NCBI GenBank assembly: GCA_043228905.1
Contig: JBHGNT010000001.1
Coordinates: forward strand, 34,844,001 to 34,908,000
Direction: 5' to 3'
Origin: Azolla caroliniana
Lineage: Eukaryota > Plantae > Polypodiophyta
Length of the DNA stretch: 64,000 nucleotides
Numbering within the stretch: the stretch's first letter is position 1; each line of letters starts with the position of its first letter. The position numbers were made by a program, and so were the translations under genes. The notes beneath the pieces were generated by a model. It was not told the origin of the DNA. It worked only from the letters and a program-made list of their open reading frames with translations, and searched no databases. Shown here one piece after another: positions 1-64,000 of this stretch.

Positions 1-94
1 TTTCTTAAAGAATGAATGTTACTTTTCTTTTCCAGAAGAACAAGGGAAATGAAAGGATGCAAAATAAGGGATTATGGCAGGAGAAGTTCCTGCC

Positions 95-96
<2 letters not shown>

Positions 97-130
<34 letters not shown>

Positions 131-196
131 ATACCTTGCAAGAAGAATAAAAGAAGCTTCGGATCTGAGAGAGGAAGAGCGATGTGAAAATGATCT

Positions 197-233
<37 letters not shown>

Positions 234-272
234 ATGGAGAAGGAGAAACAGAAATAGAAAAAAGATCGACTG

Positions 273-305
<33 letters not shown>

Positions 306-310
306 AGAGG
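97..310. repeat. (GA)n and (GAA)n microsatellites
   Basis: Seen directly at about 97-129, 202-230 and 276-304. Confidence 0.9.
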
Positions 311-1183
311 GAGGGAGATAGAGAGGTAAAGTAGCCGTTTTTTGAGTTGTGGGGTAAGAGTAGCAGCAGCATGTAGCCGTTTTGCTTTCTGCTTTCTGCT
401 TTTTGCTTTTCCGCCCTGCTGTTTCTTTCTTAGCTTATGTAGTTCTTTTTCTTTTTTGTTGTCTTGGACTCTTGCCTCTTGGGTTGTATGAGAACTTGGG
501 AGGTTCTTTTGTCCTTCTCGTCCGGTGGAGAGAGGCATATATGCTCGAACCACCTTCTTGTAATTATCCTTTTACTTGTGGCCAAACTGCTAAAGCTCGT
601 GTGGCCCTCCATATGTATGTATGTATGTCCTATGTCTTACACTTCTCGATCCCATCAAGAGTCCATATTGCTTGGTTTGTAGGCCAGAAGAGATGTCCCA
701 CTGCTTGTTTATGGTTTTTGCATCCTTGCTACGTTTCCTTTTGGACTTCGCACACAACAACTCGTTGCAGGTCTCGGCGCTGCTGTGAAAAGAAAAAGGG
801 CGCATCAGACCCCCATTGTTAGCGATTGTATTGTTGTTACACTCGGATGGGATCTGGGTTGTTCCCCCTCTCATTCATCACGCCCTTTTGGTTCTATCAT
901 TTTACACTCTTTTGTCATGTCACTTCTTTATTTCTCAATGTTTTCACTTGTTTCCTATGACCTCTTATGTGACGATTCAATGAAAGACTTACAATTGCTC
1001 AAAATGCCACAACAAAATCTCTGTCAATCATCATCTGAAACTCTACAAATGAGTGTGTTTCAAGATTAAAATGTTGTGTTTATGCCCTTTCCATATTTTG
1101 CAAGTTTATTGATAGAATTATTCCCTCAGGTTTTAAGAGACTTAACTCATTTCTGGTTGGAATTTTAATAGTTTTTAAGTATT

Positions 1184-1400
1184 TTGATTTTTTTTTCCCA
1201 AAAGAAACTCTACTTCGCATTAGTTAGCAAACAAAATACATCATTGACCAACAAATTTCAACAACCCTCACATTGGCCTTCTCACCAAAGTAGTCATAGT
1301 CCCCACCTCATTTTCAACAAAAATATCCCAACTCCTAATTATAGTTGGTTTGGATTCTTTGCTTTTATAATCAAAACTTATATGAGGAAAAACTTGGTGG
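1184..1400 (-). mobile_element. 5'-truncated LINE, 3'-UTR fragment (same family as 55244-56919)
   Basis: Poly(T) followed by ctacttcgcattagttagcaaacaaaa...ggccttc...catagtccccacctcattttcaacaa, matching 55257-55385. 18-bp TSD taatagtttttaagtatt at 1166-1183 and 1401-1418. Confidence 0.8.
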
Positions 1401-1945
1401 TAATAGTTTTTAAGTATTATTAAAACTAATTAAACTTCGAAAAAACTTATAGTCATCCCATTATGGTTGGTTTCAATTCTTTGCTTTTATAATTGAAACT
1501 TAAATGAGGAAAAACTTAGGGGTATTTTCATAGATCATATGATCTTCTAAGGGTTCTAATCTAGACTTGTTTGAGCAACTCAGAGATGACAACCTTGGCA
1601 CGAGTGGCAATCTAACATTTTCATATGGTGCAAGCAAAAATATATACGAGATCTACATTATTATTCTTTAGACCCAGTTCAAAGTAATACTTTTTTGTAA
1701 CGAAAACCCCACAAAAGAATACAAATAAACATCCAAATAATGTACAAATAGTATACCATGATGCTTATTTTTTTAATTATATCACACTACAATTGTTGGC
1801 CACGACATATATCGAAGACCTCTCTTTCTTTCCTTCTATTGATAAAAAAATGTGATCAATGATGGGGGTTAACTGCGGACAAATTTTTTTTTGTGTTGAT
1901 ATGGCACTGATATCCTATCAAGAGGGTAATGTACAAAATCTCTCA

Positions 1946-4900
1946 TTATGCATCATTGCAACAAATTGGCCCTTCCTTATCTTTAAGTTTTCCCCATAAA
2001 CAAGTCATATGCCTGGGATTCTGATAATGTGCAATCACATATGCATCGCTGCATCCCAGATGGTTAAAGTTTTGATCATTTATGTAGTGGACCTGATGGT
2101 TTGTCTTTTTGTATGCTTCGATCCATACTCCCATAGATACGTCTTCAAGTTTGAACAGCTATTAACAAAATAAGAAAACAAGTGCAAAAGCTTTAATCGT
2201 TCAGGATATATCTTCAAGTTTGATTGATTGCATATATAAATATAAGAAACACAAAAATAAAAATTGTAGTTCTTTAAAATACACCTTCAAGTTTGAATAT
2301 AAAACTATATATATATATATATATAAACCAAGGGTAAAAATTTATCTTTCAGTAAACATGTTCAAGCTTAAATAAAATTACTATATAAAAAATAAAACAA
2401 TTACAAAGATAATGACTAACACATCGGAAATGCCGATAACAACTTTAAATCGTATGGAAAGAAAATGATATTTTATTTCTTATTTGATCAATTAAAAAAT
2501 CCTTCTATTAAAAGATGTAAATTGTTTATGTGCTTACCTTTAAGCTTGCATTATAATGAGCATGGACAATAAAGCTCGCAATATCGCTGGAGATTATGTA
2601 TCCTGGACCATGCGCCCATGGTGGATATGAAGCATATGGCCATTCCTGAGGCATAAACAAATTGAAATGTTCAGGAAATAGAGTATCAGATTTTTGAAAT
2701 AATCATTCTTCAGATATATTTCAACAACCTATCGACGGTATTGGATCCCAAATGTTTTCAAACCTTCTTTTTTTGAAAATAAGAACTATCTTTCTTCATT
2801 TATTGATCTCATTTTAACTTCAAATAACATCCATCAAATTCTTGATCAGTTAAGTTTCACAGCATTACTCTTTCACTTCTCAACAAAACACAATTGCAAA
2901 GGTGACACAAATTAAACCCAGGTTTGTTGCAATATAAAAATAGATATATATAAACATAAAATTGGACAACCCATTATAAGGGAATCCTTGGTAAATGTAA
3001 GAATTCAAATTAATAGCGGCCAAAGAAATCAGAAAATGGACCAATATATATATACACACTCATACCCACCACACAAGCACATATATACACATAATATAGT
3101 GAATTAAGGACATTTTATCGTTGCATTCATACATATACCTCTGTACTTATGTACCATTTGTCATCCGGTTCCCGATGTGGCTCACTCTCGAACTCAATTG
3201 ATCCATAGAAGAGTCCTTTGCTTTTCTTGCTTTTATGTAAAAGCGACAAAACCTCATCAACTCTGACGAATGTGTCATCATCAGTTTTCATAATATACTT
3301 CGATCGCATTATTTCCGTCTGTAATAATTGACCGAGATATATAAGAATATGTTGAGGCCAAAGAAAAACAAATGAAAATATAAGTTTATTTTGAACACAA
3401 AGATACCCCGAAAATGCATATTGCGATCGTCTTGAGGGTAATTAAGTTGTATAAATCCACAAATGGCATCAATTGAATATCTCCATACGTCAATGCTTCC
3501 CTCCAAATCTCTTTGTTTACTTGCATATTAGAATGCTATCAAAAATAAAAAGGGTCTCTTACTTTTTCTTCTTTCATTTCTGTAAAAAGTATTGTATTAC
3601 AACTTATATTACATACAAAACAAAGATTACAAGGCAGTAGATCATACAACCATTATTGTTAAAGAAAAATAGATGTGGATATGGAATCATAAGAATATGT
3701 GAATAGAGGAAGATATTAGCTACTATAAAGAGGAAATTTAAAAGATCTTTACTGATTTTTCCCTGTTTCATTAGAGATTGCATTTGCATTTGAATCTTGA
3801 TTAAGCATTGATTATCATCTTTGATTGGATTAGAGCTTTGTAATGTTTTTTGACATTTGTATCAGAACAAGCGAAGAGTCGAAGAGGTTTTACAAGTTTT
3901 GCACCTTCATTCATCAGAAGTTCAGTCCAATTTATATCACTCATTCATAATTACAAAGTGAAAGTCGTGATTCAATAGTTTTTATTCTCTATAATTAGTT
4001 ACTGATCCAAACGAGGTTGATGAAAACTCAATATATACCAATTCTTACAGGGTAATTACATGTCAGACTGGCCTTCCAACATTGGTAAATATTTTTACAT
4101 TCTTTACAAAAAAATTAGATTACAAACCTAAAAAGATTTGACATTTTTTGGTGTGTAAGACACTTATGGGGGTAATTTCGATGATCACACTTGAGTCAGA
4201 TATTTGGGGGTATTTCCAATATTGTAAAGCGTGACAAGGGAGTTTTCTTTTGTAAATTAGAAAACACAAAACCATATCTATACGTATGTTTGGATGAAAT
4301 ACCAAAAGATAATTTATCTAACAGGGTTGAAATAATTTTCTCAGTAAATAGAATCATTTTTCTCAAATGTGTACGTGTTGACAAGTACCTGGCCAACAAA
4401 GAAGCGCACCGTCACGTTTCCAGAACGGACGCTTTCATACTGCATCCAAGTCCTCCTAACAGCCATTCTTCGATCAAAATTGTTCCCCGTTGAGAAAACA
4501 CCAATGAATAATTCATTTCGTTGCTTTGGTCTCAATGGTGGTGCTTTCAAGAACTCCAAATCAGCATGCGTAACATCTTCTGATGCAGGAAGACCAGTCG
4601 CTAAAATCGAGATAGTTTTGATACTCCCTTTCAACCTGACACCACCAACCACTGATGGTTTCAAATTCTGAAAAATAGAAAGGGAAAAACTAAGAGAGAG
4701 AACGATCACATATGAGGATCATTAAAAATTTCCCAGATAAATTAAATAAGTATGCACTTTTCAAGAGATGGTTATAGGTGTGACAGTTACCTCCCTATAT
4801 TCAAAAGAAGTGACATGCTTCCCATTCACTGTCATGTGAAACCCTTCCCACCCCACCCATAATGTAGCTGCGAAAGGCAAGCCATTTATGAATGGAAACC

Positions 4901-6616
4901 AATGGTTCTTGTCCCCGGACGAGAGAAATGGCGAGTTGTTCTTCTCAGTAACATTATCGGGAAACATCCTTATCGAAGCTTTACCTAATTGTTCCGAACA
5001 AACATCCAACCCATCCACTGCAATAAGGACAAAAACAAGTTTTCTTCAGTCGTGCCTTATTTGGGAAGATCTAGATCATTTAAAATGTGTTTTTGGAAAA
5101 AACAAAAATCAAAGGTCGTTGAAGTTGGAAACAAGATTTCTTTAATGATGTACTCTTGGGAAGATCTAACCTGAAGTAGCCACATGAAACATTAGAAAAA
5201 CATTCTTTTCAGTATTGTATTCTTGGAAAGATGTCTAAGCTGGAGTTAAATCACTTAACAGATGACTTGGCAAGGTTCTGAAACACAGAAACAACGGTGA
5301 AGTTTTCTTCAACGATATATATCTTGGGAGGATCTATTCAAAATACACCCCCGAAAAGAAATACTGTCTATGCCTGAGGACCTGCTTTTGGAAAGACCTG
5401 ACGTGAACTGGGTCAATGAACATGGAAACAAGTTCTCTTCAATGGTGTACCCATGCAAAGATTTAATCTGAAGTAGGCCATGTGAAACATGGAAAACATT
5501 CAATTCAATAGTGTATTTTTGAAAGTATATCTAAGCTAAAGCAGTATAAAAGGTTATCAACAATCGTATATTCTTGGGAAGATCTAGCCTGAACTAGGTC
5601 ATACATAAAACAAGAAACAAAGTTTCTCTTCAAATGGTCTATTCATGGAAAGATCTAATCTGAACCATGTCCTTTGACATGCAAGATACGCATTTGAAAG
5701 AACGACATTTATTACAAGATGTAATAAAAATGTAACATTTTATAGGATAGACATGATTCATGAGATCTAGTAGGTAGCCACCTTTTTTGGGATTGGCATC
5801 GGAGATTGGGCAGCGCTCCTCATCTCCCCAATCACGTTCTCGACTCCACGTGTTCTGAACGATCACTGCATCATTGGTTACTTTATCTCCAAGGAGCCGG
5901 ACATTGTAATGTAAAATGACCGGAGGGTGTAATTCACCGGGTAAGTTTGGACCCATAAGCTCTATAGCAAAGCTTCCCTCAGCACCCCATGGTATAGCGA
6001 CGATTGTAATAGCCGAATCCACCACAAGCCCACATGGTATCTCTAGCTCTTCATATATACCTTTAAGACCTTTACTTAGTGTGTGATTGATTGAGCTAAC
6101 AGAGTAAGGACATTGCTTTTCCGTCGTCTTATTTGTCACTGATTGATGATTTTTATTGCTTCGAGTTTTTCCAAACTCAATCCAGTTGTTTTTTGCCTCT
6201 TTTAGAGCTTGTTTGAGCTCTGGGAAGTTATCAGAGCGACTGAGAATAGGTTTCATATACTGCCAAATGGAGAGAATAGCTGATTCTTCCACTGATGAAT
6301 TCACCATAGATAAAGCTATCTTTATTACAGATGGTTCTTTCACCACGCCTACTCTTTTAATGGGTTCAATGAGAATTACGTTGCTTTCTACACCAACGTG
6401 AAGAGGCCCTCCATTGTAAGGAGATAGAGATGGCTTTTTATCTTCTTTATTTGCAATCAGACCTATGTATGACTCTATAAAGGAGCCTTCTAAGAGCTCG
6501 AATCTGAGTAAAAGAACCATACAAACAAAGAAAATGATTGCAGCACCAAGACATACCTTCATCTCTGAGACAGAGAAACAAAACCATCTCTGGTGCTGAT
6601 GCTGGTGCTGCTTCAT
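1946..6616 (-). CDS. GT31 beta-1,3-galactosyltransferase with galectin domain (GALT1 / hydroxyproline-O-galactosyltransferase GALT3 clade), 7 exons, about 656 aa
   Basis: Exons (minus strand): 6616-5782, 5017-4791, 4667-4389, 3535-3407, 3318-3139, 2645-2538, 2158-1946. All introns are GT-AG and phases are consistent. N-terminal TM anchor, galectin motifs ([25 protein letters not shown]) and GT31 motifs ([60 protein letters not shown]). PWAHGPGY fits the GALT1/GALT3 clade, but the two cannot be separated by eye. Alternative ATG at 6562. Confidence 0.9.
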
Positions 6617-9200
6617 GGTGGTGAAGAAGGACCAAATCTCCTTTTTCTCATGAAAAAGCAAAAAATGTGGGTTTTATGGAGCGCCCTTCTAGAAGATTTG
6701 TTACCCCTCTCCGTTTTCAACCTGATTCTTCTCTCTGATGCAGAATTCTCATTCCATCCGTGATGAGTTTTCGTTTTTTTTTTTTTGAAGCTTCTGATCT
6801 GTTTCTATTTAAATTTTGACATTAAGTTTTGGACTTCTTAAAATGAGATGAGAAATCTCTCGATATGGTTGTCAAGGTTAACAGAGTGTGGTACATAGAT
6901 CCATGCATACATCTCCAGTTAGATCAGAGGAGGGAGCAAAGCAGAAAGGCCCTTTCTCTGCTTTTAGGTCTTTACAGGGAGGGGAACACAGAGGGTACAT
7001 TCATCCATGCATACATCTTCAGGTAGAAGAGAGAGAGGGAGAAAGCAATGCAGAAAAGTCCTCCTCTCCATGCTTTTAGGTCTTCTAAGAAAGCAAAAAT
7101 AAAAAGGCCAAAAAGGAAATCTGAAACAAGCTTAAGAAGAAAAAGCAAAATGAAAAGCAGTTATGAATGAATCCATCCCCTTTTTGACTTGCTTGTAAAT
7201 GAAATGAATTTTCATAAGGAAAACATGAAGAAAACATGTTTTGGGAGTGGGGCCTTCTTTTTCCTTCCATTTTATGCTATTTTAAGATCACACATAACCC
7301 CTACATATAACCTCTACACATACATATACATATATATATGTATACATTGGAACATAACCTCTACATTTATATATGTGGCTTGGAACATAACCTATTCTAT
7401 GTGGGGAACTTCCAAACACCATTGTTACGATCCCTGCATAACGATTCTTACACTGAAAAACACCCAATTGTGTTCCCATTACATCATTGCTAGTTTCTCT
7501 CGGATTACAATGTCTTGCTTCCACCTAGTAGTAGTAGTGATCACTTTAGAAAGAAGCGCTTCATCAGCTATAGCTGGATTTTTTTATCGGCTTGAATCGC
7601 TATTGAGTTGAAAGCGAGGGAGATAGATAAGAAACCTTGCTTTTCGTCGTCGATGTGTTGCGTGATCAGAAGCTTGAATCGTCGTTAAGTTGAAGGTGAT
7701 GTAGATAGAAAGCTTGCTTTTCGAACGATTAGGATGATTCTAATGGGATAATATTAACCTTAATTGTGATTATTTAGTTGATTGAGCTATATGTCATGAG
7801 CTCTTTTTCTTAGTCATGTGCTTAGATTTTAATTTTCATGGGATTAGGAGCCTACATAAGAGAATATGTGTTAGTTTATAAATATACAAGCGAGGTGATG
7901 TCATTTTATAAAACTTTATTAAAATTATATGTGTTGGTTTATAAACATTTTCCTGTGATAATGCAAAGGACACCCAACCACCGTTTAGTGAATGAGAGGA
8001 GAACTAACAATGCAATGAAATTTATTGGTTTCAAATGAATGGGAAAACCAATTTCTTTGTTAACTTCACAAATGGCATGGAATTTTTGTCATGGATTCTA
8101 ATACACCTTAACAAAAGGCCCTAGCCAACAAGCAAAATCCACATATGGATATTCAAATAATTACATGAATTAAATTATATAAAAACGCATTAGCATTCGG
8201 TCCCTGAAGTCACAACCTATGACCATTTTGGCTTGAAAAGTTGTTGTGTGAAGTCCCTAGATTGGTGGACGAAAAATAAGTTGTACCCTTCGCCGTCTTT
8301 CATAAAATAAGTTTTTGTGATTATTATTATTTTCAATCTTGATATCTTGGCTTTTTTTGTGACAATGAAATATGTCTACCAAGGTCAATATCCCTAGCAT
8401 AGTGAACACCATACGTAATCACATAATTAATTACTTTTAATTTTTGGCAACACATATATAATTAATGGTAAACATAACACTTGAAATACTAAAGTTGGAA
8501 TATCTATATGGGAATTTCTACAAATTAGAGACAAACATAATATAATGATTGTGTGTTGAAAGAGGGTGCAAAGCAACAAAAGTCAACACTACTACTAGGC
8601 AGTTAAACAAACACCATCAAATGGCCCATAATGCCCAAACTTTTATCTGACGGGAAAATGATAATATAGCCTGATAAAATAATAGGGAAAGAGACCATGT
8701 AACTTAAAGGCTTTCCTAAACTGCAAATCAATGTATTTACTAATTTTTCATTCATGTCTTTGTATTGTACATCAATGTCAAATTTATCAATTATTGTAAA
8801 TGGGATATCGTAATCGGCTATACATTCAATGCTATTGTTTTAAATCCTTGATTGTTCAAAAAACTCTTCATGAATCATATCCTTCGATTAAATAGGTTTA
8901 AATGTTTTATTTTTCCAATAAAGTGACGGGTAGTGGATTGCACGCAAATTTGTCTCTAAGACAAGCTAAAGGACATTCAAAGCCAACAATGAATAACTCC
9001 ATTAAGTATGGGCAAATAAAGAAATTTAGGTAGAATTTCTAACAACTGACTCCATTCGGGTGTGGGAAATGTTTTTGATTGTGATTTTGGTCCCACCATG
9101 ACTGTGATGGCACCCATAGTCTTAAGAATGTGGACAAAATGAAAGGTGTGCAACTTCCCACATTCCTTTAGCAATGAGTGACAGAGAGAACCGCGTATGG

Positions 9201-10245
9201 TTTTTTCCCCCTAAAAAACATTGCTTCGCATTAGTTAGCAATCAAAGTACATCAAACTTCAACTATTAAGATGCACAATGACTAATCTTAGAGAGATCTA
9301 TATATCCAACAACTTTGAAAATGAACAACAAATTCAACAAAACTCACGTTGGCCTTCCCCTGACAAATCTGATAATAATCCCCACCCCCTCATTTACAAC
9401 AAAGTTATCTGGGTACCGCAACTATACATATTTACATCTCCTGTCCACTAATGCGAGCCATTGGCGGGAACAACCACATGGGTGCTTGGTAGTTCCATTT
9501 AGGGCTTGTCGAAGATTTGACCATCACAGGACAACAACACCATTTCAACTGAAACTTTGACCGTGCCCTTTCTGCTTCGTCCAATTCCCCCTGAATCGAG
9601 TCATGTCATCCGTGCAACCATGATACCAACTCGAACCAGATATTTTAGCAACACCTCGCCGCTTGGGAGCTTTTGCTACTGAATAACAAACTTACAACAT
9701 CTGGTCCAAATGTGCCAGATTGATAAGCATGCCACCATCATCCATATTTCCTCAAAAAATGCAAAGTTTGTGCTAGGTCGCACTATAGCATGTTGGAACA
9801 CGCTGCCACCTTGCACTATAAATCCATGACCATGTGGGTATAATTGTTCCACCTAGCCTTCCCTTGTTAACTTCAAACCTTCTAAGGACCCCCAGACAAC
9901 TTTTCCATTCACACTACAAGTTGCCAAGATCCTGAGACTTCTACCCCAAATGCTAATTGCCTTTGCACAAATCCCAAAATGGTGAGGGATCGATTCCAAA
10001 GAGTGTCCCCACCACGACACCGCATCAACTACCCTAGAGGTACTGCCTTATGGCTAAGAAGCTACAACCAAACCTTTATTTTTTCTGGCATATCCAACGC
10101 TCATAGTCTCCTCAAAAATGACTTCAAGAAATCATATGATATTACGAGTCTGAGCAACACCCATTGATTTAGAGCCAATGATTTGCCTTCCTAACTTAGT
10201 ATTGTACTAAAAAAACCATTACAATTTGTTTGTTCTTGGGGGCGT
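9201..10245 (-). mobile_element. Degenerate 5'-truncated LINE (ORF2 C-terminal region plus 3' UTR), same family as 55244-56919
   Basis: Collinear similarity with about 55245-56280 (cttcgcattagttagca, gggtgcttggtagttccatt, ggtccaaatgtgccaga, cctgagacttctaccccaaatg). Probable TSD gtatggtttt at 9195-9204 and 10246-10255. Confidence 0.8.
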
Positions 10246-12483
10246 GTATGGTTTTATGGTTTACAGTTATATAATTCGCAAATGCAAGTACTCGTTCTTT
10301 TTTTGACACAGGGTCTCAACATGAAGTATTCTTCCACCCTCCTTAGGTTGGTCTTGGTAGTACTTTTCTTATCTATAATTATCAACATAACCTTTTTTTG
10401 GTTGACTATTCATTTCCATTGGATTTTACGAACAGATTGAATGAGGCAAATGTGAATACGAAGAAGGTAGCAAGAGGTTCATTTGGAATTGATTTGCTAA
10501 ACTTCCAACATATGTAGATTTCGTCTTGAATTTTAACTATTTATGTTATTTTTCTAAAGGCTGCCATATGTAACCACTCAATTTGGCATAGAGTTTGAAC
10601 TTCCACCACTCCAAAACACTATATTTTTGTTTTAATTTACATGAAAGCTCAAATCATCAAATTACTTATAACATTTGGTGCTAATGTCACGAGAAATATG
10701 CTACTTCACTAGGAAGCAAAAATAATCAGATGCAAGTTATTTATGATAAACAACTGAAAGAATGCACAATACACCACAAAATTTTACGTTGAAAAAAAGC
10801 ACGTAACCAAGTCCAAAGATAATCCACTATGAACCAAAAAAAGGTACAATAATGTCTTACTCTAGACGAATAGAAGGTTACACGAAATAAGAGTGAAACT
10901 AACCGTAATAAGTAAGCTTGATAAAGCAAAATTATTGCCAAAAACTCATTGCACTTGGAAGTGACAAAGGCGGTGATCCCAAAGTGTCAACGTCTAGTTG
11001 TTGCACAAGAAAGTGTTGATGAAGGAATCAAAGAGGGCTGAATCATGCTATTGGGGTTAAGTTCTGCACACCCTCTAAGTCTTCCCCCTTTTTCCTCTTC
11101 TCATTTTCAAAAAGCAAACATATGCACATATATTAAATGACCTTGCGCATGCTAAAAAAGAAGAAAAAAAAACATTTTGGGTGTCCATGCCCCGTTCACA
11201 TAGATAGTTGGGTGGAAATGCGACCAATGTTTTACGCATATGCTTTCAAAATCCAAAAGCCCTATTATCCGCCGTGAATGAAAACAATTGTGGCATGCAA
11301 TGTTGGGCCATTCACATAGATAAAGCACGAGGCCAAACATACTAACACCTTCTTGTAATTGGGTTAAATTACGATTGGCGTATATGCATATGCTTTCAAA
11401 GATCCCAAAGTTCTATTATCCTCCGTGAATGAAAGTAATTGTGGCATGCAACATTGCTATGGTTCTTGTAACAAAAAGGTACACGTACAAATTCCATGTG
11501 TGCATTTTCAAATGAATTTGAAGTTTATGATCCTATAAATACATATATATTCAAATAATCAATACACTTTTCTACATGATTTAAACCATTTTTAGTAAAC
11601 AATGCCAATGCCATAAATCTAGGCTTTACAAACAACTTTTTGAACTAGGCTTCTTAAAAAGACTAGATTGTGTGCAACATTGTTGAGAGCGTGTCTTTTA
11701 TATTTTTGCCTTAGTCTCTCACAATATATTTTTTATTTGGCACACATAGGGCAATGATATTAGGTAGTAAATAATTCTTTTTATTAATGAAAATAGGAGT
11801 CGACAACAGTTCAGGTCAAGCGTAAACCGTTTGAGCCGAATTGTTGCCGACTCCTATTTGCATAACAATTACTCACATTTTGTTTATGCAATGATATGAG
11901 GTGGTAAATGATAGTTTTTATTAATGCAATACCATTTATTTTTAGCAAATTTTCATTGTTTTTATTAAATGCAAAACTATTTATCCTTGTCAAGATTTCA
12001 ATAAAATAATAATTCATTATCTCACTCTCATTGGTAATGACCTCTATCATTTAGTGATTGTTCCATTCTCTCCCATGTACTAGTTTTATCCTTTATTATT
12101 TTATCTCTGTTTCTCTCACGTTTCTTATGAATATGTAAGTTTGTCTTGATACAACCTAGTTTGTTATTAACTCTAGCATTTCCTATCTCCTACATATTCG
12201 AACCTTATGAATAAGTTGCTTAGTTTACCACAAAACTATTTTTCTACCTCCTTGGGTCTAGGTAGTAGGGACAAACATTGAAAGTTTCTCTAGCAAATCA
12301 CCAAGTCTTTAAGGGATAGAGGAAGAAAATGCTACCTAATTGAAGTTGGTCTCCAAAGTTTAATTACCCTTTTCTTCCCCTATATAAAGAAAGATATACA
12401 TATTGAACATGGAAAACACATTTACTTGCACAACACTGGTATACATATTTTACACACGCTTTATTGCACACAATCACCCAACC

Positions 12484-12882
12484 TTAGCGGATTATACAAA
12501 CACACATGCGCATGCACACACATTTATTTAGCTCAATACACATTAACCATTACATGATTATGCATATTTACATGTACACTCATACACACCTATTTACACA
12601 CACACAAATGTAAATAATATATTAGCGGATTATACGAACACACATGCGCATGCACACACATTTATTTAGCTAAATACACATTAACCATTACATGGTTATG
12701 CATATTTACATGTACACTCATACACACCTATTTATACACACACAAATGTAAATTAGCGGATTATACGAACACACATGCGCATGCACACACATTTATTTAG
12801 CTAAATACACATTAACCATACATGATTATGCATATTTACATGTACACTCATACACACCTATTTACACACACACAAATGTAAA
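12484..12882. repeat. Tandem repeat, three near-identical units of about 130-140 bp
   Basis: Units start ttagcggattatac at 12484, 12622 and 12753 and are CA-rich. Confidence 0.9.
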
Positions 12883-14797
12883 ATATATTACAAATACACA
12901 CATTACACATAATGATGGACACACAAAATGCACACATTCAAGTACACCCATCACCATGCAGATTGAGAAAAGAAAATCATCACGAGCCAAATTAAATGCT
13001 TGTCTCTATGTTAACCTTGATAAGCAACACCACCGAATCTTTCATGGGGTAGGACCTCAATTGTCCCCAAAGCGCATGTCACACAACCTTCTTCCGGATT
13101 CTTGACAATGCCAAGTTTAACTTTGGAGGATTTTTAATTAGTCTATTGTTTATTTGCCGAATTGGAGCCATTATTTTGATGGCCCTATTACAACCCATGA
13201 GTAAAAACACAAACTAGTGTCCCTGTTGGAGAGGGAGAGCTAATAGGTGACAAATGATAGCAGAATTTCCAAACAAGTTAGTAAGTTGGTCCTAAAGTTT
13301 GGGGGATGCCTATGCTTATGACCATGAAGAGAGTTTCAAAAAAATTGATTGGTTCTACAAGCTTGTCTCAAACATGACATGTGTTGCAACCTTTGGGCTC
13401 ACCCTTGATGATGAAGCTAGAGTGCAATTACAAACCCTCTCTAAATAAAAGCTAAATTATACTCAAATCCATGAAAGGGTTGGGGAGTTTGTAACTAGCT
13501 TTGCATGGGAAAATGCTCAAATATTTTAGATGCATCTTGCACACCAAGAGCCAACATAATCAATGTGAACTAAGACAAGACTTGTCCAAAAATAAACTTA
13601 TGAACATGTCGTCGCTAAGTTTTGCATGCGTGCTCGAGCAGAACCGTAGGGGCCTTGGACGGGGGAGTCAAAAGGTGTGAGGAGGTTGAGATTTGCACTC
13701 ACAAAATAATAGGCCCCTCGTTTAGTACGAGGCTCATCGGGCTTAGGAGCTTGTCGACAAAGTTAGAGTTTCAGACACAATTAGCTTGATGAACTCGATG
13801 AAGTTTAACACTTCATCATGGGGAAATATATATAAGTTATGATTCAAAAGTGGGTTTTCTTTTTACAATTGTTAGGCTTGACAATATGATTTCGGTGGTT
13901 TTTACAAGAACCAGTCACACGATTATACACAAATGATTATGAAACAACCAAAGGGGCTAAAATAATCCGACGAAGGCAAGTCTAGTGGGCTTCAAGCCCG
14001 ACTACCTCCGACAACTATGTTGCCTCGATTCGGAGTAGATCTCGTGCCACTACAACCTCCCTTTCGCAACCCGTCATCGAGTTAGCCCATCCTTATCTTG
14101 AAACTGCCATCACACACGACATTCTCCATCGTGGAGAAGACGACCGAGCCATCAAGTAGACCGCCACTGAAAGCCGAATAGGTTGTGACCGTTTAAGAAA
14201 CCCAAACCCAAAATATCTCAAGTAAGAAGAGAGTAGAAACCAAGCTCACAACCCCTAAGCTCATACTAATGAGGACCTCAAAACTCTTACAAGAAGAAGG
14301 GAACCCTAAACCTCTCCAACTAAGACAAAGATGGGAATAAAGAAGCAAACAAAACCCTAATCTCCAAGTTAGAAGAAGATGAGAAAAGAACTCAAGAACT
14401 CATGAACCCTAAATCCAAGAAGAAGAAGTAGAAGTAGAAAGAGAGAGAGATGAAACCCTAAATGGTACACCCTCTAAGGCAAAATGGGCCCAAAATGGGC
14501 GACCTCTTAATAAGCCTTCTTCTTCCCTTCTTATAAAGGAAAAAGAGGCACCTATTTTAGCATTCAATGGTTTTATTATTTCCTTGGCTTTAAAAGAAAA
14601 AAAAAGGGAGGGGGGGGGGATATAAAATACTCCCTAATACGTGATGGTAGAGGCTCAAACTCTGCACCCCTCTATATATACTAACACTTATTTATTATAT
14701 ATCTATTTTCACGTTTACATGTGCTTTGTGAAATGTACGTGGAACCTCGCGTTTTCTCACACTTGACACGCCATATCATGACATCTACCACCACCAA

Positions 14798-15027
14798 ACC
14801 ACACATCCTCCAGCATGTGCCAAAAAACAAAGTGATGTGGTGGGGCCAAAGGTTGTCAACCTTTGTTTTCTTCCTTCATTGTGTCATGAAGACATACATC
14901 TTGGCTTATCATACCACACATCCTCCAGCATGTGCCAAAAAACAAAGTGATGTGGTGGGGCCAAAGGTTGTCAACCTTTGTTTTCTTCCTTCATTGTGTC
15001 ATGAAGACATACATCTTGGCTTATCAT
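14798..15027. repeat. 115-bp tandem duplication spanning the host / 5' LTR junction
   Basis: 14798-14912 equals 14913-15027. Each copy contains flank, the TSD cattg and the first 31 bp of the LTR. Confidence 0.92.
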
Positions 15028-15362
15028 GACATTCATCTTGGCGAACCAGGAATCGAACCCATAACCTCTTGGTTTACATATTGTACTTTAACCATTGTAA
15101 TAACATATGTGAGATGTAATCATAATAATTATATATTTAGTTATTACGAGATATTTAGAACATTCTAGATTATTCTAGAATGTTCTTGAATATTTCATGA
15201 TTATATTTATTATTATTATTATTCATAAATATCTAAAATATTCTAGAACATTCTAGAATACTCCATAAGGGCCTATAAATAAGAGTCCATACACTCATCA
15301 CAACTCATTCGGTTCAACACCAGTCTTTAGCCCTTAGCCTACTCCTTGTAATCTTCTTTCTC
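14997..15362 (+). repeat. 5' LTR (truncated) of chromovirus 1
   Basis: Matches 20169-20534; I saw only one substitution. Identity stops abruptly at 15362. Confidence 0.92.
15158..15280 (+). promoter_or_regulatory. Heat-shock element arrays and TATA box in LTR U3
   Basis: GAAcaTTCtaGAttaTTCtaGAAtgTTCttGAA (15158-15190), TTCtaGAAcaTTCtaGAA (15241-15258) and TATAAAT (15274). The same motifs are in the 3' LTR at +5172. Confidence 0.75.
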
Positions 15363-15416
15363 CAATAACCCTAGCAAGCTTTCTTCTTTATCCTTCTTTC
15401 TTTTTCCCCCGCGGTT

Positions 15417-16544
15417 ATGGAGTCGGTCAGCAAGCAAGAGTATATGCGTGTCCTTTCGGAGCTCGATATGCTCACCACTAAGTTTGTGGCATTAGAGCAA
15501 GAAAATCAAAGGCTACTCGGGGATCTTCAACAAGTCAGTACTGAGAAAGCTCATCAATATGAGGAGTTATCACAACGGGTTCATCAACTTGAGGCTACTA
15601 TATTAACATTACGAGAACAAGCGGCGGGGGTTCAAAACTCCCCAAGGGAACCAAAGATTAGCCTCCCTGCCAAGTTTGATGGTACCAGATCTCTCTTTCG
15701 AGGTTTCCTGAATCAAGTTCGTTTGGTGATTCAGTTACATCCCAATCGGTATCCAACTGATGCTGCCCGTGTGGGATTAATAGGAACCTTGCTAAGCGGT
15801 ACAGCGTTAGCATGGTTTGCACCACTTCTTGAGAAGAAATCACCATTACTGGAGGATTTCGAGGCATTCGTTAAGGAGTTTCAAGCTAGTTTTGGAGATA
15901 CGGATAGCACTAGGACTGCAATAAACAAGATTCGAAGACTCCGACAAGGAGATCGTCCCGCTTCAGCTTATGCCGCAGATTTCCGTCTCTTGGCATGCGA
16001 CATCCCTTGGGATGAGGCAGCCTTAATGGATCAATTCCGTCAGGGTTTGCGTAACGATGTCAAAGATCTTCTTCTTACTTTCCATGAAGATCCAAAGTCT
16101 CTTACTGAAGCTATTAGCCGAGCTGTGCGATGTGATAATCGCCTATTTGAGCGACGTTCTGAACGTCAACAAATGTTACGCCGCCAACCGGAACATACAT
16201 ACGCTTCTATAGTCGCCACACCGCCACAAGGTTCTAGACCCGTTACGAGGGATGGTCCCACTCCGATGGAAATAGAGTCGACACAACGTCGAGGGCCCTT
16301 ATCAGATGCTGAGAAACAACGACGTCGGGCGCATCGCCTATGCCTCTACTGTGGTGGTCCAGGACATATAGCTGTGAATTGTCCACATAAACCCAGGCGT
16401 CAAGTTTACCAAGTAAGTGCACATGACAACCCTACATCAAGTTCTACTATCACTTCTAATAACTTAAGTACTAAGCCTAATAGCCCATGCCATGAGAATA
16501 GATTTGATGTCTTGAGCCAATTAGAGGATGTGTTAAACGAATAA
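15417..16544 (+). CDS. gag: Gag (Ty3/gypsy, PEG10/Sushi-like capsid with CCHC zinc knuckle)
   Basis: 375 aa; PAKFDG, LRQG, GL..DVKD, PTPMEI, CLYCGGPGHIAVNC. Confidence 0.93.
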   Translation: MESVSKQEYMRVLSELDMLTTKFVALEQENQRLLGDLQQVSTEKAHQYEELSQRVHQLEATILTLREQAAGVQNSPREPKISLPAKFDGTRSLFRGFLNQVRLVIQLHPNRYPTDAARVGLIGTLLSGTALAWFAPLLEKKSPLLEDFEAFVKEFQASFGDTDSTRTAINKIRRLRQGDRPASAYAADFRLLACDIPWDEAALMDQFRQGLRNDVKDLLLTFHEDPKSLTEAISRAVRCDNRLFERRSERQQMLRRQPEHTYASIVATPPQGSRPVTRDGPTPMEIESTQRRGPLSDAEKQRRRAHRLCLYCGGPGHIAVNCPHKPRRQVYQVSAHDNPTSSSTITSNNLSTKPNSPCHENRFDVLSQLEDVLNE

Positions 16545-16583
16545 GTCCGGCCAAAATAGGAGCCATTTGGTTGGACCATCCTA
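16532..16583 (+). other. Predicted -1 ribosomal frameshift signal (G_TTA_AAC plus H-type pseudoknot)
   Basis: Pol frame is -1 to gag and open from 16508. Heptamer at 16532-16538, 6-nt spacer, 11-bp stem 16545-16555/16566-16576, loop TAGGA pairs with TCCTA at 16579-16583. Conserved at 31664-31715. Confidence 0.75.
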
Positions 16584-19500
16584 GTTATGTAGAGTCAGTA
16601 CCTAGTTGTGGTTCCATTTCATCAAATCAAGTTAGTAGAGTTTTTTCTGCACAAGTCGAGCTTAGCACATCTACAGGTCATCGCGCCCTAGCCTCTGCCC
16701 TCCTAGATTCCGGAGCCAATTCTTGTTTCATGGATCGCGAGTTTGCATTGACTCAAAACATCATCTTGAAAAAACTCCCAAACCCAGTAGCTGTAGGAGT
16801 CATCGATGGTCGCCCTATAGCATCAGGAGATATAGTCGAAGAGTATGAACCAATTCGTGTAGTCCTAGGTAATTTGGCTAGTGTCATCTCATTTAACATC
16901 ATTAGTAGTCCGGAGCACTCTCTAGTTCTTGGTCTTCCTTGGTTTGAGTTACATAACCCAACCATTGATTGGAGAAAAAGAACTATTGAAGAGGTCACCG
17001 TACAATCCAAGTCTCTTGAAGCTCAAACTAAGGATCTAGGATCCCCCACAATTTCAACAATCTCTATACATCAATTACGAGAGGATGGAAGAAAGGAAGA
17101 CATGATGGTATTTGCGGTTTTAGCAACTCCCTCATCTAGCTCACAAGAATTGGGGGTCCAACTACCAAAGAAGTACATAGAATTCTCCGATGTGTTCGAT
17201 AAGGTGAAGGCTAATAGACTACCAGAGCATCGACCATATGATTGCCCAATTGATTTGCAGCCAGGAAAAGAGCCTCCATGGGGACCAATTTATAATCTTT
17301 CGCCCACAGAGTTAGAGGTTCTTCGAGAATATATCAATGAGAACTTGGCAAATGGTTTTATCCAACATTCAAAATCTCATGCTGGTGCACCCATCTTTTT
17401 CGTTAAGAAGAAAGATGGTACGCTTCGTATGGTCGTGGATTATCGAGGCTTGAATAAAGTGACCGTTAGAAACCGATATGCTCTCCCATTGATCTCAAGC
17501 CTTCTAGAACGCCTCAGTGAAGCAAAGTATTTCACGAAGTTAGATCTTCGAGGTGCCTACAACCTTGTTCGAATTCGTCCTGGGGATGAATGGAAGACGG
17601 CGTTCCGCACTCGCTATGGTCATTTTGAGTACACAGTGATGCCTTTTGGCCTCACGAATGCACCAGCAGTCTTCCAACATATGGCGAATGATATTTTTCG
17701 AGACTTCCTCGATATCTTCATCATTGTTTACCTGGATGATATCTTGATCTACTCAAAGACTCAAGAAGAACATGATATACATGTTCGCCAAGTTTTGCAA
17801 CGGCTACGAGAGTATGGTCTCTATGCAAAATTGGAGAAGTGTAGTTTCGACCAATGTCAAGTGGAGTTTTTGGGGTACATAGTCTCTTCAAATGGCATCT
17901 CTATGGATCCATCAAAGGTTCAAACAATTTTGGATTGGCAAACACCACAGTCCGTGCGAGATGTGCAATGTTTTTTGGGGTTCGCAAACTTTTATCGCAA
18001 GTTCATCAAAGATTATTCAAAAATTGTGTTGCCCCTCACTCAACTGACGCACAAGAATCGACCATTTGTATGGAGTATAGATGCGAACTCTGCATTTGAG
18101 GGTTTAAAGCAAGCATTTACATCCGCACCAATCTTAATCCATGTCGATCCAATGAGGCGCTTTATACTTGAAGCTGATGCATCGGATTTCGCACTCGGAA
18201 GTGTACTATCCCAAATTGGTGATGATGGTGAACTGCACCCGGTGGCTTTTCACTCACGAAAATTTGAAGCCGCAGAAATCAACTATGAGATTCACGACAA
18301 AGAGCTTCTTGCCATTGTGGATTCTTTTCAACAATGGCGTCATTTTCTGGAGGGTTCTTCTCAGCAGATTATTGTCTACAATGATCATAAAAATCTAACA
18401 TACTTTCAAAGTGCTCGAGTCTTGAATCGACGACAAGCTCGTTGGGCGCAGTTCTTAACTCGTTTCGATTTTGTAATTCTATATCGCCCTGGGATGCAAC
18501 AAGGAAAAGCAGATGCTTTATCTAGACGTTCGTATATGGAACTTCAACCTGGAGAGGCCGCATTTGAAAGCCAAAAGCAAATCCTCTTAGGTCCTGATCG
18601 TCTACGAATAATGGCAATGCATACCATCAACACACCGGGAGATTCAAGGCTTCTTGATTCCATTCGTGAGCAGATTGCGACTGATGCGTTCGCCCAAGAG
18701 ATTTTGAGCCATATTATCCCAAATCGTGCATCTAGCTCCCAAACTCAAAATCCTCGTCTAGACTACACCCAGTTTAGTTGGCATGATGGGTTACTTTTTC
18801 GACAAACTCTCTTGTATGTGCCTGACGGTCCTTCTCGACTCAAAGTCATGCAACAATGTCATGACACACCAATGGCGGGACACTTCGGCATCCACAAGAC
18901 TTTTGAGTTGATTTCTCGCCGATATTGGTGGCCACGGCTTCGCCATTTTGTTACGGATTATGTTCATAGCTGTGATACATGTTGCCGATCAAAAAAGCCT
19001 CGACATCATCCATATGGCTTATTACAACCAATGCCTATTCCGGAGAGCCCATGGAAATCTATTTCCTTGGACTTTATTACGGATCTTCCACCTTCCAAGG
19101 GATTTGATTCGATTCTCACGGTTGTCGATCGTTTTACGAAGATGGCACATTTCCTTCCATGCACAAAGACCATTACTAGTCAAGAGACAGCTGATTTACT
19201 CATGCGGGAGGTGTTTCGCCATCATGGTCTTCCGGATGATATTATCAGTGATCGGGGTCCCCAATTCATCTCGAAATTTTGGCGGCACATGTTCAAACTC
19301 TTACATACTTCTTGTAAACTCTCTTCCGGCTACCATCCAGAGACTAATGGGCAGAGTGAGCGCACCAACCAAACAGTCGAGCAATATCTACGTTGTTTTG
19401 TCAACTATCAACAAGATGATTGGGTGGATTTACTACCTTTGGCAGAATTTGCTTATAACAACTCCGAGCATTCTTCTACTGGATATTCCCCATTTTTTGC

Positions 19501-20176
19501 AAACATTGGGTACCATCCTCGTTGGACGATGCTTGAACATCCTGAACTCCCAAAAAACCCAGCTGCTGAAGATCGGCTCACTCGACTCCAAGAAGTTCAG
19601 GATATGCTTTTGCATCATTTATGTGAAGCCCAAAACACTCAAAAGAAGATTGCTGACCGTCATCGGCGTGATTCATCGACTACATTTCAAGTAGGCGATC
19701 GTGTATGGCTCTTACAAGGTAGCATTAAAACGACCCGACCTTGCTACAAATTGGATTATCAACGTTTTGGCCCATATGTCATAAGTGGTAAGATCAATGA
19801 TGTGACATTTCGTCTTGATCTTCCTCCTCATATGCGTCTTCACCCGGTCTTCCATGTTTCACTTTTGGAGCCCTACACAACGAGCTCTATTCCGGGTCGT
19901 GTTACACCTCCCCCACCTCCAATTGACGTTTCCAATGGCTCTGAATATGAGGTTGCCGCTATCCTCGACTCCAAGATCATTCGCAACAAACTATACTACT
20001 TGGTTGATTGGTTAGGCTATACACCTAATGATCGAACATGGGAGCCTGCCGAACATCTTGCCAATGCCTCTGACATGGTTGTTGCATTTCACAACCAATA
20101 TCCTCATAAACCAAGTCTGAACTCTTTTCTTCCGACTCGTGCAACTCGTCATCGAAAAGGGGGGATAATGTCATGA
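16538..20176 (+). CDS. pol: Pol polyprotein: protease, RT, RNase H, integrase, chromodomain (probably made as a Gag-Pol fusion)
   Basis: Uninterrupted ORF (track 16571-20176, no ATG start). LLDSGA, YLDD, ADASD/DHKNL/ADALSR, HHCC, D-D-E, GPY, chromodomain EYEVAAILDS...YLVDWLGY...TWEP. Confidence 0.93.
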   Translation, partial: RISPAKIGAIWLDHPSYVESVPSCGSISSNQVSRVFSAQVELSTSTGHRALASALLDSGANSCFMDREFALTQNIILKKLPNPVAVGVIDGRPIASGDIVEEYEPIRVVLGNLASVISFNIISSPEHSLVLGLPWFELHNPTIDWRKRTIEEVTVQSKSLEAQTKDLGSPTISTISIHQLREDGRKEDMMVFAVLATPSSSSQELGVQLPKKYIEFSDVFDKVKANRLPEHRPYDCPIDLQPGKEPPWGPIYNLSPTELEVLREYINENLANGFIQHSKSHAGAPIFFVKKKDGTLRMVVDYRGLNKVTVRNRYALPLISSLLERLSEAKYFTKLDLRGAYNLVRIRPGDEWKTAFRTRYGHFEYTVMPFGLTNAPAVFQHMANDIFRDFLDIFIIVYLDDILIYSKTQEEHDIHVRQVLQRLREYGLYAKLEKCSFDQCQVEFLGYIVSSNGISMDPSKVQTILDWQTPQSVRDVQCFLGFANFYRKFIKDYSKIVLPLTQLTHKNRPFVWSIDANSAFEGLKQAFTSAPILIHVDPMRRFILEADASDFALGSVLSQIGDDGELHPVAFHSRKFEAAEINYEIHDKELLAIVDSFQQWRHFLEGSSQQIIVYNDHKNLTYFQSARVLNRRQARWAQFLTRFDFVILYRPGMQQGKADALSRRSYMELQPGEAAFESQKQILLGPDRLRIMAMHTINTPGDSRLLDSIREQIATDAFAQEILSHIIPNRASSSQTQNPRLDYTQFSWHDGLLFRQTLLYVPDGPSRLKVMQQCHDTPMAGHFGIHKTFELISRRYWWPRLRHFVTDYVHSCDTCCRSKKPRHHPYGLLQPMPIPESPWKSISLDFITDLPPSKGFDSILTVVDRFTKMAHFLPCTKTITSQETADLLMREVFRHHGLPDDIISDRGPQFISKFWRHMFKLLHTSCKLSSGYHPETNGQSERTNQTVEQYLRCFVNYQQDDWVDLLPLAEFAYNNSEHSSTGYSPFFANIGYHPRWTMLEHPELPKNPAAEDRLTRLQEVQDMLLHHLCEAQNTQKKIADRHRRDSSTTFQVGDRVWLLQGSIKTTRPCYKLDYQRFGPYVISGKINDVTFRLDLPPHMRLHPVFHVSLLEPYTTSSIPGRVTPPPPPIDVSNGSEYEVAAILDSKIIRNKLYYLVDWLGYTPNDRTWEPAEHLANASDMVVAFHNQYPHKPSLNSFLPTRATRHRKGGIMS

Positions 20177-20717
20177 AGACATACATCTTGGCTTATCATG
20201 ACATTCATCTTGGCGAACCAGGAATCGAACCCATAACCTCTTGGTTTACATATTGTACTTTAACCATTGTAATAACATATGTGAGATGTAATCATAATAA
20301 TTATATGTTTAGTTATTACGAGATATTTAGAACATTCTAGATTATTCTAGAATGTTCTTGAATATTTCATGATTATATTTATTATTATTATTATTCATAA
20401 ATATCTAAAATATTCTAGAACATTCTAGAATACTCCATAAGGGCCTATAAATAAGAGTCCATACACTCATCACAACTCATTCGGTTCAACACCAGTCTTT
20501 AGCCCTTAGCCTACTCCTTGTAATCTTCTTTCTCATAATATAATCTCATTCCCATTTCTTATCTCTCACTTATACTTTTCTCTCTCTCGCATTCTCTCCC
20601 TTTTTCACTCTCTTTTGCTATCACTATCGCTATCTCTACCGCTCTCGCCATCTCTATCGTTATCGTTATCTCTATCGCCATCGCTCTCTCTCTGCTTCCT
20701 ACTCAAGAGTCACGACA
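20169..20717 (+). repeat. 3' LTR (complete, 549 bp) of chromovirus 1
   Basis: TG...CA termini, followed by TSD cattg. U5 contains ctatcg/ctctcg hexamer repeats. Confidence 0.92.
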
Positions 20718-20939
20718 CATTGCGCCTTGTCCGCGGTAGATCCACCATCATCTTTGACATCATCTCCACAAAATTTTCTTCTTCCATCTCCATCCTCCCT
20801 TACTGCTCTTTCATGTCGAGTTCACCACTTCATTAGGTTTTGAAAACTTGTTACTAAGTGCGGATCGTGAGGTGAAACTGCTGAGGTTTTGGACTCGAAG
20901 GATTTAGGGCTCAGAAGCACAACACAAACGTAGGGGAGG

Positions 20940-21470
20940 AAGGCTTACACACACAAGGCACGAAAGTTCGAACGCCTTTATGAAAAGGAGAGACACATGG
21001 GCAGGAGCGAATCAACCCCTAATCATGTCAAGATGAATGAACGCACGAGAGGTACTTACTCACACAAGACACAAAGATTTGAACGTGTTTGTGAAAAGGA
21101 GAGGTGAATGGGCAAGCCTGAATCAACCCCTAGTCATAAGATGAATGAACACATGAGAGGAATGCTTACACACACAAGACACAAAAGTTTGAATGCCTTT
21201 GTGAAAAGGAGAGGTGCATGGGCAAGCCTGAATCAACCTCTAGTCACAAGACAAATGAATGCATGAGAGGAAGGCTTACACACACAAGACACAAATGGTT
21301 TCCCGAAACCTTCCCATCACAAGACTCACGAACACACAAGCGAGGTTTACAAAAGTGACACAAATGTTTGAATGCCTTTGTGAAAGGAGAGGTACATGGG
21401 CACGCCCGAAACGGTCCCCAATCACAAGACACACAAACACACAAGAGGAAGGTTTACACATAAGACACGT
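20940..21470. repeat. Diverged tandem array of about 110-120 bp units (4-5 copies), probably part of an unidentified transposon
   Basis: Recurring acacacaagacacaaa..tttgaa.gcctttgtgaaaaggagagg..catgggca...gaatcaacccctagtca. Confidence 0.8.
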
Positions 21471-22764
21471 AGGTAAAAGGAAACATTACTTGTTTACAAA
21501 ATAAGAGATTCTTTTATAAAATAAGGTTTCAGTTACAATAGGTTTAATACAAAGAAAATGGTTCATCAAGGAAGGGGGAAGAGAGATGGAGAAAAGAAAT
21601 GAGTGGAGTATTGAATAGGGAGATCCTTGGTTGATGTTGCCTCTTGATGTTGATGATTCCTCTTCTTTTGCCTTGCAATTTTGTAGGGCTTCTGTATCTC
21701 TTCTCCTCTTCCCCCATTCTTGTTAAGAATAAGCTCTTATTTATAGGTTTTCTATTACTTACTTTTTTCCGTAAAAAAAGCTTATCTATGTGAAGTGTTT
21801 CTATTTTTCATCACTATTTCCCTTGTGTGATCTCAAATTTGAAATGCAATATATTTTTGGAAAGCTTTTCGTGTTAGCTTTCTTATGATTATTTTCTTTT
21901 CGAATTTGGATATCATATGAAGAAATTTTGAACTTTTTTCTCTACCTAGTTCTTCATATCCACGCCTTGTTTTTTCCCACTTTTTTCTATGCTTTTGAAA
22001 ACTGCATTTAACTTTATATCATTCATCATACAAGGTTTATAATCCCTTGACCTTTTATTCATAAGGCATTCTCTTTGACAAAATGATTTGTTTTTTGCTA
22101 CTAACAAAGTTCACTTCACAATACTAGTTTATTTGAACTACTATTCTATTTCCTTTTTAGGGTGGTTTCACACTACGTGTTGAAAACATCACGACAAAGT
22201 TCAATGGAGGATTATATGAATCTACCTTACATAACTTCTTGATTTCTTGCCCATGTAGGTCATTCTCTAAACGCAAACCATAATAACCACAATACAAGTG
22301 AGGCAAGGCCACATATATTTCTACACAAAACACTCTAGAATATTGGAGAATGACCAATGACCTATGTTGTTAGGGTCTAGGGAAACATTGCCCCATGTAT
22401 TAAGGAGACCAAAGTGGTCATGAGTGCCCGTATTTAAACCCATGTATACCACAATATTCCAAGCAAGACAAGTGAAAAACTTGTGAGCAGATGATCACAA
22501 GAAGCACTAAAACAATTATTTTAAGAAACCTTTAAGGTCTCGAACATGCATCAAGACCCTTGAAGCTGCTCCTTCCACCAAGACGATACAACCAATGTGC
22601 AAAACTAGGAACTCAAAGTAAATTAACTTAGACTAACGCACTAGTACACCCATGTTTATACTATTGAAACTAGTAAAGTAAACTAAGCCCTAAAAGACAT
22701 CTAGATGTCCAAATGTCCGCGAAGCATTAGCTAGAAAATTGGAAACTGATCTTGAAGGCACTTA

Positions 22765-24394
22765 ATGTGTCAAGAAAAGTATCAAGAAAACACAATGGTA
22801 TCATGGAACACTATTATCACAAGCTTGTTTGACCATGGGCTCAGTGAGGAAGTGTTGGAATGCATGGAGGACATGGAACATGAGGACATTTCATTGGATG
22901 GTACCACCTATGTTTGTAGCTTGCATATATGTAGCAATGCTAAATTCAATGAAAGGGCCCAAAAACTACATGTTGAGATTGTTATCACAGGTTTGGATGA
23001 CCATTCTTTCATCGGGAGTTCATTAGTGCATATGTATGCTGCATGTGGGCTACTTGTTGAGGAGATGACATAAATGGCTCTCCAACATGCATAGATGAAG
23101 ATGTGAGAGTACTTACAAATACAATCATTGAGATGTATGGAAAATGTGGGATCATGGCAGATGCTCATAAGGTGTTTGATGAAATGTTGTGCTCAACTGC
23201 AATGTCATGGAATGCATTGATGACAGGCCACACATGATGTGGACCGTGTGAGGAAGTGTTTCATCTCTTTCACGAGGTCACAAATCAAAGCATATGTCCA
23301 GATTGCGTGATGTTCCTTAAGGTTGTAGCTGATATGCCTTTTTTTAAAACTAATGGAAGGATATTTTGTTTTAAAAAAACACAAGGGTAAGTCACTTACC
23401 TTTCTATTTTGAAGGCATGTGGCAATTTAGGGGCTATAGAAAAAAGCAAACAAATTCATGATCAATTTAGGAGTCGAAACTTCATAGAGAAGGATATTGT
23501 GCTTGGTAACACTTTAGTTGATATGTATGTTAAATGTGGAATGCTTGACAAAGCCCAAAAAGCACTCGAAGACCATTTTAATCGCAATGTCATCACATGG
23601 TCTGCAATAATTTCAGGGTATGTTCAACATGGACAAAGCCATGACGCACCCGATAGTTTCAAAAGAATGCAAAATGAGTGTTTATCACATGATGTTGTTA
23701 CATTTATTTGCACTCTAAAGGTCTGTGGAAGCATGGGTGCTATAGACAAGGGCAAACAAATTCATGATGAGGTCGTGAAAAGGAAATTGCTAGAGAAGAA
23801 TATAGTTCTTGGTACTACTCTCGTTCATATGTATGCTAGATGTGGTATGCTTGAGAAAGCGAGAAAAGTATTGGAAAAGCTTCATCTTCGAGATGTGATT
23901 GCTTGGTCAACCCTTATTGTTGGTTATGCTCAACAAGGACAAGGACATGAAGCCCTGAAGTGTCTCAAACACATGGAAAGTGAGGGCATATCTCCTGACA
24001 ACATAACATTATTATGTGTGATGAGTGCAAGTGCTCACTCTAGGCTCGTAAACGATGCCAAAATGCTTTTTGAGATTATGACTACAAAATATTGTATTTC
24101 TCCAAACTTAGAGCATCTTAATTGCATGGTTGTAGTATTTGGATGTGGGGGGCAATTTGATAAGGCTATTTTAGTGATCAAGGCAATGCCATTTTTTGAG
24201 TATTCAGCCATGATAGGGATTTCACTATTGGGTGCTTGGAAGATTGTCTTTTGATCAAGCCATACAACTAGATAATAATGGTGCGGCGGCATATGTTCGC
24301 ATGGCTGATATATTTGGAAGTGCTGGTATGTTAGAGGATGAAAAAAAAATTGAAACCCTGATCAGAATAAAACATGATTCTTGGAGAAAGCAAG
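22765..24394 (+). pseudogene. PLS-class pentatricopeptide repeat (PPR) pseudogene
   Basis: PPR motifs VSWNTII, GSSLVHMYAACG, LGNTLVDMYVKCG, VIAWSTLIVGYAQQGQG, LEHLNCMV. Stops at 23073 and 24254, a short retroposed insert near 23322-23379, and chromovirus 2 inserted at the 3' end. Confidence 0.85.
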
Positions 24395-24716
24395 TGCCAT
24401 GATATGGCAAGACTGAAACCCATAACCTTATGTTACATGGGTCGAGCTCTTGACCATTACACTATCTATTGTAATACGTAGGATATTATTTTTATTTAAG
24501 TTTTACTATAGAAAATTAATGTATATTCTATATTTCTCTGGAACATTCTAGAAGCTTCAGGACTACTCCTGAGAACACTATAAAAGGAGGCACAAGGCAT
24601 TATTTCGAACCAAATCGGTTCAACGCCAGTCTTAAGCCTCCTAGCCTTCCTTATGTATTCTTCTCACATAATATATCGCTGTCATCATCATTTTCTCTCC
24701 CTCAATCTCTCACTCA

Positions 24717-24787
<71 letters not shown>

Positions 24788-24880
24788 CTTCTCTCGAGTG
24801 TTCTACACCCTCTATTGCTCTTAATACTAATATTCCTCTCTTAGTACTAATTCTTCTCTGTTTCAGTACTATTCCTGACA
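24395..24880 (+). repeat. 5' LTR of chromovirus 2 (HSE 24541-24558, TATA 24579, (CA)n expansion 24719-24785)
   Basis: Aligns with 35462-35866; termini tgccatg...cctgaca. Confidence 0.9.
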
Positions 24881-25823
24881 GTTTGAACCAATTTCTTCCT
24901 CCTTCCGTCTCCTCCTTTCCTCCTCTTCCTTTTATCTTCTTACATATCCCATTTTTTCCGGTCTTCTTTCCGGTTTCCCTCATCTTCTTACCCCTTTTTT
25001 CCCGTCATACTAATCCTCTTATCCTCCCCAATAAAATGGAAATTGTTAGCGCTAAGGAATACCAATATGTTTTCTTGGAGCTCCAGGGCTTAAAAGAGAA
25101 ATTTGTAGCAAGAAAATCACCGTTTGTTGGGGGATCTTCAACAAATGGCGTTGGAAAAACAACAACACGAGGAGCCGATGTTACGTGTACAACAACTTGA
25201 AGCGACTATTGTATCACTACAACAACACCAAGGATCAAGCACTCATGGGATTCACAAAGAACCCAAGATCGATCTTCCTGCAAAATTTGATGGGACCCGA
25301 TCACAGTTTAGAGGTTTTATAAATCAGGTATGTTTAGTGATTCAAATGCATCCTTCTTGATATCCCACCGATGCATCACGAGTGGGACTAGTAGGCACTC
25401 TATTTAGTGGCTCAACATTGGCATGGTTCGCTCCGTTGTTAGAAAAGGAATCTCCATTGCTAAACAATTTTGAAAAATTTATAAGTGAGTTTAAAGCCTG
25501 TTTTGAAGATACTGACAACATAAGAACATCAATCAACAAAATCTGAAGATTACGCCAAGGTGATCGTCTAGCCTCCGCATACACTACAGATTTTCACCTA
25601 CTCGTTGTCGATATCCCTTGGGATGATCAAGCATTGATGGAGCAATTTAGTTATGGTTTACACAACGATGTCAAGGATTTACTCTTGACCTTCCCCGAAG
25701 AACCAAAGTCATTAACAGAAGCAATCAGTCGCGCGATGAGATGCGACAACCACCTTTTCGAACGACATTCGGAACGGCAATTCCAAATGCCGAGGGCAAG
25801 TTCAGAGCCCACCTACGCCTTAA

Positions 25824-26516
25824 TGTTGAGAATCAACGCTTCGATTCACCTTCTTCGCTCGGCCACAACCGAGTAATCGCGGATCAATGGAGCAGAAAAT
25901 AGGAACCACAAAGAGAAACAAAACGCGAGTACACAGGGATTAACGTGGAAAACCCAAACGGGAAAAACCACGGGAGTACAAGACTCCAACCCAACACTAT
26001 ACAGAGAAGTATACAATGGCGAGCTGCAAGGCGACGACCTTGAGCTCGCTGTCCTCGCCACAGGCGGCGGAAATACACAGAGGCGTCTACCTCTTCCTCT
26101 CTCGCGCTCTATCTCTCTCTCTCTCTCTCTCACGGCTGCTTACACTTCACTCCTCTTGAGTGGAAAAACAGAAAAATGAGAAGCAACAACTAAAACTGTT
26201 TGCTCTAAGTCATATTTATACACATATGACTTTCGGGCTATTTACAAATATAGCCTCAAGGGGCCCTTGGCAAACATATTCACAGATATGTCCCCGCATC
26301 CGGATCTCTCTCCGGGTACATACGTCATCCGGCTCCGTAACCGGGGTCTTCAGCATCCGGCTCCGTAACCGGGGTCTTCATCATCCGGATCCGTAGCCGG
26401 GTACTCTTCATCCGGCTTCATGCCGGGTACTCTTCATCATACGGTTCCGTAACAGCCTCCGGGCTTGCCGTCATTCATCTCCGGACATCCCATCCGGAGG
26501 GACCGAAATCCCAACA
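25824..26516 (-). repeat. 3' LTR of copia element
   Basis: Nearly identical to 30628-31324; I saw about 2 substitutions plus a (CT)n length difference. Confidence 0.95.
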
Positions 26517-26526
26517 AACTCCCCCT

Positions 26527-29500
26527 TCACTTCGGCATGGGATGTCTCTCCAATCCGACCCTCTTCCGGCATGCTTCCAGCTTGTCGGGTGTGAGCACCT
26601 TGGTCAGCATATCCGACCCGTTCTCGTCCGTATGGATCTTCGCCAGCACGAACTCCTTGTCTTCTATCCTTTCCCGGATCCAGTGGTATCTACGCTGGAT
26701 GTGTTTCGTCCGGGAATGGTAGGCCGCGTTCTTCGCAAGGTGGATGGCACTCAGACTATCGCAGTAGAGTCGGTACTCCTCCTGCCGGATACCGAGCTCT
26801 CTAATGAAGTCCTTCATCCATATTATTTCCTTGCCGGCTTCAACAGCCGCCATGTACTCCGCCTCCGTGGTTGACAGCGCAACCGTCTTCTGCAGCCTCG
26901 ACTGCCACGAAACAGCTCCACCTGCATACATCATCACATACCCTGATGTGGACCGGCTGGTATCTGCATCAACAGACATCCGAATCGGTAAAGCCGTCGA
27001 ATTCAGGCTTACCGGAGCCGAATCGGAGGCACACGTTTGCCGTGCCCTTCAGGTATCGGAGTATCCACTTGACCGCGTTCCAGTGCTCTTTGCCGGGATT
27101 GCTCATGTACCGGCTCACCACTCCAACTGCATATCCTATGTCCGGTCTTGTACACACCATTGCGTACATCAAGCTTCCGACGGCAGAGGCATATGGTACT
27201 TTCATCATGTCCTCCTTCTCAGCCTTTGTCTTGGGGCTTTGCTTGCTGGACAACTTGCAGTTTGCCGGGAGGGTTGACCCGACCGGTCTTGCTTCCGACA
27301 TGTTGAACCGGTGAAGCACCTTTGTCACGTACTTCTCCTGTGACAGCCACAACTGCTTCTTCTTCCGGTCCCGGATGATGTGCATCCCTAGTATTTGCCT
27401 CGCCGGACCCAGGTCCTTCATTGAGAAGGTTCGGTGAAGCGCTTTCTTCAGCGTCCGTATCTTGACCTGGTCCCGCCCGACGATCAACATGTCGTCCACG
27501 TACAGGAGGAGTATTAGAGAGTCTCCTCCTTCGAACTTCTTCACAAACACGCAGTGATCAGACTGCGTTTTGTGGTACCCTTCGTCGGTCATGAAGGAGT
27601 CGAACTTCCGGTACCATTGCCGGGGAGCCTGCTTCAGTCCGTAAAGGCTCTTCTTCAACCGGCATACCAGGTGCTCCTTCCCTTTCTTCTCGAATCCTTC
27701 CGGTTGCTGCATGTAGATCTCTTCTTCGAGGTCACCGTGAAGGAATGCCGTCTTCACGTCCATCTGTTCTACCTCGAGGTCCATGCTTGCCGCTATGCTC
27801 AGCACCGTCCGGATGGAGGTCATCTTCACTACCGGGGCAAATATCTCGTCGAAGTCGACGCCCTTCTTCTGCTGAAACCCCTTCACCACGATCCTGGCTT
27901 TGTATCTCGGGGGGTTTCCGGCATCTCCCGGTTTCAGCTTGAACACCCACTTGTTTCGAAGTGCCCGCTTTCCTTTCGGCAACTCCACAAGTTCGTATGT
28001 GTGGTTCTCATGCAGGGAATCCATCTCGTCCTGCATGGCACTCAACCACCTGCGGCTATGGGTGTCATGCTTTGCTTCTTCAAAGCTCTCCGGCTCCCCC
28101 TCGTCGGTTAGCAGCACGTGCTCTGGTTCCGGAAATCTCCGGGGGGCCCTTCTCTCTCTTAGAGGATATCTCCGTTCCGGAGCTTCGGTAACCGGTTCTT
28201 CCGATTCTTCTTCATCCGAATCCATTTCGGGATCGGGGCCGGTTCCGGTATCATTTTCATCTTCTTCGGCCGGTTCTGTTTCTTCACCGTCTTCGGCCGG
28301 ATCCTCGAGTGCTAACCGGTCCCTTGCCGGTCGGGACTGCTCCTCGTAGAGTTGATCCTCACCGGTCGACTTGGAGCTCTTCATCTTCTTCTCCGACTCC
28401 AAGTCGGCGAGTGTCTTGTCCTCCATGAAGATGATGTCTCGACTCCTGAATATCTTCTTGTCGACCGGGTCCCATACTCGGTAGCCGAACTCGTCGTCGT
28501 CGTAACCGAGGAATATGCATGGCCGGGTCTTTGGATCTAGCTTTCCTCTCCGGTCCTTTGCCACATGCACGTAAGCGAGACACCCGAACACCTTCAGATG
28601 CCGGTAGGACACTTCCTTACCGGTCCACACTTTCTGCGGCGTGTCTCCGTCCAAAGGTACTGAGGGTGATCTATTTATCACATACGTCGCCGTCGACATT
28701 GCCTCAGCCCAAAATCCCTTGGGTAATTTCGCATGTGCCAGCATACTCCGGACCCTCTCCATTATGGTCCGGTTCATCCTCTCGGCCAGCCCGTTCAGTT
28801 CCGGCGTCTTCGGCACAGTAAACTCGAGCCGGATTCCCTTCGAGCGACAGTACTCCTGGAACTGCCCCCGGTATTCCCCTCCGTTATCCGCTCGTATCGC
28901 TTTCAGCTTCTTGCCGGATTCTCTTTCCACTCTCGCGTGGAGTTCTTTGAAGACGGACAATACTTGGTCCTTTGTCTTCAACGGTGCCGTCCACAGCTTC
29001 CGGCTGTGATCATCTATGAATGTTACGAAGTACTGGGCTCCGCCATGTGACTTCGTTTCTACCTGACACACATAAGTGTGTACCAACTCCAATGGTACAG
29101 TACGTCTCGTCGGTGGCCTTGAGTGGAAAGAGGTTCGGTTCTGCTTACCGGCCAGGCAATCGGTGCACTTCTCCAGGTGCACATGCTTCACTGGAATAAG
29201 GTTGTCTTCTGCAAGCCTCTTCATCCCCTTCTCACTCATGTGGCACAGTCTTTTGTGCCACAGCTCACCGGCAGTGTCGGCTGCCACATTCAGCTCTTCC
29301 GGACATAACCGGGCATTCATCAGGTACAGGGTGTTGACTTTCCGGGCCCGAGCCACTATCAGGCTCCCCTTGCTGAACTTCATGACACCGTTCCGGATGC
29401 TACCCGTGTAGCCTTCATCATCTAGCCTCCCGGCCGAAATCAGGTTCAGTCGGACCTCCGGAACGTGTCGGACATTCTTCAGCAGCATTTTGCATCCGGT

Positions 29501-30598
29501 CGGGGTTGTCACACACACGTCTCCTATGCCGGCAATCCGGCACGTACCTTCATTCCCCATCCGAACACAGCCATGCTCACCGGCTGTGTAGGATGAGAAG
29601 TATCTTCTCTCCGGGGTCAGGTGGAACGATGCTCCGGAATCAACCACCCAGGTCGTCTCATCGCCGGCAATGTTTAGTTCACCTTCTTCGGTGATGAGCA
29701 TGATCTCCTCTTCACTTGCCGCGAGTGCCGTCGTTCCTTTCCGGTCCTGTCCTCGCCGATCCGAACCATTCCGGTCCGTGGCTCCCCGGTATGCATCGTT
29801 TCTCTCCGGTGACTTCTTCGAATCGGTGTTGTCGGTTCCATTGTCTTTTCGGTAATGCCGACAATTCTTTCGGAAGTGCCCCGGCTTCCCACAGTGGAAG
29901 CATCTTGGCCTTCCTCTTGACTGCGACCGGGTCCCCGACTTCTCCCGTCTTTGCGGACTCCGGTTCCATTGTCTTCCCCGATCCGATTCGGTAAACAGCA
30001 TCTTCGGGTCGGAGGCCGGTTCCTTATCTCTCCGACGCGCTTCTTCGTTCAAAATACTTGTCTTTACCGTTTGTAAGGACAAGTTATCTTCGGTGCAGGA
30101 GGTGCTGAGAGTCACCACCAAGTTCTCCCAGCTTTCCGGCAATGTACACATCAGGATGATGGCTTGCATTGCATCCTCCAACGGGAACTTGATCGCCGCA
30201 AGCTGATTCACGAATCCCATGAACGTGCTTACGTGTTCCACCATACTCTCGCCGTCCCGGTACTTGAGATTCACAATCTTCCTCATCAGGGAGGTCCGGT
30301 TCAACGCATTCTTCCTCTCGTAGAGGCCCGGCAGCTTCTTCCACATCTCATATGCGTTGGTGTCGTTCGCCACATGTTGTAGGACGCTTACATCGACATA
30401 TTGTCGGATCGTCGCTACGGCTTTCCGGTTCAGGAGCTTCCACTCCGACTCAAGTACCCCCTTCGGTATTTCCGACCTGTCAATCGGTTCGTACAGGTCC
30501 CGAACAATCAGAAGATCCTCCATCTTGATCTTCCAGTCGGCGTAATTCTGTGCATTCAGCACCATCATCCCCGGCTGCCCGCTGCCGCTGCCTTCCAT
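26527..30598 (-). CDS. Copia Gag-PR-IN-RT-RH polyprotein, frameshifted at the start of RNase H
   Basis: ATG at 30598; CFHCGKPGHFRKNC, WVVDSGAS, WHKRLCH...CTDC, YVDDML. The frame breaks near 26978 (GFTDSD / MSVDADTSRSTSGY) and RNase H continues in ORF 26527-26979. Confidence 0.9.
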
Positions 30599-30627
30599 TT
30601 TCTGCAACAGTCGCTCTGATACCAGTT

Positions 30628-31324
30628 TGTTGAGAATCAACGCTTCGATTCACCTTCTTCGCTCGGCCACAACCGAGTAATCGCGGATCAATGGAGCAGA
30701 AAATAGGAACCACAAAGAGAAACAAAACGCGAGTACACAGGGATTAACGTGGAAAACCCAAACGGGAAAAACCACGGGAGTACAAGACTCCAACCCAACA
30801 CTATACAGAGAAGTATACAATGGCGAGCTGCAAGGCGACGACCTTGAGCTCGCTGTCCTCGCCACAAGCGGCGGAAATACACAGAGGCGTCTACCTCTTC
30901 CTCTCTCGCGCTCTATCTCTCTCTCTCTCTCTCTCTCTCACGGCTGCTTACACTTCACTCCTCTTGAGTGGAAAAACAGAAAAATGAGAAGCAACAACTA
31001 AAACTGTTTGCCCTAAGTCATATTTATACACATATGACTTTCGGGCTATTTACAAATATAGCCTCAAGGGGCCCTTGGCAAACATATTCACAGATATGTC
31101 CCCGCATCCGGATCTCTCTCCGGGTACATACGTCATCCGGCTCCGTAACCGGGGTCTTCAGCATCCGGCTCCGTAACCGGGGTCTTCATCATCCGGATCC
31201 GTAGCCGGGTACTCTTCATCCGGCTTCATGCCGGGTACTCTTCATCATACGGTTCCGTAACAGCCTCCGGGCTTGCCGTCATTCATCTCCGGACATCCCA
31301 TCCGGAGGGACCGAAATCCCAACA
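30628..31324 (-). repeat. 5' LTR of copia element
   Basis: Direct repeat of 25824-26516, immediately followed on the minus strand by the PBS. Confidence 0.95.
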
Positions 31325-31676
31325 CTTAAAGGTAGCGAAACCTTTTCCGAGGGAGTCATATAATGCGTCTCCAGTGAATACTCTGACTCCAATGGAGATT
31401 GACACTACATGTCGTCGCGGACCATTATCGGAAGAAGAAAAGCAGCGACTTCGAGCAAATCGACTATGTCTTTATTGCAGTGGACCAGGGCATATTGCAG
31501 TAAATTGTCACCATAGGCCAAGGAGACAAGTAAACCAAATAGTTGCTAGTTCTAATTGTACTAAACCCGAGTCTATTTTAGTAGGAATATCTTATAGTTC
31601 TAATAGTACTAATAGCCCAAATCTAGCGAAAAAATTTGATGTCCTTAGTCAATTAGAAGAAGAGTTAAACGACTAA

Positions 31677-34600
31677 GTCCATCCAAAATAGGAGCCGTTT
31701 GGTTGGACAACCCTAGATCTGTGGAACCCATTAGTGGTTCCATTCCCTCTAAGCAAGTTAGCAATTTGTTCGTAGCCCATGTAACAGTTAGTACTAAAAG
31801 TACCCCTCTAGTACATGTCTTAGCACTTCTAGATTCCGGAGCTAATTCTTGCTTCATGGATAGGAATTTTGCCCAAGCTCATTAGATATCTCTCAGAAAA
31901 ATTCCCTGTCCAGCCTCTATAGTAGTCATTGATGGTTGTCCATTGCTTCCGGAAATATCATAGAAGAGTTAGAGCTCGTTAATATTGTCCTAGATAATTT
32001 AGCGTGTGTAGTATCATTTAATATAATTAGTATCCCAGAACATCCCATTGTTTTAGGATTACCATGGTTCGAATTACATAACCCAGACATATATCGGAGA
32101 ACAAGAGAAATCCGTGTCCAACCTTTGTAGTAGTCATTGATGGTTGTCCATTGCTTCCGAAAATATCATAGAAGAGTTAGAGCTCGTTAATATTGTCCTA
32201 GATAATCTAGCGTGTGTAGTATCATTTAATATAATTAGTATCCCAGAACATCCCATTGTTTTAGGATTACCATGGTTCGAATTACATAACCGAGACATAG
32301 ATTGGAGAACAAGAGAAATCCGGTGTTGACAAGCCCAATGATCTACTCATAAGATTGCAACCATTTCGCTACATCAGTTGCAGGAAGAAGGACGCAAGGA
32401 AGAAATGTTTCTCTTCGCAATATCAGTAAAACCCTCCGCACCACTAAAGAGGAGTCCACCGTTCAACTTCCAAAGAAGTATCATCATTATGCCGATGTGT
32501 TCGATAAAGTACAAGCCAATACGCTTCCTCACAATCGACCGTATGATTGTCCCATCGATTTACAACTGGGAAAAGAGCCACCATGGGGACCGATCTACAA
32601 TTTGTCACCAACCGAGCTAGAAGTCCTTCGAGCCTATATAGAGGAAAATTTGGAAAATAGTTTCATTTGACATTCGAAATCTCCAGCCGACGCACCCATT
32701 TTCTTCGTCAAGAAAAAGGATGGATCACTTTGTCTTGTTGTAGATTACCGTGGCTTGAATAAGGTCACCATTAGAAATAGGTATGCACTTCCCCTTATCT
32801 CAAGTCTTTTAAAACAGATCAATGGTGCAAGGTTTTTCACGAAGATCAATTTACGAGGAGCATATAACCTCATACGGATCCGACCAGGAGATGAATGGAA
32901 GACCACATTTCGCACCAGATATGGGCACTTCGAGTATACGGTCATGCCGTTTGGTCTCACTCATGCGCCATCAGTCTTCCAGCACATGGCAAATGATATA
33001 TTCTGAGATCTCTTGGATGTTTGTTTGATCATCTATTTGGATGATCTACTGGTTTATTCGAAGACCCAATAAGAGCATGATTCTCATGTATTGTTAGTAC
33101 TAAAACGACTTCAAGAACATGGTCTTTACGCAAAGCTGGAAAAATGTAGTTTCAGGTGCAACCAAGTGGAATTTATGGGCTATGTCATCTCCTTGGAAGG
33201 CATCTCCATGGATCCAACTAAGGTCAAAACGGTGGTAGAGTGGCAAACTCCGCGTTCGTTGCGAGATGTGCAATGCTTTTTAGGCTTTGCCAATTTCAAC
33301 CGCAAGTTTATACAGGATTACTCAAAGCTTGTTCTGCCTCTCACACAACTTACTAAGAAGGGACAATCGTTTGTTTGGTCTGAAGAAGCGGACATGGCTT
33401 TTGAGAATCTTAAGAAGGCATTTACATCGGCTCCTATTCTAGCTCACATTGATCCGGAAAAACCATTCATCATGGAAGTGGATGCGTTGGATTTCACATT
33501 GGGTAGCATTATGTCACAACAAGGTAATGATGAAAAGCTACATCTTGTGGCTTTCCACTCATGCAAGTTTGACGCCACCGAAATCAACTATGAAATTCAT
33601 GATAAGGAGTTATTAGCAATAGTGGACTCTTTTACACAATGGAGGCATTTTCTAGAGGGATCCTCTCATCAAGTTGTCGTATTCAATGATCACAAAAACC
33701 TTGCCTACTTTCAGAGTGCTCGTGTGTTAAATCGACGTCAAGCTCGGTGGGCCCAATTCTTCATGCGTTTCGACTCCAAAATTACATATCGTTTGGGAAG
33801 CACCAAGGGAAGGCAGATGCATTATCACGACGTTCATATCTAGCCCTGCGTCTTAGTGAACTAGCTTTCGATAACCAAAAGCAAGTAATCTTGGAACCGA
33901 CACGACTGCAAGCAACACAGGTCTCTGGCATGCCCTTGGATTCCCACGTTATTGATACCATACGCGAGGACTTGAAGACAGATGCTTTCGCCCAAGCCAT
34001 TCTATCACAAATTGATCCCTCTCGAGAATCTCGTTCACAGTCGCAACAACCAGGTACGAACTATCAACAATTCGAATGTCATGATGGATTACTATTCTTT
34101 AAGAAACTCTTTTATGTTCCTAATGGTTCTTGCCGCCTTCGAGTAGTCCAAAACTATCATGACACATATACAACTAGGCATTTCGGTAGTACTAAGATAT
34201 TAGATTTAGTACAACGATCATTCTAGTGGCCTTGTATGTGACAATTTGTTGAAGATTTTGTTTGGACTTGTGATACATGTTGCAGAGCAAAAATGCCAAG
34301 GCGTCATCCATATGGTTTATTAGATTCACCATTACCAATTCCAAGCAAGCCGTGGCAATCCATTGCTCTAGATTTCATCACAGATCTTCCAGTATCTAAG
34401 GAATTCAATGCGATTTTAACAGTAGTAGATCGATATACGAAGATGGATCATTTCCTGCCATGTACTAAGGAAATCTCCAGTGAAGAAACCGCCGAAATTG
34501 TCATGCGTGAAGTATGTTGGCATCATGTCCTTCTTGATAATACCATCAACGAACGTGGACCCCAGTTCGTCTCGAAATTCTGGAAGCACCTTTTTAAAAT

Positions 34601-35461
34601 GCTCAAGGTTAGTTGTAACCTCTCCTCTGGCTACCACCCGCAAATCGACGGCCAAGCAGAACAAACAAATCAAACGCTGGAGCAGTATCTTCAGTGCTTT
34701 CTAAGCTATCATCAGGATGACTAGGCGGATATTCTCCACTTCGCCAAATTTGCCTATAATAACTCTGTCCACTCATCGACTAAAGTTATGCCATTTTATT
34801 GTTATACAGGTTGTCAACCTCGGTGGTGTGTATTTGAAAACCCAGAGTTACCCACAAATCCTTGCGTAGAGGATCGTTTGGAGCGGTTCCGCAAGATACA
34901 AACAGATTTATCTACTCATCTACAACAAGCTCAACAAACACACAAGGTTTACACGGATCGTCATCGTTTTCCATACAATTTTAACATTGGAGATCGGGTA
35001 TGGCTACTACGACGACACATCAAGACTACTCGCCCATGCGAGAAGTTGGATTATTAGCGATTAGGTCATTTCCATATTATCGAAAAGATTAATGATTTCG
35101 CTTTTCGTCTCGATCTACCCCCGCAACTTCGCATACATCCGGTGTTTTCATAGTTCTCTCCTCGAACCCTATCAAGACAACACCATGCCAGGACGTATTC
35201 CACAACCTCCACCCTCGATCAAACTTGAAGATGGACCTGAGTACGAGGTTGCCACCATCCTCGATTCCAAGATTGTTCGCAATAAGCTCTACTATTTAGT
35301 CGATTAGTTAGGATATAGTCCTAGTGAGCATACTTGGGAACCAATAGAGAATGTGACGAGCGCTCGTGCTCTTCTTGAAGACTTCCATCGTCAATACCTA
35401 GACAAACTGGGTCCTCAATCCAAAACGACTCATGACACTCTTCATTTTAAAGTGGAGGTGG
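31677..35461 (+). pseudogene. pol: Pol pseudogene of chromovirus 2 (PR, RT, RH, IN, chromodomain remnants)
   Basis: Fragmented ORFs with [51 protein letters not shown]. Internal 208-bp duplication in the protease region. Confidence 0.9.
31908..32323. repeat. 208-bp tandem duplication in the protease region
   Basis: ORFs 31936 and 32144 translate to near-identical peptides, offset 208 bp. Confidence 0.9.
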
Positions 35462-35866
35462 TCTCATGATATGGCAAGACTCGAACCCATGACCTTATGT
35501 TTCATGGGTCGAGCTCTTGACCATTACACTATCTATTATAATACGTAAGATATTATTTTTATTTAAGTTTTACTATAGAAAATTAATGTATATTCCAGAT
35601 TTCTCTGGAACATTCTAGAAGCTTCAGGACTACTCCTGAGAATACTATAAAAGGAGGCACAAGGCATTATTTTGAACCAAATCGGTTCAACGCTAGTCTT
35701 AAGCCTCCTAGCCTTCCTTGTATATTCTTCTCACATAATATATCGCTATCATAATCATTTTCTCTCCCTCGATCTCTCTCTCTCTCTCTCTCCTTCTCTC
35801 GTGTGTTCTACACCGTCTATTCCTCTTAGTACTAATTTCTTCTCTGTCTCAATACTATTCCTAACA
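35462..35866 (+). repeat. 3' LTR of chromovirus 2
   Basis: Aligns with 24395-24880, ends cctaaca followed by TSD gcaag. Confidence 0.9.
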
Positions 35867-36754
35867 GCAAGATTCATATGAACATGCCATGGATGTCTAT
35901 GTCAATGAGCATACTATGGATGTCTATATTGATCATGGATGAGTTGATAGATCTGGTGGGTTTTAACAACTCATAAACATGAACATACCATTAATATCTA
36001 TATCAATGAGCATGTCATGGATGCATTTACTTATGAGATTAACATGGATTTCTATATCGATGGTGCTTGTAAATAAGGGAACCGGAATCTGCAACTTATG
36101 AACATGAATATATCATGGATGTTGATAAACATGCAATGAAATTTCTGCCCATAATGCATAGATCTAGGGGAACTTGAGTTCACAAATCAAGGGTCATGAA
36201 CCCAAGCTCAGGGCTTGGAGAAAGCAAGGAATATTGAACATCAATGTACAAAAAACTATGTGTGGTTATTGTAAATACACATCAAATTGGCCACGATGAG
36301 AGTACAAGGGAATCGGTTGGTATATCCAACACAACTTTTATATTTCTTATGATTTTATAATACTAGGGCGTATCTTTTTGTCAAAAAAAAACACAAGGGT
36401 GGCGCAATGCCACAAGCTAGTTCTAGAGACCCACTTATTCTAAAGCCCTTGTCCTTGAAATAGTTAAAGAGTGCTACCTTTTCAAATTGAATATGATTTT
36501 GTACAAATCTCTTAGGAAGCTTATACATTAGTTGTTAAATTGAGTATGTGAGTTTGTGTGTTTGCATGGGATCAAATAGAGAGAGGGTTTGTTGCACAAG
36601 GGAATAATGCTCATTTGGAAATTGAATTGGAGCACTACCATAGGAAGGCCAAATGACATATGTTCAATTGCATAATGTTGTTATAAGCATACATATATGC
36701 ATGTATGCATCACATTTATAACTATATCATACAATATATAAGGTACTAATTCTT

Positions 36755-36880
36755 TGGCTACCCATTGTCTTACACAAGACGGGCTTGGTAAGGATTGTCA
36801 CTTCCTTTCCATCTATTTTGATTTTGTGGCTGATATGCCTTTTTAAAACTAATGGAAGGATATGTTGTTTAGAAAAAAAA
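36755..36880 (+). mobile_element. Short poly(A) retroposon (SINE-like or extremely truncated LINE)
   Basis: Ends gatatgcctttttaaaactaatggaaggatatgttgtttagaaaaaaaa with a near-perfect TSD aag(g/a)tactaattct. Related ends at about 23322-23379, 39283-39350 and, on the minus strand, 43290-43640. Confidence 0.7.
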
Positions 36881-37205
36881 GATACTAATTCTCAGCATTT
36901 ATTGAAGTTTAACAAAAATGTGAGATGTGGGTGGAAGTGAAGAAAAAGATATCCTAATGATGGAGATTCTTAATGTGGAAAAGGGGTATTTGATTCATAA
37001 CTTAAACATATACATCGGCGGATTATGCCTCCAGCATTTGCATTTTATGCCATACAAATAAACAAAATGTTCTTAACAATTTGAGGGATGAAAGAAAGTT
37101 TATAGGGCACTTTGCTTTCTTCTACATTGGTATGAGATTTGACACAATTTCAAATGTCATTCATGCTTAATATGGTGGTAATGCGTGAAATACATACATT
37201 GTTCA

Positions 37206-37385
37206 CCTCTTTTGGGGAAAGAATAGAGTGGAGATATGCTTCACTAAGGTGCCTTTTTCCACCCCCCATTATGGAAGGATCCCAATTTAGATGTGTAAAT
37301 GCAGTTTCTCAAGTAGCTACATGAGGGGTTTTGCTATTCGACATGTTGGTTCTAGCCTTTGGGCACCTTTCCAAAAAAAATTAAA
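37206..37385 (+). mobile_element. 5'-truncated LINE 3' end
   Basis: Encodes IEWRYASLRCLFPP (compare QWNYQAPRWLFP of the 55448 ORF). A-rich tail and 18-bp TSD aaatacatacattgttca at 37188-37205 and 37386-37403. Confidence 0.75.
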
Positions 37386-38749
37386 AAATACATACATTGT
37401 TCAGTTGTATAGTGTTTTGTATACATGACATGGTTATAAGATACTAATTATCATCATTGATCGAAGTTTGTCAAAAATGTGAGACATATGAGAGGAAATG
37501 AAGAAAGAGATCTCCTAAGAATCGTAATTTTCAATGTAGACAAGACGTATTTGGTTCACAATATAAGCATATATATATTTATGGCCCAATGGATTATTTC
37601 TCTAACATGTGCATCTTAATTGTAAAACCATTTTATGTCGTACAAAGGAACAAAAGGTTCTAAACAATGGAGCATTTATCACTAATAGGAATATGAGTAG
37701 GTCCAATTTGAGGAATGAAAGAAAGTTAACAACACACTTTATTTTGTTCTACATTGAGATGAAATTTGGCACAATTACAAAGTCATTCATGATTCATACA
37801 ACATTTATGCTTGAAATAGTCCTTATTGAGCTAATCTTGACTCTGAAAGAATCCTTTAATCACCTAAGAGTGACTTTCACGAAGTTTCCTATAAAGCAAT
37901 CCCTTCCAAATGTGTGAATATATTCTAGATAGATTTTATGTCCACTTTCGGAAAGAAATTCTTTGCTATAGGGACCAAATCCAATACGTGTGTAAATAAC
38001 ATCTAGAATGTAATGCATATCCAATACTATAGTGAATTAATGGGTATACTCGCGGTAATTAATAAAGCATATGTTAAACTAAAAAAAAGGTATGAACTAT
38101 GATACTAGCGTTGTTGGTCATGATGTCTCTAAATGATGGAGCATGTGTTCAAGCAAAAGGCAACTTTTGTTTGTCTTACATTAATGAAGGAATATGTAGC
38201 AAATGATTTTACCAATATAACTCTTATTGAATATTAAGGCAATCGAGCGCCATGGAAACGTAAACAAGTTTTGTTTAACTTTTATGGTTACATAAAACAT
38301 TTGTATTTTGCATTAGTTTCAACTCATAAATAGTATTCTATTAATCATGGTAGGTTTTTTTAAGCAACTTGTAACTTGTACATGCACCCCTCCAAGGCCT
38401 TTGAAAATGTCACATAACTTGTAAAAATGTTTTCAAAGAGTTTTGGGACTCAAATGGAAAAAGAACTTCTCAACATGGATATGGAGGAAATATATGCGTT
38501 GTCCATAGACGAGTAACTTCGTAAATTGCCCGTCCAAAACAAAGTGCCATAATCTACTTTGTGTACGTTGAAATGACCATCGTTCATGAGTGATTCAGTT
38601 TGTTTCGAAAAATGGTTTTGGATGGATTCAAACCGGACGAAGTCACATGCATATGCATCCACAACTTATACATTGATGATGGTTCTGTCTTGGATGTGTA
38701 GGTGAATTGGACAAAGTAATGGAAGTGGCTAGAAGGATGCCATATGGCC

Positions 38750-39190
38750 CTCATCTTGTGTGTTTTGAAGTTATGAGCAAAGAGGTATGTTGAGTAAGAC
38801 TACTAGCTAGAAAAGTAGTCTCTTGGACTGCATGGACTTCTGAATATGTTGAGTATGGTTATGTTGAAGAGGTTCGGTATATGGTGAACCAAGAAAGCTC
38901 TAAGCTATTTTGAAAATATGCAACACCAGCACATTTTCTTGTTTGCTGAAAGTTTGTGGCATGATTCGATCTATAAACAAGGGAGGAGACCATTCTTGGT
39001 AATGCGTTCATTTATATATTTTTTGAATGTGGTTTATTTGCAAGGGGAAGGAAGCAAAGCTAAAACTTATTTCAAGAGGATGCAGTGTGATCACTTCTTG
39101 CCAAATACAATCACCTCCATTTGCATATTCAAGGCTTGTTCAAGTACAAGGGCTTTACATAGAGGAAAAACACAGAAAGTGCAAGAGAAT
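38750..39190 (+). pseudogene. Degenerate PPR fragment
   Basis: VSWTAWTSEYVEYG and FKRMQ..PNTITSICIFKACSS..ALHRGK motifs with frame disruptions. Confidence 0.55.
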
Positions 39191-39527
39191 TGGTTGTACA
39201 TACTAAAATGAAATTAGATTTTGGGATGGATGCAGGAATTGCGCTATAGATTGGCTTCGATAGTTGCACAATCTCTACGGAAAGCATAGTGTTGTAGTTG
39301 ATGTGCTTTTTTTTAAACTAATGGAACGATATTTTGTTTTGAAAAAAAAAGTGCCATAATCCCAAAATTCCATTAGTTCAATAAATAAATTTGGTTATGA
39401 TATACAAATTCGATGGAAAGGAAACCAAACTAATTCCAAAACCATCATGTGAAAGTCGGTGATCTTTGTATATATCCAAAATAGCGGAAAACAACCAACA
39501 AGAGGAGAGAACTACTAGATCATCCTG

Positions 39528-39966
39528 CAATTTTTTATTTTATTTTTTGAATAAAGATTCGCCTTAGTATTAATGGAAAGATGCCCAAAGGCTACAAAGA
39601 ACTCATACAATAAAATATTACCCTCATACCCACATCAACCAACATGTTGAGTAGCAAAAGCCCTCATGCATGGTCCTTCCATGACAGGGGTGGAAGAAAC
39701 CATCTTGGTGGAGCATATCTCCACTTTATTTTGTCCCCAAAAGAGGTGAAAACCTCTACCTTTTTCCAAATTTCTCAAAAATGTTGTTGCTTACGTAACA
39801 ACAACCTCAGGCTCACCAGTTATTGCCTCATATTGACCTCTTCGAGTATGTAGGAGCATCAACCATATATCCTTAACTAACTCAACAACGTTTTGTTTGA
39901 CTTTCTGAAATACACATTTACATATTGCCTTCTACAATACCCCAACTACTAAAGAAGATATCATCG
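39528..39966 (-). mobile_element. 5'-truncated LINE 3' end
   Basis: T-rich tail at 39531; minus strand encodes KIKWRYAPPRWFLPP; TSD agatcatcctg at 39517-39527 and 39967-39977. Confidence 0.7.
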
Positions 39967-42900
39967 AGATCATCCTGATGTCTTCCATCTCAAGATTTGG
40001 AATAGAAATCTAGAGCTTTTGGTAAGCTATTTGTAATAGTATATCCATAATCTATATGTATAACAAAGTGCCATAATTGATATGGTGTATGCGAAATCAT
40101 ATAACTACTATAATTTACAACCAACTAGTAATGGTTATGTGTTTGCATTTTGATTAATGCAACTCAAATAGAAACGAGAAACAATAATTGCACAAGTAAA
40201 ACGTAGATTCTTGTCATAAAATTATCGATCATTTCTACAGACATGCGTCCTAAGATGCACACCTGTATGAGCACTCATATACAGTCACCTTTCATGTTGT
40301 AGAGTTTTGTTGTATCCTTCAAAAAGTTTGAGATTCTTTTGTAACTAGGATTTTTGCCCACTCATTCAACCCATTGATCTCTTACAAAGATCGTGGCAGA
40401 GTCTATTAATGAGGGATTTGCCAAGATTTGTTTTGAAAGTTCATGTACCTTAGTGTGAGATGTAGTCTATAAATATATTAGTTCCATAATGCACTTCAAC
40501 ATTTATTCCATACGTTGACACGTAAATTTCATACAACTGAACTAAGCCTTATAACCTATTAAAAACTACGAAATTTGAGAATGCATCTATTCACAACAAT
40601 ATCTTTCACATTGTGATTTTACAAATATGATTGAGCACAAAAGTGGCAACTTTAGCTTTACTCCTTAGCCATTATAGGAAACATACTTTCATAGATGTTC
40701 CGAATAAATGCACCTTTTTAGTTTGTAATCAATCTGACGGTTTGCACTTTTATATGCACGATATAAGTTTACATGTGTAAGTGTGTACATAAAATATATC
40801 ATTAAGCTCTATATTATAGCCCAACCAGAGAAATTATTACCCACATATGATTCATCATAACTTTATTGATAGGCATACTTACGTTAATACTGTTTAGGAA
40901 CTCTCTATGGGGCATCTTCCATTGTTATAAAGTTAAAGAAAAGATAAAATCATGGGAAATGAGGATCACATCCTTCGACCTTCAAATTCTATATAAGGCA
41001 TGTGTAGTGTATATAGTTGCATTGTTTGTAATAAAATTACATGACCATTGATTGGAAAACACGCAACCAAAGGTGTTGGCTTTTTATATTTAAAATCTTT
41101 AATATGTATAGAAGATTATTTTTTACTGTACTCCAAACCACAAAATTAACCTTAATTTATTTAAATTAAGTAAATTCCTCTGAAGCAATAAATTCCTCTG
41201 AAATATAGTTTGAATTAAATTCCTCTGAAGCAATAAGAGAGTGTGCAAGCTTGAACAAATGTTATTTGGATTCTTAGTCGATATATCACTTAGCAACTAG
41301 TTCATTTCTTTTTTATCAATTACAATGCCACATTGATGTATAGCAAAATATACATTGGGTGGTGCAATATCATGCATAAAATTTGAAAATAACCTATCAT
41401 TTCCATTTACAATTGTTTTGAAAAATGTTTTACATGATCCATTAGGAGTTCCCAATCCCGTAGTCACCAAAATCCTTTTCCACAAAGATTTGTGCCATTT
41501 TTTGATAATGTAAATGATAGGCAAGTGGTTAGGAAAGTGAATTGTGTTATTTTGTGTGTTGATCTAGGTTTGCATTTTGTCCATATCCAAGGACATGGAG
41601 TTTTTGTTCAATATAAGATGAATCATATTCTAAGATGGCCAAAACTTCCTTCAAGGTAATGGTAGTTCAATGGCAATTATTCTCACAATCCAAAGTTTGT
41701 ACATGCGAACAATGTGCCACACCATATGTATTGAAGTCTCGTATAATTTTATAGTGGTTGGGGAATTGTGCACTTTCTACAAGGTTTGTCCAAACTCAAC
41801 ACGAATAGACACTTGCTATGAAATTCCCACAACACTACATTATTTTCTAGGACTCCATTTTGGTGAGTGATTTGGTCTCATTCCAAAAGTTGCTACCTAG
41901 TACATTTGATTTCTATAATGAGTAAGGTTTCGGGATTATGGACGATATGGATATCATACAACTACACGATTCCCCATCAACCCATTTTCCATGAAATGGT
42001 TTCTCCCAACACTCTTTGAAGCAATCAATGTATGATGGTTTTTGTTGCATGATATTTATATTTAGCAATTTTAGACATCTTTCAATGCGTTTGAGCACAC
42101 TTTGTAAAGTAGTATTTTTTGTGGGTTTTCACCTCGTCTCCACGTTTCCACCATTAATATAAAGCATTGCATAAAAAAGTGGAAGTAATTTCTCAAAATT
42201 AGATGTTTAAATATATTTATGGATGAGGGGTTGTTGAAGGATTGTCCCCACCCATACCTTGAGATGTTATTTGTCTATAACTCTCATATTTATTCATTAA
42301 TTCACATAAATGTTAAAAAGCTCATGTGGCCTAACTATTTATGCTAGATCCCAATGCTTGGTACCAAGCAAAGTAGTTTGGATTGGATATGTTTGATTAA
42401 GGTTCAATAATCTTATTGCCATAACTATTGTGTCCATCTCGATTCTCAAGTCATGGTCTTAACTATCTAACACATTTCTGAATCGTACTTTGTTGGACCC
42501 CTGATCTTGTGCTAGAACTAATTTCTTTAGATTTGAAGCTAGAGGTCCAAACCATTATTATAGGCTTCTGTTACTAGTGTAGAAAGTTTGTAGAAGTTTC
42601 CATTTCTCACAACACACTTGGCTATTGTCATTGCTTATTTTAAAGTTGAATGTACCAAAGCAAGTTCATGATTTACCAAAGCTAGTTGTGCTTCAGGCTT
42701 ACACTCCAACACCACCTCAACCTCACAATATTATTATCTTCTTATGTCCAATGATGTTCATCAACGTAAGTTGCTTCCCTCCACCTTATTATGTAACGAT
42801 GATGACTACCAAGTGTCGTGATACGTGTGTTTGGAGTTAGCAATTAAGTGTGAGAAACACATGCTTGTTGGAGAGTATGCCATATCTTCATGAAACAATA

Positions 42901-45488
42901 ATCGTGTTAATATTAAAAAATTTATACCATGACAAATGTCATTCTCGAACCATTTGACGCCCATTTTGGATGAACTTCCTCAAATTATTTGAATATTAGA
43001 TTCCCATGTGAACCCTAAAACTATTTACATCTATGTACATACTTTAGGTATAGATAGCTAATGTGAAGACAAAGGCTTTTCAAACTACACCAGAATACAT
43101 TCGTTCTACTATATGTTAATCATTCCATTCCTCTCCAAATATATCTTTGTTATCTTAATGTACTTGGTTTTGGTATCTTCATAAATAAGTAAAAAATGCC
43201 AAATAATTGTATGCTTTTATAACCTCACTTGATTGGTTGTGTTCATCTTCTCTTCACAAATATATACATAAAAAAACCATAGTTGGTAATCTTCTTCTTC
43301 TTCTTCTTCTTCTTTTTTCAAAACAGAATATCCTTTCATTAGTCTTAGAAAAGGCATATCACCTACAACCATAGTATGAACCATACGTGCATTCGTATTC
43401 AAGAATGTTTCAATCATTCGAGTATGGTAAACAACCTCGAAGTATGGTAAATACCATACTTTTGTATTCATTATTTATTATAAGGTAAATTTTTTTAAGG
43501 TAAGAAAGTTAAGGTAAAAAGCGTATAAAAAAAGCATACGCATTCGTATGAAAAAGAATGTTTGCCAATGCATACTATGAAGCGGCTATCCTTCCCAAAC
43601 CCGTCTTATGTAAGACAATGGCTAGCCATGGATCCTTCGTTTAAATGAGCTAAGGAAACAATTCTATATACATCCAAAGTAGAAGAAAACAAACAACAAA
43701 TGGTGAGAAAACTTCCAAATTATCTTGCAACCTATCAATCGAAGGATTGGAATGCAACTCTAAAGCTTTCGAAAAGTTATGAACATCGTGTTCTATAAAG
43801 ACCAAAACTTCTGAAAAGTTATGAATATAGTTTGTAATCTTCTTGGTTTATATATTTGTGAACAAGCAAGAGTGGTTCATATATTTCTTGAGCTTAAACT
43901 ACGGTCATATGCCATTGTTTTATTAGATGAGCCCAAGAAATGCAAGCCCTTACCGTCTTTGTCAAACAATATTTACCAATTGATAGCATCTCATCTTGAA
44001 AGCCTCCAACATATCCCATTCAATACACTTATTTCTACATTGACATTTAGATGTTTAACAACCCATCACATTTTGTGAAAACACCTTTTATGCATCAAAA
44101 TGAACATTAGTGATTTATTTTGCATGTATGCGCCACACAAGTAATGATTTCCAGATCAATAACAATTTACCTTTGAAAACGACAAATGACAAAAATAGTC
44201 AATAAGTATGCTAGCTACCATCCATAATTTTGTGAACCCTAGTACGTGTAAATATGCTTCATGCTTATAGGAAATATAAACACGCCTAGTACACATCAAG
44301 CATATTTACACTCACAATGGTTCGAAATTTCATTCCAATCGTAATATTGCACATGAATTTTCAAAACTTGTTACAAGTTTTAAGTGATTAAGGCAATCCT
44401 TATATATCAAGCCTATAAAGGATATCTTTAAATCAAACCCCAATTAAGTTACTTTAAATTTGGATTCATATCAAATTTGTTGGTTTCAAGAAAAACCTCA
44501 TAGATTCTTTGAGATCGATTTCTATAAAGAACAGAAATCACAATCCTTGTATAATCTCTCTATTCAAAAAGAATAAATGCCATCATGTTCGAATTCTAGG
44601 AATCCACACTCTAAGTGTAATTTTACAAATGATTAAAGAATGTTTATGCCTTCTCCCAAATGATAAAGAGAGCCAATAGTTACAAAACATAGACATTAAA
44701 AAGAGTATCCAAGCAAAGTAAGATTTATTACTAGTACTTTTAGTAACAGACAACATGTGTTGGTTAACTTGGGAGTTGCTAACTTGTCATCCAAAATTAC
44801 TTAGCTCTCATATGACGTGGGCTCCATAATCTCTTCAAAAGGGTATACATATCATAGAAAGCCGTAAGAATATAATAAAATCAAGTGTTTTTGTATTGAG
44901 CATGGGTGGAAATAAGAACCCTAGAATGTGCAGAAAGGATACAAGGATAGAAAGAAAGAAATGTGCATAAAGTCCAACTAGAAGATATTTAAGAATCACG
45001 AAAGAAGACAAGGAGCGAAAAAGAAATAGAGGTAGGGCTTGACAACATTTTGTCACTATCATAATCTTTAGGTAATATTGCTTTAGGGGGGGGGGGTCCT
45101 AGACAATAAATTGTGGTGGTGAATGATTGAGAAATCACTGTATGTGAAAAGTTAGAGAATGCATGAATGATGGCTATGCCTTTTGTCTCGTCACTTGGCC
45201 CTTATCATGATTCGGATGTAAGTGAGGGTTGACTTGATTTAGATTAGCTCTAACATACATTCCCAAAGAGGGACATATTTATATGCAAAAGGAAATGTCC
45301 GGGATCCTCACACAATTGTTGAGAATAAAATCTCTCTTTGTATGTCACAATGAGTGCAAGACAACTTGGAAAGGGTAACAAGATGGAAGTGATTGTGTGT
45401 TTACACGCCTATAAATACATGGGAGGTGTAACATTCAAAATGACAAAAATCATCTTCTCCTCAAAGAGAGAGCTAGAGTCATTTTGAA

Positions 45489-45736
45489 GTTTTATGAAAG
45501 GAGATTGAGTATCTTAGAGAGAGACAAAGACAAAGAGAGGAAGGGAGGGATTGAAGAGTCACAAGAAACAAGGAGTTGAGTTTTTTCCAAGAGGAGTTGC
45601 AACAAAGAAGACGTTTTATGAAAGGAGATTGAGTATCTTAGAGAGAGACAGAGACAAAGAGAGGAAGGGAGGGATTGAAGATTCACAAGAAACAAGGAAT
45701 TGAGTTTTTTCCAAGAGGAGTTGCAACAAAGACGAC
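45489..45736. repeat. 124-bp tandem duplication just upstream of KAO
   Basis: 45489-45612 and 45613-45736 are near-identical. Confidence 0.9.
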
Positions 45737-45846
45737 GTTAGGTTTTTGGAAGTATATGAAAGAAGAGTGTCAAGCTATAAGGTTTCAAATATAAGGGTAT
45801 CTTTGTGCCTTAAAAAGTAGATAGGCATACAACTATAAAAAGAAGA

Positions 45847-48800
45847 ATGAATGGTGAAACTTGGAAGGTTAGGGAGGGGGTAGGCATGATGACAAGTGTC
45901 ATGGTTTTGGGTGTATCCATGATAATACTTGTGATATGGAAGAGACTAAATAGTTGGTTGTACGAGCCAACATTGAAGAAGGGACACGCACCATTGCCAC
46001 CTGGTGACTTCGGATGGCCTCTCCTTGGAAACATGCCTCATTTTTTGTTTGCCTTCAAAAGTGGGAATCCCCAAGCCTTCATAGGTCGCTATCTTTCCAG
46101 GTAAAAATATATACATATAAGTTTGTTGTTTTATCTTTAGACAAGCTATGTAATGTGAAACCATTCTAGTTTCTTCTTCTTGTAGCCATAGGTTGTTGGT
46201 TCATTTATTATTGAAATCTTTGGTTCAATGTGCCTTAGAGGCAATAACCGAATTCTTTCTATATAATTTTGTTTTTATATTGTATTTATTTGCTAATTTG
46301 AGGGTGTTAGGAAATCGTATGGTGTGTGTGGAATGAATATAAAACAACAATATAATAGAGGAAAAAAAAATCTAGAAAGAGAGGTAAAAAAAAATGTAAT
46401 TATTCAAGAAGAATATAATATCTAGAGAGATCTATGGAAAGAGACAGTAATGAAGTATAATGGAATTAAGAAAAAAAAGCATAGTTTTGGAAAGGGGTGG
46501 AGACTCTATAGAGAGAGGATGTACAATGACACACGATCAATTTCAATGAAAAATGATGGTGTGAATTGTAGGTATGGGCGGACCGGCTTGTACAAGGCAC
46601 TTATGTTCGGGCAAGCCACGGTGTTGGCCACAAGTGTGGAGACATGCAAGGCAGTGTTGATGGCCGAGGATGTGATGGTGACAGGTTGGCCAACATCCAC
46701 GTGCGCCCTCATGGGCCCCAATTCCTTCACGTGCCTAGGACGAGCCGAACACCATCGCCTTCGTCGCCTCACCGCATCATCTTTTAATGGGCATGCTACG
46801 CTTGTCGCTTTCCTCCCCACCCTCCATACTTTCATAATCCCTGCCCTTGTCTCATGGGCATCTACCTCTTCCCCATCCTCTCCCATTCCCCTCCTTCCTC
46901 TTCTCAAAAAGGTAGATCATGTGACATCTCTCTAAGTGAATGGCTTTAGGAAAGTCATGCATACATAGACATGTGTAGAATGGTTGAGAAAGAGAACTTG
47001 GCACAAAGATTTTTGCTAGTTCAAGCATTTGTAAGGCCATATATCTTACAATGGTACAAGAGCAAGCTACTTGCCTATCTTATAGTCTTCCTTAACATGT
47101 GGCTAAAAATGCATGCTATTATCATGACAAGGCAATCAAAGAAACAATTTAGAGGAGAACTTAATACCCCATGAAACATCGAAGTAGTTGCCAATAGGTG
47201 AAGATGATGGTCCTCTAGGGTGAGGTGAAAAGACGAGGGTCATATGATAAATCAGGTTCTAAGAGAGATATGATACTACTTAGGCTTAATACATGAGTTA
47301 GGTCTTAAGCATATGATATCCAATGAAGTTTGCACAATGAACATGATCAAATGCATACTAGACACAATGAAAACAAGGTTCTTGAAAGACAAGGTTAGGG
47401 GTTCTTGACATTGCTAACTCACTTTTTGAATTTGTATGTGTATTATGCACACATGAGTGTGGGTATGCCTACTAAACGGGTAGCATAATTGCATATTGCT
47501 TTCATGGGAGGGTCTAGACCTTGGCTAATGAGATATAAGTTTTTTGTCTCATGCGAAAGATTCTTGTTGGAAATGTGGGGTAATGCACAATGGATATGCC
47601 AACTTTATGAAACAACCCAACGAAAAAGTATCAACAACACATTCTTGGAATAACAATCCTTAGTGACTTGAAATTTGTTTTAACAAATACAAACAATTTT
47701 AGCACTGAACATCTTTTTTTGGAAAAAAAAGGATAATTAGGGCTATATTATTAGAGCAAAGACATTTGAGGGGCATAATAATATTGAGCCAACCCTGAGT
47801 TTAACTGGCACCATACAAGTCGAGTGTTGAAGTCTCATTTATGTCAATATGTAGGATAGAGATGGTGTATTATCAATAGGCACTAAATTTGTATTACAAA
47901 CTATTCTCAAACCTTTCAAATTTGATATCCAAATGGACATAAGTTTAATGGAAAAGAGACAGAAGGTGAAAAACTATGTGTGTCACCCAAGTGAAGTACT
48001 CAAAGCTCATTTAGGTCAGGGTGTATAATATATTATAGAGCATGTTGCATATTCATTTGGCCAATATGATCTATTTTCCTTGGAATCTATCAAACTAAGG
48101 GAGTAATTTCAATATAGACTAATGGCATGTAAACTATACATACTCATATACATTGTGTATAACTCATCTACTAGTGAAATAAACCTTATCTATCTTGCAG
48201 CTCACATTTCATATCATCGCAAAGATTCTCATTGGTTTCGAATATGGAGAAAGATATGATATATTGGAAAAAGCTTACAAAAATCTTAATCTTGGGATGA
48301 GAGCTATGGCAATAAACCTTCCTGGAACGGCATATAACACCGCGCTCAAGGTATGCATAAGTTCTAATTTGTATCATCAATAAAGTGGTTAGTTTCTATC
48401 ACATTGAAGGAAATGTGAAAATATTTAGAGGTCACAAGTTCATCAATTTACAAATATAACACCTATTTGGGAATAAAGGTATATTGTTGTTGTCTTGCAC
48501 AATGACAATTGTTGTTATTGAAACATTTTGGTGAACTTCCTGAATACTTCATATGGATTCTTGTTTTGATATTATCCATAGGATTCAATTTACCTACTTT
48601 CTTTCTCCATTTGTATACAACGTTCATTTCACTTGTCCTTAGTAATCATTATAATATCAAGAAACAATCTATATATCCAAATGTCATCATTGATATGGAT
48701 ATCTAGAGATAATAGTCATATATTAAGAGTTAGATTTGGGAACTATTGTCGGCATGTTTGGCATGATGAATCTTAGCGAAGAAGACAAATCAATGGTTCC

Positions 48801-48998
48801 TCCACAATGCTCATAAAGACATGAAATATCCATGCCAAGTCGATAAGTTAATGATTCCATTCCACAAATGTTCGTAAAACAAGGGGGGGAAATGAAAGCC
48901 CTACACCACCAAGCAGAAGTAGCCTAGAATAAAAAGGAAGTAGACAAAAGGTTAGTTAGGCTCACACAATATTATAGCATTATGAAGTTTTCTTGCAA

Positions 48999-49062
<64 letters not shown>

Positions 49063-52000
49063 TGTGTGTGTGTGTGTGCGTCGTTTTCCTACTAGTGCGG
49101 GGAAATGCTATAATAATGGGCAAAAAGTAAATTTTCATCCAACTCTGATGTTTCAAATGCAAAGATATCTAAGCCTAGTTGGACCACCATTTCACAATAA
49201 TTTCAAGATAATCTAAAGTAAGCTACTAGGTGTATAACAAGTTGTATTGGCGACCTAAGGATTGTCTCATGATACTCCTTTGTTATACGAACTTATGAAT
49301 AGATACTTCTTTCAAAGAAAAGAATAATGCATAGTTTAGTCATTTGATAAAAAAGGAGCATATAATAAAGCATAAACTAATGATAAAAGCCTAAGTCGAG
49401 AATATATATAATACAATTCGCAAGACAAATCGTCTCCAACCTCAAATTTGATTTTTCCAACATCTACACCTATATTTTGTATTTCAAATCTCTTAGTTGG
49501 ATTCACACTATATCAAAAGGAAAAACCATCGCCCTTTGGCCTTTTTGAATGAAAATCTGTTCTTCCACCATGATAGAGCATCACGCCATAAGGAAATTGT
49601 CACATGAGGCACTTGTCCTGGCTTAAACACTCTCTCTCATTTCAATACTATAGAACACATTACTTCTCCACTAGGAAGGTATTTCTTGTACACAAATTAG
49701 TGGGGCCAATGGGAGAAAAAGAAATAAATGTTGGATTGCCTTATATAAGGTTGTGTTTCTTCAAAAGTGTTTTGGTTCTCTTTGATCGACATACAAGAAC
49801 CAATCTTAGGAATATCATTTTGCGAGTATTAGCACAAGTTAACCATGCAAAACAAATAGAATTGAAGGAGCTCTATGGTTTTGATCTATAACAACAAATA
49901 CTAAGTAAAATAACTATTGAGTAGAGGATACATTCATAAACTAGAGAATTGATGAACGATGTGCCTTTGCTAAGTGTAAGACGTGACAACCATGAAGAGA
50001 AACTATAGCCTACAATAAAACATAAACAAATACTAAGTCATTAGGGATGTAGCATGTCAATGTATAGTTTTTGAAATAAATGCATAAAATAAAAATAAGG
50101 TGTGTAAATGTGCATTCTCAATGAATATGCATTTTGTTTGTTTTTATATTGTATACAACTATTGAGCAGCTAAACAACACTTCTGTTAGAGTTTAAGAGT
50201 AGCTAAATTGGGGATAGAATTAAACCATATGTAAAAGTGTTAAAGGTTATATTAACGAATTTAAAAATTGGTATATAATGATTCTGGTTTTGTATGTTTA
50301 TATATTAATGATTTTTTACTTTCTTACAGTCACGCAAACTTCTTGTAAAATTGTTGGGACGAGCGATCGAGGAACGAAGAAAGTTGATGAGCTTTAATAA
50401 ATCGAGGAAATGGAATGACACAATGGAGGCACTTATTGTAACTCAAGACGAGGATGGACGAGTATTGCGTAATGATGAAATTATAGATATATTACTTATG
50501 TACCTAAATGCTGGGCATGAGTCATCGGCTCATTCTATCATGTGGATACTCATATATTTGAAGAAATACCCCCAATATTTCCACAAAGTCAAGGTGAGGT
50601 TATCAGTCTAAAACTTATATACCAATTTGAATGATATATACCCTTCGATGGAAGGTGACGTAGTGCAATAATATTTTATTTATTTATTTATTTATCCAAA
50701 AAACTCCTTCCATTAGTTATAAAGATTTTACAAATGAGATTATTATACATATACAAATCCCTATAGGGACATGATAGGTCCATCTTATGTGGATGCCCAT
50801 TGCCTCAAGAAAGGGAGAGGACAACCATTGTTGGATAAAGGCTAGTCGTTGTCTTTCAACTCTATTGGAGTCGCCCTTGAGGCCATCATATTGGCTCTTT
50901 AGAGTGGCTACAACTTCACTCCATATCTATTGCATTAACATTATTGGTTGCACGCTTTCGTTGGAGAAGACCCGTCTACACTGTTGTTTCCATAGAATCC
51001 AAAGAGTTATTGGGCTGACCAAGTCCAACACAACTTGAGATTTGGCACTAATAGGAGTGGATTGGATATTGCCGATGGTGGAGAAAAAAATCTCTTGTGC
51101 TTTTATAACCAAAGTCGTCCCTCTTCCTGATGCTCATAGCTATCAATTGGGGTCTCCCATGATAGCCAACATACATTGCCCCACTTGATTGAGCCTTGCA
51201 CTTGATATAATTGCAATAAGTGGCCAACCCCCCGCCATATTCGATGGAACTCTGGGCAGTCCCATAGAGCGTGTCGTATGGATTTTAATATAGTTGGACA
51301 CGCTACACAATAAGGAGAGCTGAGGTTCCCACGTTGCCATGCACCAACCGGTAGTGACTTATGTATTAATAGTCATTGGAAAGTGGTGATTCGCCTCGCG
51401 TGTTGTTGTTTCCAGAGTTTCTGGCAAAACTTGGTGATAATTGTGTAAGGAACATGATATGTGTGCCAGACCTTTGTAGTAGACGGCTCTCAGACGAATT
51501 GAGCGGCTATAATATGGTGACCCAATCTAGTTGTGAATTGAAAGAAAGGGATAGGTTTGCTTCCTTGCCTGGCGTAAGGATCACACCATGGCCATTGCGA
51601 AGGGTCCCAATTGACCTTACGTAGCCATGTGTTTTCATGAGTACATATGTGCCAATTTGGTTGTACTTTGATCGGATCAAGATCTACAATCCATTTATGC
51701 CTAGTATATGCTAGTACTTGAATTGCCTTATGTTATGTTGATGTCTAGTTGTCCTGCAATTCAGAGCCTTCGATCCGGTCCGGTGTGTCCCTACCTCTTG
51801 GGATCAAAGAGTTCTCCTCTTGTAGCCTATCCATTTCTCTGTTGTCGTCCTTTGATGAGCAGCTTCCCAAATCAGTAGTGTGTTAATGATTACAGAACTC
51901 ATAGCCCATCCGCCCCTAATTCCATGGAGGATGTTGGCTTGGTCTTGTATTGGCAATGACATAAACCGTCTCCAACATTCTATACTTTTTCCTGGACCTT

Positions 52001-54145
52001 CCAACATGTATCCCCATGACAACCCCTTACTTGATCGAATTAGTTGATAAGATTCATCCCTAATACATGGGTTCCATAGGATACGTTGACTGAGCTAGGC
52101 AGGTTCGGAATTGGGTTGATCGCACTTGAGTCCTCGTCTAATGTCACACCACGCCTTCCACATGGATGTACTAAATCTATCCTCTAGTTGGCGGGAGAAA
52201 CTAGGTTTGAGGTCCATGTTTAGAGTCCATCCAGTTTGGGGGGGCCAATTGGTCCCTTTTCGTGGCCTAAAGTAAGCGATGCGTAACCGTAGTAACATTT
52301 TACAACAGTCAATCATGATAGGTTATCATTAGACTAAATTAATTATATAAGATCTATTATTGAGGATTATACCTTATCATTTGCAGTATTATCAAGATAG
52401 AATTGTTCTTACATATCTAGACATTTGTAACTTAGTTGGTATGGTTGTTAAACAGAGAACCAAAGTTGACACGTTCAAAATCTACAATCCGCACTAGCAT
52501 TTAATAAATTAGGAAAGATATAGGGTGTAAATTGTAATAAAGAAGTGGGAATGTCAAGCCTTGAACCCAAGACCTTATGTTGGTTGTATAATAGTTTCCC
52601 ATTAGGTTAAGTTATTATGAAAAATGATATGATATTTTAATCACTATAGCTTATTTTTCATATTGTTTCAATGTAAAACATTTCCTGCATTTTGCGACTT
52701 GTTATTTTCATGGATATGCTATAGTCCTTTTGTATGTTTGATTAATAAGGTATGGCCTAACAACCCATGTTTCATTTACTAGGAGGAACAAATGCAAATT
52801 CGAAAGAGCAAAAAAGAACATGAAGAGTTGACCTATGATGATTGTCGAAAAATGAGATATTTATCTCGGGTAAGTGACAACATATGAATTTGTTTCATAG
52901 TTGTTAAAAAACACGTATTCTACGTTTAGATCATGTTTTACATTTTTGAAGTATTCTACGTTTTAGAACAACTATTTTTAAAAATTTGACGTATTCTACG
53001 CATTTAACAGGTATTTACCTCTTTTTTTTTAAAATTATTTTATTTTTTTGAAAAAGAAAGCTTTAAATTTTAAGAAGCATTTAACGTATTTTACAAGTAT
53101 TCTAAGTATTCTTCACAGATTCTAAGTATTTAACGTATTTTATCTATAAAATATGTATTCTATGTAGTTTTAAAAAAAAGTTAGAATACTTAAGAGTACG
53201 TAATCTACACGCATTTTATGCTAAGTATTTTACAACAATGATTTGTTTATGTTGATTTTGCTCCTTACATTTCAACCTCTTCAAAATCCTCGTCACACCA
53301 TGTTTTCAATTCAATTTATCTTACAATTGCAAAATCTTGTAAATTTACTTACGTGCATTGATATTCTTGTTGCTAGGTTATAGATGAGACACTAAGAATC
53401 ATAAATATTTCACCAATGGTGTTTCGCAAGTCTCTGGAAGACGTGGAACTCAATGGTATGTAAATTTTCATAGCTTACAAGAGCAACTATGTATATTGCT
53501 TGCGTGATGATACATATCCTTTAACTGTCAAATAATAATCAAAGAACAATTGGCTTCTAGGTTACACAATTCCTAAAGGATGGCGTGTTCAAACATGGCT
53601 AAGACAAGTTCATTTGGATCCAGAAGTATATAACGATCCCCTAGAATTCAACCCTGATAGATGGGAGGTAATTTAACAATCAGGGTTCCCATTTTTGTTA
53701 TAAATCATAAAAGTGTAATTGAGCCTTGATGCTAATGGTTACATTTTTTTCTTTTGCAACACTAGAACATAGTGCCAAAACCTGGAACATTTATTCCATT
53801 TGGGGCTGGCATTCACATGTGCCCGGGAAATGAGTTTGCCAAGCTAGAGATGTCTGTATTTATGCATTATGCCATCTTGGACTATGAGTAAGACATTGAC
53901 TAGCTATGCTTAAACTTCATCTTTATAATTATTTATATGCATGTTTGGCGTTCTAATTGTAGAAATATGGTTGTAGGTTTGAGCCTTTAACTCCAAACGC
54001 ACCTATTGTCTATCTCCCTCACCCTCGACCGAAGGACAACTACCTAGTTCATGTATATAGAAAGGAGCCATATAACCACAATGACGAAAAGTTTTCTCAA
54101 CATTCTCTTCGGACACAGTTGAAGGTCAACAAGCACTCCTTTTAG
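45847..54145 (+). CDS. KAO: Cytochrome P450 CYP88A-type ent-kaurenoic acid oxidase, 9 exons, about 523 aa
   Basis: Exons 45847-46100, 46572-46911, 48201-48350, 50330-50593, 52783-52869, 53377-53455, 53561-53667, 53766-53887, 53977-54145. All introns GT-AG, frame intact. KAO hallmarks [68 protein letters not shown]. Confidence 0.9.
49002..49078. repeat. Compound (GA)n(GT)n microsatellite in KAO intron 3
   Basis: Seen directly. Confidence 0.95.
50673..52300 (-). mobile_element. Degenerate LINE fragment in KAO intron 4
   Basis: (TTTA)n tail at 50673-50696, 3' motif aactaatggaagg, and minus-strand remnants [13 protein letters not shown] and [11 protein letters not shown], similar to LINE ORF2 C-terminal regions. 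The 5' boundary is approximate. Confidence 0.7.
52896..53240. mobile_element. hAT-type MITE in KAO intron 5
   Basis: Imperfect TIRs catagttgttaaaa / ttttacaacaatg, exact 8-bp TSD atttgttt at 52888-52895 and 53241-53248, internal acgtattct/agtattct repeats. Confidence 0.8.
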
Positions 54146-55243
54146 CTTGCACATACAAGAACTCTATTTTGTGAAGTTGGGTAAGCATCGACAAAGGAAC
54201 TTCTAATTTTTTACATGTATGTAATTATCGACATGGCAACATCTGAGTAATTTTCAACCCTAGACATCATTGAATCGATTGTGTGAAAAACATGAGTTTG
54301 TAAATTATGCTATGAGAAACTTATAGCTAACACTAACATTATATAATATAATATTTCAACATTTTGCAATACTTCAAAAGGTTTATTGTTTCTTCCACGC
54401 CTCTCTTGTGCAATATTAATTTATATTCACAATTTAGAACCATACTTAATGGAGGAAACAATTGTTAAATTAGTTATTTTTGTGTCTTGTTAAATAATGT
54501 TGCTACAAAAGAAAAGTCAATCATTCTGAAGTATGTAAAAATATGAGATTGGACAAGGGTACATTGTGAATATAAGCAACAAGGTTAGTCATAGTAACTT
54601 TATAATAAACCTATGATAATGTTGTAAATTTCATGGGGAACAAAATTTTTATATTGAAATGAAGAATCTTTAGTTCAACACAAAATCAAGAAAAACAACT
54701 TTCCACTTTTGTAATACTACCCTTGGTCATCACAACAATGAACCATAAATATAACAAATGTATTGCTCATGGCTAATTGGCAATTAGTGAAAGCAATTGT
54801 TAATGGCAATATACAACTGATCATTGATTACAATCTCAACTAATGGCTAGGTCTTGGATTTTGATTGAAGATGAACTCCAAGTTTGTAAACTATGATCTC
54901 TAATCATGTTTCATAGAATTATATCTTAAATCCAAGTTAAAGATAATAATGTTATCCTTGAATGGTTTGGAAAGTTTGTTTTGCATTTTACTCATGGGGG
55001 AGCTATACAAAAATGGAGTAAGACAGTATATTCTTCTTTGGAAAAAAAAAAAGAATCGAGGAAGACATTTTAAAAGTAGAGCCTTTTGCGGGGGAGACCG
55101 TTTGAAGAAGAGAGAGCTAAAATTAGGAGTCTTTTGTCATGTCCAAAACACTTTGGAAATTATTTTTGTAGCTTTTAAAGAAATCATCCGCCTATTCCAT
55201 GGGAAGGTCATTGCCAATAATCAATCCATGGTTTGGTAGTCTT

Positions 55244-56919
55244 CTTTTTTTTTTTTCCAAAAAAACACTACTTCGCATTAGTTAGCAAACAAAATTACAT
55301 CATAGAACACCCAAAGTTCTTCTCACCATCCCTCACTCTGGCCTTCCCACCAAAGTGGACATAGTCCCCACCTCATTTTCAACAACCGTATCCAAACAAC
55401 TCCAATAACCTAATAATTTGTACCATATCTATACAGATTTACAGCACCTAGATGCTGTTGGAAACCGGAAACAGCCATCGGGGTGCTTGGTAGTTCCATT
55501 GAGGCCCTGATGAGGATCTGCCCACCATAGGAGAATTACCCCATTTCAGCAAGAACTTTGATCGAGATCTTTCAGCTGCATCAGATTCCCCCTTGATTGA
55601 GTCGTATCGTCCCCGCAGCCAAGATACCAACTCAAACCAGATATTTAATAATACCTCACCGCTAGGGATCTTTTGTTGTTGAAAAACAAATTTACAACGG
55701 TTGGTCCAAATGTGCCAGACCGATAAACAAGACACCATCATCCATATCTCCTCAAAAAATTCTGTGTTAGTGCCATGTCGAACTCCAGCCCGTTGAAACA
55801 CCTTGCCATCCTGCACTATAAAACCATGTCCGTGGGGATTTAACTGTTCAGCCCAGCCTTCCCCTGTTAACTTCAGCCCTTGTACGGACCCCCATACAAC
55901 TCTCCCATTCACTCCGCATGCTGCCACTATCCTGAGACTTCTACCCCAAATGTTAATAGCCTCGCTGCAGTTCCAAAACAAATGAGGAATTGATTCCAAA
56001 GGGTGTCCACACCTTTTGCATCCAGCCTCACCACCACGACACCTAAGCCACTCCCCCACTGGCACCGCTTTGTGGCTAAGAAGCCACAACCAAAGCTTTA
56101 TTTTTTCTGGCATATCAAACGCCCATAGCCTCCTCCAAAACGACTTCAACCAGTCATCAGAAATGCCTTTATCCTTCCAACTATTGCGAATTAGGCCAGC
56201 ACCCATCAATTTAGAGCCAATGATTTGCCTTCCTAGCTTGGTAGTGTACTCGAAAAACCGTTCAAGTTTGTCTGTACCCGGTTTCTGCCACCACACCTCT
56301 AGTGGATCCCAATCCAGATCACATATGGGCTTGTTGTCAACTATCCAGAGTTTACGATCAGATTCCAGCTTCCCTGGGTCCGGGTTTACTAGCCACTCCT
56401 TACCTTCCAACATTGCCACTCGCACTGCCAACCATTGGCCATTGTCTGCCAAAGCACTTAGGTTGCCCCACAAACGATACTCATTAGATGGGCACCTGCC
56501 TCGGATAATTTGCGCATCGCCCTCACCTACAAACCACCCAAACCAGACCCCCTCTTCTTCATTCAGCCTAGCTAGACCATCAACAGCCTTATCTATCAAG
56601 TGGGTAACCTTTTCCAGCCTGCCGGTAAATCTAGGACTTCCAACCAGACCCTCCCTTCTTCTCCTTTTGAACTCCTCCCAGTCTCTTACTGAACTAACAT
56701 TGTACCCTACCATTTTTCCCCATGGCAAGTATTTTTTCTGACCAAACATCATACCATCATCACTTCGAATCCTGGGGTTCCAAAACAGAGGTTGACGGAG
56801 TTGTTCCTCCATTGTTTTTGGCTGCATTAAGACCAGCCCCTCTCTTAAACTTGACCAGGCCCTCATTATGGTGCGGGCCACCCTATCCTCCATGCTAGTA
56901 GGTTACAATCTACTAATAG
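55244..56919 (-). mobile_element. 5'-truncated LINE (L1-clade-like) with open ORF2 C-terminus, 3' UTR and poly(A)
   Basis: Poly(T) at 55245-55256; TSD ggtagtctt at 55235-55243 and 56920-56928. ORF 55448-56893 has the zf-RVT-like motif FWRRLW...PEKIKLWLW...CKRCGHPLESIPHLFWNC. Confidence 0.88.
55448..56893 (-). CDS. LINE ORF2 C-terminal fragment (zf-RVT CCHC region), no RT core
   Basis: 481-aa open frame inside the truncated LINE. Confidence 0.7.
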   Translation of the reverse strand: MEDRVARTIMRAWSSLREGLVLMQPKTMEEQLRQPLFWNPRIRSDDGMMFGQKKYLPWGKMVGYNVSSVRDWEEFKRRRREGLVGSPRFTGRLEKVTHLIDKAVDGLARLNEEEGVWFGWFVGEGDAQIIRGRCPSNEYRLWGNLSALADNGQWLAVRVAMLEGKEWLVNPDPGKLESDRKLWIVDNKPICDLDWDPLEVWWQKPGTDKLERFFEYTTKLGRQIIGSKLMGAGLIRNSWKDKGISDDWLKSFWRRLWAFDMPEKIKLWLWLLSHKAVPVGEWLRCRGGEAGCKRCGHPLESIPHLFWNCSEAINIWGRSLRIVAACGVNGRVVWGSVQGLKLTGEGWAEQLNPHGHGFIVQDGKVFQRAGVRHGTNTEFFEEIWMMVSCLSVWHIWTNRCKFVFQQQKIPSGEVLLNIWFELVSWLRGRYDSIKGESDAAERSRSKFLLKWGNSPMVGRSSSGPQWNYQAPRWLFPVSNSI

Positions 56920-57499
56920 GGTAGTCTTTGTTAACAATCTACTAATAGGTTACATGTTCTCCATTATGGACAATGAGCTTATCATAGAGTGTGTCTTTGA
57001 CTAGGTGCGCATATTTGTATTATAATCCTAGTTGGTCTCTAGATTCATGAACCTTCTGAGTAAGAACTTGAACAATGGAGGTTTTAGTATCGTTGTACAT
57101 ATAAAGGACATCATTCTAAAGTCCATCGCAAAATGTTTGACTCCTAAGAAGAATTGTCCTAATAAATCTGTACATTGCATTGTTTGATGGTTACGTAACC
57201 ACTAACATACAACAATACTCCACTTCGTATCTCTCAAACATTTGATCTTCTATCATTGTATGTGACGTTTGTCATCAATCCTCTACATTTGTGTGCCAAG
57301 GAAATGGGGATTTTGAACTCCACTTCTATTTATTTTTTTAAAATTTAGAGGTATCAAATATTGGTGTGCATGTGTTCCATTGTGCCCCCCTTTTAGCACA
57401 CCCTTTTAAGCATACATGTACCTAAGCCAACCCACCCTTCTAGCACACCCTTTTTAGCACGCATGTAGCTAAGACAGCCCAAATGGGTACCCTTGTATC

Positions 57500-57839
57500 T
57501 GTTGGGGATTAGGTCCCTCCGGATGGGATCCGGAAACCGGATCTAGGGACATATCTGTAAATATGTTTTTGATATGCATGTCATGAGTCATGACTTAGGG
57601 CAATCACTTCCAAAAGCAGTGTTGTTGTAGTTGTTGTCATGATTTATTGTTGTATAGACTAAGAGAGAGAGAGAGAGAGAGATAAAGAAATCTTTTCTGT
57701 TGTAACCGCCAGTTAGCGAAGATATAGGGCTCCATGTCGTTGCCTCTGAGTCTCGCATTGTATCCTCTCCTTATAGTGATAGGAAGTTTAGGACTACCTT
57801 AGGTATTGGGTTTATTGGCCATTGTTTGTTGGTCTCAAC
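57500..57839 (+). mobile_element. Degenerate solo/partial LTR related to the nested copia LTR
   Basis: Start tgttggggattaggtccctccggatgggat...gggacatatctgt...gacttagggca matches the minus strand of 30628-31324; ends ...tctcaac. No TSD found. Confidence 0.65.
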
Positions 57840-58124
57840 TGAGAACGTGGGTTTCAAAGAAAGAATTGAACTTGATGATTCTCCCATCCTCTACATATAC
57901 ACTGTTTCTATGAGAGAGACACTCTTGGTCTAAATGAACAATTAACTCATTCATGCACATCAGTATTGCACCTTCAACATGAGTTGTGATTTGGAGGATC
58001 AAGGAACAAGAAGTCATTAGCATCATTGTTCCACTATCAACTTGAGTTTTGGACAAAGATAGTTTTTGTTAGAGTTCAATGGAATGAGAACTCATGCATG
58101 TCATAATTGCACCTTAAATGTATG

Positions 58125-58159
<35 letters not shown>

Positions 58160-58160
<1 letters not shown>

Positions 58161-58754
58161 AGGTGTTTATTTGGAGAGTTATGGTTGGAGTTTTACCATT
58201 AGAGGATGCATTAAAAAAAAGAAACATTACTAAAGGATTGTGTTTCTTTTGTTCGGTGGAATTGGAACATAGTAGGCATCAATTTATTTCATGCCCGATG
58301 GCAAGGATGGTTTGGAGGTGTATCAATTTAGTGTGGATGTCTCTAACAGGAGTAAGTTTATCTTCCTTCAGTTGGGTTTTTGCACATATGGAGAACAATG
58401 AACCGATGCCTCATTTTCAAATTATTTTTGAGTTCTTGAGGCCTATGGTTCAATTGGAATATGCGGAATGCCTTCATTTTTTATTCGCAAGTCGGGGTGA
58501 GAAAATATGTTCTAAAGTTAAAAGGACTTCTTTCGTGGCAATTGACAGTGCTAGAGAAGTCACGAAATCTCAACCAGGAAGAGAGAGAACTCTGCAAGGT
58601 CACATATCATCATACTCGCCATTTGAATTGGTGTGTAGGGTGGCATTGAGTTTGGTGTCGTAGTATTCTTTAGATCCCTAGATAGAAGGGTTCTATACTT
58701 TGTAGTAAGTTAGTCATGGTGGTGTTTTTTCTTTCGTAATGAAAGCCATTATTT

Positions 58755-58760
<6 letters not shown>
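58160..58760 (+). mobile_element. 5'-truncated LINE fragment between two (GA)n tracts
   Basis: Encodes KVFIWRVMVGVLP...CFFCSVELEHSRHQFISC (zf-RVT-like). Both flanks read (GA)n-GTC. Confidence 0.72.
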
Positions 58761-58792
<32 letters not shown>

Positions 58793-59010
58793 TTGGAAGT
58801 TGGTGTAATAGTTGGTCTCACAATCTCTTTATCAACACAAGTCATAAAGATATTTGAACATAAAATTAGTGCTAGATTTATTATATTAAGAAATATATCA
58901 AAGTCATGGTATGATACTCATATCATGTGTAGGCGATATGGAGTTCATGAATGACAATCAAAACTCGAATAGTTTGTCTTGGACAATATAAGAACTAACT
59001 TTCCTTTTAT

Positions 59011-60684
59011 TCAAAGCATGGAAATAGGTATGTTCTTGATGAAAGGCTTCTTCTTTGGCACAGTAACCAAGAGGATACCATTCTCATCAAATGCAGTAAT
59101 CTCCTCTGGCTTCACATACCCTGGAAGGAAAAACTTGCGAAAAAATGTGCCAGTGGCCCTCTCCTTTAAGTGCCATTTTCCATATGTAGTTTCCTCATTT
59201 TTACGCACGCCAGCTATTTGAAGAGTATCCCCACCAAGAACTTGTACTTTCACATCCGTGGCTTTCATACCTAAGTAAGAGAAAAGTCTTATTTTTATTA
59301 TTAGAAAATAAGATCTTCATTACATATACATTTAAATTTAGACCGTATCAATGAAGCACCTTACGAGAAACATGAATAAGAGAATGAGGTTATGCACGAT
59401 ATAGTCTTTCCAAATTCCTATTCTAGAATTATTTTGAGAATAAAAATCTAAATTTATGGATGCAAAAAATAAGGTTCCTCAATATGCATGCATTTAAATT
59501 TAAATAGTGTCAATGAAAGACCTTACCAAAAACATGAATGATCAAATCAAAATAGGTATTTTGGTAAGGTGGAGTGGTTCTACTCAACACCAAAGTGCTT
59601 ATTCAAGCCAATGGTTAGACTTTAGAAAAATATAGGGGATCGGTATAGCTTGTATGTTTAGCCTTATGGCGGTTTTCTAATACTAATGTAGTATCTTTTT
59701 TTTGAAAAAAAAAAAAATATATATATATAGGAAATGAGGTTATTGTAGTTCTAATATTTTCAATTCTAACACCTCTTTCACAACAAGTTTTAGTTTTAAC
59801 ATAATCAACCACCCTATTTAAAGTTTAATCATATTCTTAAACATTTTATGGGATGAAACACATTATGGACACATTAGCACCATACCTAATCAAGAGATGA
59901 TGAGTACAATACAATCAATATTAAGGTCAATGAGAGAAATTTGGGATTACTGACATTTTCCATCATATAATCATATTATCCATTCGGTTGATGCCACTCA
60001 TTCAACATATGCCGTAATTATTTAAAAATATTAACCATAGAAATTATTAGTGAGTGGTTAAAGCATGTACTAATGCAATCAAGTTTAGAAGAATATAATA
60101 ATGACATACTTACTCTTTCAAGAGTATATTCTTTAGCTCTCCAAAAATCCTTACAAACTATGAAGCAAGTGTCTATGGGTGTTTCCCTATCCGATGATTG
60201 TTTTGAATTTCTAAGTGGGTATAGTTTATGCCCATACGGTATACCCATACCCATTAATACACTCAAATACTTGTCGTAAATTAGTATATTAATCGAAAAA
60301 CTCCAAAAAGCTCTTAAGTTTCCCTTAATCCACAGAATACCTCTAATTTTTGTTATTTCTCCTAATGCCCTTGGTCAACCCCTTTTCAATCAAATACATG
60401 TCTTAGAGGGAACCACGAAACATAGCAAAAATTTGGGGGCATTCAGAAAAAGAAAGAAAAACTCGATGGTATTTCAAAGTTTCTCCCTAAAATATAATAT
60501 TATACTTAACAACAATTCTATTGAATGTGTTGTCAAATCTAAGTATCATGATTAATGCATTCTAGTATTTGGAAAGCATGTTAGCGATGTTGCAGAAACC
60601 TGGCAAGTCAAATTTGAAGACATGAGCATTTTCATCCTCGAGCCAGTCCACATTGACATTGCCGTAATTAGAGGGAGAGGACAT
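59011..60684 (-). CDS. Small heat-shock protein (HSP20 / alpha-crystallin domain), 2 exons, about 114 aa, probably peroxisomal class
   Basis: Exons 60684-60600 and 59270-59011 (G|GT phase, GT-AG). VDWLEDENAHVFKFDLPG, WHLKER..G.F.RKF.LP, ENGILLVTVPK, IKNIPISML. TATA-like sequence at 60797-60790. Confidence 0.85.
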
Positions 60685-62271
60685 GATATGAATGTAGCGA
60701 GTGAGGTCGTGGTTGTGAGTTTTAAAGATATGATGGGCTTGGTGTAAGCAAGTTTGAGATGAATTGTTAATGACCCATTCATACTCCAATTTATATTGTA
60801 TTCTCCATCATTATCCTTTACTTCCCCTTGCACTTGTCCCTTGCTTCACCTCAAAGTCATATGTTCAACCGAGGAATTTTCTCTATTTCATACTTTAATT
60901 CTTTATCCTATGCTTTGTTTTGCTTTTGACCTCCCCTAGAAATAGAGACATATTGGAAATTGTTTTTCTTCTATAAAAGTGGCAACGTATGCTTGGCCTA
61001 GTTCATATCATTTTCTCAAAGAGGCTCCTCCTTGGAAGGAATTGCATTGTGAGAGGATTTTGTTTTCCATATCAATCTATAACTCCTAAAAAAGGGAGAA
61101 GCCAAGACCTAATTACGTTTTGTCATGACTCATATGTATATTACATATATTTTTCTCACAAGGTTATGTCGGTTCATAGTCTCTATAGTGCATTGTGTTT
61201 AGACGCTTGTATTTTAAAGAATCGAGAAGAATGGAACATGAGACACAATGTCGTGGACCATGCCAATGTATGTCAATAAAGACAACAATTGATAACTAAA
61301 TATACATGGTGTGATGGATTTCGTAAAGGAGCCAACGACATGGAAACATGTCACCACTTGCAAATCACCAAGCAAATCTTTTGAACATAAAAAACAGTAT
61401 GTAATGTGTGCAATTAAAAATAGGGGTCATAAATCGTCATATAATTAAAAAATCTCCATTCATATATGGCCTAAATATCATGTATATCCTTGACAATGTT
61501 TACAAAAATTTCAACGTCACCCTTCCCAATACCAAGAGATTGAAGTAGAATTTTAATGTACATAATGATTACTTCATTGACGTAATCTTATCGTTTATTT
61601 CTTAATGGCTTCATTAAATAGCTTAATTAGATAGTTTGCGTAAAGGGTATCTAAGACACCTTAATTAAATGATGAGGGGTATTATTTAGATTACCCATTA
61701 TTATTATTTTTATATATTCATGCAAGTGTTTTTTCATCCTTGTGGTCATACTTTTTTCCTTCAGGCTTTGTAGAAACTTTTTCTCAAATCCAAAATTATC
61801 ACAATGGTTCCTATAAAAACCATACATTTTCTTCATCCTAAGATATCAATTCTACATACATAATTTGCTTTATTGATATATTTTTCTTAAACATATCTAA
61901 GGTAAAAAATTTATACCAAGACCCAAACCCAAACCACTCTTGGCCTCTGTTCTAATTTTGTTTTATTTTTAGGATGAATATTTTGTGGACAGATTGATGA
62001 TGAATGTGCCTAGTTATCACATTTCTACTTAAGGATATAAAGTTTATTTCACGTCACTATCTTAAAACAAAAGGGCATCCATTGAAGTGAAATGAGAGAT
62101 TTTACACATATGATATCACAACATGTGTACGAAAACAATATCTAGAACATACATATGGTGCTAGTCATGTGTCTATACAAATTTGTGTAATTTTTAAATG
62201 ATTCAATGCTATGAAAAGAGTGTGATGATGGTGGTCAAATTTGATCACAATTGTTAAAATCACCTATTCTC

Positions 62272-62340
62272 TTTTTTTTGTTTTTTTTTTCCAAAAAAAA
62301 CTCCTTCCATTAGTTATAAAAAAACACTTACTCTTAGCAA
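62272..62340 (-). mobile_element. LINE 3' terminus (same end as the 50.7-kb copy)
   Basis: Poly(T) followed by ccaaaaaaaactccttccattagttata, nearly identical to 50696-50721. The 5' extent is unclear. Confidence 0.55.
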
Positions 62341-64000
62341 GATCTTGCACCATACAAAGTAAATAAAGTTGCACCATAAAAAGAAAGAGACCATTAAAAC
62401 TTTGTCTATACGCTAAAAAGAAAAGGTGATTAGCAAGTTTCGAATCAAGTGATTTTTTTAAAAAGAATAAATCAATCAATCCAAAAGGCAAATCGGTTTG
62501 TAAACTTGGAAAAATGACGTTGAATTCCTACAACAACTATTTTATGGTTATCCTTGGTTAAAGATCTTAACTTTGAACTTTTATCAAATCAATATATAAG
62601 GTAAAATATATGTGGTATCATGAGAAAGCTGAAGTCCATTCACTAACATGTTTATGTCTTCCCAACGCTACAAATTTTTGTGGTGTTAAGAAGAAACTCA
62701 TGTTTGTGCATGACCTCAATCTCTTATGTAACTTGGCCAACTAGCCTTATCCTTGGTGTGTCCTATTTACAACATTGTCGCACCAAAAGGCCACACATGA
62801 CTAATAGTTTACAATCTCCATCTATGTACATGCATACACATAACTTGTGCATGCATCTACAATAGTAATTGTGCATGCATTACCACTCCTAGTTGTGTAG
62901 AAACTCCTCCACCTTGTACCCATTTCCTATTCATAGATACTGAATAAGTAGATTATTGGATTTGAAACATGTATCAGCTAGTCCCAATAATAAGCGCATT
63001 CATTGTGTTATTTGCCATGTTCACCGTCATAAGTGTGATCTTGTTCTACTTACTACAATCTTGAATGAAGTGATTTCACATTTCTTCTTTGAGAGCCATT
63101 GCGCTTAATGTTTGCACAATTTTCTAGCTACAAAGTGATGTAGATAGGATACATTAGAGGGGAACGTCAAATTGATCATTCATATATGTGTTCCAGATCA
63201 TGTCTGTTAGAGGCACCTTAACAAGGTTTGGAAGAGGAGACACTAAGAAGAGAGACACGATTATAAAGAGAATGGATGTTTTGGTATTATTTAAGTTGTG
63301 CTCCAAGAGCAAAAAATTGTATAGCAAGAGTGTCTCGGCCCCAAATGTGAAACACCAAGCACATATCTTTGCATTGAACTCATGGCTAATCATTTGACAT
63401 CTAGTTATATCCCTATTAAGGTCAAAAGTAAGACCTATTTAGGTCATACTGATGGGAGTATGGAGGTTTGAATTGGGGTGTTGATAGGAGATTGAGAAAC
63501 ATTAAAATGAGTATGATTTCTTGGATATCAAGGTCAAGGGTGTTGATATAGTTATCAACAATGTCCACCATGAGTCGACACGTCCCAAAGGGTGAGGGGT
63601 CTAAGCTAGCTAGTGTAGTGAATTGTTATGTGAGGGGGTGAAGCATAGGGAGGGTGTGGCCGTGCCTGCGACAATGTGGCAATTAAGCATCACATGATCT
63701 TTTCTCGGAACAAACATCACACGATCCTTCATTAGTCAGCACCACACGATCCTTTCCTAGAACAAACATGTCCATTGGTTGTGTAACAACAAACTTCCCG
63801 ATACTTCGAAGATGTGTTAGCTTGATCTGATCATACATGCATGTCGGGACCATCTCCTTGGGAAATGGTTTCGAGTTTCATCGATCTATTGTTTCGGTCT
63901 AAATTCACTAATGACATTCCGTTACATCTCAGATCCTCTTTGGGAATGGTTCAAAACAGGAAAGGGTTTATTATTTGGGTGCTCAGTGAGAACTCAGGTG

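What the first reader, a model, noticed from the sequence alone, without database searches (positions are those of the whole stretch)
15158..15280. Heat-shock element arrays in gypsy chromovirus LTRs: a candidate heat-activated Ty3/gypsy lineage
Seen: seven consecutive alternating nGAAn pentamers with one mismatch (15158-15190), and four more perfect pentamers (15241-15258) about 15 bp upstream of TATAAAT. Chromovirus 2 has GAAcaTTCtaGAAgcTTC (24541-24558, also in its 3' LTR) at the equivalent position. Established: three or more inverted nGAAn units bind HSF trimers, and the best-known plant heat-activated retrotransposon, ONSEN, is a copia. Inference: HSF-driven transcription is a conserved trait of this Tcn1-like lineage, and element 1 has intact ORFs to express.
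Basis: partly seen in the sequence, partly recalled or inferred. Interest (0 to 1): 0.72.

Follow-up and report, generated by a model that had tools for sequence, protein, structure and literature searches.

The report
Heat-shock promoters in fern gypsy retrotransposons
A large group of jumping genes in a fern carries perfect heat-shock-element motifs just upstream of its TATA box in thousands of copies, so these elements are likely switched on by heat much as ONSEN is in Arabidopsis, although heat induction is untested.

Summary
Observation confirmed. Both LTRs of two self-priming (Tcn1-like) gypsy chromoviruses carry perfect 4-unit heat-shock elements (HSEs) 15-20 bp above TATA; 6 sites in the window against about 0.01 expected. 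The host is a fern. Genome-wide there are 5,872 GAA-first 4-unit HSEs (control 54), 4,516 of them 12-30 bp above TATAAA. In a 1.2 Mb sample, 25 of 25 such HSEs lie in Tcn1-like LTRs; 0 of 22 LTR pairs of other lineages have even 3 units. Across clade A families the GAA/TTC cores and their register to TATA hold while the spacers vary. Host small-HSP promoters use the same motif. Best reading: ONSEN-like, HSF-driven promoters (0.65); no expression data were available. Two corrections: the sister clade B mostly lacks HSEs (27 of 30) and carries CATGCA repeats; and element 1 has lost the U5 end and primer site of its 5' LTR, so it is likely a dead-end copy despite open ORFs. Precedents: ONSEN (copia), Macrostomum gypsy HSEs (validated), Cryptococcus TCN3/TCN12 (putative HSEs). 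I found no paper on HSEs in a plant gypsy lineage, and no earlier scan note on it.

The parts
14992..14996 (+). Left target-site duplication of element 1 (CATTG; right copy 20718-20722)
14997..15362 (+). Element 1 5' LTR: U3 and start of R only; 214 bp covering the U5 end and primer-binding site are absent (break near 15355)
   Evidence: junction unique in genome
15158..15190 (.). Distal HSE array, 7 units with 1 mismatch (perfect 4 units at 15173-15190)
15241..15258 (.). Proximal perfect 4-unit HSE inside a longer in-register degenerate array
15274..15280 (+). TATA box (TATAAAT)
15307..15317 (+). 11-nt self-primer; predicted transcript 5' end, 33 bp below the TATA start
   Evidence: pairs with the primer site of sibling L008; covaries across families
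15417..16544 (+). gag ORF, 375 aa (Retrotrans_gag, Ty3_capsid, zinc knuckle)
16508..20176 (+). pol frame (-1 to gag): protease-like start, RT, RNase H, integrase, chromodomain with Y/W/Y cage residues
20154..20165 (+). Polypurine tract
20169..20717 (+). Element 1 3' LTR, complete (549 bp), HSEs at 20330-20362 and 20413-20430, TATA at 20446; 1 mismatch to the 5' LTR over 366 bp
24395..24880 (+). Element 2 5' LTR (TSD GCAAG at 24390-24394 and 35867-35871)
24541..24558 (.). Element 2 perfect 4-unit HSE; TATAAAA at 24579
24881..24893 (+). Element 2 primer-binding site, complementary to its own R region near 24612 (self-priming type)
25824..31324 (-). Copia element nested in element 2 (LTRs 99% identical; no HSE run)
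35462..35866 (+). Element 2 3' LTR, HSE at 35608-35625, TATA at 35646; element 2 ORFs are in pieces

Best explanation
The U3 regions of a multi-family clade of self-priming gypsy chromoviruses in a fern carry perfect 4-unit heat-shock elements at a fixed distance above the TATA box, which host heat-shock factors likely bind under heat to drive the element's RNA, as shown for ONSEN. Shown: the motif, its position, its copy number, its restriction to this lineage, and the pattern of conservation. Inferred: two HSF trimers would bind the 4-unit site (a second pair the distal array in family 1); Pol II would start about 33 bp below TATA at the 11-nt self-primer; that RNA would be both mRNA and template. 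Element 1 in the window could be transcribed and supply proteins but likely cannot be copied itself.
For: Window: 6 perfect 4-unit sites against about 0.01 expected. Genome: 5,872 GAA-first 4-unit sites against 54 for the reversed control; 4,516 lie 12-30 bp above TATAAA (control 2); TTC-first plus TATA 1,095 (control 6; overlaps the former in part). 1.2 Mb sample: 25 of 25 perfect runs of 4 or more units lie in Tcn1-like LTRs (24 clade A by match to non-HSE LTR parts, 1 clade B by inspection); 5 of 7 self-priming LTR pairs have 4 units in both LTRs, 0 of 22 other LTR pairs have 3 (3 tandem-array rows dropped). Chromodomain-anchored: 9 of 12 clade A 3' LTRs, 0 of 6 other chromoviruses. TATA/primer-anchored: 21 of 30 clade A LTRs have 4 proximal units, 2 have 3, 7 none (6 non-LTR rows dropped). 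In 13 distinct haplotypes core diversity is 0.08, spacer diversity 0.51 and 0.37. Family 1: 29 of 29 readable loci of 30 keep both arrays. Family 2: 22 of 30 keep 4 units, 4 keep 3, 4 none. Host: 10 HSF DNA-binding-domain matches; 9 of 30 HSP20 loci have a perfect run of 3 or more units within 700 bp upstream, 4 of them 4 units, against 57 runs per 1.2 Mb. In Brassicaceae copia elements 4-unit sites went with up to thousand-fold induction (PMC5059998, passages).
Against: No expression, binding or methylation data bear on it. P. patens RLG1, a chromodomain gypsy family, is repressed by heat (PMC7466625, section 17; its LTR was not seen). Within family 2 core and spacer are equally conserved (0.98 and 0.98), so the selection signal rests on between-family differences among related sequences, and the three core units were chosen after viewing the data. 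Some spacer positions are invariant too. Clade B is abundant (1,358 TATA/primer sites) while mostly lacking HSEs, so HSEs are not needed for success in this host. Several clade A families have long degenerate arrays with only 3 or no perfect units. None of 79 metagenomic relatives has a 4-unit site.
Confidence: 0.65

Rival explanations
1. HSFs bind the arrays, but the output is not mainly heat: expression follows development, drying/ABA or oxidative stress, or a repressing class B HSF sits on the site.
For: P. patens RLG2 (gypsy) is induced by ABA as well as heat, and RLG1 is expressed in unstressed protonema. Some clade B families combine HSEs with CATGCA repeats. That plant HSFs act outside heat and that class B factors repress is recalled, from no call.
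Against: Perfect 4-unit sites next to TATA tracked strong heat induction in Brassicaceae and were needed for it in Macrostomum.
Confidence: 0.15
2. The arrays are by-products of tandem duplication of a 10-bp palindromic unit in AT-rich U3, or sites for another factor, and resemble HSEs by coincidence.
For: U3 regions are built of repeats; some families show long imperfect TTCTAGA-type arrays; TTC-GAA spacers are mostly TA; all copies descend from few ancestors, so the large counts are not independent events.
Against: GAA-TTC spacers differ between families (ca, ac, gc, gt, cc, ct, at) while the cores and the register to TATA stay; the same words stand in host HSP20 promoters.
Confidence: 0.1
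3. The HSEs are genuine HSF sites but nearly all copies are kept silent by methylation, so heat gives no transcript in living plants; the motif is a relic of past activity.
For: Thousands of copies; pol is depleted of CG and CHG, which suggests long exposure to methylation.
Against: 7 of 7 sibling LTR pairs examined are identical (chosen as closest to the query), so copying is recent. The HSE-to-TATA block of family 1 has no CG or CHG (weak, p about 0.05, and not true of family 2), as in ONSEN.
Confidence: 0.1

Closest known systems
ONSEN/COPIA78 and other heat-responsive Brassicaceae copia families (PMC3907296, PMC5059998; passages read)
   Same: Perfect 4-unit nGAAn element in the LTR; family 1 HSE-TATA block free of CG/CHG; young copies.
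   Different: Here Ty3/gypsy chromovirus, fern host, thousands of LTRs across several families against 8 full-length ONSEN copies in Col-0; binding and induction are shown for ONSEN and untested here.
HSE-bearing Ty3 elements of Macrostomum lignano, clades Mag, CsRN1, Gmr1/Osvaldo (PMC12801592; abstract and part of results read)
   Same: Gypsy superfamily, canonical HSEs in LTR promoters.
   Different: Animal host, other clades, HSEs gained independently per family, validated by reporter mutation; the authors call it the second validated case after ONSEN.
Cryptococcus TCN3 and TCN12 (PMC12810828; passages read)
   Same: Fungal LTR elements (TCN3 stated to be Ty3/gypsy) that move at 37 C and have putative HSEs in the LTR.
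   Different: Fungal host; HSE function not shown; their relation to this clade was not tested here.
Physcomitrium patens RLG1 and RLG2 (PMC7466625; passages and section 17 read)
   Same: Gypsy families of a non-seed plant; RLG1 has a chromodomain; RLG2 is induced by heat and ABA.
   Different: RLG1 is repressed by heat; no HSE analysis in the parts read; their LTRs were not available to compare.
Tcn1 clade of chromoviruses (PMC6317226, PMC2864245; passages read)
   Same: Chromodomain with aromatic cage, no tRNA primer site, self-priming, fungal nearest relatives, non-seed plant.
   Different: Reported there from mosses and lycophytes; a PCR survey of ferns did not find it. No named Tcn1 sequence was in my tree.
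Helitron-borne HSEs of Caenorhabditis (PMC6927752; abstract and headings seen)
   Same: A transposon family supplies the majority of a genome's HSEs.
   Different: DNA transposon, animal, with ChIP and RNA evidence of rewired host genes; no such data here.

Membership tests
Ty3/gypsy chromovirus | LTRs with TG...CA ends, 5-bp TSD, PPT; pol order RT-RNase H-integrase-chromodomain | tested here: met
Tcn1 clade | Chromodomain with aromatic cage | tested here: met
   Y, W and Y present in the element 1 chromodomain (cage positions recalled from HP1); missing in the other chromovirus of this genome
Tcn1 clade | No tRNA primer site; self-priming | tested here: met
   11-nt R-region/primer-site duplex, -14.9 kcal/mol in sibling L008; the two sides change together in three LTR types. 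Predicted, not shown biochemically.
Tcn1 clade | Groups with named Tcn1 / Tf1-Sushi elements in a tree | tested here: inconclusive
   Quick integrase tree only: clades A (99) and B (98) are sisters (84), near a Cunninghamella protein and apart from Tanacetum, Haematococcus and the tRNA-primed chromovirus; no named Tcn1 row was available
Tcn1 clade | Host range in mosses and lycophytes | tested here: not met
   Host is a fern by one host gene (best named hits Adiantum 50%, Ceratopteris 47%); this is a range difference, not a structural one
ONSEN-type heat-activated LTR element | Perfect 4-unit HSE in the LTR above TATA | tested here: met
ONSEN-type heat-activated LTR element | HSE conserved among copies and related families | tested here: met
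   (clade A; patchy in clade B)
ONSEN-type heat-activated LTR element | Promoter free of CG and CHG | tested here: inconclusive
   0 CG and 0 CHG in 15158-15280, but 3 CG and 1 CHG in the whole U3; element 2 has 3 CHG in its block
ONSEN-type heat-activated LTR element | HSF binds the LTR; heat induces RNA and extrachromosomal DNA | not testable with these tools
   No RNA holder listed
ONSEN/COPIA78 family itself | Ty1/copia domain order | tested here: not met
   gypsy order with chromodomain

The most novel reading that the evidence does not exclude
An HSF-driven promoter is an old trait of the Tcn1-like lineage, carried from the common ancestor of clades A and B (and possibly from fungi, since the HSE is read in all eukaryotes and would let a transferred element work at once in a plant). 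In this fern it has seeded over 5,000 perfect HSE-TATA cassettes, most of the genome's strong HSEs, enough to compete for HSF or to put neighbouring genes under heat control, while sister families swapped the HSE for CATGCA (RY-like) repeats and so moved to another host programme.
Probability: 0.15. Interest if true: 0.8.

Novelty: new member of a known kind. Interest (0 to 1): 0.5.

Why it matters
The validated cases of HSE-driven LTR elements named in the papers read are ONSEN (copia, Brassicaceae) and Macrostomum gypsy families. This would add a plant gypsy lineage in a fern, at far larger scale: 4,516 LTR-type HSE-TATA cassettes against 33 HSP20 matches. It gives a built-in comparison in one genome (HSE-bearing clade A against mostly HSE-less clade B) for testing how transposon promoters switch host regulators, and it predicts heat-linked genome change in a fern.

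Tried and rejected
Expression: no RNA holder listed; laying X1 (probably DNA) and X2 contigs says nothing on expression or heat. Cross-species test: 79 metagenome loci, mostly 36-56% identical and fungal-like, many without a full LTR, held 13 three-unit runs and no four-unit run in 495 kb; only L211 has HSEs above TATA, and it resembles a clade B family of this genome (L553-type), so it is not distant support. Viral contigs: no relative of the integrase; 80 pattern loci checked, of 120 matches, had no 3-unit run. Named Tcn1 reference: none among hits. The careful tree did not finish; only the quick tree is reported, 4 intended rows gave no usable segment. Antisense tRNA-like stretch in U3: no ARAGORN or Rfam match. 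First guess that the host was the moss P. patens: dropped. The gag query was in the wrong frame (corrected), so gag identities are not used. The 200 kb next to the window held no LTR element and one 4-unit run outside any. Two of the six sampled 200-kb regions (C12, C16) were picked because family copies lay there, so the 1.2 Mb sample is blind to HSEs but not random. Supplements were not opened; those of PMC7466625 (RLG2 sequence) could bear on novelty.

Full report
Observation. 15158-15190 holds seven alternating GAA/TTC units at 5-bp spacing with one mismatch; 15241-15258 holds four perfect units 15 bases above TATAAAT (15274); 24541-24558 and 35608-35625 hold four perfect units 20 bases above TATAAAA. 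The window has six perfect 4-unit sites, all in these LTRs, against shuffle means of 0.00 and 0.01.

Anatomy. Element 1 (14997-20717, TSD CATTG) has an open gag (375 aa) and an open pol in the -1 frame with RT, RNase H, integrase and chromodomain. Its LTRs differ at 1 of 366 shared bases. Its 5' LTR is incomplete: LTR-to-LTR spacing is 5,172 against about 5,386 in siblings, and alignment with sibling L008 shows 214 bp missing over the U5 end and primer-binding site. The junction occurs once in 523 Mb, as expected if this copy cannot be reverse-transcribed. Element 2 (24395-35866, TSD GCAAG) is older (20 mismatches in 325 LTR bases), has broken ORFs and holds a nested copia. The host is a fern by one host gene: best named hits Adiantum and Ceratopteris.

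Where transcription should start. There is no tRNA primer site. In intact siblings an 11-nt stretch 33 bases below the TATA start pairs with the site just inside the 5' LTR, and both sides change together in three LTR types. Self-priming is predicted for most Tcn1 elements (PMC6317226, passages); that Tf1 uses the first 11 bases of its RNA is recalled. This places the likely start at about 15307 independently of the HSE, so the arrays sit in the proximal promoter.

Family and genome. The element 1 LTR gave 1,380 candidates (40 scored); 29 of 30 fetched loci could be read and all 29 keep both arrays; 7 of 7 LTR pairs among them are identical. The element 2 LTR gave 3,544 candidates; of 30 loci 22 keep four units, 4 keep three, 4 none. 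Genome-wide, the GAA-first 4-unit pattern occurs 5,872 times (control 54), 4,516 times 12-30 bases above TATAAA (control 2); the TTC-first form above TATAAA occurs 1,095 times (control 6). These counts reflect copying, not independent origins.

Is it specific to the lineage? In six 200-kb regions, all 25 perfect runs of four or more units lie in Tcn1-like LTRs; 5 of 7 self-priming LTR pairs carry four units in both LTRs and 0 of 22 other pairs (copia, Athila-like, tRNA-primed chromovirus, unassigned) carry three; 3 tandem-array rows were dropped. Anchored on the chromodomain, 9 of 12 clade A 3' LTRs and 0 of 6 other chromoviruses have four units; the three misses look interrupted, deleted or decayed. 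Anchored on TATA plus primer, 21 of 30 clade A LTRs (4 of them the window's own) have four proximal units, 2 have three, 7 none. Among 13 distinct haplotypes from 27 in-register LTRs, diversity is 0.08 in three core units and 0.51 and 0.37 in the spacers; the sequences are related and the units were chosen after viewing, so this is suggestive, not a test with a probability. Within family 2 alone core and spacer are equally conserved. Twenty further clade A LTRs picked because the HSE searches had mostly missed them: 16 have three or more perfect units somewhere in the 300 bp above TATA (3 of them four or five), and 19 have a six-unit score of 15-16 of 18 against shuffle maxima of 12-14.

The limit of the trait. 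The 30 best chromodomain loci (of 6,462 candidates) belong to a sister group, clade B (43-56% identical over the integrase end). 27 of 30 have no perfect 3-unit run; 29 of 30 carry three to seven CATGCA/TGCATG words above TATA against 0.24 expected per 250 bp and none in the window's LTRs. That this is the RY motif of B3-domain factors is recalled. Of 20 more clade B LTRs, 3 have four units, 4 have three, 13 none. Clade B has 1,358 TATA/primer sites, clade A 5,439 (control 55). A quick integrase tree gives clade A 99, clade B 98, sisters at 84. HSEs thus mark all clade A families sampled and some clade B families, which fits an ancestral HSE with later swaps, though gain in parallel is not excluded.

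Host machinery. The genome has 10 HSF DNA-binding-domain matches and 33 HSP20 matches. 9 of 30 HSP20 loci show a perfect run of three or more units in the 700 bp examined, 4 of them four units (the stretch cut some promoters short). The LTR sites are as strong as the best host sites.

Mechanism. Shown: motif, geometry, lineage restriction, conservation pattern, recent copying. Inferred (0.65): heat-activated HSF trimers would bind the 4-unit site, recruit Pol II at TATA, and give an RNA whose 5' end primes its own reverse transcription. Four-unit sites are bound by two HSFA2 trimers and went with up to thousand-fold induction in Brassicaceae (PMC5059998, passages). Rivals: HSF-bound but driven by other cues or repressed (0.15), repeat by-product (0.1), real but silenced (0.1). 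P. patens RLG1, a chromodomain gypsy, is repressed by heat while RLG2 is induced by heat and ABA (PMC7466625, section 17), so lineage alone does not predict the response.

Comparison and novelty. It works like ONSEN (PMC3907296, passages) but is not of that family. HSE-dependent gypsy promoters are validated in Macrostomum (PMC12801592, abstract and results part), putative HSEs are noted in heat-mobilised Cryptococcus TCN3 and TCN12 (PMC12810828, passages), and heat-induced gypsy transcripts are listed for conifers in a review (PMC9780303, passages). Ten literature searches of the open library turned up no description of HSE arrays in a plant gypsy or Tcn1 lineage or in fern LTRs; subscription papers are not covered. 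PMC11656987 (passages) cites only ONSEN for HSEs. A PCR survey found no Tcn1 in ferns (PMC2864245, passages); membership here meets the structural marks but lacks a named reference in the tree. Earlier scan notes held nothing on this.

Verdict. A real, lineage-wide HSE promoter in a fern chromovirus clade; a new member of a known kind, notable for scale and for the HSE/CATGCA swap in the sister clade; heat activation is likely but untested. Interest 0.5.

Noticed in passing
L181-L210; L540-L559: Sister clade B LTRs carry 3-7 CATGCA/TGCATG (RY-like, name recalled) words above TATA in place of HSEs; some families carry both. Possible switch from HSF to B3-domain factor control.
   Followed up: partly
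window 15040-15110 and 24405-24470 (minus strand): The 5' part of U3 in both elements reads as a tRNA-like stretch in antisense, with A-box-like and B-box-like words (motifs recalled); similar words stand in clade B LTRs. ARAGORN and Rfam found nothing. Possible Pol III or TFIIIC site.
   Followed up: partly
window 15307-15317; L008; G000 C5 sample; clade B loci: Self-primer and primer-binding site change together in three LTR types, a covariation sign of Tf1-like self-priming in a fern.
   Followed up: partly
L181-L210, between TATA and self-primer: Clade B LTRs have an inverted repeat that pairs with the self-primer region just upstream of it (1,358 sites); role unexplained.
   Followed up: no
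window 16532-16580: At the gag-pol overlap a G-TTA-AAC heptamer precedes the gag stop and an 11-bp hairpin (-14.3 kcal/mol): candidate -1 frameshift signal.
   Followed up: partly
window 14795-15024: A 115-bp tandem duplication spans the left junction of element 1 (flank plus first LTR bases), so it arose after insertion.
   Followed up: no
window 23391-24394: Element 2 inserted right behind a PPR gene or pseudogene; its 5' LTR HSE faces away from it.
   Followed up: no
window 59035-59271 (-): An HSP20-family match lies in the window; no perfect HSE in the 700 bp examined upstream (L398).
   Followed up: partly
L134, L144: A further LTR family with a 4-unit HSE about 24 bp above TATA and a variant primer word; no match to the window's LTRs.
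   Followed up: no
G000:C9 about 17.9-18.3 Mb: Cluster of about 15 HSP20 matches.
   Followed up: no
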